A stretch of 64,000 nucleotides of DNA from an uncultured Anaerolineaceae bacterium (GTDB taxonomy: Bacteria > Chloroflexota > Anaerolineae > Aggregatilineales > Phototrophicaceae). Below are positions 1 through 64,000 of the stretch, piece after piece. How positions within the stretch are numbered: position 1 is the first letter of the stretch; each line of letters opens with the position of its first letter. The notes beneath the pieces are model-generated. The model was not told where the DNA came from. It made no database searches and was given only the letters and a program-made list of their open reading frames with translations. The DNA is taken from assembly GCA_964556745.1 (NCBI GenBank), contig CAZKXW010000007.1, forward strand, positions 21,028-85,027, given 5' to 3'. Position numbers and translations under genes: made by a program.

Positions 1-180
1 ACCATCTGGAAGCCCGGCTCCGCCCGCATCCCGGCTGAGCTGCACGCGCTCGACCCCTTCGAGCGTGCCCGCCGCTATCCTTACGCGCCCGACCAACCGC
101 ACCCGGCCACGGCGCTGATTCTGTCCCTGCGCGAACTCCCCGCTGCCGTCCGGGCCATCGAGGAGCAGGCGGGACGATGA
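1..180 (+). CDS. 3' end of a gene truncated by the window edge (possibly a HAD-family hydrolase C-terminus)
   Basis: Frame 1 is open from base 1 to TGA at 178-180 (TIWKPG...ALILSLRELPAAVRAIEEQAGR*), with GC-rich codon usage. Confidence 0.5.
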   Translation, partial: TIWKPGSARIPAELHALDPFERARRYPYAPDQPHPATALILSLRELPAAVRAIEEQAGR

Positions 181-372
181 AGGTGGCCATGGACATCGCG
201 CTTCAGTGGAGGGAACGGTAGTCACGCCTCTGGGAAAATAGAAAGCCGTCCATTTATGAAAATAGTGTAAGATTTCAGAGTCTCAAGGAAACTGTCGAAC
301 AACACCGTTTATGATGGGGACAGTTCATTAATGTCATGCTGCCTGATCGGTAGTTACAAAAGGTGCAGTATC

Positions 373-750
373 ATGCCCATCACCGTTGAGTGGGGAAACG
401 CAGAGCAGACCATCATTGTCATCCGCTATGAGGGCCGCTGGGACGTCAAGGATGTGCACGCCGGGCTGGACAAAGTATTCGATATGCTTGGCACGGTCGA
501 TCATACCGTCGATTCAATTGTGGATATGAGCCAGTCGAAATCGTCGCCGACGAACCTGCTGGCGGCGGCCGGGCGGGTGGAACGGAAAGCACCCAACACG
601 GGTCGAACCGTGATCGTCAACGTGAACACCTATCTGAAGGCGATTGCCGATATTGCCCGGTATGTGGCTCCGAAGACGGTCGGGCGCACCTACTTCGTCA
701 AGTCGCTGGAAGAGGCCTACCAGGTGCTATCGGTCAACGAGAAGAGTTAG
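373..750 (+). CDS. small hypothetical protein (STAS/SEC14-like alpha/beta fold, a type common in Chloroflexota)
   Basis: ATG at 373 follows AAGGTG; 125 aa MPITVEWGNAEQ...FVKSLEEAYQVL. Confidence 0.7.
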   Translation: MPITVEWGNAEQTIIVIRYEGRWDVKDVHAGLDKVFDMLGTVDHTVDSIVDMSQSKSSPTNLLAAAGRVERKAPNTGRTVIVNVNTYLKAIADIARYVAPKTVGRTYFVKSLEEAYQVLSVNEKS

Positions 751-1979
751 TCCGGCAACTGCCTGAGATAATCCTCTCCTTCAAAAATCATCCGGTTCAG
801 CACAGCCTCGGCCTGCTCTTCAGTGGAGAGCAGGCCGAAATGTTCACGGGCGAGGGCAACCAACCGGAGGGACCCGGCCACGATCCGCTGATTTTCCGGG
901 GCAGCGAGCAGTTCGTCGAGGGCGGCGGACGGATCCGGCTGGAGCTGGACGCGGGCACGGCGAAGCTGAGCGGCTGCGGCGAGCGCATCCGCTTCCAGGC
1001 CGCGATGTCCCGGCGCGCGGGTCAGGATGATCCGGCAGGCGGGGTCATCAAAGTGCGCCAGATAGTCCCGCGCCTGTTTATCCCGCAGCATCCCCACCAC
1101 GAGACAGACAGCACCCCCATCCGCCGTCAGGGTTCGGCGGAGACGTTGGGCGCTGCCGGGGGTATGGCCGCCGTCGAGCAGCAGCTCATGGCCGCCAGCC
1201 TGCACCCATTCCAGGCGGCCGGGCAGCCGAACGCTGGGGGCATTATCATCGAGCGGGGTGGGGGCTAAACCGCGCTCGACCAGGTTGGCGCAGGCGGCCT
1301 GCGAGAGGCGATAAGCGGGGACGATTTCCAGGGTGGCGTTCGAGATCGCGGCTTCCTGGGCGATGACATCGCTGACCAGCGGGGACTGCTCGGTCGAGAT
1401 GACGCCGCCGTCGGGCTGGATGATGCCGGCTTTGTGCCAGGCGATGGACTGAAGGGAGCCGCCGAGCATCTGGATGTGTTCCATCTCGATGGGGGTGAGG
1501 ACGCCGAGGATGTTGGGGACGGTGTTGACGGCATCGAAGCGGCCGCCCATGCCGATCTCCAGGATGGCGAGGCGAACGCGGCGGAGGCTGAACCACCAGA
1601 AGGCCAGGGCGGTGGTCCGCTCGAAGGTGCTGAAGGGATGGGCGACTCGTTCGGCGGCGCGGGTGACGACCTGGACGCCTTCGATGAACTCGGCCTGGGA
1701 GATGCGTTCACGGCCGATGACGAAGCGCTCGCGGATGCTGTGGAGGTGCGGGCCGGTGAAGAGGCCGGGGGTGAAATCCTGGTCGGGCTGATCGAGGCGG
1801 GCGGCGATCTGGAGGCAGGTCGTTCCCTTGCCGACGGATCCGGCGACCACAACGGCGGGGAAAGCTGCGTGGGGGCTGCCGAGCGCGGCCAGGAGGCTCC
1901 GCATGGGGGCAAGGGAGCGGGGGAAGTGATCCGCGCGGACGGGTTTACAGAGGGCGCGGAGGGCGTCAGGGTAGTCCAT
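747..1979 (-). CDS. folC: folylpolyglutamate synthase / dihydrofolate synthase
   Basis: Motifs VAGSVGKGTT, FTGPHL..IRER, EIGMGGRFDAVN, HKAGII, LPGRLE and LDGGHT. Confidence 0.9.
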   Translation of the reverse strand: MDYPDALRALCKPVRADHFPRSLAPMRSLLAALGSPHAAFPAVVVAGSVGKGTTCLQIAARLDQPDQDFTPGLFTGPHLHSIRERFVIGRERISQAEFIEGVQVVTRAAERVAHPFSTFERTTALAFWWFSLRRVRLAILEIGMGGRFDAVNTVPNILGVLTPIEMEHIQMLGGSLQSIAWHKAGIIQPDGGVISTEQSPLVSDVIAQEAAISNATLEIVPAYRLSQAACANLVERGLAPTPLDDNAPSVRLPGRLEWVQAGGHELLLDGGHTPGSAQRLRRTLTADGGAVCLVVGMLRDKQARDYLAHFDDPACRIILTRAPGHRGLEADALAAAAQLRRARVQLQPDPSAALDELLAAPENQRIVAGSLRLVALAREHFGLLSTEEQAEAVLNRMIFEGEDYLRQLPD

Positions 1980-2017
1980 GTTTGGTTAGCCGATAGCTAT
2001 TAGCTTATAGCAGACCG

Positions 2018-2340
2018 GAAAAGTTAATAGTTGATAGTTTATGGTTGATAGAAAAAATGCGAGTCAGTGCCAGACGGACAAATTGGCACAAATGGCAGCA
2101 AGGGCAACATGGCAATTCTGGGCCAAAGCCCTGGCATGTAAGCAGCTTTTGCCAGAAATGCTGCAAATGTTGCAGCTGCAACTGCGTGAAATTTGCAACT
2201 GCAACGGGGTGCGAAATTCGTGCATTATAAGTGTGTGAAGGTGCGATGCGGCGGGCGGCGGGCGGGCAGAAGCCCGTCCCTACCCGTCCGTAGATACAGG
2301 GTAGCACAAAATGGGCGGGTTAGGGTGACATTTTGGTCAC
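2018..2340. repeat. dispersed modular intergenic repeat, copy A (inverted relative to copy B)
   Basis: 2294-2335 is the exact reverse complement of 22884-22925 (42 bp). Similarity continues through the TGCAAC and TGCCA modules to the AACCATAAACTATCAA end motif. Confidence 0.9.
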
Positions 2341-2604
2341 TCTTTTGAGGGGAAACGGATGGAAAGGGGAAAAAGAAACCGCCGGATGTGGGCGGGAGGA
2401 CATACGCGCTGCGCGCTAGTCCTCCCCTACGAAAATCAGGCATCTTCTTGCTCTGCTGCGGCGATACAGCCCTCACCCTGTCCGGGGTGGGTTTTTCACG
2501 ATCCTCACCCCCAGCCCCTTCTGCCACGATGTGAAAGCAGGATTTCCGCCGACTTTGATCAAGCAACCGCTGGCCGGGATGGGCTAACCGGGTAAGCAGG
2601 GGCG

Positions 2605-2613
2605 TGTTATACT
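2605..2613 (+). promoter_or_regulatory. putative extended -10 promoter element of tkt
   Basis: TGTTATACT about 45 bp upstream of the tkt start. Confidence 0.4.
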
Positions 2614-2658
2614 CGGAGCCGCTTTCGTATTGCCATGATACCTAGGAGGGCTGCTCCC

Positions 2659-4650
2659 GTGACTTCGAACCTGCAAAACCTTGCCATCAATACCATCCGC
2701 ACGCTGTCCATCGACGCGGTGCAGAAGGCCGACAGCGGCCATCCGGGTTTACCGATGGGGGCGGCGCCGATGGCCTACGCGCTGTGGACGAACCACCTGC
2801 GGCACAATCCGCGCAACCCCCAGTGGGCCAACCGTGACCGCTTCGTGCTGAGCGCGGGGCACGGCTCGATGCTGATTTACTCGCTGCTGCACCTGACGGG
2901 CTACGATGTGTCGCTGGACGAACTGAAGAACTTTCGGCAGTGGAAGAGCAAGACGCCCGGCCACCCGGAAGTGCATGAAACCCCCGGCGTTGAAACCACG
3001 ACTGGGCCGCTGGGACAGGGCGCGGCCAACTCGGTCGGGATGGCGCTGGCGGAGGCGTATCTGGCATCGGTCTACAACCGCCCCGGCTACGACATCGTCG
3101 ATCACTATACGTATGCGCTGGTGGGCGACGGCGATCTGATGGAAGGCGTGTGCATGGAGGCAGCGGCCATCGCCGGGGTGTGGGGGCTGAACAAGCTGAT
3201 CTGGCTGTTCGACGACAACCTGACGACGCTCGACGGCCCGGCGGCGATGATCGCCAGCGAAGACACCGATGCCCGTTTCCGGGCGTTGGGCTGGCACACC
3301 GTGCGCGTTGAGGACGGGAATGATGTCAGTGCCATCAACAACGCGATCTATGCGGCCAAAGCGATGAAGGACGCGCCGACGCTGATCTTGATCCGCACGG
3401 TAATCGGCTATGGCAGTCCGAACAAGGCGGGCACGAGCAAGGCGCACGGCTCGCCGCTGGGCAAGGACGAGATCAAGCTGGTCAAGGAGTTTTACGGCTG
3501 GCCGCAGGAAGACTTCTATATCCCCGGCGAGGCGCTGGAACATTTCCGCGAGGCGGTGGATCGCGGCGCGGAGATGCAGGCCAAGTGGGAGGCGCAGTTC
3601 GAGGCTTACCGCAAGGAATATCCTGAACTGGCAGCGCAGTTCGAGCAGGGGCAGCGCGGCGAACTCCCGGCGGGCTGGGACGCGGATATCCCGGTGTACG
3701 GCGAGGGCAAGAAGTACGCGACGCGGAATGTCAACGGGGATGTGCTGAACGCGATTGCGAAGCACATCCCGACCATGATCGGCGGCGACGCCGACCTGGC
3801 GGGCAGCACCAAGACGCTCATCAAGGGCGCGGAACATACGGGCAAGGGCAAAGCTGCCGCCCGCAACATCCGCTTCGGAGTGCGCGAGTTCGCCATGGGG
3901 GCGATTGCCAACGGGCTGGCGCTGCACGGCGGGATCATCAAACCCTACACGGCGACGTTCCTGACCTTCAGCGATTACATGCGGAATGCGATCCGCATGG
4001 GGGCGCTGATGGGCCTGCCGGTGGTCTACATCTTCACGCACGACAGCATCGGTTTGGGCGAAGATGGCCCGACGCACCAGCCGATTGAGCATGTGCCGAC
4101 GCTGAGCGCGATCCCTAACCTGACGGTTCTGCGCCCGGCGGATGCTAACGAGACCGCGGCGGCCTGGAAAGTCGCGATGACGCTCAAGACTCCGGCAGCG
4201 CTGATCTTCACACGGCAGGATCTGCCGGTGCTGGTGGGCGAGCATGTGCGCGAGGGGACGGCAAAGGGTGGCTATGTGCTGGCCGACTGCGAAGGGACGC
4301 CGCAGGTGATCCTGATTTCGCGGGGGAGCGAAGTTCACATCGCCCATGAGGCCTACAAGTCGCTGATGGCCGAAGGAGTCCGCGTGCGGTTGGTCTCGAT
4401 GCCGTCGTGGAATCTGTTCGACCAGCAGAGCGCGGCCTACAAAGAGAGCGTGCTGCCGAAGGCGGTCCGCGCGCGCGTGAGCATCGAAGCGGCGGCGACG
4501 ATGGGATGGGATCGCTACGTGGGGCTGGACGGCATCGTGCTGGGGATCGACCGTTTTGGGGCGAGCGCGCCGTATGAAATCCTGTACCGGGAGTACGGGA
4601 TGACGGCCGAGGCGGTCATCCAGGCGGCCAAGTCGTTAATTCAGAATTGA
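2659..4650 (+). CDS. tkt: transketolase
   Basis: Motifs [31 protein letters not shown] and [19 protein letters not shown] start after AGGAGG. Confidence 0.97.
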
Positions 4651-4684
4651 AGCCCAGCGGCACAGACGACACAGAGCAATACAG

Positions 4685-4714
4685 AAAGGGCGGGCAGAAA
4701 AGGCCCGTCCCTTT
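4685..4714. terminator. hairpin after tkt (terminator or REP-like)
   Basis: AAAGGGCGGGC-agaaaag-GCCCGTCCCTTT; resembles the palindrome at 2260-2283. Confidence 0.55.
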
Positions 4715-4744
4715 GATGATGGTCGGTTTCAGGCAGGCAGGGCA

Positions 4745-5683
4745 ATGTATCTGGCTATCGACTTTGGGGGGACGCGGACGCGGGTAGGCTGGTTCTCGGC
4801 GGCGCTGAGTCTGCTGCAGCGGGCAGAAGCGCCTTCGCAGATTGAAGAGCCACCGGAAGCGGTGATCGCGCGGATCATCGCGCTGGCGCAGTCGGTTGTG
4901 CCGCCGGGCGAGATGCCCAGTGCCACGGGCCTCTGCGGGCCGGGGGCACAGGCCTACACAGGAGTCATCCTCAACGCGCCGACGCTGCCGGGCTGGGAAC
5001 GAGTCCCACTGGCGGAGCCGATCAGCGCGGCCTTCGGCGGCGTTCCGACCTTCATGGAGAATGATGCCAATCTGGCGGCGCTGGCCGAATACCACTTCGG
5101 GGCGGCGCAGGGCTGCGATCCGGCGCTGTACCTGACGGTCAGCACCGGGATCGGCGGCGGCGCGGTGATTGGCGGGAAGCTGTTCAAGGGTTGGCGTGGG
5201 TTGGCAATCGAGCCGGGACATATTCCGTTCGTCATGCCGGATGGGGGCATCCTCGATCTGGAACGGCTGGCATCGGGGACGGCTATTGGGCGGCTGGCGC
5301 GGGAACGGCTGGCGGCGACGGATAGGCCGTCGGCGCTGCGCGGTCTGGCGCGGGTGGATGGCAAGGCCGTGGGAGAAGCCGCGCGGGATGGCGATGGGCT
5401 GGCGCGGGAGATAATCGAGGAGGCGGGGCGCTGGCTGGGGCTGGGATTGGTAACGCTGGCGCATCTGTTCAATCCGCAGGTGATCGTGCTGGGGGGCAGC
5501 GTGGCGCTGTTGGGTGAGCTGATTCTCCAACCCGCGCGGGAACAGTTGGCCGCGCATCTGTTTGACCCGGCGTTCAACGATCCCGATCTGCTGCGGCTGG
5601 CGGCGCTGGGCGATGATGGGGGTTTGACGGGAGCGGCGCTCTATGCCCGCGCCCGGCTTCAGGAGACGCGGTTGGCGGATTGA
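4745..5683 (+). CDS. ROK family sugar kinase (glucokinase-like)
   Basis: Motifs IDFGGT, ENDANLAALAE, STGIGGG, EPGH and NPQVIVLGG. Confidence 0.9.
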   Translation: MYLAIDFGGTRTRVGWFSAALSLLQRAEAPSQIEEPPEAVIARIIALAQSVVPPGEMPSATGLCGPGAQAYTGVILNAPTLPGWERVPLAEPISAAFGGVPTFMENDANLAALAEYHFGAAQGCDPALYLTVSTGIGGGAVIGGKLFKGWRGLAIEPGHIPFVMPDGGILDLERLASGTAIGRLARERLAATDRPSALRGLARVDGKAVGEAARDGDGLAREIIEEAGRWLGLGLVTLAHLFNPQVIVLGGSVALLGELILQPAREQLAAHLFDPAFNDPDLLRLAALGDDGGLTGAALYARARLQETRLAD

Positions 5684-5692
5684 TCCGCGATC

Positions 5693-6577
5693 CTAGAAGA
5701 GCAGCTCCATTTCCGTGCGGCGGAACATCTCGATATAGCCCATCTGCTGGTAGATCGGCCAGGAGAGTTCGTGCAAGGGCAGATTCTCGATCTTGGTGTC
5801 CTGTTCAGGATGGGTGCGGTGAAGCGCGTAGAGCAGATTGCGCATCACCTCATCGCGCGCGAGGGGGGGGGTCTTGGTGACGACGTGGGTGATCTCGAAG
5901 GGGGTGAATTGATAGACCAGCCAGCCGGTATAGCCGTTGGGCAGACGCACCTTGATGCCCTGGAGGTTGGTCAGTTTGACCAACGAGGCGTTTTCCGTCA
6001 CCCAAGAGGCGCTGCCGGTGCGCTCGGAAAGGCAGGCATAGACCTCTTCACGATCCATCTGGCGGATGACCGAACCGGGCGTGGGCGGGGTATCCGGCAG
6101 GGGGGCAGGCGGGCGGCGGATAACCAGCAGGTCACGCACGTCCCGAAAGCCCATTTTCACGAAGAGGCTGTGCGCCGGGATATTGCCCTGGATGACTTCG
6201 AGCTGAATCAGGCGCGGGTAGTAGTGTTGGGCAGCGTCGATCATCAGGCGCATGAGGAATTGGCCCATATTGCGGCCGCGCCGCTCCGGGATGACACCGA
6301 GGCGGGTGATCCAGGCGCGGTCGCCGCGCAGGCCTAACATGCCCAGCCCGGCCACCTGCCCCTGCGAGTCAAAGATGACCGGGGAATCGTCCAGGTTGAT
6401 GTCATAGGTGCGGATGTAAGACTGCATCCGCTTGGCATTCATCGGCATCGGCACAATGTAATCGACGCGCGTATGGTTATAAATGTCGGCCAGTTCTTCC
6501 GCGCTGAAACTGCTGGCAGGCACGTGGTCGTAGCAGGGTTCGTGGGTGGTCACGGGCGGCGGTCCAACGTCATGCAT
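5693..6577 (-). CDS. GNAT family N-acetyltransferase (N-terminal GNAT plus a degenerate second domain)
   Basis: Acetyl-CoA motif GVIPERRGRNMG and LEVIQGNIPAHSLFVKMGF; last gene of the signalling operon. Confidence 0.85.
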   Translation of the reverse strand: MHDVGPPPVTTHEPCYDHVPASSFSAEELADIYNHTRVDYIVPMPMNAKRMQSYIRTYDINLDDSPVIFDSQGQVAGLGMLGLRGDRAWITRLGVIPERRGRNMGQFLMRLMIDAAQHYYPRLIQLEVIQGNIPAHSLFVKMGFRDVRDLLVIRRPPAPLPDTPPTPGSVIRQMDREEVYACLSERTGSASWVTENASLVKLTNLQGIKVRLPNGYTGWLVYQFTPFEITHVVTKTPPLARDEVMRNLLYALHRTHPEQDTKIENLPLHELSWPIYQQMGYIEMFRRTEMELLF

Positions 6578-6607
6578 ATTGTTCTCTTGAGTCCCCCGGC
6601 AAAGTCG

Positions 6608-7072
6608 CTATCCGGCGTTGGGGCTGGACGTATCCTCGGATGATGGCGCGGCAGGTATTTGGGCATCCTTCGGCGGCGCGTCTGGCGATGAGGCCAGTTC
6701 TGCCGCCGGCGGGGAGATAAACGCCTTGACCTGTTCGGCGAAGCGGCGGGTATCGATGGGCTTGGTGATGACGCCATCGCAGCCGTAGGCCTTGGCCATC
6801 TCGGCGACGCGGTCTTCCGGCCAGGCGGTAAAGGCCACCACCTTGACCTGCTTCAAGGCCGCCCGCTGGCGCAGCATCCCGACGATGGTCTGGCCGTCGA
6901 TATCGGGCAGGCCCATATCGACCAGCACGACATCAGGCGCGTCGGCGAAGACCTGCATCAGACCGTCTTCGCCGTTATCGGCCACACGGACATCGTGTCC
7001 GGCGTGCTGCAACAGTTTTTCAGCCAACCGCGCGTTGTTCGGATTATCCTCGATGATGACGATCCGGCTCAC
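6608..7072 (-). CDS. single-domain response regulator (CheY/DivK-like)
   Basis: IEDN, VDMGLPDIDG, AFTA and TKP; Pro/Ala-rich tail. Confidence 0.92.
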   Translation of the reverse strand: MSRIVIIEDNPNNARLAEKLLQHAGHDVRVADNGEDGLMQVFADAPDVVLVDMGLPDIDGQTIVGMLRQRAALKQVKVVAFTAWPEDRVAEMAKAYGCDGVITKPIDTRRFAEQVKAFISPPAAELASSPDAPPKDAQIPAAPSSEDTSSPNAG

Positions 7073-7120
7073 GCCCCTGCTCCTTACTTCGCTTCCGGGC
7101 AGAACAGCTCGCGCCTGATT

Positions 7121-9238
7121 TTATTGTAATGCATCTTCGATGACGTACAGGAATTCGCGTCGATTGAGAGTCCCTTTTTCCAGGATGGAAACCGCCTGTG
7201 CTCTGAGCTGATGGCGCTCCTCAGGATCCAAGGCTTTGGCAGAGATGACCACCACCGGGATGTCGCGCAGCGCGCGGTCGTGCTTGAGGGTGTCCAATAC
7301 GGTCAAGCCGTCTATTTCCGGCAGCATCAGGTCAAGCAGGATCAAGTCCGGTCGATGCTGGTGGACAGCCTTGAGGCCATCGCGCCCATTCGAGGCTTCC
7401 AGGATGCGGATGTTACCCTGGCTGCTCAGCAGGCGGCGCGCCAAGCGCATATCGTGGGGATTATCCTCGATGATGAGGATGGTTGGCGAGTCCACTGCGG
7501 GGGCGTGGGACTTCGCGGACTCCTGTGCCAGGTCTTGGGATGGCTGGACCGGCGCGCCGGGCAGTTGATGGCCGAGCGCGGCGACAACCTGTTCGAGAAG
7601 ATGGCGGCTGTCGGCCTCGCCCTTCGACCAGATTACTTCGGTGTATTCGTGCAGCAGGCGATCTTCCTGCTCGCTGAGGTTGCGGGCGGAGGCAACGATC
7701 ACCTTGATCCCGGCAGTATCCGGGCTGCGCTTGAGGGTCTCCAGCAGCGTGAAGCCGTCCATCTCCGGCATGGTCAGGTCGGTGATGATGAGGTCGGGGC
7801 GGTGGTCGTGGAGGAGCTGGAGCGCTTCCAGGCCGCTGCCGGCTTCATAGATGCGGTAGTTTTTGCAGCGCTGAAGCAGTTTGCGGATCAGGCGGCGGTC
7901 TTTGGGGTTGTCATCGACGACCAGGATGCTGGTCACCTGCTCGTCGAGGCTCTGGATGGCAGCATCCAGCCCTTCGGTCAGGCTGTAGCGCTCGGCCTGC
8001 GCTCCCATACCGTGAAGCTGCAAATCCAGCACATAGCGGTCGCCGAGGATGTGACTCTCGGCGCTGAAGGTGTGGCCGGAGCCGTTGACGACCACGGTTT
8101 CGTCCGGGCGGATCGTCCCGTCAGTGAGCATCTGTTCCAACCCGGCGAAGGCGACCGCTGTGGCAGGTTCGACCGAAATGCCGGCTTTGCTCGCCAGACG
8201 GCGCATGGCGTCGAAGGTGCGGCCGTCCTCGGCAGCGATCATCACCCCACCGTTGGACAGCACGGCCTGGCGCAGCAGGCTGTAGCTGAAGCCCGGATCG
8301 CCAGTCGCCAGCACGGCGATGAGGGTCTGGGGGATGACCGGGGTAGCTTTGGCTTGCCCGGCCTGGAACGCCGCCACCATTGGGGCGCAGCCGGCGGCCT
8401 GGACGATGCCGAGTTTAGGCATCTGCGCGATGAAGCCCATCTGGAGGAGTTCGCTGAAGCCCTTCCAGACCCCCAACGGGCCGATGCCGCCGCTGACCGC
8501 CTGAATGTACCAGTCGGGAGCGCGCCAGCGTCCGGAGGAATCCGGCCCCAGCGCTGCGCCCAACTGCTCGGCAATCTCGAAGGCCAGCGTCTTCATGCTC
8601 TCTTTGCCGGGGATGGATTTGGCGCCCTGGTCGAAGTACAGCCCTTTGCGGCGGGCGAACTCAGCGGCGACGTGTTTGGTTTCGTCATACGTTCCAGAAA
8701 CCTTGACGACCTCAGCGCCGTAGAGGGCGGCCTCGCGCATTTTCTCAGCCGGGACCTGGCTGGTCACGAACAGCCACAGGCGAATGCCGGCGCGGGCACA
8801 GTAGGCGGCGTAGGCGGCCCCAGCGTTACCGGTCGAGGCCAGTACACACTCATCGATCCCGGCGCGCCGCAGGGCGGTCACCGAGAGGGCCGCCTGCCGG
8901 TCTTTGAAGGAACTGGTCGGTTCCTGACGTTCGTCTTTCATGAACAGATGCGGATGGTTGAACAGCCGTTCGTAGTTGTAGAGGCGCGTCAGCGAGGTTC
9001 CGCCTTCGCCCAGGGTGATTTCAGGCTCAGGTTCGCTCAGCGGCAGCAGTTCGCTGTAGCGCCAGAGCGAGCGTCCGCGTTCAATCAGAGCAGCGGGCCA
9101 GAGACCCGCCGCCGTTTGGAGGTCGTAGCGCGCGTCCAACCAGGGCGAGCCGCAGCAGGCGCAGGCTTTGGCCATGGGGTCGGGCGGCATCGTGTGCCCG
9201 CATTCCAGGCACACGATGCGCTCGAATAACGATGTCAT
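7121..9238 (-). CDS. threonine-synthase-like PLP enzyme (fold type II) with an N-terminal Zn ribbon, fused to two C-terminal receiver domains
   Basis: CLEC...CACC ribbon; PTSSFKDR (PLP Lys); ASTGNAG; EPATA; REC1 VDDN...TDLTMPEMDG; REC2 IEDN...LDLMLPEIDG. Confidence 0.9.
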   Translation of the reverse strand: MTSLFERIVCLECGHTMPPDPMAKACACCGSPWLDARYDLQTAAGLWPAALIERGRSLWRYSELLPLSEPEPEITLGEGGTSLTRLYNYERLFNHPHLFMKDERQEPTSSFKDRQAALSVTALRRAGIDECVLASTGNAGAAYAAYCARAGIRLWLFVTSQVPAEKMREAALYGAEVVKVSGTYDETKHVAAEFARRKGLYFDQGAKSIPGKESMKTLAFEIAEQLGAALGPDSSGRWRAPDWYIQAVSGGIGPLGVWKGFSELLQMGFIAQMPKLGIVQAAGCAPMVAAFQAGQAKATPVIPQTLIAVLATGDPGFSYSLLRQAVLSNGGVMIAAEDGRTFDAMRRLASKAGISVEPATAVAFAGLEQMLTDGTIRPDETVVVNGSGHTFSAESHILGDRYVLDLQLHGMGAQAERYSLTEGLDAAIQSLDEQVTSILVVDDNPKDRRLIRKLLQRCKNYRIYEAGSGLEALQLLHDHRPDLIITDLTMPEMDGFTLLETLKRSPDTAGIKVIVASARNLSEQEDRLLHEYTEVIWSKGEADSRHLLEQVVAALGHQLPGAPVQPSQDLAQESAKSHAPAVDSPTILIIEDNPHDMRLARRLLSSQGNIRILEASNGRDGLKAVHQHRPDLILLDLMLPEIDGLTVLDTLKHDRALRDIPVVVISAKALDPEERHQLRAQAVSILEKGTLNRREFLYVIEDALQ

Positions 9239-9245
9239 TGTCACC

Positions 9246-12200
9246 TCAGTTCACGACGGGCGTCGTCTGCGTAATGCGTTTGCTGACGGGCAGCGTGAAC
9301 CAGAAGGTGGAGCCGGCGCCCTTTTCGCTTTCAACGTAGATTTCACCGCCGTGCATGTGGATCAAGTGGCGGGTGATGACCAGCCCCAGGCCGGTTCCGC
9401 CGGCGCGGCGGGTCGCTGAACCATCCACCTGATGGAACTGCTGGAACAACCCCTTCATCTCGTCGGGGGTCATGCCAATGCCGCTGTCCTTGACGCGGAT
9501 AATCACCTGCCGGTCCTGGTCGTATTCCAGTTCGACGCGCACTTCACCCTGTTCGGTGAACTTGATGGCGTTGTTAACCAGGTTGAGGATGATCTGGCGC
9601 ATCCGCACGGGATCGCCCGTTACAGCCGGGATGTCGTTGAGCGGTTCGATGTTCAGTTCGATCCCCTTGTTCTTGGCCAGGATCGCGCAGGTGTTATGGA
9701 CGTCTTCCATGACCTGCATCAGGTTGGCTTCGCGGCGGTCGATCCGCATCTGGCCGGCTTCGATCTTCGCCAGATCGAGGATGTCGTTGATGATCGAGAG
9801 CAGGTGCTTGCCGCCGCTGTGGATGGCTTGCACGTCTTCGATGGCTTCTTCGGACAGGTCGCCGTCGATACCGTCGATCAGCACTTCGGCATAGCCGATG
9901 ATCGAGTTCAGCGGCGTCCGCAGTTCATGGCTCATGTTCGCCAGGAACTGGGACTTGAGGCGGTCCAGTTCGCGCAGGCGTTGGGCGGTCTGCTCCTGTT
10001 CCTGGAAGGCGCGGGCGTTTTCGACCGCCACGGCGATCTGGTCGGCGAGCGCAGTCTTGACGCGCACATCTTCACTGCTGAAGCGGCCAATGATGCTGGC
10101 CTGCACGTCCAGCACGCCGATTACCCGGTCGCCGACGATGAGCGGCAGCGCCAGTTCGGATTTGGTCTCCGGCAGCAGGGGGTTTGGCAGGAAGTCGGGT
10201 TCCTGGGTGACATCGTTGGAGATGACGCCCTGCCGGGTACGGGCGGCACGGGCGACCAGGCTGTGTTCGCGGCCCAGCGGGATGGCGTGGTTTCTGGACT
10301 TCATCGTTTGGCCGGCTTCACCCGCGCCTGCCGCCAGCACGAGGTTCTGGCCTTCTTCGTCCAGCAGGTAGACATGCGCGTGATAGAGATCGAAACGTTC
10401 TTTGGTGAGATCGACCACGGCTTGGAGCAGATCATCCAGGTTAAGCAGCGTGGTAGCAGCCGCGCTCACCTGGGCGACCGTTTCCAGTTCGGCGGCGCGC
10501 TGGCTGATCTCCCGCGTCAGATAGAGCCGTTCCAGGGCGACCGCGGCCTGTTCGACCGCTGCGCGGAAGATGCGGCGGTCGCGCTCGGTGAAGGAGTATG
10601 GCTCTGGAGAAGAGATGTTGATCGATCCATGCTGGTGGTGCTGGATGTGGATGCCGGAGGCCATTAGGCTCATCACGCCGGCGTTGTGGTAGACGGCGCG
10701 GGTCATTTCGTCCAGCGTGGGATCGGCGGCAGTGTTTTCGATGAAGGTCTCGTCCTGATCGGTCGAGAACAACGGTGAGCCGCTGACATCCAGCGGGACC
10801 TCGATGCCGGCCATCGACGAGCCATCCGCGCGTTTATCGGCGATGACGCGGTACATGGTTAGGCTGCCATCGGCGTCGCGGATCAGGTCGCCGAAGGTGA
10901 CATTGGCGTTCGGCATGGGCGCGACATGGCTGGCGAACGTATCGACGATGGTTTGCACATCGGATGCTTCGTTGAGCATGGCGCTGACCTGGTAGAGCGT
11001 ATCGGACTCTTCCTGGGCGTGTTTGCGTTCGGAAATGTCCGTGCGGATGGCGATGTACTGGTAGGGTTTGCCGTTTTCATCCATGAAGGGGACGATGGTC
11101 GATTCGACCCAGTAGAAGCTGCCATCCTTGCGCTGGTTACGGAATTCGCCCTTCCAGACATTCCCGTTCGCCAGTGTGACCCATAGATCGCGGATGTATT
11201 CCTTGGAGTGGTAGCCGGAGTTGATGATGCGGTGATCCTGGCCGAGGAGTTCCTCGCGCGAGTAGCCGGAGATTTCGCAGAATTTATCGTTGGCGTAGAG
11301 GATGATGCCGCGCTGGTCGGTGATGGCGACGATGGAGTGTTGATCGAGCGCGTCGCGGATGTCGCGCACCTGTTTTTGGGCTTGCTGCACGCGCTGGAAG
11401 GCGCGGGCATTTTCGACCGCCACGGCGATCTGGTCGGCCAGAGCCGCCTTGACGCGGATGTCCTCGTCCGTGAACCAGTTGGTCTGGTTGGCCTGCACGT
11501 CCAGCACGCCGATCAGCCGGTCGCCGACGATGAGCGGCAGCGCCAGTTCGGACCTGGTTTCCGGCAGCAGGGGGTTTGGTAGGAAGTCGGGTTCCTGGGT
11601 GACATCGTTGGAGATGACGCCCTGCCGGGTACGCGCAGCACGGGCGACCAGACTGTGTTCGCGGTTGAGCGGGATGGCATGACCCTTCTTCTTCATCTGC
11701 TGACCACGTTCACCCGCGCCTGCGGCCAGAGCGAGACGCTCGCCGGCGCTATCCAGCAGGTAGATGTGGGCATGGTACAGGCCGAAACGTTCTTTGGTCA
11801 GATCCGCCACGGCTTGCAGCAGGTGATCCAGGTCGAGGATAGTCGTGGTGGCCGCGCTCACCTGGGCGACCGTTTCCAGTTCGGCGGCGCGGCGAGTAAT
11901 TTCGTCGGCCTGGAAGCGCCGTTCCAGACCGATGGAGATCTGGTTGGCGACCGCGCGGCCCAGTTCGATCTCTTCTTCGGAGAAGGGATGCAGGGCGCGG
12001 GTGTAGTTGAGGAACACGACGCCACGCACCGCGTTGGAAGCCATAACTGGCAGAGCGATGACCGATTTGATGCGCAGCCGCTCTTCGATGAGTTCTTGCG
12101 GGAAGCCGGGATAGGCGCGGGTGTCATCGACCGGTTCGACATCGCGGTTGTTGAGGGCGGCCAGACCGTTCGGGTAGGTTTCGGCTGAGGCTACATAGGT

Positions 12201-14021
12201 CTGGGCGATCTGGCTGTCCATGGCGTCGCCAACGCCGTAGCGCCCGCGCCACATCCGGGCTGCGTAGTCGAATTCGGTATAGACCGCATTATCCGCATTA
12301 AACAGGTCGAGCGCGATGCGCATCGTACCTTCCAGCATCAGGTCAGTATCTTCCGCCACGCGGATGATTTCGGCGATCTGGCTGTTGGCCTGAAGGTCGC
12401 GGAGGCGGAATTGGGCGGCGCTGAACTGCTGGGCGTTCTGCACCGCCACACCGATCTGCCCAGCCATCAGCTCGAAGACGCGCGCGAGGTCTGAGGTGAA
12501 GTAGTTCGGGGTATCGCTCTGGACATCCAACACGCCGACCACGCGGCCGCGGGCGATCAACGGGGTCGCCAGTTCGGAGCGCGTCTCCGGCAGGAGGGGA
12601 TGTGGCAGGAAGGTCCGCGACTGCCGGACGTCGGCGACGATCACGCTCTTGCGATCGCGGGCGGCGGCGGCCACGATGCTCTGCATGTGATCGAGCTGAA
12701 TGCTGCGTTTCTCGCTGACCATCTGCTGGCCGATCTCGCCGGCGCCAGCGCTCAAGCGCAGCACCTTGCTGGAGTCATCCAGCAGGTAGATGTGGGCGTG
12801 ATACAGGTTGAAGGACTCTTTGGTCAGGTCAGAGATCGATTTCAGCAGGATGCCTGGATCGAGGATGGTCGCAACCTGCGAACTCACATCGGCAGCGACG
12901 AGCAGATCGCGGGTTCGAGCGGCTATGGTCGATTCCAAACTGGTGATCAACTGCTGGAGTTCTGCCGCCATGGCGCGGAAGGCTGCGGCTAGCAGACCGA
13001 TTTCGCCGCGCGAGTGGATCGGGATGGGGGTCGAGAAATCTCCGCTGCGAAGCCGCTGGGCAGCGCCTGTCAACACCTGAACCGGCCTCATGATCTGTCC
13101 CGACAAAATGTAGATGATGATGGCCGCCACGACCGCGATCACCGCCACCAGCAGGGCCGTCCGCAGCGCTAGATCGTTCAACGGCGCGTCAATTTCGGCC
13201 ATCGGCAAACGGCCCACTGCGATCCAATCCTGCGAGCCGCTGAGCGGCACATAATTCATCAGCGATGCGCCAGATTCAACATCTTGCTCGACCAGGCTGC
13301 CGCTTTCGCCGCGCAGCGCCGCCTGTACCGACTGCATATTGCTCACATCGCTGAACAGGGCGCTGGGGTGGGAGTCGCCGACCACGCGGCCTTCACGGTT
13401 GGCGATAAAGACTTCGCCCGTCTGCCCGACTTTGGTCGAAGACACGATATCAGCGATAGACTGCTGATCGATATTGGCAGCGACCACGCCGACCAAGTGC
13501 CCGTCTTCATCCCGTATGGGCCCGGCCAGCGAAATGACGAACCGCTGGTTCTGGGTGGAATAGTACAGGTCGGTGATAATGATGCTGTCCTGCTCCATCA
13601 CGCGCTGGAACCACATCTGATCGGTTTGGTCGCCCAAGGTGTTATCGGTCGCCGTGATGATCTGGCCGGTCGGATCGGTGAGATAGATGGCCGTGTAAAC
13701 GCCGTAGGCCTCTTTGACGGTATTCAGATAATCGCGTTTGGCTTCGAGGGTGTCTTCATCGCTGATGAGCGTCTCGGCTTTGGACATGACTTCGATATCG
13801 CCCAGGCGTTCGGCCAGGAAGCGCTGCACGTCGCTGCCAACGGCGGCGGCGATGCCCTGGACGCTGCTGCCGATCTGATCCTGAAGGGCAGCGCTCCACT
13901 GCCGGTAGGTTCGTATACCCATCAGGGTAACGGGGATCAGCGCAGCGAGGAGTGTAAAGGCAAAGATACGCCAGCGGAAACTGGCATACCAGGGGACGCG
14001 GTTCATTTCAACTGCGGTCAT
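9246..14021 (-). CDS. membrane sensor histidine kinase: TM-dCache-TM-HAMP-GAF-GAF-GAF-PAS-GAF-GAF-HisKA-HATPase
   Basis: Two TM helices flank a Cache-like region; HAMP (PVQVL...EIGLLA); GAF repeats; PAS (NDKFCEISGYSREELLG); H-box MSHELRTPL; NAIKFT, DSGIG and GTGLGL. Confidence 0.93.
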   Translation of the reverse strand: MTAVEMNRVPWYASFRWRIFAFTLLAALIPVTLMGIRTYRQWSAALQDQIGSSVQGIAAAVGSDVQRFLAERLGDIEVMSKAETLISDEDTLEAKRDYLNTVKEAYGVYTAIYLTDPTGQIITATDNTLGDQTDQMWFQRVMEQDSIIITDLYYSTQNQRFVISLAGPIRDEDGHLVGVVAANIDQQSIADIVSSTKVGQTGEVFIANREGRVVGDSHPSALFSDVSNMQSVQAALRGESGSLVEQDVESGASLMNYVPLSGSQDWIAVGRLPMAEIDAPLNDLALRTALLVAVIAVVAAIIIYILSGQIMRPVQVLTGAAQRLRSGDFSTPIPIHSRGEIGLLAAAFRAMAAELQQLITSLESTIAARTRDLLVAADVSSQVATILDPGILLKSISDLTKESFNLYHAHIYLLDDSSKVLRLSAGAGEIGQQMVSEKRSIQLDHMQSIVAAAARDRKSVIVADVRQSRTFLPHPLLPETRSELATPLIARGRVVGVLDVQSDTPNYFTSDLARVFELMAGQIGVAVQNAQQFSAAQFRLRDLQANSQIAEIIRVAEDTDLMLEGTMRIALDLFNADNAVYTEFDYAARMWRGRYGVGDAMDSQIAQTYVASAETYPNGLAALNNRDVEPVDDTRAYPGFPQELIEERLRIKSVIALPVMASNAVRGVVFLNYTRALHPFSEEEIELGRAVANQISIGLERRFQADEITRRAAELETVAQVSAATTTILDLDHLLQAVADLTKERFGLYHAHIYLLDSAGERLALAAGAGERGQQMKKKGHAIPLNREHSLVARAARTRQGVISNDVTQEPDFLPNPLLPETRSELALPLIVGDRLIGVLDVQANQTNWFTDEDIRVKAALADQIAVAVENARAFQRVQQAQKQVRDIRDALDQHSIVAITDQRGIILYANDKFCEISGYSREELLGQDHRIINSGYHSKEYIRDLWVTLANGNVWKGEFRNQRKDGSFYWVESTIVPFMDENGKPYQYIAIRTDISERKHAQEESDTLYQVSAMLNEASDVQTIVDTFASHVAPMPNANVTFGDLIRDADGSLTMYRVIADKRADGSSMAGIEVPLDVSGSPLFSTDQDETFIENTAADPTLDEMTRAVYHNAGVMSLMASGIHIQHHQHGSINISSPEPYSFTERDRRIFRAAVEQAAVALERLYLTREISQRAAELETVAQVSAAATTLLNLDDLLQAVVDLTKERFDLYHAHVYLLDEEGQNLVLAAGAGEAGQTMKSRNHAIPLGREHSLVARAARTRQGVISNDVTQEPDFLPNPLLPETKSELALPLIVGDRVIGVLDVQASIIGRFSSEDVRVKTALADQIAVAVENARAFQEQEQTAQRLRELDRLKSQFLANMSHELRTPLNSIIGYAEVLIDGIDGDLSEEAIEDVQAIHSGGKHLLSIINDILDLAKIEAGQMRIDRREANLMQVMEDVHNTCAILAKNKGIELNIEPLNDIPAVTGDPVRMRQIILNLVNNAIKFTEQGEVRVELEYDQDRQVIIRVKDSGIGMTPDEMKGLFQQFHQVDGSATRRAGGTGLGLVITRHLIHMHGGEIYVESEKGAGSTFWFTLPVSKRITQTTPVVN

Positions 14022-14024
14022 GGA

Positions 14025-15035
14025 TTACCTCGCCTGCTGCTGGAGAGATTGAACGAACGACGGATCGAGGATGGCCTGCACATCTACCGCCTCTTTAATC
14101 AGCCCAGTTTCCATGAAGATCTCCACGGTGATCTTTCCGCTGACAAAGGCGGAACCACTCTCTTGGTAGGCAGGATCCATGGCTGTGCTGTTCTCTGATG
14201 CCGAATACAGCCGCAGGAGCGTCATACTGTCGCGCATTTCATCCGGACTTAGGCCAATCCGTTCGCCGACCAGCGCATTGCCTTCTTCTGGATTGGCCGC
14301 CCACCAGACCTGGGCCGCGCTGAGAGCCTGGACAAAGCGCTGGATGCGATCCGGGTCGGCTTCGATGCTTTGCTGCTGGAAGGCAATGACATCGATGACC
14401 ATGCCGGGCAGTTCGGCGCTGCTTCCCAGAACAAATGCCCCCTGTTCGACAGCCTGTTGGGTGAAGGGGGCGTAAGTATGCCCAGCGTCAATCACGCCAG
14501 CAGCCAGCGCATCCGGAACTTCGCTGGGATCAAGGCTGATCATCGTGAAGTCCGACGCCTGAAGCCCCGCCTGTTTGAGAAGTGCCAGGGTGAAGACCTG
14601 TCCGAATGTGCCGTAGGCCATGCCAATCCGTTTGCCGCGCAGGTCAGTCAGACGCTCCACATAATTGGAGACGAGAACATCGCCGCCAATCGATTGATCG
14701 GTCAGCCAGACCACCCGAAGCGGCACGCCGGCCGCAGCCAGGGCAATGGCGTCGCTCAAGGTCGAGACACCACCATCAATGCGTTTCTCGGCAAAAGCCT
14801 GGGTGGTCTGAAAGCTCGCGTCAAACGGCACCAACTGCACATCGATGCCCTGCTCCTGGAAAAAGCCCCTGGCTTCGGCGATATAGAGGATGCCAAAGCC
14901 CGGCCAGGGATCGACGCCAACGGTGAGCGTATCGCGTGAGGCCTGAGCGGGGGCTTCTGCCTGGATCACCTGGACGCTGCCCGCCAGGGACAGCGCCGCG
15001 AGCGCAATCCACAGCGCGCTTTTCAATTTCGACAT
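14025..15035 (-). CDS. exported substrate-binding protein (SsuA/NMT1-THI5-like) with no adjacent permease
   Basis: Signal peptide; WPGFGILYIAEARGFF, DLRGKRIG and GVIDAGHTYAPF; ends 3 bp before the kinase start. Confidence 0.85.
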   Translation of the reverse strand: MSKLKSALWIALAALSLAGSVQVIQAEAPAQASRDTLTVGVDPWPGFGILYIAEARGFFQEQGIDVQLVPFDASFQTTQAFAEKRIDGGVSTLSDAIALAAAGVPLRVVWLTDQSIGGDVLVSNYVERLTDLRGKRIGMAYGTFGQVFTLALLKQAGLQASDFTMISLDPSEVPDALAAGVIDAGHTYAPFTQQAVEQGAFVLGSSAELPGMVIDVIAFQQQSIEADPDRIQRFVQALSAAQVWWAANPEEGNALVGERIGLSPDEMRDSMTLLRLYSASENSTAMDPAYQESGSAFVSGKITVEIFMETGLIKEAVDVQAILDPSFVQSLQQQAR

Positions 15036-15429
15036 ACCTTTCCATCCTACTGGTGAGAAACTAGTCATGCTGGGCCCTTGATCATGGCGACCGGAATGTT
15101 CGTAACTCATGGGGGAAGCATGCAAAGGCGAATGATTCTTGCGCGGGCGATCCGCCGGGTCACCCCTACGATGATTTGCCTTTGATTGGGTTTTCCCATC
15201 ATATGACGCAGCGCGGCGGTCATTCTGCCCTCACTCCTCGCCCTCAGGGAGAAGGGCGACCTGCGCGAGATACGTTCGTAATCTTCACAAATTGTAGGGG
15301 CATTCCTCTGCCGCAACCATTGAGACTGCCCCCGGCAAAGTTTGGATTACTTAACGAAGCATTGCGGGTTACAGATTCGTTCATGGGGGAACGCCGTGCC
15401 GCGGTCTTTGTGTTTTTGGTGGAAAACCG

Positions 15430-15438
15430 TGTTACAAT
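15430..15438 (+). promoter_or_regulatory. putative extended -10 element for the roadblock operon
   Basis: TGTTACAAT about 46 bp upstream of GTG 15485. Confidence 0.4.
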
Positions 15439-15484
15439 CCAACGAGTGATGAACGTCTTCCTTGTGGGTGCAGGAGAATTTGTC

Positions 15485-15856
15485 GTGGCGAAGTCACGAA
15501 CTGAACAACTTGTCGAACGCCTGCGCGATTTGCAGGCCAGCTCCGGTGACGTCGAAGCGGCCGCCATCGTCAGCGTGGATGGCTTGAGCATGGCCTCTTC
15601 GCTGCCCGGCCACATCGAAGAAGATCGTGTCAGCGCGATGTCTGCCGCCATGCTCTCGCTGGGCGAACGAATTTCATCGGAATTGGGACGGGGCGGCTTG
15701 GAACAGGTCATGGTCAAAGGCGAAAACGGCTATGTCATCCTGACGGCCGTTGGCGAAGAAGCCGTGCTGACCGTCCTGGCCCGCAAGGAAGCTAAGCTCG
15801 GTTTGATCTTTCTGGACGTCACCCGCACTGTGGATGCGCTCGAGCAGCTTGTGTGA
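15485..15856 (+). CDS. roadblock/LC7 (MglB-like) protein
   Basis: GTG after CAGGAG; AAIVSVDGL..AS, VSAMSAAMLSLGER and KLGLIFLD. Confidence 0.9.
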   Translation: MAKSRTEQLVERLRDLQASSGDVEAAAIVSVDGLSMASSLPGHIEEDRVSAMSAAMLSLGERISSELGRGGLEQVMVKGENGYVILTAVGEEAVLTVLARKEAKLGLIFLDVTRTVDALEQLV

Positions 15857-16494
15857 TCCAAGACGTTGTGCTGCAAACCAGTCATCTGTATTACCCCAAC
15901 CGAATCGCGCGCTATTTCTTCGACGCGATGGACGACGTGATGGGGCAGGTTGGCCTGAATGCGGTTCTGACTCTGGCCGGTCTCGATTCTTACGTGGGCA
16001 CACCGCCGCCGGATAATCTGAAGCGCGAATTTGACTTTGCGGCGATGGCCGCCCTCAACATTGCCCTGGAACAGACTTACGGCACACGCGGCGGCCGGGG
16101 CATCGCCATGCGAATTGGGCGGGCCTGCTTCTCGCAGGGGATGCGAAGTTTCGGCGCGCTGGCCGGGATCAGCGACCCGGCGTTCCGCGCCAAGCCGCTG
16201 GAAGAATGTGGCGCCTTGGGGCTGAAGGCCCTGGCGCACGTCTTCAACACCTTCAGCGACCAGGGATCGCGCGTCGAAATCGACCAGACGACCTACCGCT
16301 TCATCGTCAATCCCAGCCCGGTAGCCTGGGGCCGCACCTCGGATAAACCGGTGTGTCACGCGCTGGCCGGCATCATCCAGGAGGCCATGCGCTGGGCATC
16401 CAACGGCCGCGAATACTATGTTTTCGAGACGGCCTGCCGCGCCTGCGGCGAGCCGGAATGCGTGTTTACCATCAACAAAACACCCATCGCCTGA
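15853..16494 (+). CDS. V4R (4-vinyl reductase) domain protein
   Basis: KPVCH...GII...ETACRACGEPECVF; GTGA overlap with the upstream stop codon. Confidence 0.88.
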   Translation: MIQDVVLQTSHLYYPNRIARYFFDAMDDVMGQVGLNAVLTLAGLDSYVGTPPPDNLKREFDFAAMAALNIALEQTYGTRGGRGIAMRIGRACFSQGMRSFGALAGISDPAFRAKPLEECGALGLKALAHVFNTFSDQGSRVEIDQTTYRFIVNPSPVAWGRTSDKPVCHALAGIIQEAMRWASNGREYYVFETACRACGEPECVFTINKTPIA

Positions 16495-16511
16495 AACTGA
16501 AGGGGGCCAGC

Positions 16512-17369
16512 GTGACCGACAAGCCCACGATTCTGATCGTCGAGGATGACCTCGACCTGGCCGAGATGCTGAGCGCCTACTTCCGCGTCCAGAACTACGA
16601 GGTGCTGACGGCCGCTTGGGGCAAGGATGCCATCGAGATCAGCCAGGATGCCCGGCTGGCGCTGGTTGTCCTGGATATCCGGCTGCCGGATATTGACGGC
16701 TACGAAGTCTGCCGCCAGCTTCGCTCGCAGCGCCGCACCGAGAATGTGCCGGTCATCTTCCTGACCGAGCGGCGCGACCGCGTGGACAAACTCCACGGTC
16801 TGGAACTGGGCGTGGTCGATTACATCACCAAGCCCTTTGATGTTCAGGAACTGCGGCTGCGCGTTCGCAACGCCATCAGCCGGGCAGCCCGCCAGACCAA
16901 CACCAATCCCGTCACCGAGCTGCCCGAACCTCAACTGGTCGAAGAAAAGCTCAACAGCCTGGTCCTGGCCGACGATCCCTGGTCGCTGCTGCTGATTTCG
17001 GTGACGGGGTTGAGTACCTACCGCGAACGCTACGGCTTTGTGGCTGCCGACGATGTGATGCGGGCGATCACGCTGATGGTGCGGAATGCTGTCCGGGAGT
17101 TCGGGTTGGAGGACGATTTCATCGGCCATCTCGGACCCGAAGACTTTCTGATCGTCACCGGGCCGGAGCGCGTCCACTTGATCCGCCAGCGGGTCGAAAC
17201 CCGCGTCAGCCAATCCAGCGAGTATTTCTACCCGCTGCGGGATCGTGAAGAAGACGCGGCGCCGAACGTGATTGGCCTGCGCTTTGGCCGGGTGGACTCG
17301 GCAGCCCGCGCTTTCCAGGACGCCGCCGATCTGAAGCAGGCGCTTTTCGCTGACGCCGGTTTCGCTTAA
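16512..17369 (+). CDS. response regulator with a degenerate GGDEF domain
   Basis: REC (VEDD, LDIRLPDIDG, TKPF); NPVTELP, ERYGFVAADDVM, and GHLGPEDF in place of GG(D/E)EF. Confidence 0.88.
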   Translation: MTDKPTILIVEDDLDLAEMLSAYFRVQNYEVLTAAWGKDAIEISQDARLALVVLDIRLPDIDGYEVCRQLRSQRRTENVPVIFLTERRDRVDKLHGLELGVVDYITKPFDVQELRLRVRNAISRAARQTNTNPVTELPEPQLVEEKLNSLVLADDPWSLLLISVTGLSTYRERYGFVAADDVMRAITLMVRNAVREFGLEDDFIGHLGPEDFLIVTGPERVHLIRQRVETRVSQSSEYFYPLRDREEDAAPNVIGLRFGRVDSAARAFQDAADLKQALFADAGFA

Positions 17370-17391
17370 GCCGCGCCGCGCCGAGACCCGC

Positions 17392-18174
17392 ATGACCAAA
17401 CCGTCATTCAAAGCCGCGCTGCGTTCCAGTCCGGTGCGCCCCATCTACTTCTGGCTCGCCAACCGCTACCGGGAACTGCGCCGCCTGTTCATCTACCCGC
17501 CGACGGCCCGCGTCGGTGCGGTCGATTACGACACCTATTGGGAGAACAAAGCGCCTGACCAGTTGGGTGAGCTTTCGCCCTGGCGGCAGCGCCGCGCCCA
17601 GGTCTTCACCGATCTGGTGGCCGAGGGCGACCGGGTGCTCGATCTCGGCGTAGGGGATGGGGCGCTGCTGCGCTACATCCTCCAGCGCAAGCGTATCCAG
17701 GCTTTCGGGCTGGATGTCTCGCCCAGAGCGGTGGAGTTCTGCCGGGCCCAGGGGTTGGAGGTCGAACTGGCCGACCTGAACCAGCCGATCAGCGCCTATC
17801 TGCGCCAGCCCTACGACTTCATCATCTGCTCGGAGATCATCGAGCATCTGCCCGACCCCGAATCGCTGCTGAACAACCTGCGGCCGTTTGCCCGGAAGGG
17901 CATCATCATCTCGATCCCCAACACAGGCTACTACCTGCACCGGCTGCGGCTGCTCTTCGGGCGCTTCCCGCTGCAATGGGTGGTGACGCCCGGCGAGCAT
18001 CTGCGCTACTGGACGCGCGCCGATTTCCACTGGTGGGCGCGGCAGATGCGCTTCGGCATCGTCCGCGAGGTCGCCTATGAAGGCGTGCGCGGCCTGAAGC
18101 GGTTCTGGCCGAGCCTGTTCGCTGCTGCGTTCGTCTACCAATTGGAGGACTCAACACAGGCCGAGTCCCCGTAA
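17392..18174 (+). CDS. class I SAM-dependent methyltransferase (MetW-like)
   Basis: Motifs VLDLGVGDG, GLDVS, SEIIEHL and SIPN. Confidence 0.85.
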   Translation: MTKPSFKAALRSSPVRPIYFWLANRYRELRRLFIYPPTARVGAVDYDTYWENKAPDQLGELSPWRQRRAQVFTDLVAEGDRVLDLGVGDGALLRYILQRKRIQAFGLDVSPRAVEFCRAQGLEVELADLNQPISAYLRQPYDFIICSEIIEHLPDPESLLNNLRPFARKGIIISIPNTGYYLHRLRLLFGRFPLQWVVTPGEHLRYWTRADFHWWARQMRFGIVREVAYEGVRGLKRFWPSLFAAAFVYQLEDSTQAESP

Positions 18175-18274
18175 ACGAGCATCACAACCGCAGCGGGGGA
18201 GACCGAGAAATAAACGAGGGCCAGCGTGATGCTGACCCCCCTTCTGATTCAGGCGCGTTCCGGTGATTTTCCCA

Positions 18275-19327
18275 TTAGCTGCCGGGAACGGGCGTCGGCA
18301 CTTCAATTGACGGCGGGACGAAGTTCGGATCACCAGCCGCCAGGCTGTTGAAGTCGAACAGGAATGGACTGTTGGTCGGGACCAACATCAGGCTGACGTT
18401 GTCGCTGAGATTCTGCACGTAGAGATACTGGATCAGGCTGGGATTGGCCGCGATCTGCTGGCTGACCAGTTGGAGCGCCTGCGCTTCAGCAGCGGCGCGG
18501 ATCTGGATAGCTTCAGCTTCACCACGCGCGGCAGCGATGGCGGCGTTGGCGCGGCCCTGCGCTTCGGTCTCAGCACGCTGCGCTTCGGTGCGGGCGCGTT
18601 CCAGGTTCTGTTCGGCGACCACCTTCTGCTCGATGGCTTCGGTGAAGGCATCCGAGAAGGTGATGTCGCGGACGAGCAGGTCGGTCAGTTCCAGATTTTC
18701 TTCGGCAAAGCGCGTAGCAACTTCATCGCGGATGTCATCGCCCAATTGAGCGCGGGCTTCGCCATAGATCTGCTCGGCGGAATACTTCGAGACGACTTCG
18801 CGCACCAGCGAGCGGGTCGTCGGGCGGACGAAGCCGGCCAGATAATTCTCGTTCCAATCACGGTAGAGATCGCCAGCCGTGCCGGGCACGATGCGGAAAA
18901 TGACGGTGATGTCCATGCGGACGGTCTGGCCGTCGCTGGTACGGGCTTCCACGGCGTCGTTTTCGTTGGCGCGGGCACCCTCACCCAGTGTTCCCGACAT
19001 GGTGTATTCCTGCTGCGTGATCGGGTAGGTGATGGCCACGCGCTGCACGACCGGGACGACGACATGCGTACCGCCCTGGCGAGGGGCCTCGACGTTACCG
19101 CTCAGGGTATTGATGACCACCGCCACCTGCGTCGGCTCGACAATGATGATGCCCTGGCTGACGATGCTGAAGAGCAGGCCGGCGATCAAACCGACCACCG
19201 CCAGCAGGACGCCGCCGCGTGCCGGACGCCCCTGCGAGGCCGATACGACGGCCAGCCCCGCGCCCGCCAAGAATAGAAGGAAGCCCACCAGGGCTAACGT
19301 TCCAAGTAATGCGCTGATACCACCCAT
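18275..19327 (-). CDS. SPFH/prohibitin (band 7) family membrane protein
   Basis: Two N-terminal TM helices; ARTSDGQ, LLVRDITFS..FTEAIEQK, and an Ala/Glu coiled coil. Confidence 0.9.
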   Translation of the reverse strand: MGGISALLGTLALVGFLLFLAGAGLAVVSASQGRPARGGVLLAVVGLIAGLLFSIVSQGIIIVEPTQVAVVINTLSGNVEAPRQGGTHVVVPVVQRVAITYPITQQEYTMSGTLGEGARANENDAVEARTSDGQTVRMDITVIFRIVPGTAGDLYRDWNENYLAGFVRPTTRSLVREVVSKYSAEQIYGEARAQLGDDIRDEVATRFAEENLELTDLLVRDITFSDAFTEAIEQKVVAEQNLERARTEAQRAETEAQGRANAAIAAARGEAEAIQIRAAAEAQALQLVSQQIAANPSLIQYLYVQNLSDNVSLMLVPTNSPFLFDFNSLAAGDPNFVPPSIEVPTPVPGS

Positions 19328-19739
19328 AGCTTTATGCTGCTCCTTGTTGCAACTGCGTTCTCGAATTGACACGAGGCCGCCTATCGCGGTGATTATATCC
19401 ACGACAGCGGCCGCATGATGCTCACTGCGCCCAACCCCCCAGAAATTGGGGCACAGCCCCGACTTTCTCCCTCATTCTCGCCCCAGCTCTCTCCAGTGCA
19501 TGCGCTTGAAGCCGGCATCCAGGGGAAGAACCGCGCGAAACCGTCATACCACGCTCCAGCCCTCGACTCTACCCAGCCTTGCTTAACGCCCGATGAACGC
19601 CGTGCAGGATCGACATACGAGTTTGACGGCGGGTGCTACAATGACGGCGAGGTGACCCTCGCCCCGCGTCTCTCTATGGCGTGGACAGCCGAAACGGGAT
19701 AAGCGGGTCATCGTCGCCTTTGGACGGAACCTACAGTCT

Positions 19740-20534
19740 ATGCCCTCTCTATATACGACAATCGGCCCCTGGACGTTGCAGACCTTCACCTGGCTGGTGG
19801 CGGCGGCGGTTCTGGTCAGTTTGGCGCTGGCGCGGCGGCAGAGCCGCGGCGCGGTCGGCATCGACACGCTGCTGGCGGCGCTGGTTGGCGCGGTGATCGG
19901 AGCGCGGGCGCTGCATGTCGGCCTGCGCTGGGATTATTTCCAGGCGGCGCTCGCCGAAGCTGCCAACCTCGCCGCCGGCGGAATGAGCTGGCACGGCGCC
20001 GTTCTGGGTGGGCTGTTCGGGCTGGCGGCGATGCGGCAGATCGAGCGGCGGCGCGGTGTGTCGGTCTCGTTCAGCGCGGCGCTGGATGCGCTGGCCCTGG
20101 CCCTACCCCTCATCGGCCTGGCAAGCTGGACGGGCTGTATCGCCGCCGGCTGCGGATGGGGCCGGGAGGTGGATACCCTGGCGACCGCTCCGGCCTGGTT
20201 GGTCTGGGAGAGCATCGATGTTTACGGCATCCCGGCTCCGCGCTTCAGCACGCAGCGCTTCGGCATCGTCCTGTGCGGCGTCGTGCTGCTGATTCTGGTC
20301 GTGCTCTACGGCCGGCGGTTGGGTGAGGGCCGGCGTTTCTGGATTGGGCTGGCGCTGCTCAGCCTGGGGATGTTCGTCATTGGATTCTTCCGTGCCGATC
20401 CGGTGGCTTTCCTGTTCGGGCTGCGGGCCGATCAAGGGCTGGATGTGGCCTTGCTGCTGATGAGCCTGTGGGCGGCCCGCCGGAGAAATGCGTTCAGCCG
20501 CACAGTCTCCACGCCGCAGCATCACGCCCCGTGA
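19740..20534 (+). CDS. prolipoprotein diacylglyceryl transferase (Lgt)-family membrane protein, divergent
   Basis: GARALHV, GGMSWHGAVLGG, GC...GCGWG and FFRAD; multiple TM helices. Confidence 0.75.
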   Translation: MPSLYTTIGPWTLQTFTWLVAAAVLVSLALARRQSRGAVGIDTLLAALVGAVIGARALHVGLRWDYFQAALAEAANLAAGGMSWHGAVLGGLFGLAAMRQIERRRGVSVSFSAALDALALALPLIGLASWTGCIAAGCGWGREVDTLATAPAWLVWESIDVYGIPAPRFSTQRFGIVLCGVVLLILVVLYGRRLGEGRRFWIGLALLSLGMFVIGFFRADPVAFLFGLRADQGLDVALLLMSLWAARRRNAFSRTVSTPQHHAP

Positions 20535-20569
20535 CGACAATCCCAATGCCGCCCATCCCCATTGCAGTC

Positions 20570-21193
20570 TTATGGCAGCGTGGTGAACTCCTCAAGATAC
20601 GAATCCAGGTCGGATTCGCGCAGTTCCCCTAAGTGCCGGTAGCGGATCGTGCCGCCGGGATCGATCACGTAGGTGGTCGGCATGACCCGCACATCGTAGG
20701 CGTTGTAGACATCCAGCGACGAGTCTAACAGGATCGTCAGCCCGGAGATGCCGTTGTCATCCAGGTACGTCTGAATCTGCTCCGGCGTCTCGTTGACATT
20801 GACCGCCAGGATGACCGCCCCGTTCTCGCCCTGGCGTTCCTGGAAGCCTTGCAGCGCGGGCAGTTCCCGCTGGCAAGGCACGCACCATGTTGCCCAGAAA
20901 TTCACAAAGACGACTCGACCGCGCAGGCTCTCCAGGTCATAGCTTTGCCCGTCCAGCCCGCTCAGGACGAAGCGCGGCGCGGGCTGGTCGATCAGTCCGC
21001 GGCCCTGCGGCACGATGGCTTCCAGCGTGGGCTGGGAATTGACGGCCTGCGGACGGGACGCCTCGGAGAGCGCCATCACCAGCGCCGCGATGATCCCCAG
21101 CACCGGGAAGATCACGAACAGGATCAGCACCGGAGCGGGGCGGCCGTGCGGCGGAACTGGCGGCGGTTGGGGAGTGATTTCGGGAACGTTCAT
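20570..21193 (-). CDS. TlpA/ResA-family thiol-disulfide oxidoreductase, membrane anchored
   Basis: One N-terminal TM helix; NFWATWCVPC and MPTTYVID. Confidence 0.92.
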   Translation of the reverse strand: MNVPEITPQPPPVPPHGRPAPVLILFVIFPVLGIIAALVMALSEASRPQAVNSQPTLEAIVPQGRGLIDQPAPRFVLSGLDGQSYDLESLRGRVVFVNFWATWCVPCQRELPALQGFQERQGENGAVILAVNVNETPEQIQTYLDDNGISGLTILLDSSLDVYNAYDVRVMPTTYVIDPGGTIRYRHLGELRESDLDSYLEEFTTLP

Positions 21194-21205
21194 GATGATC
21201 CGGTC

Positions 21206-22726
21206 TCAGGGAACCCAGCGGGATAGAAAAGCATCGTTAGAAACTTTGACCAGCCTATTGTTAGTCAGGTCCAGCGTCCAGACTTCCGGCAGGCCGGGGT
21301 TATTCGGATCCTCCATCGCCACCGGGTCGGGGAACCGCTGGATGACCAACTGTGTGCCAGTCGGGTCGAGCGAGAACAGGCCGTTCTGGTACAGCGGATC
21401 GTACAGCAGCGTTTCGACGCTGCCGTCGCTCGGATCAAGCCTGTAAAGCTGCTTGCCGCGCGTGAAACGGCTGTCGAGATAGCGCCGGGCAATCACCAGG
21501 AAGGAGCCATCAGGACTCCAGACCGCCGCATCATCATCGACCGCTTCCGGCGGAAAACTCAGCGGTCGGATTTCATTGGCGGCCAGATCGACCAGTTCCA
21601 GATTGGTGAAGGCCTGGTTTTCGGTCAGGACGGTCTTGGGATACACCAGTTGAGTCCCATCCGGTGAGAGTTCGCCGGAGTTGCCGTAATTGCTGGGAAT
21701 CAGCACCGTGGTCTCGTCGCGGAAGTCGTAGACCAGGATGCTCATCGTGCTGGAGTCGAACACGGCCACGCGGTTGCCATCACCCGACCAGCGCAGCCCG
21801 TAGCCCAGAATCTGCGAGTCGCTGAACAGTGGGCGGTTGGTATAGGGCTGCGTCGTTAGATCGACGACCCAGATGCGCGTCGGGCTGATCCCGACCTGCC
21901 CGCCCAGATCGCTGTTAAGATCGACCCGCTCGTAGGCGATCCTCTGCCCATCTGGCCGCCAGACCGGACGGGCGCACTCCGCGTCCGAGCAGTCGGTGAT
22001 CTGCTGAATCCCGCCCGTGTCCAGATCGAGCAGCTTGATGTCCATCGTCCCAGTGCTGCTGTTGCGCTCCGAAAAGGCGATCTGGCTCCCGTCCGGGCTG
22101 ACGCTGTAGTCGTAGATGCCCGACGGGCTGAAGGTGATCTGCCGCGCGCTGGAGGGATCCGCCGGGTCTGTAATCCAGATGTTGAACGGTGGGCGGCTGG
22201 ACGGGGCCAGATAAGCCACCCGCGGCCTGCGCACCGTAAAGCGGTAGCGGTACTCATCCAGCACCAGGCGGCCGGTCTCGCTGGCTGCGCCGGATTCCAG
22301 GATGACCTGATAGCTGCTGCCGGGGCGGAGCGCCTGATCCGGCTGGAACCGCAGCGTCGCTCCCTTCCAGGTGACCGTCCCGCTGACCTCCGCCAGCACA
22401 TCAGGCGGCGTGGCAGCAGCGCTCTGCTCCGGCGCAATCTCGATGAGGCGCAGCCGCGCGGCTGCGCTCTCCCGGTTCATGGCCTCGCTGAATTCGATCA
22501 GCACCGCGCTGGTGCTGCGAGCCGTTCCCAACGGGCTGACCCGTTTGAGCGTCACCCCCACCCGGTCGCCGACCAGCAGCGTCACGCCGATCAACCCGAC
22601 CAGCAGCAGCAGAATCGCGCCGACAATCCGGTCAAAACGGGTGAAGCGGAACCGGGTCAGGAATGAAGCCAGGGGCGAATCGGGCGGTTGAGCGACGGGC
22701 AGCGGCGGTTGGTTGTCCACCTGCAT
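21206..22726 (-). CDS. membrane-anchored Ig-like (Big_5) plus TolB-like beta-propeller protein
   Basis: TM helix; IEFSEAM...LRFQP...L.PG..YQV; repeated SPDG/WSPDG blades. Confidence 0.8.
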   Translation of the reverse strand: MQVDNQPPLPVAQPPDSPLASFLTRFRFTRFDRIVGAILLLLVGLIGVTLLVGDRVGVTLKRVSPLGTARSTSAVLIEFSEAMNRESAAARLRLIEIAPEQSAAATPPDVLAEVSGTVTWKGATLRFQPDQALRPGSSYQVILESGAASETGRLVLDEYRYRFTVRRPRVAYLAPSSRPPFNIWITDPADPSSARQITFSPSGIYDYSVSPDGSQIAFSERNSSTGTMDIKLLDLDTGGIQQITDCSDAECARPVWRPDGQRIAYERVDLNSDLGGQVGISPTRIWVVDLTTQPYTNRPLFSDSQILGYGLRWSGDGNRVAVFDSSTMSILVYDFRDETTVLIPSNYGNSGELSPDGTQLVYPKTVLTENQAFTNLELVDLAANEIRPLSFPPEAVDDDAAVWSPDGSFLVIARRYLDSRFTRGKQLYRLDPSDGSVETLLYDPLYQNGLFSLDPTGTQLVIQRFPDPVAMEDPNNPGLPEVWTLDLTNNRLVKVSNDAFLSRWVP

Positions 22727-22880
22727 TCACACACTATCCTTCAAACAGCGACCGCCCAACGATAGCACAGCTTGAGGCGGGCGGCGAGGCTCAAGACAGT
22801 TCGTCCGCCCATTGCGCTCTCACAGCCGCCAGCCGCTCTGCGGTTCAATCTTACTATCTCCGATTATATATCGCAAAAGT

Positions 22881-23402
22881 AGACAAAATGTCACCCTAAC
22901 CCGCCCATTTTGTGCTACCCTGTATTTACGGCAGGGTAGGTACAGGCTTTTGCCCGTCCCCGCCTGACGCATCGCACCTTCACAACCTATCGCCTGCGAA
23001 TATCGCCATCCGTTGTTGTGGCAAGAATCACCGAGTTGCAGCTGCAACATTTTCAACATTTGCAACTTTTCGCCGATTTGCGCTGGCGGTATTTGCAGCG
23101 CTTCTGGCAGAACGCGGCTTACATTCAACGGCTTTGGCACAAAACTGCCGTTCCGCGCCTGCCGCCATTGCCGCCATTTGTGCCAGTTGGCCCGTCCGAC
23201 ACTGCCGACAACAACGACATTTCCGACAATTGGCCTTCTCTGGCTATCAGCTAAAAGCTAAAGGCTATCAGCTACACCGACAATTCTCAGGATTCTCACG
23301 TTCTCATTCTTATCATTTCTCTCATCGCCGCTGCCCGGAACATCCTGTATGCCTAAAAGCTGTCAGCTAAAATATAACCATAAACTATCAAATATTAATT
23401 TC
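22881..23402. repeat. dispersed modular intergenic repeat, copy B (most complete copy)
   Basis: Matches 2018-2340 and 63392-63955 in reverse complement; carries TGCAAC, TGCC, GACA, GCTA and TTCTCA short-repeat modules. Confidence 0.9.
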
Positions 23403-23543
23403 TTTCACCTTGACGGCTGCATCTCTGCGATGGAGCGTGTCTGCCCCAAAATCAGTCCTTTGACCGACTAGACGCCGGCTCAAAGTCGTGCTATAGTGAC
23501 TGGGAAGTGCCTTGCATTTCAGTGAACTCAGTGTAGGTGTTTG

Positions 23544-24794
23544 ATGACTACCGTAGTGATCGGCGCTGGTTTCGCCGGACTGACCGCCGCCCGTGATGTG
23601 TACCATGCCGGGAAGCAGGTCGTCGTGCTGGAAGCGCGTGATCGAATCGGCGGGCGTGTCCATACGGAGCGCCGCTTCGCAGGTTTCCCCGTCGAGTTCG
23701 GCGCGGAGTTTATCCACGGCGATCTCGTCCCCACGTGACTGCTGGTCCGAGAACTCGGACTCCGCACACAGCACTGGCGCAAACAAGAAGAATCGCTCGT
23801 CCGCCTCGCGGATGGGTCGCTGCGAACGATGGCCGAGGCGCGACGCCTCTACCCCGACTTCGACATCACCCGTTCCTGGGCGCTGCCCGACGTACCCCCG
23901 CTGCCGGATGAAGACCTGGGCCGCTATCTGACGCGGTTGGGCTTCAGCGAGGCGCAGCTTCAGTACACCCGGCGCTCGTATGGCAACGCGACCGGCGAGG
24001 CGCTGGCCTTCATCAGCGCGGAAGCGGCCCTGGCCGAAATGCGCGATACGACCGGCGGTCAGGGCGATTACCGCATCCTGGATGGCTACGACTCGGTCTA
24101 TACCCATCTGGCGCGAGGGCTGGACATCCGCCTGAACACGCCCGTGACGCGGATCGAGTGGTCGCCAGACGGGGCGCGGGTCATCACCGCGCGGGAGTCC
24201 TTCGAGGCGGAAGCGGTGGTCATCACCATCCCGCTCGGGGCGCTCCAGGCCGGCGTGATCGAGTTCGCTCCGGCGCTGCCGGAGAGCAAGCAGCAGGCCA
24301 TCCGCAGCCTCAGAATGGGGCCGGGGATCAAGCTGGTCTACCGCTTTGCCGAGCCGTTCGCCGCGCCGGAGACGATGGCGCTGTACAGCGCCCTTAATCC
24401 GCCGATGTGGTGGACACCCGCCGTCGGTCATGGAACTGGCGAGGTCGTCTGGACCGCCTTCTGCACCGGGGACTGGGCGCGGGAACTGCTGGCTCTGGGC
24501 GATGAAGGCGCCTTGATGAAGGCGCTGGAGACGCTCCAGGCGGAGTTCAACCGCCCTGACCTCTCTCCAGTGGACATGCGCCTGGTCAACTGGCCTGCCG
24601 ATCCGTATGTACGCGGCGGCTACAGCGTGACCCCACCGGGACAGGTCGCAGCCCGCGCGGAACTGGCGCAGCCAGTCGCCAACCGCTTGTTCTGGGCGGG
24701 GGAAGCCACGGCTCCCCTGCCGCACGTCGCTACCGTGCATGGCGCTTATCTCAGCGGCCAACGCGCCGCAAAAGAAGTCCTGGCTGCGCATTGA
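23544..24794 (+). pseudogene. flavin monoamine oxidase family protein interrupted by an in-frame TGA at 23736-23738
   Basis: [16 protein letters not shown] and GAEFIHG in ORF 23541-23738 continue in frame into ORF 23829-24794 (WAGEAT...TVHGAYLSG). Confidence 0.75.
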
Positions 24795-24837
24795 GCGCCT
24801 CCAGGCAGTTCGTCCAATCAGAAGGAAGAGGACTCGT

Positions 24838-25623
24838 ATGGACGCCAACTTAACCCCCAGCATCGTTCGTAACCGGCTCAGACAGAGCGGGGCGACCCCT
24901 ATCGTGGTGCGACCTGCTTCTGTAGAACTGGTCGATCTGATGGAACGATGCCACCAACAGGCTTATGGTTATGGGCCAGATCAACTGGACGCCGAAAGCC
25001 TGACCGCGGAGAAATTCCGCAGCCACCTGTCTGTTTTCCCCGAAGGCCAGTTCGTGGCGCTGGACATCCGCAGCCGTCAGGTTGTGGGCACGTCCACCAA
25101 CATGCGCCGCGACTTTGATTTCGCCAGAGACTCGGCGGTCTCCTGGGCGGAACTCACCAAAGACGGCTGACTGACCACCCATCAACCGGACGGCCAATGG
25201 CTGTATGGGGTGGACACAGTGGTTCATCCGGATTATCGCAGCCAGGGCGTCGGCGGACAACTCATTGAAGCGCGTTATAACCTGATCCGCGCCTTGAATC
25301 TGCGCGGCTTGGTCGCGGGCAGCATGATCGTGGATTACGGCAAGGTCGCCGACCAGATCAGCGCCCAGCAGTATGTGCGCGAAGTTGTCGCCGGACTCCG
25401 GTTCGACTCCAACCTGAGCAAACAACTTCGGAAGGGCTTCAAGGTCTATGGCCTGATTCCGAATTACACCATTGATGTGAACTCGCGGGGCTGGGCCGCC
25501 CAGATCGTCTGGGTCAATCCCGACTATCGTCCGGCGCGTCGCATCCATGTAATCCCGACGCCGCGCCGCGCGGGTTCGCTGCTGCGTTCCCTGGGACGAG
25601 CGCCGCTCCTCCAGGGCATCTGA
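24838..25623 (+). pseudogene. GNAT acetyltransferase (FPEGQ type) interrupted by an in-frame TGA at 25168-25170
   Basis: The two ORF halves are in frame; KDG*LTTH aligns with GYGWLSTH in the adjacent paralog. Confidence 0.75.
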
Positions 25624-25731
25624 ACAACGGATTGGTTCCCCGGCCTCTATCAAGAGTGCCGGGGAGCCAGATCGAACCGACCGATGGAATCAACCTTTAG
25701 TGGAAACCTGGAATCAGAAAGAAGCCAACTC

Positions 25732-26457
25732 ATGAGTACCTCGGAAGACCCTGCCCATTTACGCGATTACATCGCCATCCGACCCGCGTCGGCAGACTAT
25801 GCCGGCCAGATGGAGGCGCTCCAGGCGGTTGTTTACGGCGTCGATCCGCGTGACGAGCGCCAGATGACGCTGAATGCCGCCCATTTCCGCCAGCATTTGT
25901 ATGTGTTCCCGGAAGGCCAGTTCATCGCCCTGGATACGCGCACCGATACGGTCGTCGGCGTGACCGTCAGTATGCGGATCGCCTTCGATCTGCGCCGGCC
26001 GGTGCTGCGCCCCTGGTGGGAGCTGATCGGCTACGGCTGGCTGTCTACTCATGTCCGCCACGGCGCATGGATGTACGGCGTCGAGTCGTCGGTGCATCCT
26101 GACTATCGCGGCCTTGGCGTCGGCCGGCGGCTGATGGACGCCCGCAAGTCCGTGCTGCGCCGCTTGAATTTACGCGGCATGGTGGCCGGCAGCGCCATCA
26201 TTGACTACCACAAGGTTAGAGACACTATACCTGTCGAAGAGTACGTGGCCGATGTGGTGGCCGGGCGGCGCTTCGATACCAATCTGTCCAAGCAGCTCAG
26301 GATGGGCTTCCGTGCCCATGCCATCATCCCCAACTATCTGATGGATTGGGACTGCCAGGGTTACGGCGTCGAAATTGTCTGGGACAACCCGGACTATATT
26401 CCGGCGCGGCCAGTGCGCCGCCCCGTGCTGGGCCAATCCATCCCGCTGGGGCTGTAG
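25732..26457 (+). CDS. GNAT family acetyltransferase (FPEGQ type), paralog of the upstream gene
   Basis: FPEGQF, VHPDYRGLGVG and NLSKQLRMGF. Confidence 0.88.
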   Translation: MSTSEDPAHLRDYIAIRPASADYAGQMEALQAVVYGVDPRDERQMTLNAAHFRQHLYVFPEGQFIALDTRTDTVVGVTVSMRIAFDLRRPVLRPWWELIGYGWLSTHVRHGAWMYGVESSVHPDYRGLGVGRRLMDARKSVLRRLNLRGMVAGSAIIDYHKVRDTIPVEEYVADVVAGRRFDTNLSKQLRMGFRAHAIIPNYLMDWDCQGYGVEIVWDNPDYIPARPVRRPVLGQSIPLGL

Positions 26458-26537
26458 ACCGCGTTCACTGTAAAACAGGAATAAAACAGGGCGTTCATCA
26501 CATTGAGCGCCCTGTGGGATAGTCTAACCGGATCAGA

Positions 26538-27032
26538 TCAGTGTGCGTGGGAGATGGGCACGCCCATCATGCCAGCTAGCAGCCGCTCCATAGCCATTGT
26601 ATGGCTGCACACACCGCGGCTGTGGAAGAAATCGCAGTCGCAGTGCCACTTCTCGCTGGCGATGCCGAAGTTGTGATCGCTGTTTTCGCCGTGGAAGGTC
26701 ACGTCAAACGAAACGAACCGGATGCGGTCTTTTTCATCCGAGTAGCGCTTGGCTTTCTCGATATCGCTGACCACATTCTGGCCGGGGCCATAGGGCAGCG
26801 GGGCGCGCTTGAGCATCGGTTCAAGGAGTTTTTCCAGCGCCATGCAGTGCGGGCAGATGTGGTGGGACTGGAAGCCAGGGCAGGAGCAGTGCCAGCCATT
26901 TTCGTTGAAATCGACGATGTAGCTGTCGTTGTCACCGCGGAATTCGACCTGAAAAGCACGGAAGGTAATGCGGCGCGGTTCTTCAGCATAGCGGCGGGCT
27001 TTCTCGATCTTGCCGATCATCCCGTAGTCCAT
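26538..27032 (-). CDS. tandem SWIM zinc-finger protein
   Basis: Two ~80-aa repeats: IEKA.RY...F.G.N...WHC.C..F....C.H.MA.E; ATG after AGGAGG. Confidence 0.88.
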   Translation of the reverse strand: MDYGMIGKIEKARRYAEEPRRITFRAFQVEFRGDNDSYIVDFNENGWHCSCPGFQSHHICPHCMALEKLLEPMLKRAPLPYGPGQNVVSDIEKAKRYSDEKDRIRFVSFDVTFHGENSDHNFGIASEKWHCDCDFFHSRGVCSHTMAMERLLAGMMGVPISHAH

Positions 27033-27269
27033 AATGCGGGTTGCCTCCTTAGTAGGCCAGACTGTACGATATACTAAAAGCACACGCGCGGCCTGGAAGC
27101 TCCACAGCCGCGCGTGATTAAGTCCTGATGAAACGATGTTGGCCCGGATACACTCATGAGCCGCAGCTCTCCTTTTCGCCAACCTACTTCCAGTTTAAGC
27201 GGCTTTTAAGCGGTTGTCAAACGAAGGTCAAGGCAGCGTGGACACGAACCACACAGAATTGGGGGTACA

Positions 27270-27785
27270 ATGATCGGCGCGCAGGAACACCGTGAAAAAG
27301 CTGGCCGTGGCCCGGTGACAGCCGCGATTGTCACCGTCAGCGATACGCGCACGCCGGAGACCGACCAGAATCGGCGCTACCTGGAGGCGCGTCTGGGTGA
27401 ACTGGGCCATCAGGTGGCGGCCTACCGGCTGATCAAGGACGAACCGGATCAGGTCGAAGCGGTGATCGATGAACTGACAGCGATGCCCGGCGTGCAGATC
27501 ATCCTGTTCAACGGCGGAACAGGCATCAGCCCGCGCGATACGACCTACGATGTGGTCAGCCGCCGCCTGGAAAAGACGCTGCCGGGCTTCGGCGAACTCT
27601 TCCGCATGTTGAGTTATGCCGAAGTGGGCGCGGCCGCCATGTTCAGCCGGGCGACGGCGGGGGTCTGCCGGGGGACGCTGATCGTCTCGATGCCGGGCAG
27701 CCCCAACGCGGTACAGGTGGCGATGGAGAAACTGATCCTGCCAGAGATCAACCATCTGGCCTGGGAGATCGCCCGCAAGGGGTGA
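27270..27785 (+). CDS. moaB: molybdenum cofactor biosynthesis protein MoaB/MogA family
   Basis: Motifs [32 protein letters not shown] and PGSPNA. Confidence 0.92.
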
Positions 27786-27791
27786 GAAACG

Positions 27792-27825
27792 CCACAGAGA
27801 GGCCAGCGGCCTCTCTGTGGTTTTT
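27792..27825 (+). terminator. intrinsic terminator between convergent genes
   Basis: Perfect 13-bp stem CCACAGAGAGGCC-agc-GGCCTCTCTGTGG followed by TTTTT. Confidence 0.88.
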
Positions 27826-27839
27826 GTGCTATGGTGCTG

Positions 27840-28724
27840 TTAGCTGCCCGTCACCACGGGGAGTTCAGCGGCTTTCCAGGCAGCGAGGCCGCCAGCCATA
27901 TTGCGGACGTTAGTGTAGCCGAGCAGACCAAGCTGGGTGGCGACGATGCCGCCGCGATAGCTGGAAGCGCAGTAGACGACGATGTTGGCGTCCAGATCGG
28001 TGGGCATTTCGTCCAGGCGGGCGAAGAACTCGTCCACCCACACATGCGTCGCGCCTTCGATGTAGCCTTCGTCCCATTCCTTCTGACTGCGGACATCCAG
28101 CAGCAGGTCGGGCATGGTCTCGAACATCTCTTCAAAGAGGTCAGCAGGTTTGACCGCGCCCCAGTTTTCTGGCAGGTTGGCGATGTACGCGCCGACATAT
28201 TCGGCCAGCGCCGGGTCGATTTCGGCGGGCATTTCGCTCACTTCGGCGACGGCGGGTTCTTCCACGACCGGCAGTTCTTCGCCGACCCAGGCATCAAAAC
28301 CGCCCTTGAGGACTTTGACATTGGTGTAGCCCAGGATTTGCAGCGCAGTCATGCCGATGGTCGCGCGGAAACCGCCCTTGCAGACGACCACAATCGGAGC
28401 ATCCAGATCAGGCAGTACGTTGAGGTTCTCGCCCAGAGTGCGGAGCGGCACGTTGATCGCGCCTTCAATGATGCCGAAATCATCCACTTCCTTGACTTCA
28501 CGCACATCCAGGATGACCACATCCGGGTTCTCGGCCAGCATGACGGTGAAGTCTTCCACTGCCAGCAGGCCGTAGCCTTCCGGCAGTTTTTCGTTGTAGG
28601 CTTCCAGGCGTGGCATCAGCAGATCGTTGACAACATCGATCTCTTCGGTCGTCTGGGCGAAAGCCACCGTCGGCAGCAGCAGCATCGCCACAACCAGAAG
28701 CCGGATCAAAGTACGCATGTTCAC
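27840..28724 (-). CDS. exported tandem rhodanese-domain sulfurtransferase
   Basis: Signal peptide (..PTVAFA-Q); two domains with LDVR..E...G.IEGA and active-site loops CKGGFR and CASSYR. The start may be ATG 28718. Confidence 0.9.
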   Translation of the reverse strand: MNMRTLIRLLVVAMLLLPTVAFAQTTEEIDVVNDLLMPRLEAYNEKLPEGYGLLAVEDFTVMLAENPDVVILDVREVKEVDDFGIIEGAINVPLRTLGENLNVLPDLDAPIVVVCKGGFRATIGMTALQILGYTNVKVLKGGFDAWVGEELPVVEEPAVAEVSEMPAEIDPALAEYVGAYIANLPENWGAVKPADLFEEMFETMPDLLLDVRSQKEWDEGYIEGATHVWVDEFFARLDEMPTDLDANIVVYCASSYRGGIVATQLGLLGYTNVRNMAGGLAAWKAAELPVVTGS

Positions 28725-28800
28725 AAAACCCCTTCCTTGAATCGATAGATATACTGCTTTACCGCTGCCTAATGTTCAGGCGGCGGATTTTCAACCGCGG

Positions 28801-30141
28801 TCAGTCGGGCAGATCGCCCGGATCGACAATCACGTCCCGGTTGGCACGGCGCTCACTTCCATCGACTGCGCGCCGCGTCAGGAACAGGTCCTCGTTCTCG
28901 TGACAGGCATCACAGCTTTCGGTCTGGGGGGTGATGCGCTGGATGTTATGCGGCGTCGCGGGCACCCAGGTGGGCTGGTCATCGAAGTTCGGCAGCAGGT
29001 TTTCGCCGTAGAAGCTGAACGAGTCGGGCGCGATGGGTACATGGCGCACGGTCACGTACTCGTAAGGCCGTTCTTCGGTGGGATTCGGGTTGCGTCCAAT
29101 GTAGAAGCCCAGGAAGCTGTTTTCCACCGTGTAAAACGGGATGCCCTCTTCATTCTGCTCGACGTGGCAGTTCACGCAGTTGATGTACGTCGTGCTGTGG
29201 CAGACCTGGCATGAGAGATCATCCGGGTCATGAGCCGCGTGCATCTCGATCTCGGCGTCTTCATCACCGATCACGATATCCTCGTGGCAGTCCTGGCAGG
29301 CTGGTTCCTGCGCCCCGTCGTAGCGGCTGGTGACGCCGGGTTGAGCCATGCCGTGCATCGCATCGGCAGTATGGCACTCCATGCAGTCCATGCGCGCGCG
29401 GAAGTGAACATCGCTGGGCGCTTCTTCGTTCGCGCCGTAGTATTCATTTTTCACGCGGCTGCCGTGGCAGGCGGTGCACTGCCGCCCCATCGAGGGCGAC
29501 GGGCTGAAGACATGCCCGTTCACCAACCCGCCGCCGACGTTGGTCGGCTGGCTGACATGGCAGTCACCGCAGGAAGCATGACACTGATTGCAGTGATTAG
29601 ATTCCATTTCCTCGAGCGCGGCATGATTTTCAGGCGCGCTGCGGGCGTAGAGCGCAGCATCATACCCCGACAGGGTATTGTGCAGGCTGGCGAAAGCTGG
29701 CTCGGCCACGTCCACATGACAGCGGCCGCAGACTTCCGGCGTGGTAATGACTTCAGTCACGAGACCTTCGTGGGCGGCATCGAAATCATCCACCGATTGG
29801 CCGCCGTGGCATTCGGTGCAGTTGATATACGAATGAACGTCATCTCCAAACTTTTCGGCGTCGATCCAGACGCGCTCCCATGGCTCCACCGGAGCCACGG
29901 AACCCCCTCAGCCAGGCCCTGAAGACAGGGACTCGGCCTCCTCTTTTACCGGAATGGCTAACTCTTGTAACCGCGTCTGGTCGGTATGGCAGGCGAGACA
30001 TTCGGCATCTGTAAAGGGTGGGATGTCCTGAAGCGGACTGGCTCCAATGCGCGAAGGGGTGCTAACGAGAAGGGCGAACCCAACGGCGATCAGGGTGCTG
30101 CCTCCCGCGAGCAATGCCGAAAGCAGTCTGCGGTGTGGCAT
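28801..30141 (-). CDS. exported multiheme cytochrome c (11 CxxCH), probable selenoprotein with Sec at codon 78 (UGA at 29908-29910)
   Basis: ORFs 29908-30141 (signal peptide, CLACH) and 28801-29898 (10 CxxCH) are in frame: SSGPG-UGA-GGSVAPVEPWERV. A hairpin follows directly after the UGA. Confidence 0.82.
29876..29902 (-). promoter_or_regulatory. bacterial SECIS-like hairpin
   Basis: mRNA UUCCGUGGCUCC-GGU-GGAGCCAUGGGA forms a 12-bp stem (2 G-U pairs) with a G-led loop starting 18 nt after the UGA. Confidence 0.78.
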
Positions 30142-30228
30142 AGTCGGATCCTTTATGGGAAGGGCGCAAAATACTACAGTTTGACTTCCCAGTACCTTCA
30201 ACCCTATCAAAACCGCGCCGAGAGTCAT

Positions 30229-30266
30229 TAGTGACAAATGTCACAATCGGCAGTGAAATGTCACAT
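30229..30266. promoter_or_regulatory. tandem palindromic operator-like sites upstream of the cytochrome gene (Crp/Fnr- or Rex-like)
   Basis: TAGTGACAAATGTCACAA followed by CAGTGAAATGTCACAT; AATGTCACA repeats at 20-bp spacing. Confidence 0.5.
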
Positions 30267-30315
30267 TTTTTTACTGATTCAGGGAGTAATGAGGGGATGA
30301 GACGCGGCGGATGAG

Positions 30316-31272
30316 TCAGCCTGCCAACACACGCAGGAGTGTTTCCGGGTCTATATTGCCGCCGGTGAGGACGATGACCGTCGGACGGTCATCAAGCGGC
30401 AGCAGGCCGGATTGCAGCGCCGCGACCCCGACTGCTCCACCGCCTTCGACGATCCAACCGGCGTCGAGCGCCAGCCAGCGCATGGCCTGGGCGATAGCCG
30501 CCTCCTCGACCAGCAGCACCCGATCCACGACGCGGCGGGTCAGCTCGAAGGTGATCGAACCGGCCTCGATCTCGCCGGAAAGGGCTTCTGCCAGCGTATC
30601 GTAAATCTGCGGCAGCGATCCTCCGTGGATAAAGTTATAGAGTGCCGGGGTACAGATCGAACACACGCCAATGACTTCGATGGCTGGACTATACGCTTTG
30701 AGGGCCAGCCCGATCCCGCTGATGAGGCCGCTGCCGCCCGCTGGGACGACCACGCGGGCCACATCCGGCAGATCATCCAGAATTTCCAGCGCAACCGTGC
30801 CGCCTCCCGCCACGACCCGAGGATCGTTGTAGGCCGATACGAACGTCCAGCCTTGAGCGCGTTCCAGCCGCCGCGCTTCGGCCTCGGCTTCTTCATAGGT
30901 ATTGCCGAACAGGACAACTTCCGCGCTATAGCGCCGCACCCCTTCGACTTTGCGGCGGGGGGTATGGCCGGGCATGAGGATGCGGGCGTGGGTGCCCAGC
31001 AGGTGAGCAGCGTAGGCGAGGCCCTGCGCATGGTTGCCTGATGAGGCCGTGATGATGCCGCGGGCACGTTCTTCGGGCGTGAGGGCGAGCAGGGCATTCA
31101 GCGCTCCCCGCGCCTTGAACGAGTGGGTGCGGTTGGCGTTCTCCAGCTTCAGCCAGATGTGCCCACCTAGACCAGGAGCTTGTTCCAACAACGTCGGGCG
31201 CAGATAGGCGCTCAGACGGCTGCGGGCCAGATGAACATCGGCAGCGGTGACGATGGGATCGGGTTGAGACAT
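30316..31272 (-). CDS. threonine/serine dehydratase family PLP enzyme (no ACT domain)
   Basis: Motifs KLEN..RTHSFKARGA, ASSGNHAQG, PAGGSGLISG and TGGNID. Confidence 0.9.
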   Translation of the reverse strand: MSQPDPIVTAADVHLARSRLSAYLRPTLLEQAPGLGGHIWLKLENANRTHSFKARGALNALLALTPEERARGIITASSGNHAQGLAYAAHLLGTHARILMPGHTPRRKVEGVRRYSAEVVLFGNTYEEAEAEARRLERAQGWTFVSAYNDPRVVAGGGTVALEILDDLPDVARVVVPAGGSGLISGIGLALKAYSPAIEVIGVCSICTPALYNFIHGGSLPQIYDTLAEALSGEIEAGSITFELTRRVVDRVLLVEEAAIAQAMRWLALDAGWIVEGGGAVGVAALQSGLLPLDDRPTVIVLTGGNIDPETLLRVLAG

Positions 31273-31375
31273 GTGCAATCCTTAACGATGAGCTATGCCC
31301 GAAAGCACGGCATGAACGGCACGATAAGCTACAGCAGTGGTCAAGCTGGCCATGTATTTCTCTGGTCCCCAGCCC

Positions 31376-32482
31376 CTACCTTGGAGCGTGGTGGCGGTAG
31401 GCGTCAAGCAGGCGGGCGGCGGCAGCGTCCCAGGTGAAGCGCCGCGCCCGTTCCCGCCCAGCCACGCCCATGCGTTCCGCCAGCGCAGGATCATCCAGCA
31501 GTTGGAGGATAGCCCGCGGCAGTTCCTCGGCCAGACGCTCCTGACCGACCAGCAGCCCGGTGATGTTCTCCTCGACGGCCTCCTCGATGCCGCAGTCGCG
31601 CGTCCCGATCACGGGCAGCCCGGCGGCGCTGGCTTCGAGGTGCGCCAGCCCAAAGCCCTCGAACTTCCAGCCTTGGTTGAGTGAGGCGCCGGCGAACAGG
31701 CTGGCGCGACCATACCACCCAAGCAGTTCCGCCTCAGAAACCGAGCCGAGCAGTTGGACGCAACCGCCCAAGCCCAGCCGCTTGACAGCCGCCCGCACCT
31801 GGGTGGTATAGGTCGGCTCCGCATCCAGCGCCCCGGCGATCACGCACTGTGCCGCCGGGAATCGCTCCAACACGGCGGGCGTGGCTTCGACCAGTTCAAG
31901 TGTGCCGCGCCGGGCTTTGACTGCGCCCACCGACAGCAGAGTCGGCGGCCCGGCGATTCGGCGTGAGATCGAGGCGAAGCGTTCAATATCTACTCCATTG
32001 GGGATCACCTCGGTTCGCAGACCGGGCAGAACGCGCTCTGCGACCGAGGCGGTATAGCGGCTGACGCAGACCAGCGTGCCGCGCCGGAAGGCCCAGGCAT
32101 ACAGACGGTCGAGCGGCGGACGTTCGATCCGCGGCAGGTGGACATAGCTGCCGTGCCCAGTGATGAACAGCGGGCGGCTGCCTGCGACCCAGGCAGCCAG
32201 CGGCGCGTAGGGTTCCGCCGCGCAGTGGATCACGTCGCAGCGGCGCAGGGCAGCCCGCGCTGCCGGATACGCCGCCAGCAGCCGCAGCAAAAATCCACGC
32301 TGCCGGGGAACCAGCGTAGGCAGCAGCGGATGAATCCGCTCGGCGGTATCCGCAGATAGATTGGCCGCGCAGACCACCTCTACCGCAGCGCCTGCCCGTT
32401 CCAGCGCGGCGATTACGCCCTGCGCATAGCGTCCCCAGCCATGACGTGGAGAGAGATCGGTCGCCAGCACGCCAACGCGCAC
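31376..32482 (-). CDS. glycosyltransferase family 4
   Basis: IPNGVD and EGFGLAHLEASAAGLPVI. Confidence 0.9.
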   Translation of the reverse strand: MRVGVLATDLSPRHGWGRYAQGVIAALERAGAAVEVVCAANLSADTAERIHPLLPTLVPRQRGFLLRLLAAYPAARAALRRCDVIHCAAEPYAPLAAWVAGSRPLFITGHGSYVHLPRIERPPLDRLYAWAFRRGTLVCVSRYTASVAERVLPGLRTEVIPNGVDIERFASISRRIAGPPTLLSVGAVKARRGTLELVEATPAVLERFPAAQCVIAGALDAEPTYTTQVRAAVKRLGLGGCVQLLGSVSEAELLGWYGRASLFAGASLNQGWKFEGFGLAHLEASAAGLPVIGTRDCGIEEAVEENITGLLVGQERLAEELPRAILQLLDDPALAERMGVAGRERARRFTWDAAAARLLDAYRHHAPR

Positions 32483-35232
32483 TAGAGCACCTCCACCGGG
32501 TCGATGTCAATATGCCAACCACGCTGATGTTCCAGACCACGCAGTGCCGCTGCTGGATCGCTGCCGCGCAGCAGCACATGCCAGCGATAAACACCATCCA
32601 CCCGGCTGAAGAAACACGGAGCTGGGCCGATGATCTCCATGCCGGTGATCTGCCGTTCGGCCAACCGCGACCGCAGCAGCTGTGCCGCCAACTCGGCCTC
32701 GGAACGTGCCCGCGCCTCGCTGGCATCGCGAAAGACAATGCGCGCCAGCCGCCGGAATGGGGGATAGCCCAGATCGCGGCGGTAGGCGATCTCCTGAGCA
32801 TAGAAGCGCTGGAAGTCGTGACGGGCTGCCGCCTGCACCGCGTAATGCTCTGGCTGGTAGGTTTGCAGCACGACCCGCCCGCCCAATATACCGCGACCGG
32901 CCCGCCCTGCCACCTGGGTCAGCAGTTGAAAGGTGCGCTCGCCTGCCCGGAAATCCGGCAGGTTCAGCCCCATATCGGCGCTGACTACACCGACCAGCGT
33001 CACGCGCGGCAGGTCGAGTCCTTTGGCGATCATCTGCGTGCCGATCAGCACATCGGCTTTATGGTCGATGAAGCGCTGCAAATAGAGTTCGTGGGTTTCC
33101 GGGTTGGTGGCGGTATCGGCATCCCAGCGCAGCGTCCGCGCCTGGGGATAATGTTGGTGGAAGGCCTGCTCGATCTGCTGCGTGCCCGCGCCGAAATATT
33201 TGATGCGCTTCGAGCGGCAGACCGGGCACTCGGTCGGCTGCGGTGTCTGATGTCCGCAGCGGTGACAGCGCAGTGCCTCGCCCTGGCGGTGATAGGTCAG
33301 CGGGGTATCGCAGTTCGGGCAGGTGGCGGCTGTGCCGCAGTCCCGGCAGAAGACATAAGTCGCCTGCCCGCGACGATTGATGAACACAATGGCCTGTTCA
33401 CGGCTGCTCAGCACCTCTTTCAGCGCCGCGTCCAGCGACCGGCTGAAGATCGAGGTATTGCCGGACTTGAGTTCCTCGCGCATATCGACGATCTGCACGG
33501 GGGGCAAGTCAATGTGGAGCGCGTCCGGGGCGGGCGCGGGTGTATAGCGGGAAAGCAGCCCTTCGCGCTCGGCCTGTTCCAGGATGCGGATGCGGTGGCC
33601 AAGAATGCGGCTGGGCAGTTCCAGCAGACGCAGTTCGCCGCGCTGCGCCCGGTAAACTGTCTCCACGTCGGGCGTGGCGCTGCCCAGGATGAGGGTGCCG
33701 CGGTTCTGGCGCATCATCTGTTCGGCCACATCGCGGGCGTGATAGTAAGGCGTCTGCTGATCCTGCTTGTAGCTGGGATCATGCTCTTCGTCTAGAATAA
33801 CCAGCCCCACATCCGGCAGCGGTGTGAACAGTGCCGACCGCGCCCCGACGATCACGCTGACTGCGCCTTCCCGCGCCCGCCGCCAGGTATCGTAACGCTC
33901 GCCTTCGCTCAGGCGACTGTGGACGATGGCGACCTGACCGGGAAAGCGCCCAGCCACCCGCCGGATGGTCTGCGCCGTCAGCGCGATTTCGGGAACCAAG
34001 AAGATCGCGCCGCGTCCCTGCGCCAGCGTCAGTTCAATCGCTCGCAGGTAAATTTCGGTCTTGCCGCTGCCGGTCACACCATGCAGCAGGAACGATCCGG
34101 CCTGAGAGTCAGCGGCGGCGCGTCCCCAACCCCAGCCTTTGATGTGAGATTCGATGGCGTCCCAGGCAGCGGCCTGCTCGAGGGTGAGGGGCGGTGGCAG
34201 CGTGGGGATGAAGTCGCGGTCGGCCAGCGAATCACGCCAACTGGGTTTTTCACCCAGAACGACCAACCCTTCGTCTTCCAGGCGGTGCAGGTCGTCCAGT
34301 TTGGCTTCCGTCTGAGCATAAAGCCAACTGACTTCAATCGGCTCGCGCTGCCGCGCCAGCACTTTGAGGATATGCAGTGCCCTCTGGCCACCGCGCAGTT
34401 CGATCAATCTGGCATCAACCTGTTCGCGGGGAATCCGCAGCATGACCCGCGCCGGGCGAGTATCCCGGTTGATCGTCACCAGCCCCATCTCGTCCAGCTT
34501 CTTGAGCGGGCCGTCCGTGGCAACCCCGGCGCTTGCCAGCAGGTCGGTGATGGTGGGATCAGGCTGGCGCATGGCGGCTAGCGCTTCCAGCAGATCCGCC
34601 CGGCGCGAGTCCTTGCCGAGATGCCGCGCCACGGCGTCGATCTGGTTGGGGTGGATCGTCAGCGCTGCCGTCTCGACCGTGCGGGCACGGACGCGCGGCG
34701 GCAGCAGGATGCGCTCGACGTGGAGGATGCTCTCCTTCGCCAGCCTGTCGACCGCCGGACGCCAGTGCTTGCCCTGGAGCGGCCGGGCGGTGTCCAGCCG
34801 CCGCCCCAGCGCGACTCCGCCGCGTCCCCGCAGCCAGTCGATCACGGCCTGCTCGACGGCATCAGAACTGGTCGCCGCGTCATTCAGCAGCGTGATGCGA
34901 ATATCGCGTCCGCCGGTTATGCCCGGCGGGAGCATCAGCCAGAGGCACGGGCCAATAGGCATCAGGCTACGCTGGCTGATCCAGCGCCCCAGGTCGATCT
35001 GGGCGGTGGTCATCACTGGCTGTGGGTCGAGGATGGCGTGAATCGGCTTGGTTTCCTGGATGGCGGACTCATCGCGCAGCGCCACGATGATGCCGTGCTG
35101 CTGCGAGGTAGCGAAGGGAACCTGAACCAACTGGCCGACCTGCGCGAGACCGGCCAGTTCGTCAGGGAGGTGGTAGTCGAAGGTCTGGTGAACGGCGGCA
35201 TTCACCGCGATTTGCGCATACATGCCGCTCAT
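32482..35232 (-). CDS. priA: primosomal protein N' (replication restart helicase)
   Basis: GVTGSGKTE, DEEH, SATP, four CxxC pairs, TQMIAKGLD and QVAGRAGR. Confidence 0.96.
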   Translation of the reverse strand: MSGMYAQIAVNAAVHQTFDYHLPDELAGLAQVGQLVQVPFATSQQHGIIVALRDESAIQETKPIHAILDPQPVMTTAQIDLGRWISQRSLMPIGPCLWLMLPPGITGGRDIRITLLNDAATSSDAVEQAVIDWLRGRGGVALGRRLDTARPLQGKHWRPAVDRLAKESILHVERILLPPRVRARTVETAALTIHPNQIDAVARHLGKDSRRADLLEALAAMRQPDPTITDLLASAGVATDGPLKKLDEMGLVTINRDTRPARVMLRIPREQVDARLIELRGGQRALHILKVLARQREPIEVSWLYAQTEAKLDDLHRLEDEGLVVLGEKPSWRDSLADRDFIPTLPPPLTLEQAAAWDAIESHIKGWGWGRAAADSQAGSFLLHGVTGSGKTEIYLRAIELTLAQGRGAIFLVPEIALTAQTIRRVAGRFPGQVAIVHSRLSEGERYDTWRRAREGAVSVIVGARSALFTPLPDVGLVILDEEHDPSYKQDQQTPYYHARDVAEQMMRQNRGTLILGSATPDVETVYRAQRGELRLLELPSRILGHRIRILEQAEREGLLSRYTPAPAPDALHIDLPPVQIVDMREELKSGNTSIFSRSLDAALKEVLSSREQAIVFINRRGQATYVFCRDCGTAATCPNCDTPLTYHRQGEALRCHRCGHQTPQPTECPVCRSKRIKYFGAGTQQIEQAFHQHYPQARTLRWDADTATNPETHELYLQRFIDHKADVLIGTQMIAKGLDLPRVTLVGVVSADMGLNLPDFRAGERTFQLLTQVAGRAGRGILGGRVVLQTYQPEHYAVQAAARHDFQRFYAQEIAYRRDLGYPPFRRLARIVFRDASEARARSEAELAAQLLRSRLAERQITGMEIIGPAPCFFSRVDGVYRWHVLLRGSDPAAALRGLEHQRGWHIDIDPVEVL

Positions 35233-35346
35233 TCTAAAAGAGGTCTTCGTCCCGAATCAAATTCTCTGATTCTCACCCCCCAGTCCTCCGTCCACGAAGT
35301 GGACGAGCGGGAGCATCACAGGACCGGGAATGAAACGGGGGTCAGC

Positions 35347-35703
35347 CTACGGTTTGATCTTCTTGAGGAACGGAATGACCGCCTCGCGGCTCTGCAACTC
35401 GGTGATCGTATCCCGAACTGCGAAGAGCGCCTGCTGCTGATCGGGCGGGTAGCTGAACCCGATGGAATGGTGATCGTGACGGATGATGGTCAACTGCCAC
35501 CATCCCCGTGTCATGAACTGAGCCTGATGGACGTAGACACCCATGATGTAATGAAGGGGGATCACTTCCGGTTGGCCGAACAGCCGGGACAGGACATCGG
35601 TGCGGGTAATGACCAGCCTGTCGGGGTAGAGTTCAAGGGTGTGGAAGTAACCCTGGGCTGTTTTGAGCGGGGTCTGCGCTTGCGGGACTGCTGCCGTCGC
35701 CAT
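35347..35703 (-). CDS. small hypothetical protein (PH-like fold possible)
   Basis: ATG after AAGGAG; 118 aa with pattern LELYPDRLVITR...IPL..I..V. Confidence 0.6.
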   Translation of the reverse strand: MATAAVPQAQTPLKTAQGYFHTLELYPDRLVITRTDVLSRLFGQPEVIPLHYIMGVYVHQAQFMTRGWWQLTIIRHDHHSIGFSYPPDQQQALFAVRDTITELQSREAVIPFLKKIKP

Positions 35704-35863
35704 ACGCATCGCTCCTTGCATGGTTCCAGAGGAAACATGACAATCTGCCTTAACTTCATCATAACCGCTATACTGGGCAGACGAATAGGCGCTTTGGCAG
35801 GTTTCTGCGCCGCCAGATGTCACCCGATTCGGGCGAATCTTCGCGCGCGATAAGGAATGATCG

Positions 35864-37054
35864 ATGACTGACGACTACCGCCACATGCTTACTCAGGCTG
35901 TTCTGGACGAAGATACCTTTGTGCAGATGACCTGTAAGGGCAGCATTGGGCCGGGGATGCCCTGGCGCCTGGTCAGGGTGCGCCCGGTGCTGATCCGAGG
36001 GACACGCCACTGGCAGTTTTCGCACTTCGACGCCCGGCAGGATCACACCCGCAATTACACCGAGGCGGATGTTTCGGCGCGGCTGAATGAAGTGCTGGCG
36101 CTGCCGTTCAGCAGTATTCAGCTTGAGACAACGCTGGAGACGATCAACGTGCAGATCACCCGCAAAGGCAAGGCCATCCTGCACCGCAGCACGCCCCAGC
36201 GCGTCCACAGCGCTGATCTGCGCCACGACGCGCCCAAATACCTGCCGCTGCCGGATGGCCAGCCGGATGCCTACCTCCAGAAAACCGGCATCATGACTGC
36301 TGAGGGGCGCGTCAAAGCCGATATGCGTGACAAGTTCTACCAGATCAACGAATTCCTCAAGATGCTGGATCACACCGGGGTGTTGGAGGGTTTCGGCCAT
36401 ACACCCGTCCGCATTCTGGACTGCGGCTGCGGCTCGGCCTATCTGTCGTTTGCGGCCTACCACTACCTGAACGACATCCGCGGCATCCCGGCCAGCTTAT
36501 CCGGCGTTGATACCAATGCCGGGCTGGTCGAGAAGAGCAACGCCTACAGCCGCGATCTGGGCCTGAACGACGCCTGCTTCTATGCCGCGCCGATCATCGA
36601 CTTTGTGCCGGAAGCCGCACCGGACATCCTGCTGGCGCTGCACGCCTGCGATACCGCCACCGACGAGGCGCTGGCACTGGGCATCCGCCAGCAATCCCCG
36701 GTGATCCTATCCGTGCCCTGCTGCCACAAGCACCTGCACCGCCAGTTGGAATCGCGCGCTCCCTTCGACCCGGTGATGCGGCACGGCATCCTGAAGCAGC
36801 GCCTCGGTGACATTCTGACCGACAGCTTCCGCGCCTTGATTTTAAGGATCATGGGTTACAAGACCGATGTGGTCGAGTTCATCTCGTCGGAGCATACCAG
36901 CCGCAACCTAATGATCCGGGCCGTCCGGAGAGCCTCATCCGGCGCAGACCCCTTCGTGGACGAGTACCGGGCGCTCAAAGCCTACTGGAACGTCACGCCC
37001 TATCTGGAGACTCTCCTGGGCGAGTCCTTCGCCAGTCTGCTCTCCCTGCCCTGA
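35864..37054 (+). CDS. class I SAM-dependent methyltransferase
   Basis: KFYQINEF, ILDCGCGSAYL, LHACDTATD, PCCH and HTSRNLMIRA. Confidence 0.9.
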   Translation: MTDDYRHMLTQAVLDEDTFVQMTCKGSIGPGMPWRLVRVRPVLIRGTRHWQFSHFDARQDHTRNYTEADVSARLNEVLALPFSSIQLETTLETINVQITRKGKAILHRSTPQRVHSADLRHDAPKYLPLPDGQPDAYLQKTGIMTAEGRVKADMRDKFYQINEFLKMLDHTGVLEGFGHTPVRILDCGCGSAYLSFAAYHYLNDIRGIPASLSGVDTNAGLVEKSNAYSRDLGLNDACFYAAPIIDFVPEAAPDILLALHACDTATDEALALGIRQQSPVILSVPCCHKHLHRQLESRAPFDPVMRHGILKQRLGDILTDSFRALILRIMGYKTDVVEFISSEHTSRNLMIRAVRRASSGADPFVDEYRALKAYWNVTPYLETLLGESFASLLSLP

Positions 37055-37072
37055 AAATGTCTCAAACTCTGG

Positions 37073-39775
37073 TTATGATTCTGGCGTCAGGGTAGTTGGA
37101 TTCTTTTGGTCACATCCCGCCAAGGCTTCGAGTTCGCTGAGGCGCTGGTCGAGGTGACCGACGCGCTGGATCATGCCCAGCGCCTCGAAGATCAGCCGCG
37201 CCGAGCGGAAATGTTCCAGCGCTTTCGCGGTGTCGCCCAGTGAGTGGTAATCTTCCCCCAGGTCGGCCAGCCCATAACCTTCGCCGCGCTTGTCGTCCAT
37301 CTGCCGGGCAATCGCCAACGCGCATTCATGCTGCTGGATGGCCGCCGCGACCTGTCCCTGATCGCGGTAGGCGTCGCCCAGCCGCCCCAGGTTGATGGCT
37401 TCGCCGCGCTTGTCCCCCGTCTCACGGGCGATGGCGAGCGCCTGCTGGAGGTACTGCTGTGCCAGATCGAGGTGTCCCATACCCCGGTAGGCATCGCCCA
37501 ACCGCCCCAGATTGATGCCGATACCGCGCCGGTCGCCCGTCTCGCGGGCGATGGCGAGCGCCTGCTCGTAGGTCTGTACGGCGCTCTCCAGCCGCTCCTG
37601 GTCGCGGTAGATGTCGCCGATATTGCCCAGGTTGATCGATTGGCCGCGCAGATCACCGCGGGCGCGGGCAATGGTCATGGCCTGTTCAAGGTGGCTCAGC
37701 GCCTCGTCCGCGCGTCCGATCAAGCGATAGGCAATCCCCAGGTTAGCAAGGTTGATACCCTCCGAGAGCGTGCTTTTGTTCTGCCGGGCAATCGTCAAGG
37801 CCTGCTGAAGATGCTCGATGGCCGGCCCGGCCTGACCGAGCAACCGGTAAGCAATTCCCAACCGCCCCAGCGTGACACCCTCGCCGTAAGAATCGTTTAG
37901 TTCGCGATAAAGCTGAAGCGCCTGGCGGTAGTGTTTCATAGCCGTCCGCACCTGTCCCAGGTCGCGGTAGGCGCTGCCCAGATTACCCAGGAATCCGGCC
38001 TGCTGCTGCTTCTGATGCAGCAGTTCGCTGGCTTTGGCCGCCTGACTGAGTAGGGAGGTGGCGATACCGGCGTAGCCTTGCAAGTGCAGGAATCCCTCGG
38101 TGCTGTCGCTGTCGAAGCTGCGGTAGAGCAGCTCAGCGAAACGCTGCACTTCGGCATAGCGTTCGACGTTGATCGCCCAGTTGACCGCCCCGATGAAGTT
38201 GTCCAGTTCCGAACGCAGTGCGGCGAAGTGTTCCGGGCGCGGTTCGTGATGGCGTTCGAGGTGGTCGAGGCAGATGTCCAGCGCCCGGTGATGCTCGGCG
38301 TCGCCCAACTGCGAGCGGGCATAGCTATAGGCCAGGTCGTGGATGCGGTACTCGACCGCCCGGTCGCTGCTCTCGGCCACGCGCTCGGCCAATCCGCGAC
38401 GCTGCAAGAGCGTGAGCGCCTCCTCGACCGCTGGGATATCCTCGCCTAAGTACAGCGCCAGCATCTCCGGCGTAGCACTGGACGTGAAGAACGCCCCGAA
38501 TGCCAGAAACACTGCCCGCGCCGCTTCCTCGAGGCTGAACAGGCTGGTGTTGAGCAGCTCCTGGATGCTGGCGCGACCTTCTTCTTCCATGCCTTCGGGG
38601 GCGGTTAGCTTCCACGGATCGGCGGCGATCCGGCTAAGCAGTTCGCCGGGCGTCAATCCATCGAGCGATAGAGTCAGCCCAGCGACACGCACGGCGTAGG
38701 CGTGGTCGCCCAACTTCTCGCACAGGCTGTGTGCGTCCGGGTCGTCCATCCATTCCGGTTGGCCCTGATGCGCCAGCAGTTCCAGGGCCGCCTGCCGCTC
38801 TAGCCGTCCCACGTCCAGGCGCGTCAGCCCGGTGAAACGGTTGCGTGATGTGACCAGTACCGAGACGCCCGTCGGGAATACATTCACGTTGAGCAGCCCT
38901 TGCAGTGCCCGTGCATTCCACACATCATCCAGCACCACCATGCGGACATTGTTTTCCTGAAGCAGCAGACGGATCACACGGGCTTGATTGGCGATGCCGG
39001 TTTCTTTGAGGATGGTCTGTTGGGCGTTGAACGGCCGCGCCAGCGCCGCCAGTATGTCATCGCGCTCGGCGGAACCTGCCCGCAGCCAGATCACCGCGCC
39101 TTTGTGCGCCGCGATGCGCTCGGCTGCCACTGATGCTGCCAGCGCCGTCTTGCCCATGCCGCCGAAGCCCTGGAGCAGCACCCGCTTGCCCTTGTCGAGC
39201 AGCCCATGCAGATCGCCAATCATCCGGTCGCGTCCAATGAGCGTCTCTGGACGGTTGGGGACATCATCAGGCAGCGTCGCCAGGATCGCTTCCAGTTCGC
39301 CACCCCGGACCGTGCGCCACTCCTGCCAGTTGACCAGCGCCATCATCAACTTCTGGCGAAAATCATCCACTGTGGTGAACATGGCGCGGATGACGGCCTT
39401 GTCGATCCGCGCTTTGAAGGCGGCCAGACGGTGGGCGTTGCGACGCTCGATAGCCCGCTTGGGCCAGGTATACGTCGGATCGACAATGAAGCACAGCCGC
39501 TCCAACCCACGCTCCCCGGCGTAATCGAACTCGACTTCCGTGACGCTGCGGTCATAGCCGTCTTCAATATAGCCATAGCGGTGCGCGATGATGCCAACAT
39601 ACAGATCGGCTTCTTTGAGCTTGCGCTTGCTGCCCTCAGACGCGCCCACGCCCATCGCCTCGAAGTTTTCCATGGCGATGGGTATGAAGCCCAGATTGGC
39701 ACAGACTTCGATGGCAGCCTGACGGTAACGCTTCAGGTCTTTGCTGGTACTGCTGATGAAGACACTTCGAGCCAT
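37073..39775 (-). CDS. DUF4062 - NB-ARC/STAND NTPase - TPR protein (bacterial NLR-like)
   Basis: VFISSTSKDL..YR and SVTEVEFDYA; Walker A GFGGMGKT; Walker B VVLDDVW; IHDL; about 7-8 40-aa TPR repeats. Confidence 0.88.
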   Translation of the reverse strand: MARSVFISSTSKDLKRYRQAAIEVCANLGFIPIAMENFEAMGVGASEGSKRKLKEADLYVGIIAHRYGYIEDGYDRSVTEVEFDYAGERGLERLCFIVDPTYTWPKRAIERRNAHRLAAFKARIDKAVIRAMFTTVDDFRQKLMMALVNWQEWRTVRGGELEAILATLPDDVPNRPETLIGRDRMIGDLHGLLDKGKRVLLQGFGGMGKTALAASVAAERIAAHKGAVIWLRAGSAERDDILAALARPFNAQQTILKETGIANQARVIRLLLQENNVRMVVLDDVWNARALQGLLNVNVFPTGVSVLVTSRNRFTGLTRLDVGRLERQAALELLAHQGQPEWMDDPDAHSLCEKLGDHAYAVRVAGLTLSLDGLTPGELLSRIAADPWKLTAPEGMEEEGRASIQELLNTSLFSLEEAARAVFLAFGAFFTSSATPEMLALYLGEDIPAVEEALTLLQRRGLAERVAESSDRAVEYRIHDLAYSYARSQLGDAEHHRALDICLDHLERHHEPRPEHFAALRSELDNFIGAVNWAINVERYAEVQRFAELLYRSFDSDSTEGFLHLQGYAGIATSLLSQAAKASELLHQKQQQAGFLGNLGSAYRDLGQVRTAMKHYRQALQLYRELNDSYGEGVTLGRLGIAYRLLGQAGPAIEHLQQALTIARQNKSTLSEGINLANLGIAYRLIGRADEALSHLEQAMTIARARGDLRGQSINLGNIGDIYRDQERLESAVQTYEQALAIARETGDRRGIGINLGRLGDAYRGMGHLDLAQQYLQQALAIARETGDKRGEAINLGRLGDAYRDQGQVAAAIQQHECALAIARQMDDKRGEGYGLADLGEDYHSLGDTAKALEHFRSARLIFEALGMIQRVGHLDQRLSELEALAGCDQKNPTTLTPES

Positions 39776-40030
39776 GCGGGTTTGGGTTTCCGTGTGTTCA
39801 TGTGATGGATGCGCTCACTACTCGTCCGTATCTTACGCGATACGCCACGCCTTGAACAAGCACAGAAATCCTAACAATGTCCGTCATCGGGCAGCGGCGG
39901 CTTATCGCAACCGGCTGAAATCTAGAGAAGCTGCGATTGTCCCATTCGAGGGAGGGAGGAAGAGCTTCTGCCCGTCTGTCGCCGATGGATATCACGCCCA
40001 ATTTGAAAAACGTCCTTCACAACCGCTTGA

Positions 40031-40058
40031 TTGACGTATGTCGCCAGAGGGCTACAAT
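40031..40058 (+). promoter_or_regulatory. putative sigma70 promoter for the sugar kinase gene
   Basis: TTGACG-N16-TACAAT. Confidence 0.55.
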
Positions 40059-40207
40059 CTAGAGATTGGGGAAAAGGTTAACAGTCGGCCAGGCTAAATC
40101 TGAAGCTTATGCCCATGTTTTTGTAGGAACGCGCAGCGGCTCATCAGAGATTTGTACCTTCGACACGTTCCTGGATAAATCGCGGCGATTTACAGGAAAG
40201 CAATTCT

Positions 40208-41665
40208 ATGGCAGTTCTGGTCATTGATATCGGCACTTCATCTGTCCGCGCGCTGCTCTACGATGAGGAGGCTGCACCCATCCCCAGTGCGGCCGCCAGC
40301 ATCCCTCATCAGCCCCGCAGCGATGCGCCCGGAGAATCCACCTACGATGCGCTCGAAATCCGCGCTCGCGTCGAATCCTGCATTGACTCCGTAATGCAGC
40401 ACCCCGCCGCCGCGCACATCAGTGTAGTTGGTATGGCAACTCTGGCTGGCAATCTGCTCGGTGTCGATCACAACAGCCAGCCCGTTACCCCCGTCTACAG
40501 CTACGCCGATACTCGCTGCGCGGCGGATGTGGCCGTACTGCGGGCCACTCTGCCCGTCGAGTCGATCCACCAACGCACTGGCTGCCTGATCCACACTGCT
40601 TATCACCCAGCTCGACTGCGCTGGCTTTGGCGGACGCAGCCGGAACTATTCCGGCAGGCCGATCAGTGGACGGACATCGGAACCTATCTCTACACCGCCT
40701 GGTTCGGCGACGCGCCTTGCAGCTATTCCATCGCTTCCTGGTCGGGGCTGCTCAGCCGCAGCAATCTGGACTGGTACAGCATCCTGCTCAGCGAACTGCG
40801 GATGGACGAAATCGGACTGCCGCCCCTGGCCGATTACGGCGACTGCGTGCAGGGTCTCCTGCCGGATTACGCCGGGCGCTGGCCCGCCCTGCGGGAAGTT
40901 CCCTTTTGTCTGGCAGTCGGCGATGGCGCGGCGGCGACCATCGGCTGCGGTTGTACTGATTCGTCGCGGATCGCGCTCTCGTTGGGTACAACAGCCGCGC
41001 TGCGCGTTGTCTCTGATGACATCCTGCCGGCTGTGCCAGACGGCTTGTGGAGCTACCGAATTGACGCGCGCTATCACCTGATCGGCGGGGCGACCAGTGA
41101 AGGTGGCAACCTCTTCCAGTGGGCACAGCGGACCCTCCGGTTGGATAGTGATCCGGCGGCACTGGATGCGGCCTTGCTCGGCCGGATGCCGGATGAACAT
41201 GGCCTGACCGTGCTGCCGCTGCTAGCCGGGGAACGCAGCCCTGGCTGGTCGCTGGATGCCACGGGCACGATTACAGGGCTGCGCCTTTCGACCACCTCCA
41301 CCGACATCCTGCAAGCCTTGATTGAATCGGTGGCCCTGCGGCTGGCCCTGGTGGCTGAGCAGCTTGGCCCGCTGGCGCGGGCGGATGCGCCCGTCATTGG
41401 GGGAGGTGGAGCGCTGGCCGCTTCGGCGGTCTGGCCGACCATCCTGGCCAGCGCCCTCGACCGCGTCGTTTATCTGACCAATCTTCAGGAAGTCACTGCG
41501 CGGGGGATCGCGGTGCTGGCGCTGCGGGCGCGGGGGATGATGACCCTGGCCGCTTCTCCGCCTCCGATCACCACCGTGTTCGAGCCAGATACGCTGGCCG
41601 TCCGTGCCCTGCAAGCGGCGCGGGAACGCCAGACGGCGCTCTACCGGCAGATGGTCAGCGGCTGA
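40208..41665 (+). CDS. FGGY family carbohydrate kinase (gluconokinase-like)
   Basis: DIGTSS, YADTR, GDGAAA, GTTAALR and LAGERSPGW. Confidence 0.9.
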   Translation: MAVLVIDIGTSSVRALLYDEEAAPIPSAAASIPHQPRSDAPGESTYDALEIRARVESCIDSVMQHPAAAHISVVGMATLAGNLLGVDHNSQPVTPVYSYADTRCAADVAVLRATLPVESIHQRTGCLIHTAYHPARLRWLWRTQPELFRQADQWTDIGTYLYTAWFGDAPCSYSIASWSGLLSRSNLDWYSILLSELRMDEIGLPPLADYGDCVQGLLPDYAGRWPALREVPFCLAVGDGAAATIGCGCTDSSRIALSLGTTAALRVVSDDILPAVPDGLWSYRIDARYHLIGGATSEGGNLFQWAQRTLRLDSDPAALDAALLGRMPDEHGLTVLPLLAGERSPGWSLDATGTITGLRLSTTSTDILQALIESVALRLALVAEQLGPLARADAPVIGGGGALAASAVWPTILASALDRVVYLTNLQEVTARGIAVLALRARGMMTLAASPPPITTVFEPDTLAVRALQAARERQTALYRQMVSG

Positions 41666-41791
41666 GTCAAGCGATCAGGCAGCTGCCAGAGGGATGGCTG
41701 GCTGGCGAAGAACGATCTGAATGACCGGTCACGGCAATAAGTTGGCGCAGCACAGCGTTGCTCTCGATGTGGGTTACGGGGAACTCCTGGA

Positions 41792-42136
41792 TCAGCGGGC
41801 TTCAGTGCGGTAATCGTCACGCGGCGGGGAAAAGGCATCGATCACCAGGCTATCTACCAGGACGCGGACGCTGTGGATGATGCCGCCGGGGATGGCGTAG
41901 CTGTCACCGGGTAGGCAGATGCGGGTTTCCTGCCCGATGGTGAATTCGAGCTTGCCGAACACCACATAGCCGACCTGGTCGTTCTTGTGGCTGTGCGCCG
42001 GAACCACCGAGTCTTTCTGGAGGAAGAACTCGCACAACATGGCTTCGTCGGTTGTCCCCATCGTGCGGCGGTGGACGCCCGGCAGCATCTCTATTTGCCC
42101 AACGTCTTTTGGGGTGATGAAATATCCGTCGCCCAT
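41792..42136 (-). CDS. cupin domain protein
   Basis: PAHSH..DQ, IPGGIIH and FSPPRDDY; ATG after AAAGGA. Confidence 0.88.
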   Translation of the reverse strand: MGDGYFITPKDVGQIEMLPGVHRRTMGTTDEAMLCEFFLQKDSVVPAHSHKNDQVGYVVFGKLEFTIGQETRICLPGDSYAIPGGIIHSVRVLVDSLVIDAFSPPRDDYRTEAR

Positions 42137-42330
42137 GAGTAAGTCCTTTTCTGGCGCCATAGGTCGCGCCTTCTCATGCAGTCCGGTTTTCTGCAAGGCG
42201 TTCATATTATGCGGAGGCTGTGCTATATTGTCCACACACCTTAGCAGTCCGCTTTTGTTAGTGCCGTGAAAAGTAGACGACGTAACCTGGAAATCAGCAT
42301 CGCAGTTGTTTCCGAGGAGCGCATGTTATC

Positions 42331-43818
42331 TTGAGTCCCTGGCCCCGCAAGCCTGTCATCTACCAGATCAACACGTGGGTCTGGTTGAACAGCCTCAGCC
42401 GCACCTTCAAACGCCCGGTCACGCTCGCCAGTATTCCCGACAAAGTCCTGGATGAACTTGCCGGGTATCACATCGATGCCGTCTGGCTGATGGGCGTCTG
42501 GCATCGCAGCCCGGCTGCCCTTTACAGCGCCCTGAACTACATCCACGAGTACCGGCCAGCCCTGCCCGATATCACCCCCGACGATGTGACCGGTTCGCCC
42601 TATGCCGTCGGCATGTATCAAGTCGATGAAAACCTGGGTGGGCGCACCGGGTTAGCCTTTCTGCGAGGACGCCTGCGGGAGCGCGGTATCCGCCTTATCC
42701 TGGATTACGTGCCTAACCATATCGCCACCGATCATGCCTGGATTCGTGTCCATCCCGACTACATGGTACAAGGCCGCCCGCACGATCTGAAAACCCGTTC
42801 CAGTGATTTCTTCCAGACCAAAGATGCCTTTGGCCGTTCCTATATCGTCGCCCACGGGCGCGATCCCTATTTCCCCGGTTGGATCGATACCGCCCAGGTC
42901 AACGCCTTCGATCCCCATCTGCGCCGGGCAGCGCTGATGACGATCCTCGACATCGCCAGCCAGTGCGACGGCATTCGCTGCGACATGGCGATGCTTATGC
43001 TCAACGATGTTTTCGCCCACACCTGGGGTGGCTATGTCGGCAGCCGCCCCAGGACTGAGTATTGGGATGATATTATCCCACCTGTGAAGAAAGCCTATCC
43101 TGACTTCCTCTTTATGGCCGAGGTCTATTGGGATATGGAGTCGCGGCTTCAGCAGTTGGGTTTCGACTATACCTACGACAAGCGCCTGTACGACCGCCTG
43201 CGCGAAGGCAGTGCTGGCGGCGTGAATGCCCACCTCATCGCACCCATCGATTTCCAGCGCCATCTCGTGCGCTTCATCGAGAACCACGATGAGCAGCGGG
43301 CTGCCTCTGCGTTTGGTGTCGGGCGCAGCCTTCCCGCGGCCGTGCTGATCTGCACCCTGCCGGGCGCGACTCTGCTCCATGACGGCCAGTTCACCGGGCG
43401 GCGCATCAAGCTGCCTGTGCAGATCGGACGCCAACCGGATGAACCCGTCAACAAAGACTTGAAAGCCTACTACCTTAAGCTGCTGGCTGAACTGCGCTCC
43501 CCGGTCTATCAGGAGGGGCAGTGGTGGTTCTTTCATGTCAATCCTGGCAAGGATGATGGCAGCCATCACCATCTCGTCGCCCACGGCTGGCGCAGCGATC
43601 AAGACCATGTGCTGGTGGTCGCGAACCTGAGCGATCACCGCGCGCATGGGCATGTCTCGCTGGCAGGTTGGCCGGAGGTGGCCTCCGGTCAGTGGCTGTT
43701 GGAGGATGTGCTGGATGGCAATCGCTATGAACGAGGCGGAACCAACCTGCACTCACCGGGGCTGTACGTCGATCTCCGCGGTTATCAGTCGCATATCTTC
43801 CATCTGCGGCGGGGATAA
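42331..43818 (+). CDS. glycoside hydrolase family 13 (alpha-amylase-like)
   Basis: Catalytic regions LDYVPNH, DGIRCDMA, AEVYW and FIENHD. Confidence 0.92.
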   Translation: MSPWPRKPVIYQINTWVWLNSLSRTFKRPVTLASIPDKVLDELAGYHIDAVWLMGVWHRSPAALYSALNYIHEYRPALPDITPDDVTGSPYAVGMYQVDENLGGRTGLAFLRGRLRERGIRLILDYVPNHIATDHAWIRVHPDYMVQGRPHDLKTRSSDFFQTKDAFGRSYIVAHGRDPYFPGWIDTAQVNAFDPHLRRAALMTILDIASQCDGIRCDMAMLMLNDVFAHTWGGYVGSRPRTEYWDDIIPPVKKAYPDFLFMAEVYWDMESRLQQLGFDYTYDKRLYDRLREGSAGGVNAHLIAPIDFQRHLVRFIENHDEQRAASAFGVGRSLPAAVLICTLPGATLLHDGQFTGRRIKLPVQIGRQPDEPVNKDLKAYYLKLLAELRSPVYQEGQWWFFHVNPGKDDGSHHHLVAHGWRSDQDHVLVVANLSDHRAHGHVSLAGWPEVASGQWLLEDVLDGNRYERGGTNLHSPGLYVDLRGYQSHIFHLRRG

Positions 43819-43824
43819 GCGGAC

Positions 43825-43853
43825 AAGAAAGGGGCAGTCGTGTGGACTGCCCC
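43825..43853 (-). terminator. intrinsic terminator between convergent genes
   Basis: GGGGCAGTC-gtgtg-GACTGCCCC, with TTTCTT following on the minus strand. Confidence 0.75.
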
Positions 43854-43873
43854 GCTGTATTCGGAAGCTCAAT

Positions 43874-45229
43874 CTACTGCGCTTTGGCCACAGGTAGAAT
43901 CTGCTCGACGATTAATTCACCGACCCCATTCTGATACAGCCACAGGCCGTTGGTCTGACCCCGAAAGCTTGGTTCACCGCCGAGCTTGCCGGTCAGCTTG
44001 AAGCCGGAAGCCAGCCCGATGCCGTAGAGATTGGGCACAACCGCCCCGCTCTGATCTAGTACGCGGCAGCGATCATCCACCAGCGGCGGAGCGCCCTCGC
44101 CGGAAGCCAGCAGTTCGATGGGTGAACCGCTCTGATCCCAGATGGGCAGCGTGTTGGGGCGGTAGCCGAAAGCCGGGATGATGAGCGCGGCTTCGTCGAG
44201 AAGCGCCCCGATGTTGACGCTGTTGTTCTTCCCGGTACGATCCAATGGGATAAGGCGTACCCGTCGTTCCAGAGGGACGCCGCCGATCCCCCAGATGCGC
44301 TTGATGAGGTCGCGGCTGTCGAAGCGCAGCCCGGCCAACCGATAGAGGCGGTTGGTCACGGGGCAAAAATCCTCATCGGTGAAATCAGTATAACCTTCGG
44401 CCAGCGCTGCTTCCCGCGAGGGATAAAACAGGCGGAACGGCTCGCGGTGGAGGATGGTGATGTCACCCTCGCCGAAGTTTACCGCCACTTTGTTGAGCAG
44501 CACCCAGGCCGACGAGGTGGTGCTGTGCGATGCGCCAATGATGACTACCTTATGGTTGTCGCTAGCCTTGAGGCGGCGCTCGATTTCCGGGATGCCTTCG
44601 GTGCTGAGAACCAGGTTGGTCAGCAGCGCTTTATGGGCATATTTGCCGGATAGACTGAGTCCCGGAATGATCTCCGAGCCGAGGGTGCGCTCGCGCGATT
44701 GGCTCCCGCCCATCGCCATCACCACGTGTTCGGAAACGATGTCGAAGCTTTCGCTCCTGTCGCCATCGCGGGAAACGAAGCTCGTCCGGTAGCGACCATC
44801 AGGCATCTGCCGGATTTCCCGCGCCTCGGCACAGAGGATGAACTGGCTGATCGGGTGGGCGTCCACGACCTGGCGCAGCGCTATCCCCAGCTCGCCCATG
44901 AACTCTCCCACCAGACGCAGCGGAACCTGCCCGCCCAGATAAGGTTCCAGGGCGCGCTTGGCCGGGCTGTCGATGACCGCTCGCAGCGGGCCGTTTTCCT
45001 GACCTTGCAGGCATTCCAGGAAGGTATTGCACAGCGTATCCGAATTGATGCTGTACTGCCCGATCACACCGCGACCCATCTGGTCGGTACGATCCACGAT
45101 GGCGACGCCGGTGTCGAGCAGCGCATCGAGGCGTCCCTGCTGAAGGGCGCAGACCAGCGGCCCCGTCCCGGCAGGCCCGGCCCCGATGATGAGCGTCTTG
45201 AAAGTGTTGTCGCCCTTCTTGAAGTGCAT
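43874..45229 (-). CDS. FAD/NAD(P)-binding oxidoreductase of unknown substrate
   Basis: IIGAGPAG, VVMAMGG, VVIIGASHS and AFGYRPN. Confidence 0.8.
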   Translation of the reverse strand: MHFKKGDNTFKTLIIGAGPAGTGPLVCALQQGRLDALLDTGVAIVDRTDQMGRGVIGQYSINSDTLCNTFLECLQGQENGPLRAVIDSPAKRALEPYLGGQVPLRLVGEFMGELGIALRQVVDAHPISQFILCAEAREIRQMPDGRYRTSFVSRDGDRSESFDIVSEHVVMAMGGSQSRERTLGSEIIPGLSLSGKYAHKALLTNLVLSTEGIPEIERRLKASDNHKVVIIGASHSTTSSAWVLLNKVAVNFGEGDITILHREPFRLFYPSREAALAEGYTDFTDEDFCPVTNRLYRLAGLRFDSRDLIKRIWGIGGVPLERRVRLIPLDRTGKNNSVNIGALLDEAALIIPAFGYRPNTLPIWDQSGSPIELLASGEGAPPLVDDRCRVLDQSGAVVPNLYGIGLASGFKLTGKLGGEPSFRGQTNGLWLYQNGVGELIVEQILPVAKAQ

Positions 45230-45249
45230 GTTTCCCCCTGCACAATCCC

Positions 45250-46443
45250 TCAAACCATGAAAAACGGATCGAAGCGGTACTGCCCCTGCAAGACCGAGTC
45301 GTACAGGCGCAGTCCCTGAATGGCAAAAGCTGATACCCAGACGTTGGCGTGGGGCATCAGTTCACCGCTGCTCAGGCGTCCGAAGTAGAATGCCCCGTTC
45401 ACCCGCCGGTCATCGGATTCGGCTTGATTGCGAAGTATGACTGTCACCAGCTTATCGAGTTTGGCGCGGGTTTCTTCGGTCAGGGCAATGCGCCCCTCGC
45501 CGATGTGGATCGAGGCCAGACGGAGCGTCTGCCCCAGCACATCGACGCGCTCGTTATAGAGCGGTTGGCCGTCGTGGAAGTGGCGCGGCACATAGCCTTC
45601 GGGCGACTGCCAGCGCAGCAGCCATTCGGTGGCGCGGACGGAAGCGCTCAGGTAGTCCTCGCGGCCCAGGTATTTGCCGACTGTCCACAGCCCCTCGGCT
45701 GAATAAGCGTGCGGATGGGAATTTGTCCCGCCTTCCGTGGGGAAGGAGATGAAGCGGCCGTCCGGCTGCTGGAAGGTCAGCGCGATGTCGCAGGCTTTCA
45801 CCGCCGCCTGAAGGTATTTGTCGTGCCGGGTCGCGTCGTACAGGTTCGCCAGACCGATGGCGACTTTGGTGTGGTAGCTGCCAGAACACAGCGACCATTC
45901 CTTGTCGGACTCGATCATTGTCCGCTGATCCACATCGTAGACCGCGTAGAAGGTGCCATCCGGCTTCTGCATATCCCGGATGAGCCAATCAGCCGTTGTG
46001 ACAGCTGCGGCCAGGATCAGGGGGCGCTGCGTCGCCCGGTAGAGATTAACCAAGCCGCTGAGGATGACGCCTGTGTCGAAGGTATAGAGTTGGCTGTGCT
46101 TGAATTCGTAGCGCGACGGAACCAGCGGGAACAGGCAGCGAAAACCGCCATCCGGTTGATAAGCGGTGCGGACGAGCCAATCCCCGGCCCCGGTGGCGCT
46201 GTCCAGAAAGCGTGAGTCACCTGTCTCCTGGTAGAGATAGCACATCAGCGTCGTCAGATACCCGGTGATCTCCGAGTAGACATAGGGCATGGTCTGGGTA
46301 TCCTGCTCGTACCAGCAGGCGAAGCCCTGGCTGTGCTGCGGATTGTCGCTGACCACCTGGACGCCCGAATTCAGCAGCCATTCAGCCGCCTGGAACGCCC
46401 GCTTGGAAAGGGCAGTTGATTCGGTGGAAACATGAGATGCCAT
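45250..46443 (-). CDS. (alpha/alpha)6-barrel protein (glycosidase/epimerase/prenyltransferase-like fold)
   Basis: YSEITGY, FDTGVIL, and repeated WL...Q.PDG.F motifs. Confidence 0.7.
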   Translation of the reverse strand: MASHVSTESTALSKRAFQAAEWLLNSGVQVVSDNPQHSQGFACWYEQDTQTMPYVYSEITGYLTTLMCYLYQETGDSRFLDSATGAGDWLVRTAYQPDGGFRCLFPLVPSRYEFKHSQLYTFDTGVILSGLVNLYRATQRPLILAAAVTTADWLIRDMQKPDGTFYAVYDVDQRTMIESDKEWSLCSGSYHTKVAIGLANLYDATRHDKYLQAAVKACDIALTFQQPDGRFISFPTEGGTNSHPHAYSAEGLWTVGKYLGREDYLSASVRATEWLLRWQSPEGYVPRHFHDGQPLYNERVDVLGQTLRLASIHIGEGRIALTEETRAKLDKLVTVILRNQAESDDRRVNGAFYFGRLSSGELMPHANVWVSAFAIQGLRLYDSVLQGQYRFDPFFMV

Positions 46444-46459
46444 TTGGGAACCTTCTTTG

Positions 46460-47674
46460 TTAACGAACTCTGGCCGTCCGCCGATGGCGGATCGCATCTT
46501 CGATGCAGACATCGAGCCGCTGGCCGATGACATTCCAATCGTATTTGTCTTCGATGAGTTTGCGCCCAGCGCGACGCATATCCTCGCGCAGCACTGGGTC
46601 GCGGAACAGCCGCAGCACAGCGTCGGCCAGTTCTCGCGGCGTATCGCCCGTGAGGATTTCGCGGCCTTCCTGGGCATCGACCCCTTTGGCAGCCCAGCGC
46701 GTCGCCACGATAGGCGTGCCCAGCGCCAGCGACTCAAACAGCTTGATGCGCGTGCCGCCGCCGACTCGCTCCGGGATCAGGCCGACCCATCCCGATTGCA
46801 CAAATGGCCGCACATCACTGAGGTGCCCGACGTGAACGGCGTTGGGATATTTCGGCAGTTCCTCGACTCGCGTCCCGTCCAGCCGTCCAGCCATCGACAA
46901 TTTCGCCTCTGGGCATTCGTTCAGGATCAGCGGATAAACCTCACCCAGAAAAAACTGCATGGCGTCGAAGTTGACGTAGTAGGTCAGCGCCCCGGTGTAG
47001 ACCATCGAGTTCGGCTGCGGCGCGGCGAAGCTGCCGGTCAGCCGTTCCAGGTCGGCGCCATTGGGAATAACATCGATACGATCGTATCCGGGGATGACGC
47101 GGTGCAGCGGCTCGACTTCAGGCTGGGAGACGACCGTCACCCGGTCGTACTCGCGCATCACCTCACGCATATAGTTGGCCCACTTCGACCACATCAACTG
47201 CTTGCGCATCCGCTTGAGTGGGCTGGTTTCCCTCCCAATCTGATCGTAGAAGACGCTGATTTCGACCTCTTCCAGAATCTTGGGCGTGTTCGGGAGTCCA
47301 CGGGTATACAGCGGCATATCGATCTGGCTGGCGATGACCGCATCGAAGGCGACCCGGCTTGCCATCTCCTGCACCACAGCATCCATCTGTGGGCTGAAGC
47401 AGTCCACCAGCGACCGCGGCTTGGAACTCAAAAAACCGGCCAGTGCCTTCATCCCGCCTGGATTGAAGTTCTGGTACGTCACGACATGGACTTCCCGGCA
47501 GTGTTCCTGCATCGCCGCGATCCGCGCTGCGTCTACCGGTTCATCCGCCGCTGTGAAGGATGCTAGATACACCTCGTGATGCTTGCCGAGGTACTTCAGG
47601 AGGTTGTAAATACGAATCTTCGAGCCGTTATTGGCTGGATATGGATACCAGCGCGAAAGAAACAGCAGACGCAT
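46460..47674 (-). CDS. glycosyltransferase family 4
   Basis: YPYPANNGSKIR, IPNGAD and GGGTRIKLFESLALGTPIV. Confidence 0.9.
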   Translation of the reverse strand: MRLLFLSRWYPYPANNGSKIRIYNLLKYLGKHHEVYLASFTAADEPVDAARIAAMQEHCREVHVVTYQNFNPGGMKALAGFLSSKPRSLVDCFSPQMDAVVQEMASRVAFDAVIASQIDMPLYTRGLPNTPKILEEVEISVFYDQIGRETSPLKRMRKQLMWSKWANYMREVMREYDRVTVVSQPEVEPLHRVIPGYDRIDVIPNGADLERLTGSFAAPQPNSMVYTGALTYYVNFDAMQFFLGEVYPLILNECPEAKLSMAGRLDGTRVEELPKYPNAVHVGHLSDVRPFVQSGWVGLIPERVGGGTRIKLFESLALGTPIVATRWAAKGVDAQEGREILTGDTPRELADAVLRLFRDPVLREDMRRAGRKLIEDKYDWNVIGQRLDVCIEDAIRHRRTARVR

Positions 47675-47676
47675 CG

Positions 47677-48876
47677 TCAGTGTAAACCTTGTGATGAGTG
47701 GTTGGGCACAATCGGCGCGGGCAGGGTTTTCCCAGACTGCAAACGCCAGCCATGATCGGTCAGCAGGCCAGCATCATGCAGGATGGCACGGATGATTTGC
47801 AGGCTGCTGGTTCCATCGCCATATGGGTTGCGGACGCTGGACATGCGCTGGTAATGATCCGGTTCCTCGATGAGGCGGATGGTTTCGCGCACGATGCGGT
47901 CGGCATCGCACCCGACCAGTTTGGCCGCGCCCGCCTCGACGACTTCCTGACGTTCGGTGACTTCGCGCAGGATCAGGATCGGCTTGTGGAGGCTGGGAGC
48001 CTCTTCCTGGATGCCTCCCGAGTCGGTCATGACCAGATATGAACGGTCGATCAGTTTGACCATCGTCCGGTAGTTGACCGGATCGGTCAGGGTGATATTG
48101 GGAATACCACCGAGGATCTCATAGGCCGGGCCGCGCACATTCGGGTTGTAATGCACCGGGAACACGAAGTGGGTCGAATCCTGATAGCGGTCGGCCAGGG
48201 TACGTAAGGCCGAGCAGACGTTCAGGAAGGGTTCGCCAAAGTTCTCGCGCCGGTGGGACGTGACCAGGATCACACGTTTGCCATCCAGCACCGCCGAGAC
48301 CTCATGCAGTGGTTCGTTGTGGACGCGCTGCGCTGTCATCAGGAGGGCGTCGATGACCGTGTTGCCCGTGACCAGGATGTGATCCGGGTTGACTCCCTCC
48401 CGGAGCAGATTCATGCGAGTCTGCTCGGTAGGCGTGAAGTAGAGATCGCTCATCAGATCGGTAATGCGGCGGTTGACTTCCTCGGGGAAGGGCTGGCGGC
48501 GGTCATGCGTCCGCAGCCCCGCTTCGATGTGCCCCAGCTTGACATTGTGGTAGAAGGCCACCAACCCGGCAGCCATGGCCGAAGTCGTATCGCCCTGCAC
48601 CAGCACCCAGTCCGGTTTGGCTTCGGTCATCACCTGATCCAGGCCGGTGATGAGGGTCGCCGTCAGCCCGGAAAGGGTTTGGTTGGGCTTCATCACGTTC
48701 AAATCATAATCGGGCTTGATATCGAATATTTCAAGAACCTGATCGAGCATTTCACGGTGCTGGCCGGTCACGCAAACCACCGGTTGCAGCCATTCTCGGT
48801 ACTCTTCAATCGCCTTGACGACCGGGGACATCTTGATCGCTTCAGGCCGCGTCCCAATCACCACCATCACTTTCAT
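47677..48876 (-). CDS. wecB: UDP-N-acetylglucosamine 2-epimerase (non-hydrolysing)
   Basis: GTRPEAIK, TGQHREML, QGDT, HIEAGLR, HRREN and TDSGGIQEEA. Confidence 0.96.
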   Translation of the reverse strand: MKVMVVIGTRPEAIKMSPVVKAIEEYREWLQPVVCVTGQHREMLDQVLEIFDIKPDYDLNVMKPNQTLSGLTATLITGLDQVMTEAKPDWVLVQGDTTSAMAAGLVAFYHNVKLGHIEAGLRTHDRRQPFPEEVNRRITDLMSDLYFTPTEQTRMNLLREGVNPDHILVTGNTVIDALLMTAQRVHNEPLHEVSAVLDGKRVILVTSHRRENFGEPFLNVCSALRTLADRYQDSTHFVFPVHYNPNVRGPAYEILGGIPNITLTDPVNYRTMVKLIDRSYLVMTDSGGIQEEAPSLHKPILILREVTERQEVVEAGAAKLVGCDADRIVRETIRLIEEPDHYQRMSSVRNPYGDGTSSLQIIRAILHDAGLLTDHGWRLQSGKTLPAPIVPNHSSQGLH

Positions 48877-49060
48877 CACTTGGATTGATCTCCACCACCT
48901 ATTTTCGTTATGTTCAATTGTTAATGACTGCGCCTTGCAATTGCCTTTCGCTTGGTTTGATGTCACGTAAATAATCCAAACAGTCCATTTCATACTACGC
49001 TCATGCAGAGATCCGGCGCGTTATAATCAGCCGGGATTGAATCCGAAAGCAGAGGTATTC

Positions 49061-49762
49061 ATGATGGGACGCATCGCGCTGGTGACAGGGGCAAACCGGG
49101 GAATCGGCACGGAGATTTGCCGGCAGTTAGGGCAGTTGGGCATGACGGTCATCCTGACCGCCCGCGACTCGTTCAAAGGCGAAGCGGCGGCTGAGCGGCT
49201 CCGCGCCCAGGGGTTGGATATCCACTTCCAGCATCTTGATGTGCGGGAGCAGGCCAACGTCGAAGAAGCACGAGCGCGGGTGCTGCGTCAGTTCGGGCGG
49301 CTGGACGTGCTGGTGAACAACGCCGCCATTCTGCTCGACGAAGGCGTGCGCTTCCTGGACATTTCCTACGAGCTGCTCCAGACCACCTTCATCGTCAACA
49401 CCTTCGGTCCATTCCTGACCTGCAAGGCTTTCATCCCCACTATGCGGGAAAACTGCTACGGCCGCATCGTCAACATCTCCTCGGAATATGGCCAGATGGC
49501 CCAGCAGACTTCTGATACCAGCGCCTACAAGCTCTCGAAGCTGGCACTCAACGGCATGACCCGCATCCTAGCCGAGGAACTGGTCGGGACAAACATCAAG
49601 GTCAATAGCATGTGCCCCGGTTGGGTGCGTACGGAGATGGGTGGCCCCCACGCCGACCTGAGTGTCGAACAAGGCGCCGATACCGCCGTCTGGCTGGCGA
49701 CGCTGCCGGATGATGGGCCAAGCGGGGGTTTCTTCCAGAGGCGCGAACCGCTGGCCTGGTGA
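49061..49762 (+). CDS. short-chain dehydrogenase/reductase (carbonyl reductase-like)
   Basis: TGANRGIG, NNAA, YKLSK and PGWVRTEMGG. Confidence 0.92.
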   Translation: MMGRIALVTGANRGIGTEICRQLGQLGMTVILTARDSFKGEAAAERLRAQGLDIHFQHLDVREQANVEEARARVLRQFGRLDVLVNNAAILLDEGVRFLDISYELLQTTFIVNTFGPFLTCKAFIPTMRENCYGRIVNISSEYGQMAQQTSDTSAYKLSKLALNGMTRILAEELVGTNIKVNSMCPGWVRTEMGGPHADLSVEQGADTAVWLATLPDDGPSGGFFQRREPLAW

Positions 49763-49874
49763 TGGCCATATCGATGTTTTCGCCATTGCAGGCAGCGGTG
49801 TCTGGGTTTCAACGCGCAGGGAGACTGCGCCCCTTCTCTCTGGAGAAGGGGCTGGGGAATGAACAGGGCTGCTG

Positions 49875-50564
49875 CTAGATATGGCGGATGACCGACAGCA
49901 CCTTGCCCTGAATCTGGCACACCCGCGGATCGACATAGATCGGTTCCATGTGGGGGTGGGCGGGCTGGAGGCGGATGCGTCCGGCTTCTTGATAGAAATA
50001 CTTCAGGGTGGTTTCGCTACGGTCGGTCAGCCAGATGGCGACCATCTCACCATTCCGGGCAGTGTTCTGCTTGCGGAGGATGACGACATCGCCTTCGCGG
50101 ATCATCGCGTCCACCATCGAGTCGCCTTTGACGCGCAGGGCATAGGCGTTGTTCGGGTCAGAACCGCGCAGCATATCCTCGGTGACTTCCATCAGGCTGT
50201 CTTCGTCGTAGGCATAATCTTCGGGTACGGGGACGGGCTTGCTGGCGAAGATGTTGCCGATCAGCGGGATACGTGGAGCTTCCAGAGCCGCCTGCACCGC
50301 GATTTTGCCATCGCTGCGCGGCTCGGTTCCGGGGACGACCTGCGTCAATTGCAGCCCGCGCGAAACATGCTGCGACCGTTTGAGGTAGCCGGCCTGCACG
50401 AGCTTGTTCAGGTTGTAATTAACGACCGAGGTGGATTTGATGCCTGTGTTTTCTCCGATCTGCCGGATAGTGGGTGGATACCCGTGATTTTCCAGATAAT
50501 CCTGGATATAGCGCAACATATTGCGCTGCCGTTCGGAGAGTTTATTAAAATCCTTCATGGTCAT
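49875..50564 (-). CDS. lexA: SOS repressor LexA
   Basis: Winged HTH GYPPTIRQIG...STSVV; catalytic GDSM and TLK; LQPA. Confidence 0.95.
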   Translation of the reverse strand: MTMKDFNKLSERQRNMLRYIQDYLENHGYPPTIRQIGENTGIKSTSVVNYNLNKLVQAGYLKRSQHVSRGLQLTQVVPGTEPRSDGKIAVQAALEAPRIPLIGNIFASKPVPVPEDYAYDEDSLMEVTEDMLRGSDPNNAYALRVKGDSMVDAMIREGDVVILRKQNTARNGEMVAIWLTDRSETTLKYFYQEAGRIRLQPAHPHMEPIYVDPRVCQIQGKVLSVIRHI

Positions 50565-50585
50565 ATCCTGTTCTTTATCCTGTCG

Positions 50586-50644
50586 CGAATGATTGTTCTA
50601 TTGAGTATAGGCGAACTCCTGTTCGGTTGTCAAATATTTGTTCG
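50586..50644. promoter_or_regulatory. three LexA (SOS) boxes upstream of lexA
   Basis: Perfect CGAAC-tcct-GTTCG at 50612-50625; CGAAT-gatt-GTTCT at 50586-50599; CAAAT-attt-GTTCG at 50631-50644. Confidence 0.85.
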
Positions 50645-50771
50645 ATTCAAAGCAGATTATGCTTGGCGTGAGGGTGAAAACAGGTCTTCGACCGGAATAG
50701 CAAAATAGAACCGAGGGGCGCAATCTCTGCGCCCCTGGCTGGCATGATGGGAGTGTGTTGGCACGGCGTGA

Positions 50772-53700
50772 TTATGAGCCGGGGGTGGGTGTGACGGGGA
50801 GGCCGCCCATCGCCTGGACACGGCGCAGCATCTCGTCGGTGAGAGTCCCGGTAAGGCTCTGGTAAATTTGGTAGTCGGAGAGGGCTTTCTCGAATTCGCC
50901 GAGGCCGTAGTAGAGAGCACCGCGACGGTCGTAGCTGTCGGGACTTTCCGGTTGGATGCGGATAGCCTCGCTGTAGTCGGCTAAGGCAAGATCAAAGGCT
51001 CCCATGGCTTCGTGGGAGCGGCCCCGATTGTAATAAGCATCGGCGAAATCCGGCCGGTTGGCGATGGCTGTCGTGAAATCTTCGATAGCCTGCGGGTAGC
51101 CCTGAGCGCGGAACCACAGCCGCCCCCGCTGATAAAATGCTTCGGCATGGGTCGGATCGATGTCGATGACGCGGTTGTAGCTCTTCATGGCCGATTCCTG
51201 ATCGCCGAGGGCGGAATAGGCGCGTCCCTGATTGTAGAGGGTATCGACGTTATCGGGGTCGGCAGCCAGCACCACAGCGAAGTCGTCCAGCGCCAGCTGC
51301 GGATCGCCGAGGGCGAGGTAGTTGCGTCCACGCTGGTAGTAGGCGTCCAGACGGGTTGGGTCAAGGATGATGGCTTCGGTGAGGTCACGGTTGGAGCTGA
51401 CCAGATCGCCGAGTTCCTGACGGGCGCGGGCGCGGAGGAAATAGGCATCCGCATCCTGAGGGGCGAGGTGGATGGCCTGGCTGAAGTCATCGACGGCAGC
51501 CAGGAGGTTGCCCATATCCTGGTAAATGCGACCGCGCAGCATGAACGAATCGGCATCTTCTGGCTGAATGCGGATGGCGGTTTCCAGGTCAGCCAGCGCC
51601 AGTTCAAAGTCCTGGGTGAGGCGGTAAACGCGGGCACGTTCATAATAGAGACCGGCATCGTTAGGGGCGATTTCGATGGCACTGGCGAGATCGGCCAGTG
51701 CCTCAGGATACCGCTCCAACTGAGCATAGACGCGGGAGCGCTGGTAGAAGACATCCGAGTCAGGCTGGCCGAGGGCGATGGCCTGGGTGAAATCGGCCAG
51801 CGCCGCTTCCAGATCGCCGAGGCCGACCAGGGAACGTCCCCGGTTGTAAAAGGCATTGGCGCGGGCAGGATTGATACGGATCACTTCGCTGAAATCGGCG
51901 ATGGCTTCCTCGAACTGCCCATTAAGGCGGTAGAGGCGTCCACGCTGGTAGATAGCGTCTTCGTAGTTGGGCAGCAAGCGGATGGCGGTGTCAAAGTCTT
52001 CGAGAGCGCCGACGGTATCGGCCAGAGTCACTTTCAGGCGCGCTCGTTCATAGTAAAGTTCGGGGTTGTCCGGCAGGAGATCGATGATGGTATTGAGGTC
52101 GGTCAGCGCCTTCTCGCCTTCGCCCACAGAAGCCCAGGCATTGGCGCGGTAGCGGTAAGCGTCGGTGTATTCGGGGGCCTGGTCGATGACGGCTGTGAAA
52201 TCGGCGATGGCGCCCTCGAAGTCGCCGCTGCTCAGGCGGACCTGTCCCAGCAGCAGCCGGGCATCCATATCCTCAGGCCGACCTTCAACGACCCGCTCGA
52301 AATCGGAGATGGCGGCCGGGAAATTGGCGAGGCGGAAGTAGGCGACGCCGCGATAGAAGAAGCTGTCTTCATCTTCAGGATCGATGCGGATGGCCTCGGT
52401 GTAATCAGTGATGGCTTCCTGGTAGCGTTCCGCCTCAACAAGAGCGCGGCCACGGCGGATGTAGCCCTCGACTCCGCCGGGGTTCAGGCGGATGACTTGG
52501 GTAAAGTCGGCAATGGCGCGGGGCAGATCACCGAGGGATTGCCAGGCACGGCCACGGGCGGTATAGGCGTCTTCGTAGGTGGCGTCGAGGTCAATCGCCT
52601 TCGAGAAGTCATCGATGGCGGCCTGAGTCTGGTTATTGAGCATCTGGGCGCGACCGCGCAGAAAGTAGGCTTCGGGATTATCCGGGTCCAGGTTGATCGC
52701 CAGGGTGTAATCGGAGATGGCTTCGGCGTATTGGTTGGAGTCGGCGTAAATGCGACCACGCACGAGAATGGCATCGATATTCTGAGGATCAAGGTCGAGA
52801 ACAACAGCAAGATCAGCCAATGCGCTGGGAAGATTACCCGTCTGGCGGAGGACGAGGGCACGGCGGTAGTAGGGATCGAAATCCTGTGGATCGATCTCAA
52901 TGGCACGGTTGAAGTCGGCCAGGGCGTCATCAAAGCGCAACAACTGGCGGCGGGCTTCGCCGCGCTGGTAGTAGGCGGTGGCGTTGGCAGGCTGGGCGGT
53001 AATGACGACCGTGAAATCTTCTTCCGCGCCCATCCAGTCGCGGGCGGAGAGGCGCACCAAGCCGCGGTTGAAAACATAGTTGAGGCTGTCGGGATTCAGC
53101 CGTATGGCGGTCGAGAAAGACTCAACCGCGCCGGAGGTATCCAGCAGGATGTTGCGAACGTAGCCGAGATAGGCATAGACAACATCCAGGGACAAAACAG
53201 AAGCGCGGTTCTCGTCGTTGTTGACCGTTCGCAGAGCCGTAGCAAAGAGTGTTTGCGCGCGTTCGTACTGGCGATTGAAAACAGCCAAGATGCCAGTCAT
53301 GACCTGAACAGTATAGAGTCCATCGCTGGTCGAAGTGACGATCATTTCGAAGTTCTCGATATCAAGGTCGAGCTTCAGCTTGGGGGCGATGAGGGGCTGC
53401 GGTTTCTTTTCGGCAGGCGGCAGGATGACGTTGATCCGCAGGATAAAGTCATCTACCCGCGGAAAAACGACCATGGAAGCATTGGTTTGTTCTAGCAAGG
53501 CGCGGCCAACGGAACGATCTGAGATGGGACGCGCCAGCGTGCAGACCGTCCCTGCGCCCGCGCTGGAGAGCGCAGCTTGAATCTGGCGCACCTGATTCAT
53601 GACGGCGCTGCCGGAATCGCCAGCTTCGGAGGCGAGCGGCGCGATGATGAGCAGGATTTCGCCCTCAGAAGCGGGCGGACAGGCGGTCTGGATCAAGGGC

Positions 53701-53867
53701 TGCGGCGTCGGGACGGGTGTGCGCTCGGCAGCCTGCCCGATGCGATGGGAACTGGATGCCGCCTGAACATGAAACCCCGGGGCCATGCTGAATAGCACCA
53801 GGACGATCAGGGCAGCCAGCAGAAGACCGGGGCGAAGATCCCAAGAGCCGTAATTCGTGTTTCTCAT
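50772..53867 (-). CDS. secreted TPR-repeat protein (roughly 22-23 34-aa repeats)
   Basis: Hydrophobic signal ending VQA-A; repeats of AYY.RG......G....AI.DF..AI.L.P over about 780 aa. Confidence 0.9.
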   Translation of the reverse strand: MRNTNYGSWDLRPGLLLAALIVLVLFSMAPGFHVQAASSSHRIGQAAERTPVPTPQPLIQTACPPASEGEILLIIAPLASEAGDSGSAVMNQVRQIQAALSSAGAGTVCTLARPISDRSVGRALLEQTNASMVVFPRVDDFILRINVILPPAEKKPQPLIAPKLKLDLDIENFEMIVTSTSDGLYTVQVMTGILAVFNRQYERAQTLFATALRTVNNDENRASVLSLDVVYAYLGYVRNILLDTSGAVESFSTAIRLNPDSLNYVFNRGLVRLSARDWMGAEEDFTVVITAQPANATAYYQRGEARRQLLRFDDALADFNRAIEIDPQDFDPYYRRALVLRQTGNLPSALADLAVVLDLDPQNIDAILVRGRIYADSNQYAEAISDYTLAINLDPDNPEAYFLRGRAQMLNNQTQAAIDDFSKAIDLDATYEDAYTARGRAWQSLGDLPRAIADFTQVIRLNPGGVEGYIRRGRALVEAERYQEAITDYTEAIRIDPEDEDSFFYRGVAYFRLANFPAAISDFERVVEGRPEDMDARLLLGQVRLSSGDFEGAIADFTAVIDQAPEYTDAYRYRANAWASVGEGEKALTDLNTIIDLLPDNPELYYERARLKVTLADTVGALEDFDTAIRLLPNYEDAIYQRGRLYRLNGQFEEAIADFSEVIRINPARANAFYNRGRSLVGLGDLEAALADFTQAIALGQPDSDVFYQRSRVYAQLERYPEALADLASAIEIAPNDAGLYYERARVYRLTQDFELALADLETAIRIQPEDADSFMLRGRIYQDMGNLLAAVDDFSQAIHLAPQDADAYFLRARARQELGDLVSSNRDLTEAIILDPTRLDAYYQRGRNYLALGDPQLALDDFAVVLAADPDNVDTLYNQGRAYSALGDQESAMKSYNRVIDIDPTHAEAFYQRGRLWFRAQGYPQAIEDFTTAIANRPDFADAYYNRGRSHEAMGAFDLALADYSEAIRIQPESPDSYDRRGALYYGLGEFEKALSDYQIYQSLTGTLTDEMLRRVQAMGGLPVTPTPGS

Positions 53868-53999
53868 GTCCTGCCTGCCTCATTTCGTGACCGGGCTGGA
53901 CGACGCATGTGTCGCCTCTATGCTGCTGTTCTATTTTAATGGAAAATGAGAATCGGATCGCGCCGCGCGCGTCCCTCGGTGTCCAAGGTCAGAAGGCCC

Positions 54000-55097
54000 T
54001 CAGATGTTATGGTCCTGCATGGTGCTGCGGCCGTTAAGCGTGACGTTGGCGGTAGCCGCTCCCATGATGCGGTTAGCGAGAAAGGCATTGCGTTCCTGCT
54101 CGTGACCACGGACGCCAGCCGTCTCATCGATGCCGAACTGGGCGCGGATGTCGCCACGACTGATGACGGTATTATTGGCGACCATGCAGTCGGTTGCGCC
54201 GGAGGTATCGGTATCGTCGAGGATGATTTCGCTGTAGGTATTGTGCTGTTTCTGGCCGTTTTCGCGGACGAGATTGCCGATGACGGTCGTCCGGGCGCCG
54301 CCACGGATGCGAATACCGTTTTGCTGGTTGCGGAGAACAGTATTGTTGAAAAAGGCGTTGTCGTTCACCTCGATGCTGTAGAGGCCATCGCCGCCGTTTT
54401 CGCGCGACAGACTGCCAATCACCTCATTGGAGTGGGAGCCGTTCTGGATGGTGAAGCCGTTGCCCTTGTTTTCGTAGGCGAGGTTCTGGCTGAGGATGCA
54501 GAAGCGCGAATTGGTAACCAGGTTGAAGCCATGACGGTCGTTGTTGAAGGCGATGCAGCCTTTGACGATACTGGTTTGCACACCGTCCAGCGTGAAACCA
54601 TCGAGGCCGTTGTGGTGAGATACACAGTCCACCAGGGTCAGGCGGGTAACGACCTCGTGCGGGTCGAAGCCGTAATCATGGAAGTGATGGGCTTCGACCC
54701 GCAGGCAGGAGATGTCGTAGTCCGATGTGGGCTGGTCGGGGATGACGCCGCAGTAGAAGCCAACCTGTTCGACTTCAGCCTGATTATCACGGTTGCCGTC
54801 GAGGGTCAGGTCACGGACACAGACATTGCGCGTACCACGGCCATAGGGTGTCCGCACGAGGCCGACGATGCGCGTGTTGGTGTTGTCGGCGATCTTGAGG
54901 ACAGTTGTGCCCATGCCGGCCCCGGCCAAGGTGATGCCGTCTGTGAGCAGAATGGACTGTGAGAGAATATAGGTTCCGGACGGGATGAAAACCGTGCCAC
55001 CATCGAAGCTGGCGGCATTGACGGCCAGCTGAACGGCATCGGTATCATCGGTACGGCCATCACCGCGGGCGCCGTAATCCTGAACGTTGAAGATCAT
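54000..55097 (-). CDS. AlgE-type mannuronan C5-epimerase A-module (beta-helix), no signal peptide
   Basis: FNVQDYGARGDG.TDD, GAGMGTT, VRDLTLDGNRDN, YGFDPHE, NGLDGFTLD and NDRHGFN. Confidence 0.85.
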   Translation of the reverse strand: MIFNVQDYGARGDGRTDDTDAVQLAVNAASFDGGTVFIPSGTYILSQSILLTDGITLAGAGMGTTVLKIADNTNTRIVGLVRTPYGRGTRNVCVRDLTLDGNRDNQAEVEQVGFYCGVIPDQPTSDYDISCLRVEAHHFHDYGFDPHEVVTRLTLVDCVSHHNGLDGFTLDGVQTSIVKGCIAFNNDRHGFNLVTNSRFCILSQNLAYENKGNGFTIQNGSHSNEVIGSLSRENGGDGLYSIEVNDNAFFNNTVLRNQQNGIRIRGGARTTVIGNLVRENGQKQHNTYSEIILDDTDTSGATDCMVANNTVISRGDIRAQFGIDETAGVRGHEQERNAFLANRIMGAATANVTLNGRSTMQDHNI

Positions 55098-55124
55098 CGG
55101 GTGATTTCCTCCGCTGTCCGGCGA

Positions 55125-56348
55125 TCAGGCATTCATGGCGCGAATGGCGGTGACATCATTCATGGCGAAGTCGCTGGTGGCTGCACCGCTGACTCGGTTG
55201 GCGACGTAAGCGTTGCCGACCTGCAGAACGTTGCCGTCACCGGGGGTTTCACGAATGCCGTAGCGGGCGCGGACTTCCTTGCTGCTGGTGATGTGGTTGG
55301 ACATGATGGCACAATCCACGGTAGGGATTGCCCCGTCGTCATCGATGAAGATTTCGCTGAAGCGATTGTGTTCGCTCTGAGAGTTGTCGCGTATGCGGTT
55401 GCCAACGACAGTAGTGCGGGCACAACCGCGCAGCCGAATGCCATTCTCCAGATTTTCAGCAATCAGGTTGTTGGAGATGACGTTGTCGTTGACACCAATG
55501 CAGTACATCCCATCGCCCGTGTTCTTGTAGGCCATGCAGCTGGTGATATGGATGTCGAAGGAGCCGTTCTGGATGGTAAATCCGTTGGCGTTATTCTCGT
55601 AGGCGATGTTCTGGTCGAGGATGACATTGCGCGAACCGGTGATGACGTTGAAGCCGTGACGGATGTTGTTGAAGGCAATGCAGCCACGGACGACGCCATT
55701 GATAATACCGTCCACGGCGAAGCCATCGCGGACGTTGTTATGGCTGACGCACTCGATCAGGAAGAGGCGGTCGGTCAATTCGTGCGGGTCGAAGCCGTAC
55801 CCCTGGAAGCTGTGCGTCTCGACGCGCCAGCAGACGATATCCTCATCGGGGGGGCGGACATCGGCTTTGACGCCGGCGAAGAAACCAAATTGCAGGCCAG
55901 AGGACTGGTTGGCGCGGTTGCCGTCCAAGGTGATGTCACTGATGCGAACGTTGGTGAGGGGCTGGTCGCCGCGGGCGATCTGGGTGCGGATGACGCCGAT
56001 GATATCGATGCCGACTTCATCACGGACTTTGAGGGTGGTCGCGCCCATGCCATCGCCGAAGAGGGCAGTGTGGCTGAGCATCTCAATCGAGGCTGAGACC
56101 AGATAGACCCCGGCGGGGACATAAACTGAACCGCCACCGGCAGCGAAAGCCGCGTTGACGGCGGACTGGATGGCGAAGGTATCATCAGTGGCGCCATCGC
56201 CGACCGCGCCGAAGTCCCGCGCGTTGAGGGCCAGGCCGGTGGGGTTGGTTCCGGGCGGCGGCTGCATGGCGGGGCTGAGGCCGAAAGGAAGCGCAGCAGC
56301 CCCAGCCGCCATCGTCTTCAAGAAAGCGCGTCTGTCTATCGATTGCAT
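55125..56348 (-). CDS. AlgE-type mannuronan C5-epimerase A-module with a Tat signal
   Basis: DRRAFLK twin-arginine leader; NARDFGAVGDG.TDD, TLDGNRAN, GYGFDPHE, DGFAVD and RHGFNV. Confidence 0.85.
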   Translation of the reverse strand: MQSIDRRAFLKTMAAGAAALPFGLSPAMQPPPGTNPTGLALNARDFGAVGDGATDDTFAIQSAVNAAFAAGGGSVYVPAGVYLVSASIEMLSHTALFGDGMGATTLKVRDEVGIDIIGVIRTQIARGDQPLTNVRISDITLDGNRANQSSGLQFGFFAGVKADVRPPDEDIVCWRVETHSFQGYGFDPHELTDRLFLIECVSHNNVRDGFAVDGIINGVVRGCIAFNNIRHGFNVITGSRNVILDQNIAYENNANGFTIQNGSFDIHITSCMAYKNTGDGMYCIGVNDNVISNNLIAENLENGIRLRGCARTTVVGNRIRDNSQSEHNRFSEIFIDDDGAIPTVDCAIMSNHITSSKEVRARYGIRETPGDGNVLQVGNAYVANRVSGAATSDFAMNDVTAIRAMNA

Positions 56349-56372
56349 CGGCAAACTGATCCTCGAATTGAA

Positions 56373-59231
56373 TTACTGGGCTGAATCACCGGGGATGGCC
56401 GCATTGGCGACCAGGACATCGGTGATATTGGACGCATCCAGCGCGATCTGGTCGTAGCCCCAGAAGGGAACCAACGTATCATCCGCGCGGACGATGGCAC
56501 CCATCACCGAGGTATCGATGAGCAGGGTTGTCCGCTCCAGCGCCAGCGCCGCCAGATGCGCGCCAGGTTCGGTCACGCCGGTTGCCACAATCATATGACG
56601 ATCCGAGTTCCAGGGCGAGTCGCTCGTCCAGATGAACCCGGAGTCCAGGGTGGGCAGGATGGCATTAATGCCCACGCCGGTCAACAGGTTAGCCTGACGG
56701 CTGAGCAGGTCGCTGAGTGCCTGACGCTGCACCGAGCCGAGGACGATGATGTTGGCAGTCGCCAGCACATCCTCGTCCAGCGCGGAGGGGGTCATCACGC
56801 GCAGCGAGCTAGAAGGATGGCCGTTAGCCCCCAGGAAAGCGACCAGACGCACCAACTGGTTGAGTTCAGCTTCGGTGGGCGCATCCGGAATGATGATGGC
56901 CGTCGGCGTGGCCGTTTGCATCGACAGGAAGGGGAACGGATAGCTCGCCAGACTAAAGTCGTCAGGCTGGCGTTCGCCCCAGGATAGGGTGGTATAAGCA
57001 TCGATCTGCTGCCAGAGACGGATGACCGGAACGTCCGGGCTGGTCATGGCGCTGGCCGGGAAGGACAGGCTCAGGACGAGCGGCTTCTGAGGATTGGCCG
57101 CGACGATCTCGGCAGCAGGAGCCAGCGAGAGCGTGAGCGGCTGGGCGGCGGATGAGTCAATCTTCTGAACGCCGATGAGCGTGTCATTGAGCATGACGGT
57201 GATGGGTGTGCCGTTTTGCAGCAGGTTCAGGGCGGCGCTGTCGATGTGCAGGGTCAACTGAGCCGGATCGATGTTATCGGTGACGATCAGCGTGTACTGA
57301 CGCTGGAACTGCCCGGACTCATCGGGGTGGGTATCGATGGTGTGGTCAAGCTGCTCCAGGCGGATGCTGGCCGGGCTGCTAGTGCTGACGGTCTGGAAGA
57401 AGGCCGTGCCCAATTCCTGTTCCATCATGGCGCGGGCGCCTTCGGCATCCAGGATTTGACCACGCAGGCGGTAAAGCTGATTGGGATCGGCAGCGGCCAA
57501 GACGATCATATCGCTGACATCCCAGGGGGCACGGGCGATGCGGATGGGGTTTTTGTCCAGCTCGGCGAAGGGTTCGGTGTCCATGAGGCGTTCGCCTTGG
57601 CGAGGATAGTCGTACATGCTGGCGACAATGCTGGCGACGTAACCCTCGGCGGGCGGACGGCCCACGGCGATCAGGTTGGAGATTTCGACTTCGGCTTCGG
57701 TCAAGGTGGAGGTCTTGACGACACGGATGAAGTCGGCCTGGCGCATGATTTCTTCACCCATGCGGGCGATATCCGGCAGGGCCGCATTGAGCAGGTTCAG
57801 ATCGGTCGGATCGGCGATCGCGATGAAAGTGGTGCGCTGTTCGCCGAAGACGACAGGAAGCACTTCCAGCCCATCCTGGCCGGGACGGTAGAAATGGCCA
57901 ACTTCGGCCAGGCCGGGAATATCGGCCACCCAGACATCCTGCGAACGGAAGGCAATGATGCCGAGAACAAACATGACCGCGGCCGTCACGGTGCGATAGA
58001 CGTTGGTCAGCAGCATCTTGGAGAGGTTTCTGGCCTTCTGCCCGGCTCCGCGCGTCAGCCAGCCAGTTTCCCAGAGGGTGACAAGGGCATGGACTTTGAC
58101 GACGGACAGGAAAATGGAAAAGAACGAATAGGCAGGCACGACCCAGAAGCGTTTGGTTTCCAGGAGGTAGGGATAAATCTTGATGGCGCGGCTGATGATC
58201 CACCAGATGGCGAGGATGCCTGCAGAGAGGTAGTGCTGCGTCAGGATCAGGATAGTCATGTACCAGATCGCCAGAGCAAGCGTGAAGGTGCTCATCATCC
58301 GGTCGAGGGTATAGAACATCATGATCGGGTTGCGAACCATCCAGGGCTTGCGCTGGAAGATGGCCCGCAGGTCGGAAAACCATGAATTCCGTGCCCAGCG
58401 AAGGCTCTGCGAAACGTAAACACGCGGGCTGGATTCGGGCCGTGTGTAGACTTCGCTATCGACGATGACGGCAGTATGGTAGCCGGCGTCTTGCAGGAAG
58501 GTGGTGAGGCACTTGTCTTCACCACCGCCGGTCTTGCGGATGCCGAGCCACTGTTCGTTGACCAGATTGGCGCTGATTTCCTTGAGCGGCCCGGCGAGGT
58601 AAGCTGAGCAGCGACCGCTCAGGCAGGACATATAACCGCCGACGGCCTGCCCGGGGGCTTCGATGTGATAACGGAGTTTAAGGCGGATATCGAAGAGGTG
58701 GTGCATCAAGTTCGCCGGTTGGTAGACGCGCTGCTTGACGGTAACGCCACCGATGCCCGGTTTGCTGAAAGTCTCCAGGATTGACTGCTTAACGCCTTTA
58801 CCAAAGATGGTGTCACTGTCCATGCAGATGATGATGTCCATGCCCTCGACCATGGCGATGGCGGCTTTGAGACCTTTACGCTTGCCCTTTTCGTAGACGA
58901 TCTCCCAGCGGATATCGATCTCACCGGCGTGTTCCTGGGCAAAACGGTCGGTCAGGGCCATGTTGTCATGTTCGCCCTGGTCGAAGGTGATGCAAACCTG
59001 GTCGATGCGTTCACGCAGGAGCGAATCCAGCACCTTCTGGAAAGTCTCTGGCGGCTCACCTTTGACGGTCATAGCCGCGCCGACCCGTTTATAAGGCAGT
59101 TCGCCCGTGGCCTTGATATCGCGCCAGCGCGCGGACAGCAGCAGCTTAAAGAGCCATGCTCCGTGGCGAATCGCGCCGATCACCCCGAAGGGGATGAGGG
59201 CAATGAGCGCTGAAATCACATCCTGAGACAT
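56373..59231 (-). CDS. processive GT2 polysaccharide synthase fused to an extracellular BcsB-like domain
   Basis: TM; KGKR, DSD, CLSGRCSAY, GED and QSLRW; further TMs; W.TR; C-terminal YPFPF..TAIIIPD, NIIVLG and SPWN...ATG. Confidence 0.85.
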   Translation of the reverse strand: MSQDVISALIALIPFGVIGAIRHGAWLFKLLLSARWRDIKATGELPYKRVGAAMTVKGEPPETFQKVLDSLLRERIDQVCITFDQGEHDNMALTDRFAQEHAGEIDIRWEIVYEKGKRKGLKAAIAMVEGMDIIICMDSDTIFGKGVKQSILETFSKPGIGGVTVKQRVYQPANLMHHLFDIRLKLRYHIEAPGQAVGGYMSCLSGRCSAYLAGPLKEISANLVNEQWLGIRKTGGGEDKCLTTFLQDAGYHTAVIVDSEVYTRPESSPRVYVSQSLRWARNSWFSDLRAIFQRKPWMVRNPIMMFYTLDRMMSTFTLALAIWYMTILILTQHYLSAGILAIWWIISRAIKIYPYLLETKRFWVVPAYSFFSIFLSVVKVHALVTLWETGWLTRGAGQKARNLSKMLLTNVYRTVTAAVMFVLGIIAFRSQDVWVADIPGLAEVGHFYRPGQDGLEVLPVVFGEQRTTFIAIADPTDLNLLNAALPDIARMGEEIMRQADFIRVVKTSTLTEAEVEISNLIAVGRPPAEGYVASIVASMYDYPRQGERLMDTEPFAELDKNPIRIARAPWDVSDMIVLAAADPNQLYRLRGQILDAEGARAMMEQELGTAFFQTVSTSSPASIRLEQLDHTIDTHPDESGQFQRQYTLIVTDNIDPAQLTLHIDSAALNLLQNGTPITVMLNDTLIGVQKIDSSAAQPLTLSLAPAAEIVAANPQKPLVLSLSFPASAMTSPDVPVIRLWQQIDAYTTLSWGERQPDDFSLASYPFPFLSMQTATPTAIIIPDAPTEAELNQLVRLVAFLGANGHPSSSLRVMTPSALDEDVLATANIIVLGSVQRQALSDLLSRQANLLTGVGINAILPTLDSGFIWTSDSPWNSDRHMIVATGVTEPGAHLAALALERTTLLIDTSVMGAIVRADDTLVPFWGYDQIALDASNITDVLVANAAIPGDSAQ

Positions 59232-59320
59232 GGGCTGTCACCCTACCATTCCGTTACACATTCACTCTGATTTAGGGCCGGCCGCTCACTCACTGCGGTC
59301 GGGCAAAGTTGCTTTATGAG

Positions 59321-59355
59321 AGAAAGAGGGGTGGGTTATTCCGCCCCGCCTTTCT
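59321..59355. terminator. intergenic hairpin between the dehydrogenase and GT2 genes
   Basis: AGAAAGAGGGGTGG-gttatt-CCGCCCCGCCTTTCT, an imperfect stem. Confidence 0.5.
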
Positions 59356-59389
59356 TCAATTCGATCACCCGGAGACGCCCCAGGTGGGG

Positions 59390-60619
59390 TTAGTCGCCGG
59401 CCAGCGCAGCGCTCTCTTCGGCATCGAAGCGGAAGGGCATGACTTTCGGCAGAGGCTTGGCATCTGTCTTTTCCAGGACGGGCACCGCTTCGGAATGCGC
59501 GTCGTAGCCAAGATGCCCATTCGACGCAGCGGAAGCTGCGGTTCCGTTCGGCGCAGCGATGATCGCGGCATCTTCGCCGATCCAGGGAGTGACCGGCTTG
59601 GGCGCCGTTTTCTTGAGAACTGCTTCCTGGTACTGGTCATAGGCAGCAAGCGCCTGACTGCGCAGCTTGGCGGCGTTCATGCGGCGGAAACCGCCTTTGA
59701 CGGGCTGGGGTACTGCGCCCTTCTCGGCCAGATCGATGAACATGTCGTTGACGGCACGGGTGGCGGCCAACTGCGGCATTTCGATGCCTTCCTGCTTGGC
59801 CAGGGCGAGGGTGGCAGCCACATCCTTGGGCAGGCATTTGCCGCCGTAGGGGAAACCGCTGGCTGTGCCGTACCAGCGATTCAACGCGCCTTCGCTCATG
59901 CGGATGGCAAGGTCGATGGCCTGCTGGCCGTCAATGCCCATCTGCTTGAGCATGAGGCCCATCTGGTTGAAGTAGGAGATGATGGTGGCGTTGTAGGTGT
60001 TGACGATGACCTTGCTGGCCTCGGCCACATCGACCGGGACGACCGACATCAGGCGGTCACGTTCGGGGCCGAGTTCGGCGCCGAGCATCTGCACAAGGGT
60101 CTGTCCAGTGCGCTCGTCGAGCGCGCCGATGACGACCTGCCAGATGTTGGATTCGTCTTCGTTGGCATCGGTCTCACGCAGGATTTCGGGCATGTGGGCA
60201 TAGCCGAAATGGACGCCAGCCTTCAACCCGGAGTGGCTTTCGAGGCGCGGGATGATCTCGCGTTCAGAGAGTTTGGGCAGCATGGTACTGCGCATGACGA
60301 CCATCGGGTAGTAGCCTTGATCAACGCGCTTTTTCAGCCAGGGGCCGATGACCTTCAAGCCTTCCCGCATGTAATCCAGGAAGATAGAGCCGTCGATTTC
60401 GGATTGAGGGGTCGAAATGGCGACGAAGAGCATGTCGGCGGTGCAGGCCATGAAATCATCCATGTGTTCGGCGGGAATGCCCTGAGCGCGGAGCTTGCTG
60501 ATGGTCTCCGGGTTCACATCATAGCCAGTGATGGTGTATCCCCGGTTGTGCCAGGTGTGCAGAATTCCCTGCCCAACCACGCCGCTGCCAACTACCGCAA
60601 GCTTGATCTCGTGTTTCAT
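59390..60619 (-). CDS. UDP-glucose/GDP-mannose 6-dehydrogenase family protein, short form lacking the usual C-terminal domain
   Basis: GSGVVG, STP, RST, PEILRE, AEASK...N and GFPYGGKCLPKD (Cys262); about 110-aa Ala/Pro/Lys-rich tail. Confidence 0.88.
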   Translation of the reverse strand: MKHEIKLAVVGSGVVGQGILHTWHNRGYTITGYDVNPETISKLRAQGIPAEHMDDFMACTADMLFVAISTPQSEIDGSIFLDYMREGLKVIGPWLKKRVDQGYYPMVVMRSTMLPKLSEREIIPRLESHSGLKAGVHFGYAHMPEILRETDANEDESNIWQVVIGALDERTGQTLVQMLGAELGPERDRLMSVVPVDVAEASKVIVNTYNATIISYFNQMGLMLKQMGIDGQQAIDLAIRMSEGALNRWYGTASGFPYGGKCLPKDVAATLALAKQEGIEMPQLAATRAVNDMFIDLAEKGAVPQPVKGGFRRMNAAKLRSQALAAYDQYQEAVLKKTAPKPVTPWIGEDAAIIAAPNGTAASAASNGHLGYDAHSEAVPVLEKTDAKPLPKVMPFRFDAEESAALAGD

Positions 60620-61185
60620 GGTGTATTCCCCTTTATCCTTACCCAACGGTTTTCGTTCGATGGCTTGGAGCAAGTTTGTTCCAGACTGTCGAACCCTTCG
60701 CGCGCCGTTCAAGGCGCCTTGTTCTTGTCGCTGTTCTGAACACACAAAGGACGTGACCGGACGGTACATCCTAATTGTTCGTTCTGCGCATTCTGATCCT
60801 TGTTCCGAGTTCAGCAGTCTGTGAAGGCTCTGGCACTGCTAACGACGCAGAACTTGCTAGAAAGTTGCGGTCAGTCTCTCCGCTAACGTTGTCCTTGTGA
60901 CCAGCGCAGTACAAAACTTTGCAGAACTGTTGGCAGGATACCGAGACAGCCTAACACTCAACTAAAGACCTAGAGACTGTTATTAAAGGGCTAGAATGCA
61001 CATTTTGGGGGTTTTTCCACGACTAAAGTACTGCTTGACAGGCCATAAAACGAAAAAAGTGGTTACCCATGTAAGGAGGAACTGGGTCAGGAGATTTACA
61101 GAATTTAAGGAATCGATGAGAGTCGGGTTAAATGCTGAAAATGATGCGGGCGAATCACCGTGCAAGGTCGATTCGAGACCAGCAT

Positions 61186-62286
61186 TCAGTTTACACAAGC
61201 CTCATCAGCGGCGGCGTTTTCCAGCGCTTCGCGGTTGACGCGGCCATCGCCGTTGTCTTCGATGCAGTTGCCGCGAATCAGGGCGATTTCGGCAGGCAGC
61301 GGCTCAAAGAGCGCGTTGATGCCGAAGTAAGCATTGTTCCGAATGATGTTGCCCATGACGACATTGCTGCGTCCGGTTTGGCCGGCGGCCGCGCTACCCG
61401 GCCCTAAGCGAATGCCGCTGCCCGCGTTGTGTTCGATGCGGTTGTTGACGATGATGTTGTCATGACCGTTGACGTTGATGCCGCCGCTTTGGGGGTCGCT
61501 GGTCTGGTACGCGCAGTAGTTGCCCTCGACCAGATTGAAGGAGGCGTTTTCCTTGATATCGACGCACTCGCTGCCGGTTCCATCGGGAAGGCCGAGGTTG
61601 AAGGTGTTGCCAGTGATCCAGTTGAAGCGGGTCTGGTCATCGGGCTGCTGGCTCTCGGTAGAGCCAATATAGATGGCCTCGCGGTTATCGCCGGTACTGC
61701 CGCCGCCCAGACGCCCACAGTATTCAAAGCGGCTGTCCTGAATGACATTGTGGGCGGCGTTCAGGCGGAGTCGGACGCATTCCTCACGGGCGTTGCGCAG
61801 GACGAGGTTGGAGAGGGTCAGGCGGGTGACATCGGCGGAGGCGACGTAAACCAGCTTCTTGCGGTAGTCGCCGGGCGTGTATTCGCCATCGATGGTGAAG
61901 CCGTTCAGGGTGAAGTTGCCGGTGAAAACCTCGACGATGTAGGTATCGCCGGCGCCGAACAGGACGGCGGCGGGTGAACCGGTGATGGTGATGGGAGCGG
62001 TGCTCGCCAGGCAGTCGGGGCGGTTCAGGTCGATGTCTTCTTGGTGGCGACCGTCGGCAAGCTGGATGGTAGTGCCGCAGGGAACCTGCTCCAGAGCCTG
62101 TTGCAGTGTTTGGAAAGGGGGGGCTTGGCCTGCGATTGAAGCGGGCACGTCCTGGCTGCCCAGGGCGGCGACAAAGGTCGGCAGGGGGTAGGCGGCCAGG
62201 CGGCGCGGCTGTGGGCTGATAAAGATCGCCAGCAGCAGGGCGAAGAAGCTGAGCGTAATCCAGGCGGGGGGAAGCAGGCGGTTCAT
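61186..62286 (-). CDS. exported right-handed beta-helix protein, polysaccharide lyase-like (PL31-like)
   Basis: N-terminal hydrophobic leader; EECVRLR, EAIYIGS and ECVDIKE; Asn-ladder repeats. Confidence 0.72.
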   Translation of the reverse strand: MNRLLPPAWITLSFFALLLAIFISPQPRRLAAYPLPTFVAALGSQDVPASIAGQAPPFQTLQQALEQVPCGTTIQLADGRHQEDIDLNRPDCLASTAPITITGSPAAVLFGAGDTYIVEVFTGNFTLNGFTIDGEYTPGDYRKKLVYVASADVTRLTLSNLVLRNAREECVRLRLNAAHNVIQDSRFEYCGRLGGGSTGDNREAIYIGSTESQQPDDQTRFNWITGNTFNLGLPDGTGSECVDIKENASFNLVEGNYCAYQTSDPQSGGINVNGHDNIIVNNRIEHNAGSGIRLGPGSAAAGQTGRSNVVMGNIIRNNAYFGINALFEPLPAEIALIRGNCIEDNGDGRVNREALENAAADEACVN

Positions 62287-62350
62287 GGGGAAGGCAGATC
62301 GATTATGGATAACGTGGATGGTGGTTGAACGACGGGCATCATAGCGCAGC

Positions 62351-63337
62351 TTAGCGGGCCGCGCCAGACATGAGCGGGGGCACAGCGTGGGGCAAAGGGC
62401 GGCCGGAGACGCCGGCAATCAGGTTCTCGGCGGCCATGCGGGCCATGTTATCGCGGGTGCGGCGGCTGGCGCTGCCGATGTGAGGAACGACGACCGCGTT
62501 GGGCAGGCTGAGCAGGGGGTGATCGGCGGGGAGGGGCTCCGGGTCGGTGACATCCAGGGCGGCCCCGGCGATGACTCCGTTCTGCAGGGCGTCAATGAGG
62601 GCGGGCTGATCGACCACGCCGCCGCGCGAGGTGTTCACCAGGATGGCGGAGGGCTTCATCTGTTTAAGGGCGGCCGCGTTGATGAGGTGGCGAGTCTGGG
62701 GGTTGAGGGGGACGTGGATGGTGACATAGTCGGACTGGCGGAGGAGTTCGTCGAAGCTGACGAGTTCAACACCCAACCGGGCCGCATCCTCCGAAGCAGC
62801 GCCGGGGCTGTGCGCGATCAGGCGCATATCGAAGCCGCGGGCGCGGCGGGCGACGGCCTGGCCGATCCGACCGAGGCCGAGGATGCCGAGGGTCGCGCCG
62901 CTCAGATCACCGCCGAGGAGGGCCATCGGTTCCCAGGTTTTCCAGCGGCCAGCGCGGATGTATTCGATGCCTTCGACGAGGCGGCGGGCCGCACAGAGCA
63001 GCAGGGCGAAGGCGAGATCGGCGGTGGCGTCGGTGAGGACGCCGGGGGTATTGCCGACGGGGATGCCGTGGGCATAGGCGGCGGAAACATCGATGTTGTC
63101 GTAGCCGACGGCCATCTGGCTGATGACCTTCAACTGCGGCCCAGCGGATTCGATGAGGGCGGCGTCGATGCGGTCATTGAGCGTACAGAGCAGGCCGGAC
63201 TTGCCGCGCAGCCGCTCGCGGAGGACTTCATAGGGGGGTGGCATGATCTCCGGCCAGATGTCGGCGTCGCAATGGGCGCGGACGAGGCTGAGGCCGGCTT
63301 CCGGGATCACACGGCTGACGAAGACGCTGGGGCGCAT
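62351..63337 (-). CDS. D-2-hydroxyacid dehydrogenase (glyoxylate/hydroxypyruvate reductase-like)
   Basis: AVGYDNID, NTPGVLT, GLGRIG, NTSRG, LDVTDPEP and PHIGSA. Confidence 0.94.
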   Translation of the reverse strand: MRPSVFVSRVIPEAGLSLVRAHCDADIWPEIMPPPYEVLRERLRGKSGLLCTLNDRIDAALIESAGPQLKVISQMAVGYDNIDVSAAYAHGIPVGNTPGVLTDATADLAFALLLCAARRLVEGIEYIRAGRWKTWEPMALLGGDLSGATLGILGLGRIGQAVARRARGFDMRLIAHSPGAASEDAARLGVELVSFDELLRQSDYVTIHVPLNPQTRHLINAAALKQMKPSAILVNTSRGGVVDQPALIDALQNGVIAGAALDVTDPEPLPADHPLLSLPNAVVVPHIGSASRRTRDNMARMAAENLIAGVSGRPLPHAVPPLMSGAAR

Positions 63338-63391
63338 AGTTGATCTCCATATCGCTATTCGATGACCGCTTTTAGGTTACGGCCAGACGGA

Positions 63392-63955
63392 ATAAGTTAA
63401 TCGTTGCTAGTTTATGGTTAGATTTTAGCCATACAGAATGTTCCAGGCAGCGGCGATGAGAGAAATGATAAGAAAAATAAGAAAAATAAGAATGAGAATG
63501 TGAGAATCCTGATGGAACGAAGCATTCGAATGCGAATGATGCTTGCACGAGCGACCCGGCGGGTCGCCTCTACGATGAGTCGCCTTTGATGTGGTTTTGC
63601 CCTAAGTGGTGCATCCGGTAAACTCTGCCCTCATTCCCCTGCCCCCTTTCCCGACGGGAGAAGGGGAAAAAACTTTCCGGGGGCGTCCCCCGCAGCCCTC
63701 TGTTTTTCTCGACGATTTAGCGGATGAGCTAAGTGCTTAGCCAAAGATTACAACAGTGTCGGTAATGTCGTCAGTGTCAGTCGCGGTCGTTGATCGTTTT
63801 GGGTTAATTCAGCACATACGGGACACTGATTCCTGCAACATCTGTTGCAGTTGTTGCAGCTGCACTTGTTGTGAATCGACGGCAACGGCCTTGCGTGTAA
63901 GGCGGCGACCGGGTTGGCGCGATGAGAATCTTGAGAATGATAAGAATGAGAATGG
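63392..63955. repeat. dispersed modular intergenic repeat, copy C (interrupted by REP-like palindromes)
   Basis: 63394-63512 matches 23287-23401 in reverse complement. The TGTC module at about 63757-63778 and the TGCA module at about 63833-63895 match copies A and B. A second TGAGAA module lies at about 63918-63955. Confidence 0.85.
63549..63573 (-). repeat. GTAG-type REP-like palindrome
   Basis: Minus strand GTAGAGGCGACCCGCCGGGTCGCTC; similar GTAG-headed palindromes at 2260-2283 and about 22936-22960. Confidence 0.6.
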
Positions 63956-64000
63956 GCGATGATTCTCATTTGGGATGCTGTCCTCGCCAGATAAGCGCGC

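Follow-up and report, generated by a model that had tools for sequence, protein, structure and literature searches.

Pseudomonas and Azotobacter are reported sources of isolated bacterial alginate, and there are putative clusters elsewhere (PMC4444821). The bacterial alginate polymerase needs Alg44, a c-di-GMP receptor, together with c-di-GMP, and as of 2021 the activation mechanism awaited a structure (PMC8461298). AlgE A-modules are described as always being followed by R-modules, yet as sufficient for epimerisation (PMC4444821). In cellulose synthesis, BcsB owes its co-catalytic role to an amphipathic helix and a membrane anchor at the C-terminus (PMC8892547). For brown algae, a passage of PMC11468063 describes the mannuronan synthase as not yet identified and the algal GT2s as non-homologous to Alg8. 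A single-chain alginate-type synthase combining GT2 and BcsB was not found described in the literature searched.

The window (the whole stretch of DNA analysed, 64,000 nucleotides of an Anaerolineae bacterium) encodes a GT2-BcsB fusion protein within a putative alginate operon. The features are given below, with the evidence for each in brackets.

56373..59231, minus strand: GT2-BcsB(D2-D4) fusion protein, 952 aa (Pfam, PDB matches, homologues, model, Foldseek)
57936..59231, minus strand: GT2 synthase part, residues 1-432 (Pfam, PDB sequence matches, alignment, motifs)
57411..57830, minus strand: flavodoxin-like domain equivalent to BcsB D2, residues ~468-607 (model secondary structure; alignment to canonical BcsB-like protein)
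56973..57368, minus strand: all-beta jelly-roll domain equivalent to BcsB D3 (carbohydrate-binding-like), residues ~622-753 (model, Foldseek, profile alignment)
56463..56903, minus strand: flavodoxin-like domain equivalent to BcsB D4, residues ~777-923 (Pfam, PDB match, model)
59390..60619, minus strand: predicted GDP-mannose 6-dehydrogenase, a nucleotide-sugar dehydrogenase of the short form (409 aa) (PDB matches, alignment, motif pattern)
55125..56354, minus strand: AlgE-type mannuronan C5-epimerase A-module with a Tat-like signal (PDB 2pyg, E 1.1e-52)
54000..55097, minus strand: another AlgE-type A-module, in which no signal peptide was seen (PDB 2pyg, E 5.2e-60; 5lw3, E 9.1e-60)
61186..62286, minus strand: candidate polymannuronate lyase, a 366-aa beta-helix protein whose N-terminus carries a hydrophobic signal (Pfam, Atlas, invariant columns, PsAly residues)
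50772..53867, minus strand: candidate AlgK-like scaffold, a TPR protein of 1031 aa whose N-terminal segment resembles a signal (domain profiles, locus linkage)

The open reading frame (59231..56373) and every motif listed in the first-pass annotation were present: DSD at residue 138, CLSG at 203, GED at 237, QSLRW at 275 and WLTR at 391 in the GT2 part, and NLIAVG at 519, APWD at 568, NIIVLG at 827 and SPWN at 872 in the BcsB part. Pfam matches were obtained to GT2 (PF13641, residues 67-282, E 7e-18) and BcsB (PF03170, residues 760-852, E 3e-11, 42.9 bits against a cut-off of 21), and PDB sequence matches to hyaluronan synthases over 115-401 and to BcsB over 756-839. The GT2 part has an N-terminal TM helix, CLSGR from 203, GEDK from 237, TM/interface helices and a last TM helix at about 408-432 that would lead out of the cell. 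Hydropathy peaks above 1.5 (19-residue window) were located at ~1-28, 312-346, 362-388 and 407-436, with none beyond residue 436. The D,D,D,QxxRW active site of a processive membrane GT2 is intact and accompanied by several TM helices, and D138, D140, D239, R278 and W279 are invariant in 15/15 aligned rows. Because 14 of the 24 proteins listed span 95-100% of the query (40-92% identity), a chance or assembly origin of the fusion is excluded; these full-length homologues form one clade and, with Pfam, PDB and Foldseek, confirm the fusion that had been proposed. Close relatives (424-435 aa, 42-49% identity) have the same GT2 without the appendage, and other relatives carry Ig-like or epimerase domains in its place.

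Residues 441-930 were modelled using a 51-row alignment (pLDDT 85.5, pTM 0.84). Among the Foldseek matches listed, ranks 1-22 were E. coli BcsB or chains B of BcsAB complexes (E 3.7e-18 to 2.7e-9), and the first non-BcsB match had an E of 5e-4; TM by query was only 0.25-0.46, and therefore the domain packing differs from that of BcsB. The fusion profile matched residues 187-653 of a canonical 713-aa BcsB-like protein (locus L059). D1 is absent from both profile alignment and model, no TM anchor follows the D4-equivalent domain, and the C-terminal amphipathic helix of BcsB is missing, the homologues also stopping shortly after D4. The BcsB-like C-terminus anticipated by the first-pass annotation was thus upheld as to fold by HMM and Foldseek, and as modelled residues ~468-923 comprise D2-D3-D4 only. 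Its description as a co-polymerase domain found no support: 'scaffold' fits better, since neither D1 nor the co-catalytic anchor at the tail is present, and the close relatives lack the appendage altogether. The extracellular position proposed for this part agrees with the topology, which would place it outside the cytoplasm. The pairing of BcsB with BcsA was too narrowly drawn, since Bacillus subtilis, a control, also scored above the BcsB profile cut-off and 27/400 other genomes of the host's class have standalone BcsB-like genes. As in BcsA-BcsB systems, natural fusions included, GT2 and BcsB fold share one chain, with a flavodoxin/jelly-roll/flavodoxin array predicted outside the membrane. 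Unlike in those systems, the GT2 is not BcsA, PilZ is lacking, and the BcsB part, without D1, C-terminal helix or anchor, hangs from its N-terminus.

The surrounding operon had been missed earlier, and its alginate-pathway genes are the strongest evidence on the product. The dehydrogenase contains GSGVVG at 11-16, P257 and GGKCLPKDV at 259-267 and is without the C-terminal Rossmann domain. Its best PDB match was AlgD (1mfz, E 2.3e-31), merely five orders of E-value ahead of the best UDP-glucose dehydrogenase (1.4e-26). It agrees with Saccharina GMDs that have been assayed in having Val within GxGxVG, a Pro two positions ahead of GGxCLPKDV and a truncated form (motif pattern from PMC4782291). 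Both AlgE-type modules match AlgE4 (E 5e-60 and 1e-52) and retain YGFDPHE and DGF, identical in the alignments to 2pyg and 5lw3; the catalytic motif was kept in all 8 correctly translated alignment rows and in the 55125..56354 epimerase. The Tat-like signal of the latter was below the cut-off in Pfam and above it in TIGR01409. These motifs are shared with the secreted epimerases Azotobacter AlgE1-7 and P. syringae PsmE; unlike those enzymes, the two neighbours (365 and 409 aa) consist of the A-module only, with no R-modules, one bears a Tat-like signal, and both are encoded in the synthase operon.

The candidate lyase has E203-x-x-Y206, E240-x-x-D243-x-K245, K144 and R174, in a spacing that matches the PsAly/SjAly type (PL31/PL41; residues from PMC6796002), where E-x-x-Y and E-x-x-D-x-K hold the catalytic and metal residues, with D replaced by E in 1/5 orthologues; this spacing is the sole basis of the assignment, and a sequence search of the PDB returned no alginate lyase of PsAly type at E<=5. 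The 1031-aa TPR protein has no beta-barrel, and its gene is tied to the synthase cluster in 4/5 loci with enough flank. The dehydrogenase gene lies directly upstream of the fusion synthase in all seven distinct loci with flank and an AlgE-type gene directly downstream in all six where the contig extends, neighbours held at synthase identities down to 43%. A ManC (GDP-mannose pyrophosphorylase) homologue is located on another contig of the source genome (C16, E 5e-89). Tblastn of this genome found no acetylation genes (AlgI-like and others tested), porin, BcsZ or BcsC homologues. A separate cluster in a second genome (G339, locus L040) combines the same short dehydrogenase with a standalone GT2 of the fusion's clade, a TPR gene, AlgG-like epimerases (NF038177, E 1e-62) and a mannose-1-phosphate guanylyltransferase (TIGR01479, E 1e-97).

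By sequence, then, a predicted GDP-mannose dehydrogenase and a predicted mannuronan epimerase adjoin the synthase, as in an Alg8-type operon. The likeness to the alg operons of Pseudomonas and Azotobacter extends to the AlgD-type dehydrogenase beside the GT2, to epimerase, candidate lyase and TPR genes, and to basic residues shared by the GT2 (tested on alpha-proteobacterial Alg8-like proteins). The locus differs in its epimerases of AlgE rather than AlgG type, its BcsB-derived appendage and its lack of an Alg44/PilZ partner, acetylation genes and porin; the GT2 is also distant from Alg8-like sequences (~21% identity) and keeps the Q of QxxRW. With the brown-algal pathway (short GMD, ManC5-E, PL41) it shares the short dehydrogenase of the same motif pattern, and the candidate lyase has a residue constellation like the one common to PsAly and SjAly.

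The 'hyaluronan-synthase/Alg8-like' label of the first-pass annotation was evaluated using trees in which the rows called 'Alg8-like' are genes of alpha-proteobacteria that owe this label to their place in an operon, and none is Pseudomonas Alg8. All five fell inside the GT2 clade of the fusion, and HasA-like, NodC and Cps3S-like proteins fell outside (SH-aLRT 100). A second tree gave UFBoot 85/SH 92 for a 16-row clade and 99/98 for an 18-row clade. The Alg8-like rows are not the sister group of the fusion GT2 and sit on a very long branch; their placement with HAS/NodC/PgaC was rejected at a borderline AU p of 0.0475. Eight residues (R187, R207, K240, N282, R289, D310, R348 and K379), chosen after one Alg8-like alignment had been seen, are all present in the five Alg8-like proteins, as against 0 in HasA-like, 1 in NodC and 2-3 in Cps3S-like proteins. 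The Alg8-like rows deviate from the fusion at Q167, E226, Q275, R311, K351 and R394. Raw similarity counts against Alg8-like kinship: profile scores were 215 bits for Cps3S-like, 152 for HasA-like, 124-131 for NodC and 67-75 for Alg8-like proteins, and hhalign gave E 3e-25 versus 5e-13. Epimerase modules are fused to 25/113 database proteins within the clade and 0/37 outside, counts in which kin are not independent. Taken together, trees, picked residues and operon support an Alg8-like assignment over a hyaluronan-synthase one.

The source genome (94% complete) encodes three degenerate REC-GGDEF proteins, and no intact GG[DE]EF domain, EAL or PilZ was detected in it. Six of the seven fusion-bearing genomes gave merely partial GGDEF matches (<=40 bits), the remaining one (G833) having a full-length GGDEF at 109 bits; the control G339 gave eight matches of 131-166 bits. 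The absence of a PilZ motif noted earlier held in the protein itself, where Pfam gave no match at E<=0.1 and the RxxxR strings at 183 and 544 and the DxSxxG-like string at 906 are not arranged as in PilZ. PilZ, the Alg44 partner domain, was likewise missing from the loci and from 4/4 other fusion genomes searched. This absence is weak evidence of c-di-GMP independence because G339, which has cyclases, also lacks PilZ. On the combined equipment, the independence that had been offered as a possibility is probable.

We consider it probable that the fusion is a single-chain, c-di-GMP-independent mannuronan/alginate synthase. GDP-ManA would be supplied by the ManC homologue and the AlgD/brown-algal-type dehydrogenase, and the GT2 would extend a polyanionic beta-1,4 chain and thread it through its own membrane channel. 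BcsB D2-D4 may stand above the exit of this channel and serve as guide or wall spacer, not as catalytic co-factor, with the GT2's last helix taking over the anchor job of the BcsB tail. Extracellular conversion of M to G would fall to the AlgE module exported by Tat, and perhaps also to the one without a signal; the candidate lyase may trim or release the chain, and the TPR protein may chaperone it. Anaerolineae have a monoderm envelope. Since neither acetylation genes nor a porin turned up, the predicted product is alginate without acetyl groups that has only one membrane to cross on release.

The main rival is that another polyuronide is made, most likely beta-1,4-glucuronan from UDP-glucuronate, with the AlgE-like modules epimerising (GlcA to IdoA) or cleaving it. 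Basic channel residues suit any polyanion, the source genome has two further nucleotide-sugar dehydrogenases, and the operon dehydrogenase has UDP-glucose dehydrogenase as its second-best PDB match. Mortierellomycota fungi have glucuronan-type wall polymers, and fungal proteins of this group (P0099, Podila) lie within the GT2 clade with 8/8 picked residues and may make another polyuronide. However, AlgD is the best match of the dehydrogenase, which has the brown-algal motif pattern; ManC lies within the G339 cluster, the epimerases are AlgE homologues (E<=1e-52) and the candidate lyase has polyM-lyase spacing, all of which makes this reading unlikely. Alginate could also be made with the BcsB part essential for catalysis, as a true co-polymerase, or with c-di-GMP or another signal still switching the enzyme via an unlinked receptor. 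Retention of the fusion in 15 proteins at identities down to 39%, the three degenerate REC-GGDEF proteins as potential receptors, the full GGDEF of G833 and the incomplete source genome speak for such a variant; we judge it quite unlikely given the absent co-catalytic tail, the sister GT2s bare of the appendage or with other domains there, and the lack of a canonical cyclase match in 6/7 fusion genomes.

If the fusion were instead a UDP-sugar-using synthase akin to those for hyaluronan or cellubiuronan (type 3 capsule), the dehydrogenase would be the HasB/Cps3D equivalent. Class I hyaluronan synthases, NodC and Cps3S-like synthases share with the fusion the compact single-subunit GT2 with DSD, C-x-x-G, GxD, QxxRW and WxTR. 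Among solved GT2s, hyaluronan synthases come closest (E 9e-7 and 1e-9), Cps3S-like and HasA-like proteins gave the top raw scores, some database names of homologues read 'hyaluronan synthase', and dehydrogenase plus GT2 is the has/cps3 layout as well. No Alg8 was among the PDB matches, so the PDB ranking cannot favour Alg8. Every tree places these families outside the clade; they have few of the picked residues and show GP and DDR (C-x-x-G-P and G-D-D-R in class I hyaluronan synthases) where the fusion side has GR and EDK/DDK; their dehydrogenases keep the C-terminal domain, they lack epimerase genes and a BcsB appendage, and two mannuronan epimerases would be left unexplained. Such a product is very unlikely. 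A neutral glucan made by a BcsAB-fusion kind of cellulose synthase is scarcely credible: the BcsB domain is there and natural BcsA-BcsB fusions exist (PMC8461298), but the clade profile gave E. coli BcsA a score of just 19 bits, PilZ is lacking, tblastn found no BcsZ or BcsC homologue, uronic-acid pathway genes flank the synthase and the conserved residues are basic.

A wider proposal is more tentative, and we hold it possible rather than probable: that the fusion is an alginate synthase that works by itself in a single-membrane bacterium, without c-di-GMP, and arose by grafting a cellulose-system scaffold onto a compact GT2, and that it marks a broad overlooked mannuronan-synthase clade with members fused to AlgG-/AlgE-type epimerases, of which Alg8 would be a fast-evolving offshoot and in which the brown-algal synthase might be sought. 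The short dehydrogenase links the operon type to the algal pathway and gives a concrete search signature. If the alginate reading is true, a one-chain synthase without a c-di-GMP switch would be far simpler for reconstitution and structure, would offer a route to non-acetylated, G-containing alginate in Gram-positive hosts, and would show that the outer domains of BcsB form a module that can be carried over to the making of a polyanion. The operon is also a candidate source of alginate-like matrix in Chloroflexota-rich biofilms, though the cluster is rare (4 of the 61 genomes searched among relatives, counting the source genome itself).

The first-pass annotation had read a glycosyltransferase family 2 (GT2) synthase and a BcsB-like domain in one chain. 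This open reading frame (ORF) lies in a cluster with the following features (coordinates are those of the window).

59231..56373, minus strand: GT2-BcsB fusion ORF, 952 aa
Upstream of the synthase: short dehydrogenase, 409 aa, best solved relative AlgD
Further upstream: beta-helix protein, candidate polymannuronate lyase
Downstream of the synthase: a pair of AlgE-type A-modules, matching AlgE4 at E 1e-52 and 5e-60
54000-55097: the second of these epimerases, no signal peptide, no R-module
Closing the cluster: TPR protein, 1031 aa

All nine motifs of the earlier reading were recovered at the expected places. Pfam placed GT2 at residues 67-282 and BcsB, above cut-off, at 760-852, and returned no PilZ match, in agreement with the annotation; PDB sequence matches were to hyaluronan synthases in front and BcsB at the back. 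Since 14 of the 24 homologues returned by protein search span the whole fusion protein at 40-92% identity, the fusion is real and conserved. The named full-length homologues, and likewise six genome loci, are all Anaerolineae. The fusion is rare (4/61 genomes in the relatives search, its own genome counted), and among 400 genomes of the phylum five other GT2 matches were found, none with a long enough frame. Two hot-spring metagenome runs from the same study contain near-identical DNA (shares 0.57 and 0.37).

Residues 441-930 were modelled from a 51-row alignment (pLDDT 85.5), giving the domain order alpha/beta, all-beta, alpha/beta. Foldseek upheld the proposed BcsB-like fold: ranks 1-22 were all BcsB chains, the best with E 3.7e-18 and none with a query TM above 0.46, and the first unrelated match had E 5e-4. 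The appendage profile aligned in one stretch with residues 187-653 of a 713-aa canonical BcsB-like protein from the same class (locus L059; Pfam BcsB E 1e-53), and the fusion therefore corresponds to BcsB domains D2-D3-D4, without D1 and the C-terminal anchor. A hydropathy scan detected no hydrophobic segment past residue 436. The WLTR loop and a basic stretch precede the final GT2 helix (about 408-432), which would put the appendage outside the membrane. Of 400 other genomes of the class, 27 have BcsB-like genes that stand alone, making a local donor pool a candidate; none of their BcsB-like ORFs, scored with the GT2 profile, carried this GT2, and a different ORF, in L075, gave a weak score. 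Such standalone genes (L023:6527-11514; L059-L087) sit in polysaccharide clusters, sometimes in tandem.

Among related GT2s, sisters 424-435 aa long (identity 42-49%) have nothing beyond the final helix. In others a short Ig/cadherin-like domain is attached, and in more remote relatives an AlgG-like beta-helix. The 15 BcsB fusions group as a single branch within these GT2s with no or other appendages; judged from these comparisons, the appendage is exchangeable.

Linkage was counted with duplicate loci taken once and loci with flank as denominators. The dehydrogenase accompanied the synthase in 7/7 loci, the first epimerase in 6/6, the second in 4/5, the TPR gene in 4/5 and the beta-helix gene in 5/7. 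The dehydrogenase and its four aligned operon-linked orthologues are missing the C-terminal domain and also part of the N-terminal fold; its motifs are GSGVVG (11-16), P257 and GGKCLPKDV (259-267). According to PMC4782291, assayed Saccharina GDP-mannose dehydrogenases are 315-320 aa long with an incomplete Rossmann fold, and in their motifs (11-16 and 256-264, or 14-19 and 259-267) Val and Pro replace the bacterial residues; the window dehydrogenase has the same Val and Pro and is likewise truncated. YGFDPHE and DG[FI] are kept in every correctly translated epimerase orthologue. The first epimerase has a Tat-like signal; the second may be cytoplasmic or co-exported with this paralogue, and L030 holds the Tat-signal copy only. 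In the beta-helix protein, E203, Y206, E240, K245, K144 and R174 are kept in 5/5 orthologues, with spacing matching the catalytic and metal residues that PMC6796002 gives for the polymannuronate lyase PsAly; PDB sequences gave no significant match to a PsAly-like lyase, so the assignment is a lead only. A homologue of ManC (mannose-1-phosphate guanylyltransferase) lies on a separate contig of the genome. On the minus strand, a sugar cluster at 43874-48993 (UDP-GlcNAc 2-epimerase, TIGR03087-like GT4, GH76-like protein, FAD oxidoreductase-like gene) was not seen beside the operon in relatives' loci, and lexA at 49875-50633 has a sigma-70 consensus promoter (11/12) at 50633-50604.

The Alg8-like reference rows were five GT2s from alpha-proteobacterial plasmid clusters, not Pseudomonas Alg8; the three annotated ones come from dehydrogenase-GT-X-AlgA-like-beta-helix operons. 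Raw GT2 profile scores were 215 bits for proteins that we take, from their motifs, to be Cps3S-like, 152 for those presumed HasA-like, 124-131 for NodC and 67-75 for Alg8-like rows. The trees (FastTree, 167 rows; quick mixture, 58; careful, 25), however, all agree in placing the Alg8-like rows, whose branch is long, in one clade with the window protein and epimerase-fused synthases, and HAS/NodC and Cps3S-like proteins outside it. Of the hyaluronan-synthase/Alg8-like description the Alg8 half is favoured, qualified by the long branch and by a borderline AU test against moving these rows out (p 0.0475). Eight polar residues (near-)invariant in the clade, chosen after inspecting one Alg8-like alignment, are all shared by each of the five Alg8-like rows (8/8), versus 0-1/8 in HasA-like/NodC and 2-3/8 in Cps3S-like proteins; six other conserved clade positions differ in the Alg8-like rows. 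Epimerase-like modules are fused to 25/113 database proteins inside the clade versus 0/37 outside, and 14 of the 27 epimerase-like fusions found keep the DPH motif.

In the window's genome (94% complete), the only GGDEF matches were three weak, REC-fused ones with broken motifs, possibly receptors or relics:

Window 16353-17369, plus strand: REC-GGDEF protein, degenerate active site
Contig C87:13541-14521: REC-GGDEF protein, degenerate active site
Contig C67:26779-27600: REC-GGDEF protein, degenerate active site

Its 15,711 ORFs contained no canonical GGDEF motif, and neither EAL nor PilZ was found in the genome. Among the other fusion genomes, which are kin, five have partial GGDEF matches only (at most 40 bits) and one (G833) a full GGDEF; a control genome of the phylum (G339) has eight strong matches. 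PilZ is absent from this control too, so its absence says little.

The analysis establishes the anatomy, the fold, the operon, the motifs and the lack of signalling genes. We consider it fairly probable, for the whole taken jointly, that the synthase would use GDP-ManA, export the polymer through its own channel with D2-D4 as guide, have it epimerised outside the cell, and work independently of c-di-GMP. A fungal GT2 (P0099, Podila, Mortierellomycota) falls inside the clade, groups with the Alg8-like proteins and has 8/8 signature residues, making it a candidate polyuronide synthase; other polyuronides are therefore conceivable products. A glucuronan-like polymer is nonetheless unlikely; the dehydrogenase matches AlgD (E 2.3e-31) versus the best UDP-glucose dehydrogenase (1.4e-26).

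That the appendage is essential, or regulation hidden, has a similarly small chance: PMC8892547 describes the C-terminal helix and anchor of BcsB, absent from the fusion, as indispensable for BcsAB catalysis, and sister GT2s end at the last helix. Hyaluronan or cellubiuronan is improbable, although hyaluronan synthases are the front-end PDB matches: HAS/NodC and Cps3S-like proteins lie outside the clade. Cellulose, which the BcsB-like part might suggest, is very improbable; tblastn gave no match to BcsZ or BcsC in the genome. AlgI-like and alg44-position queries likewise had no tblastn match there. Atypical alginate operons without algKE or modification genes appear in an operon survey (PMC7112194).

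No description of such a GT2-BcsB fusion or of a Chloroflexota alginate operon was found in the open-access literature searched; the passages covered included PMC8461298, PMC4444821, PMC4782291, PMC6796002, PMC8307928 and PMC9127767, and 'chloroflex' is absent from those of PMC11468063, PMC8892547 and PMC7112194. There are precedents in natural BcsA-BcsB fusions (PMC8461298) and in hybrid operons that combine cellulose synthesis with alginate acetylation, so the synthase-dependent exopolysaccharide system itself is not new; what is new is this combination of parts within it.

In G339 (L040:84-11586), a standalone clade GT2 is flanked on one side by a short dehydrogenase of the same type as in the window and on the other by a triple AlgG-like protein of 1404 aa; beyond the latter come a mannose-1-phosphate guanylyltransferase (ManC), a TPR gene and another AlgG-like gene. 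By gene content this is a complete alginate-like cluster. Three database proteins (P0116, P0156, P0168) join an N-terminal AlgE-type module (YGFDPHG) to a GT2 of the same family, the reverse order of the AlgG fusions. Alg-like operons occur on alpha-proteobacterial plasmids (L048:9995-20900, L051, L052), the alg44-position gene of L048 (344 aa) having no NCBIfam match. An Enterococcus plasmid (L046:773-3190) carries a dehydrogenase and HasA-like GT2 cassette, and similar GT2 genes occur on Lactococcus plasmids.
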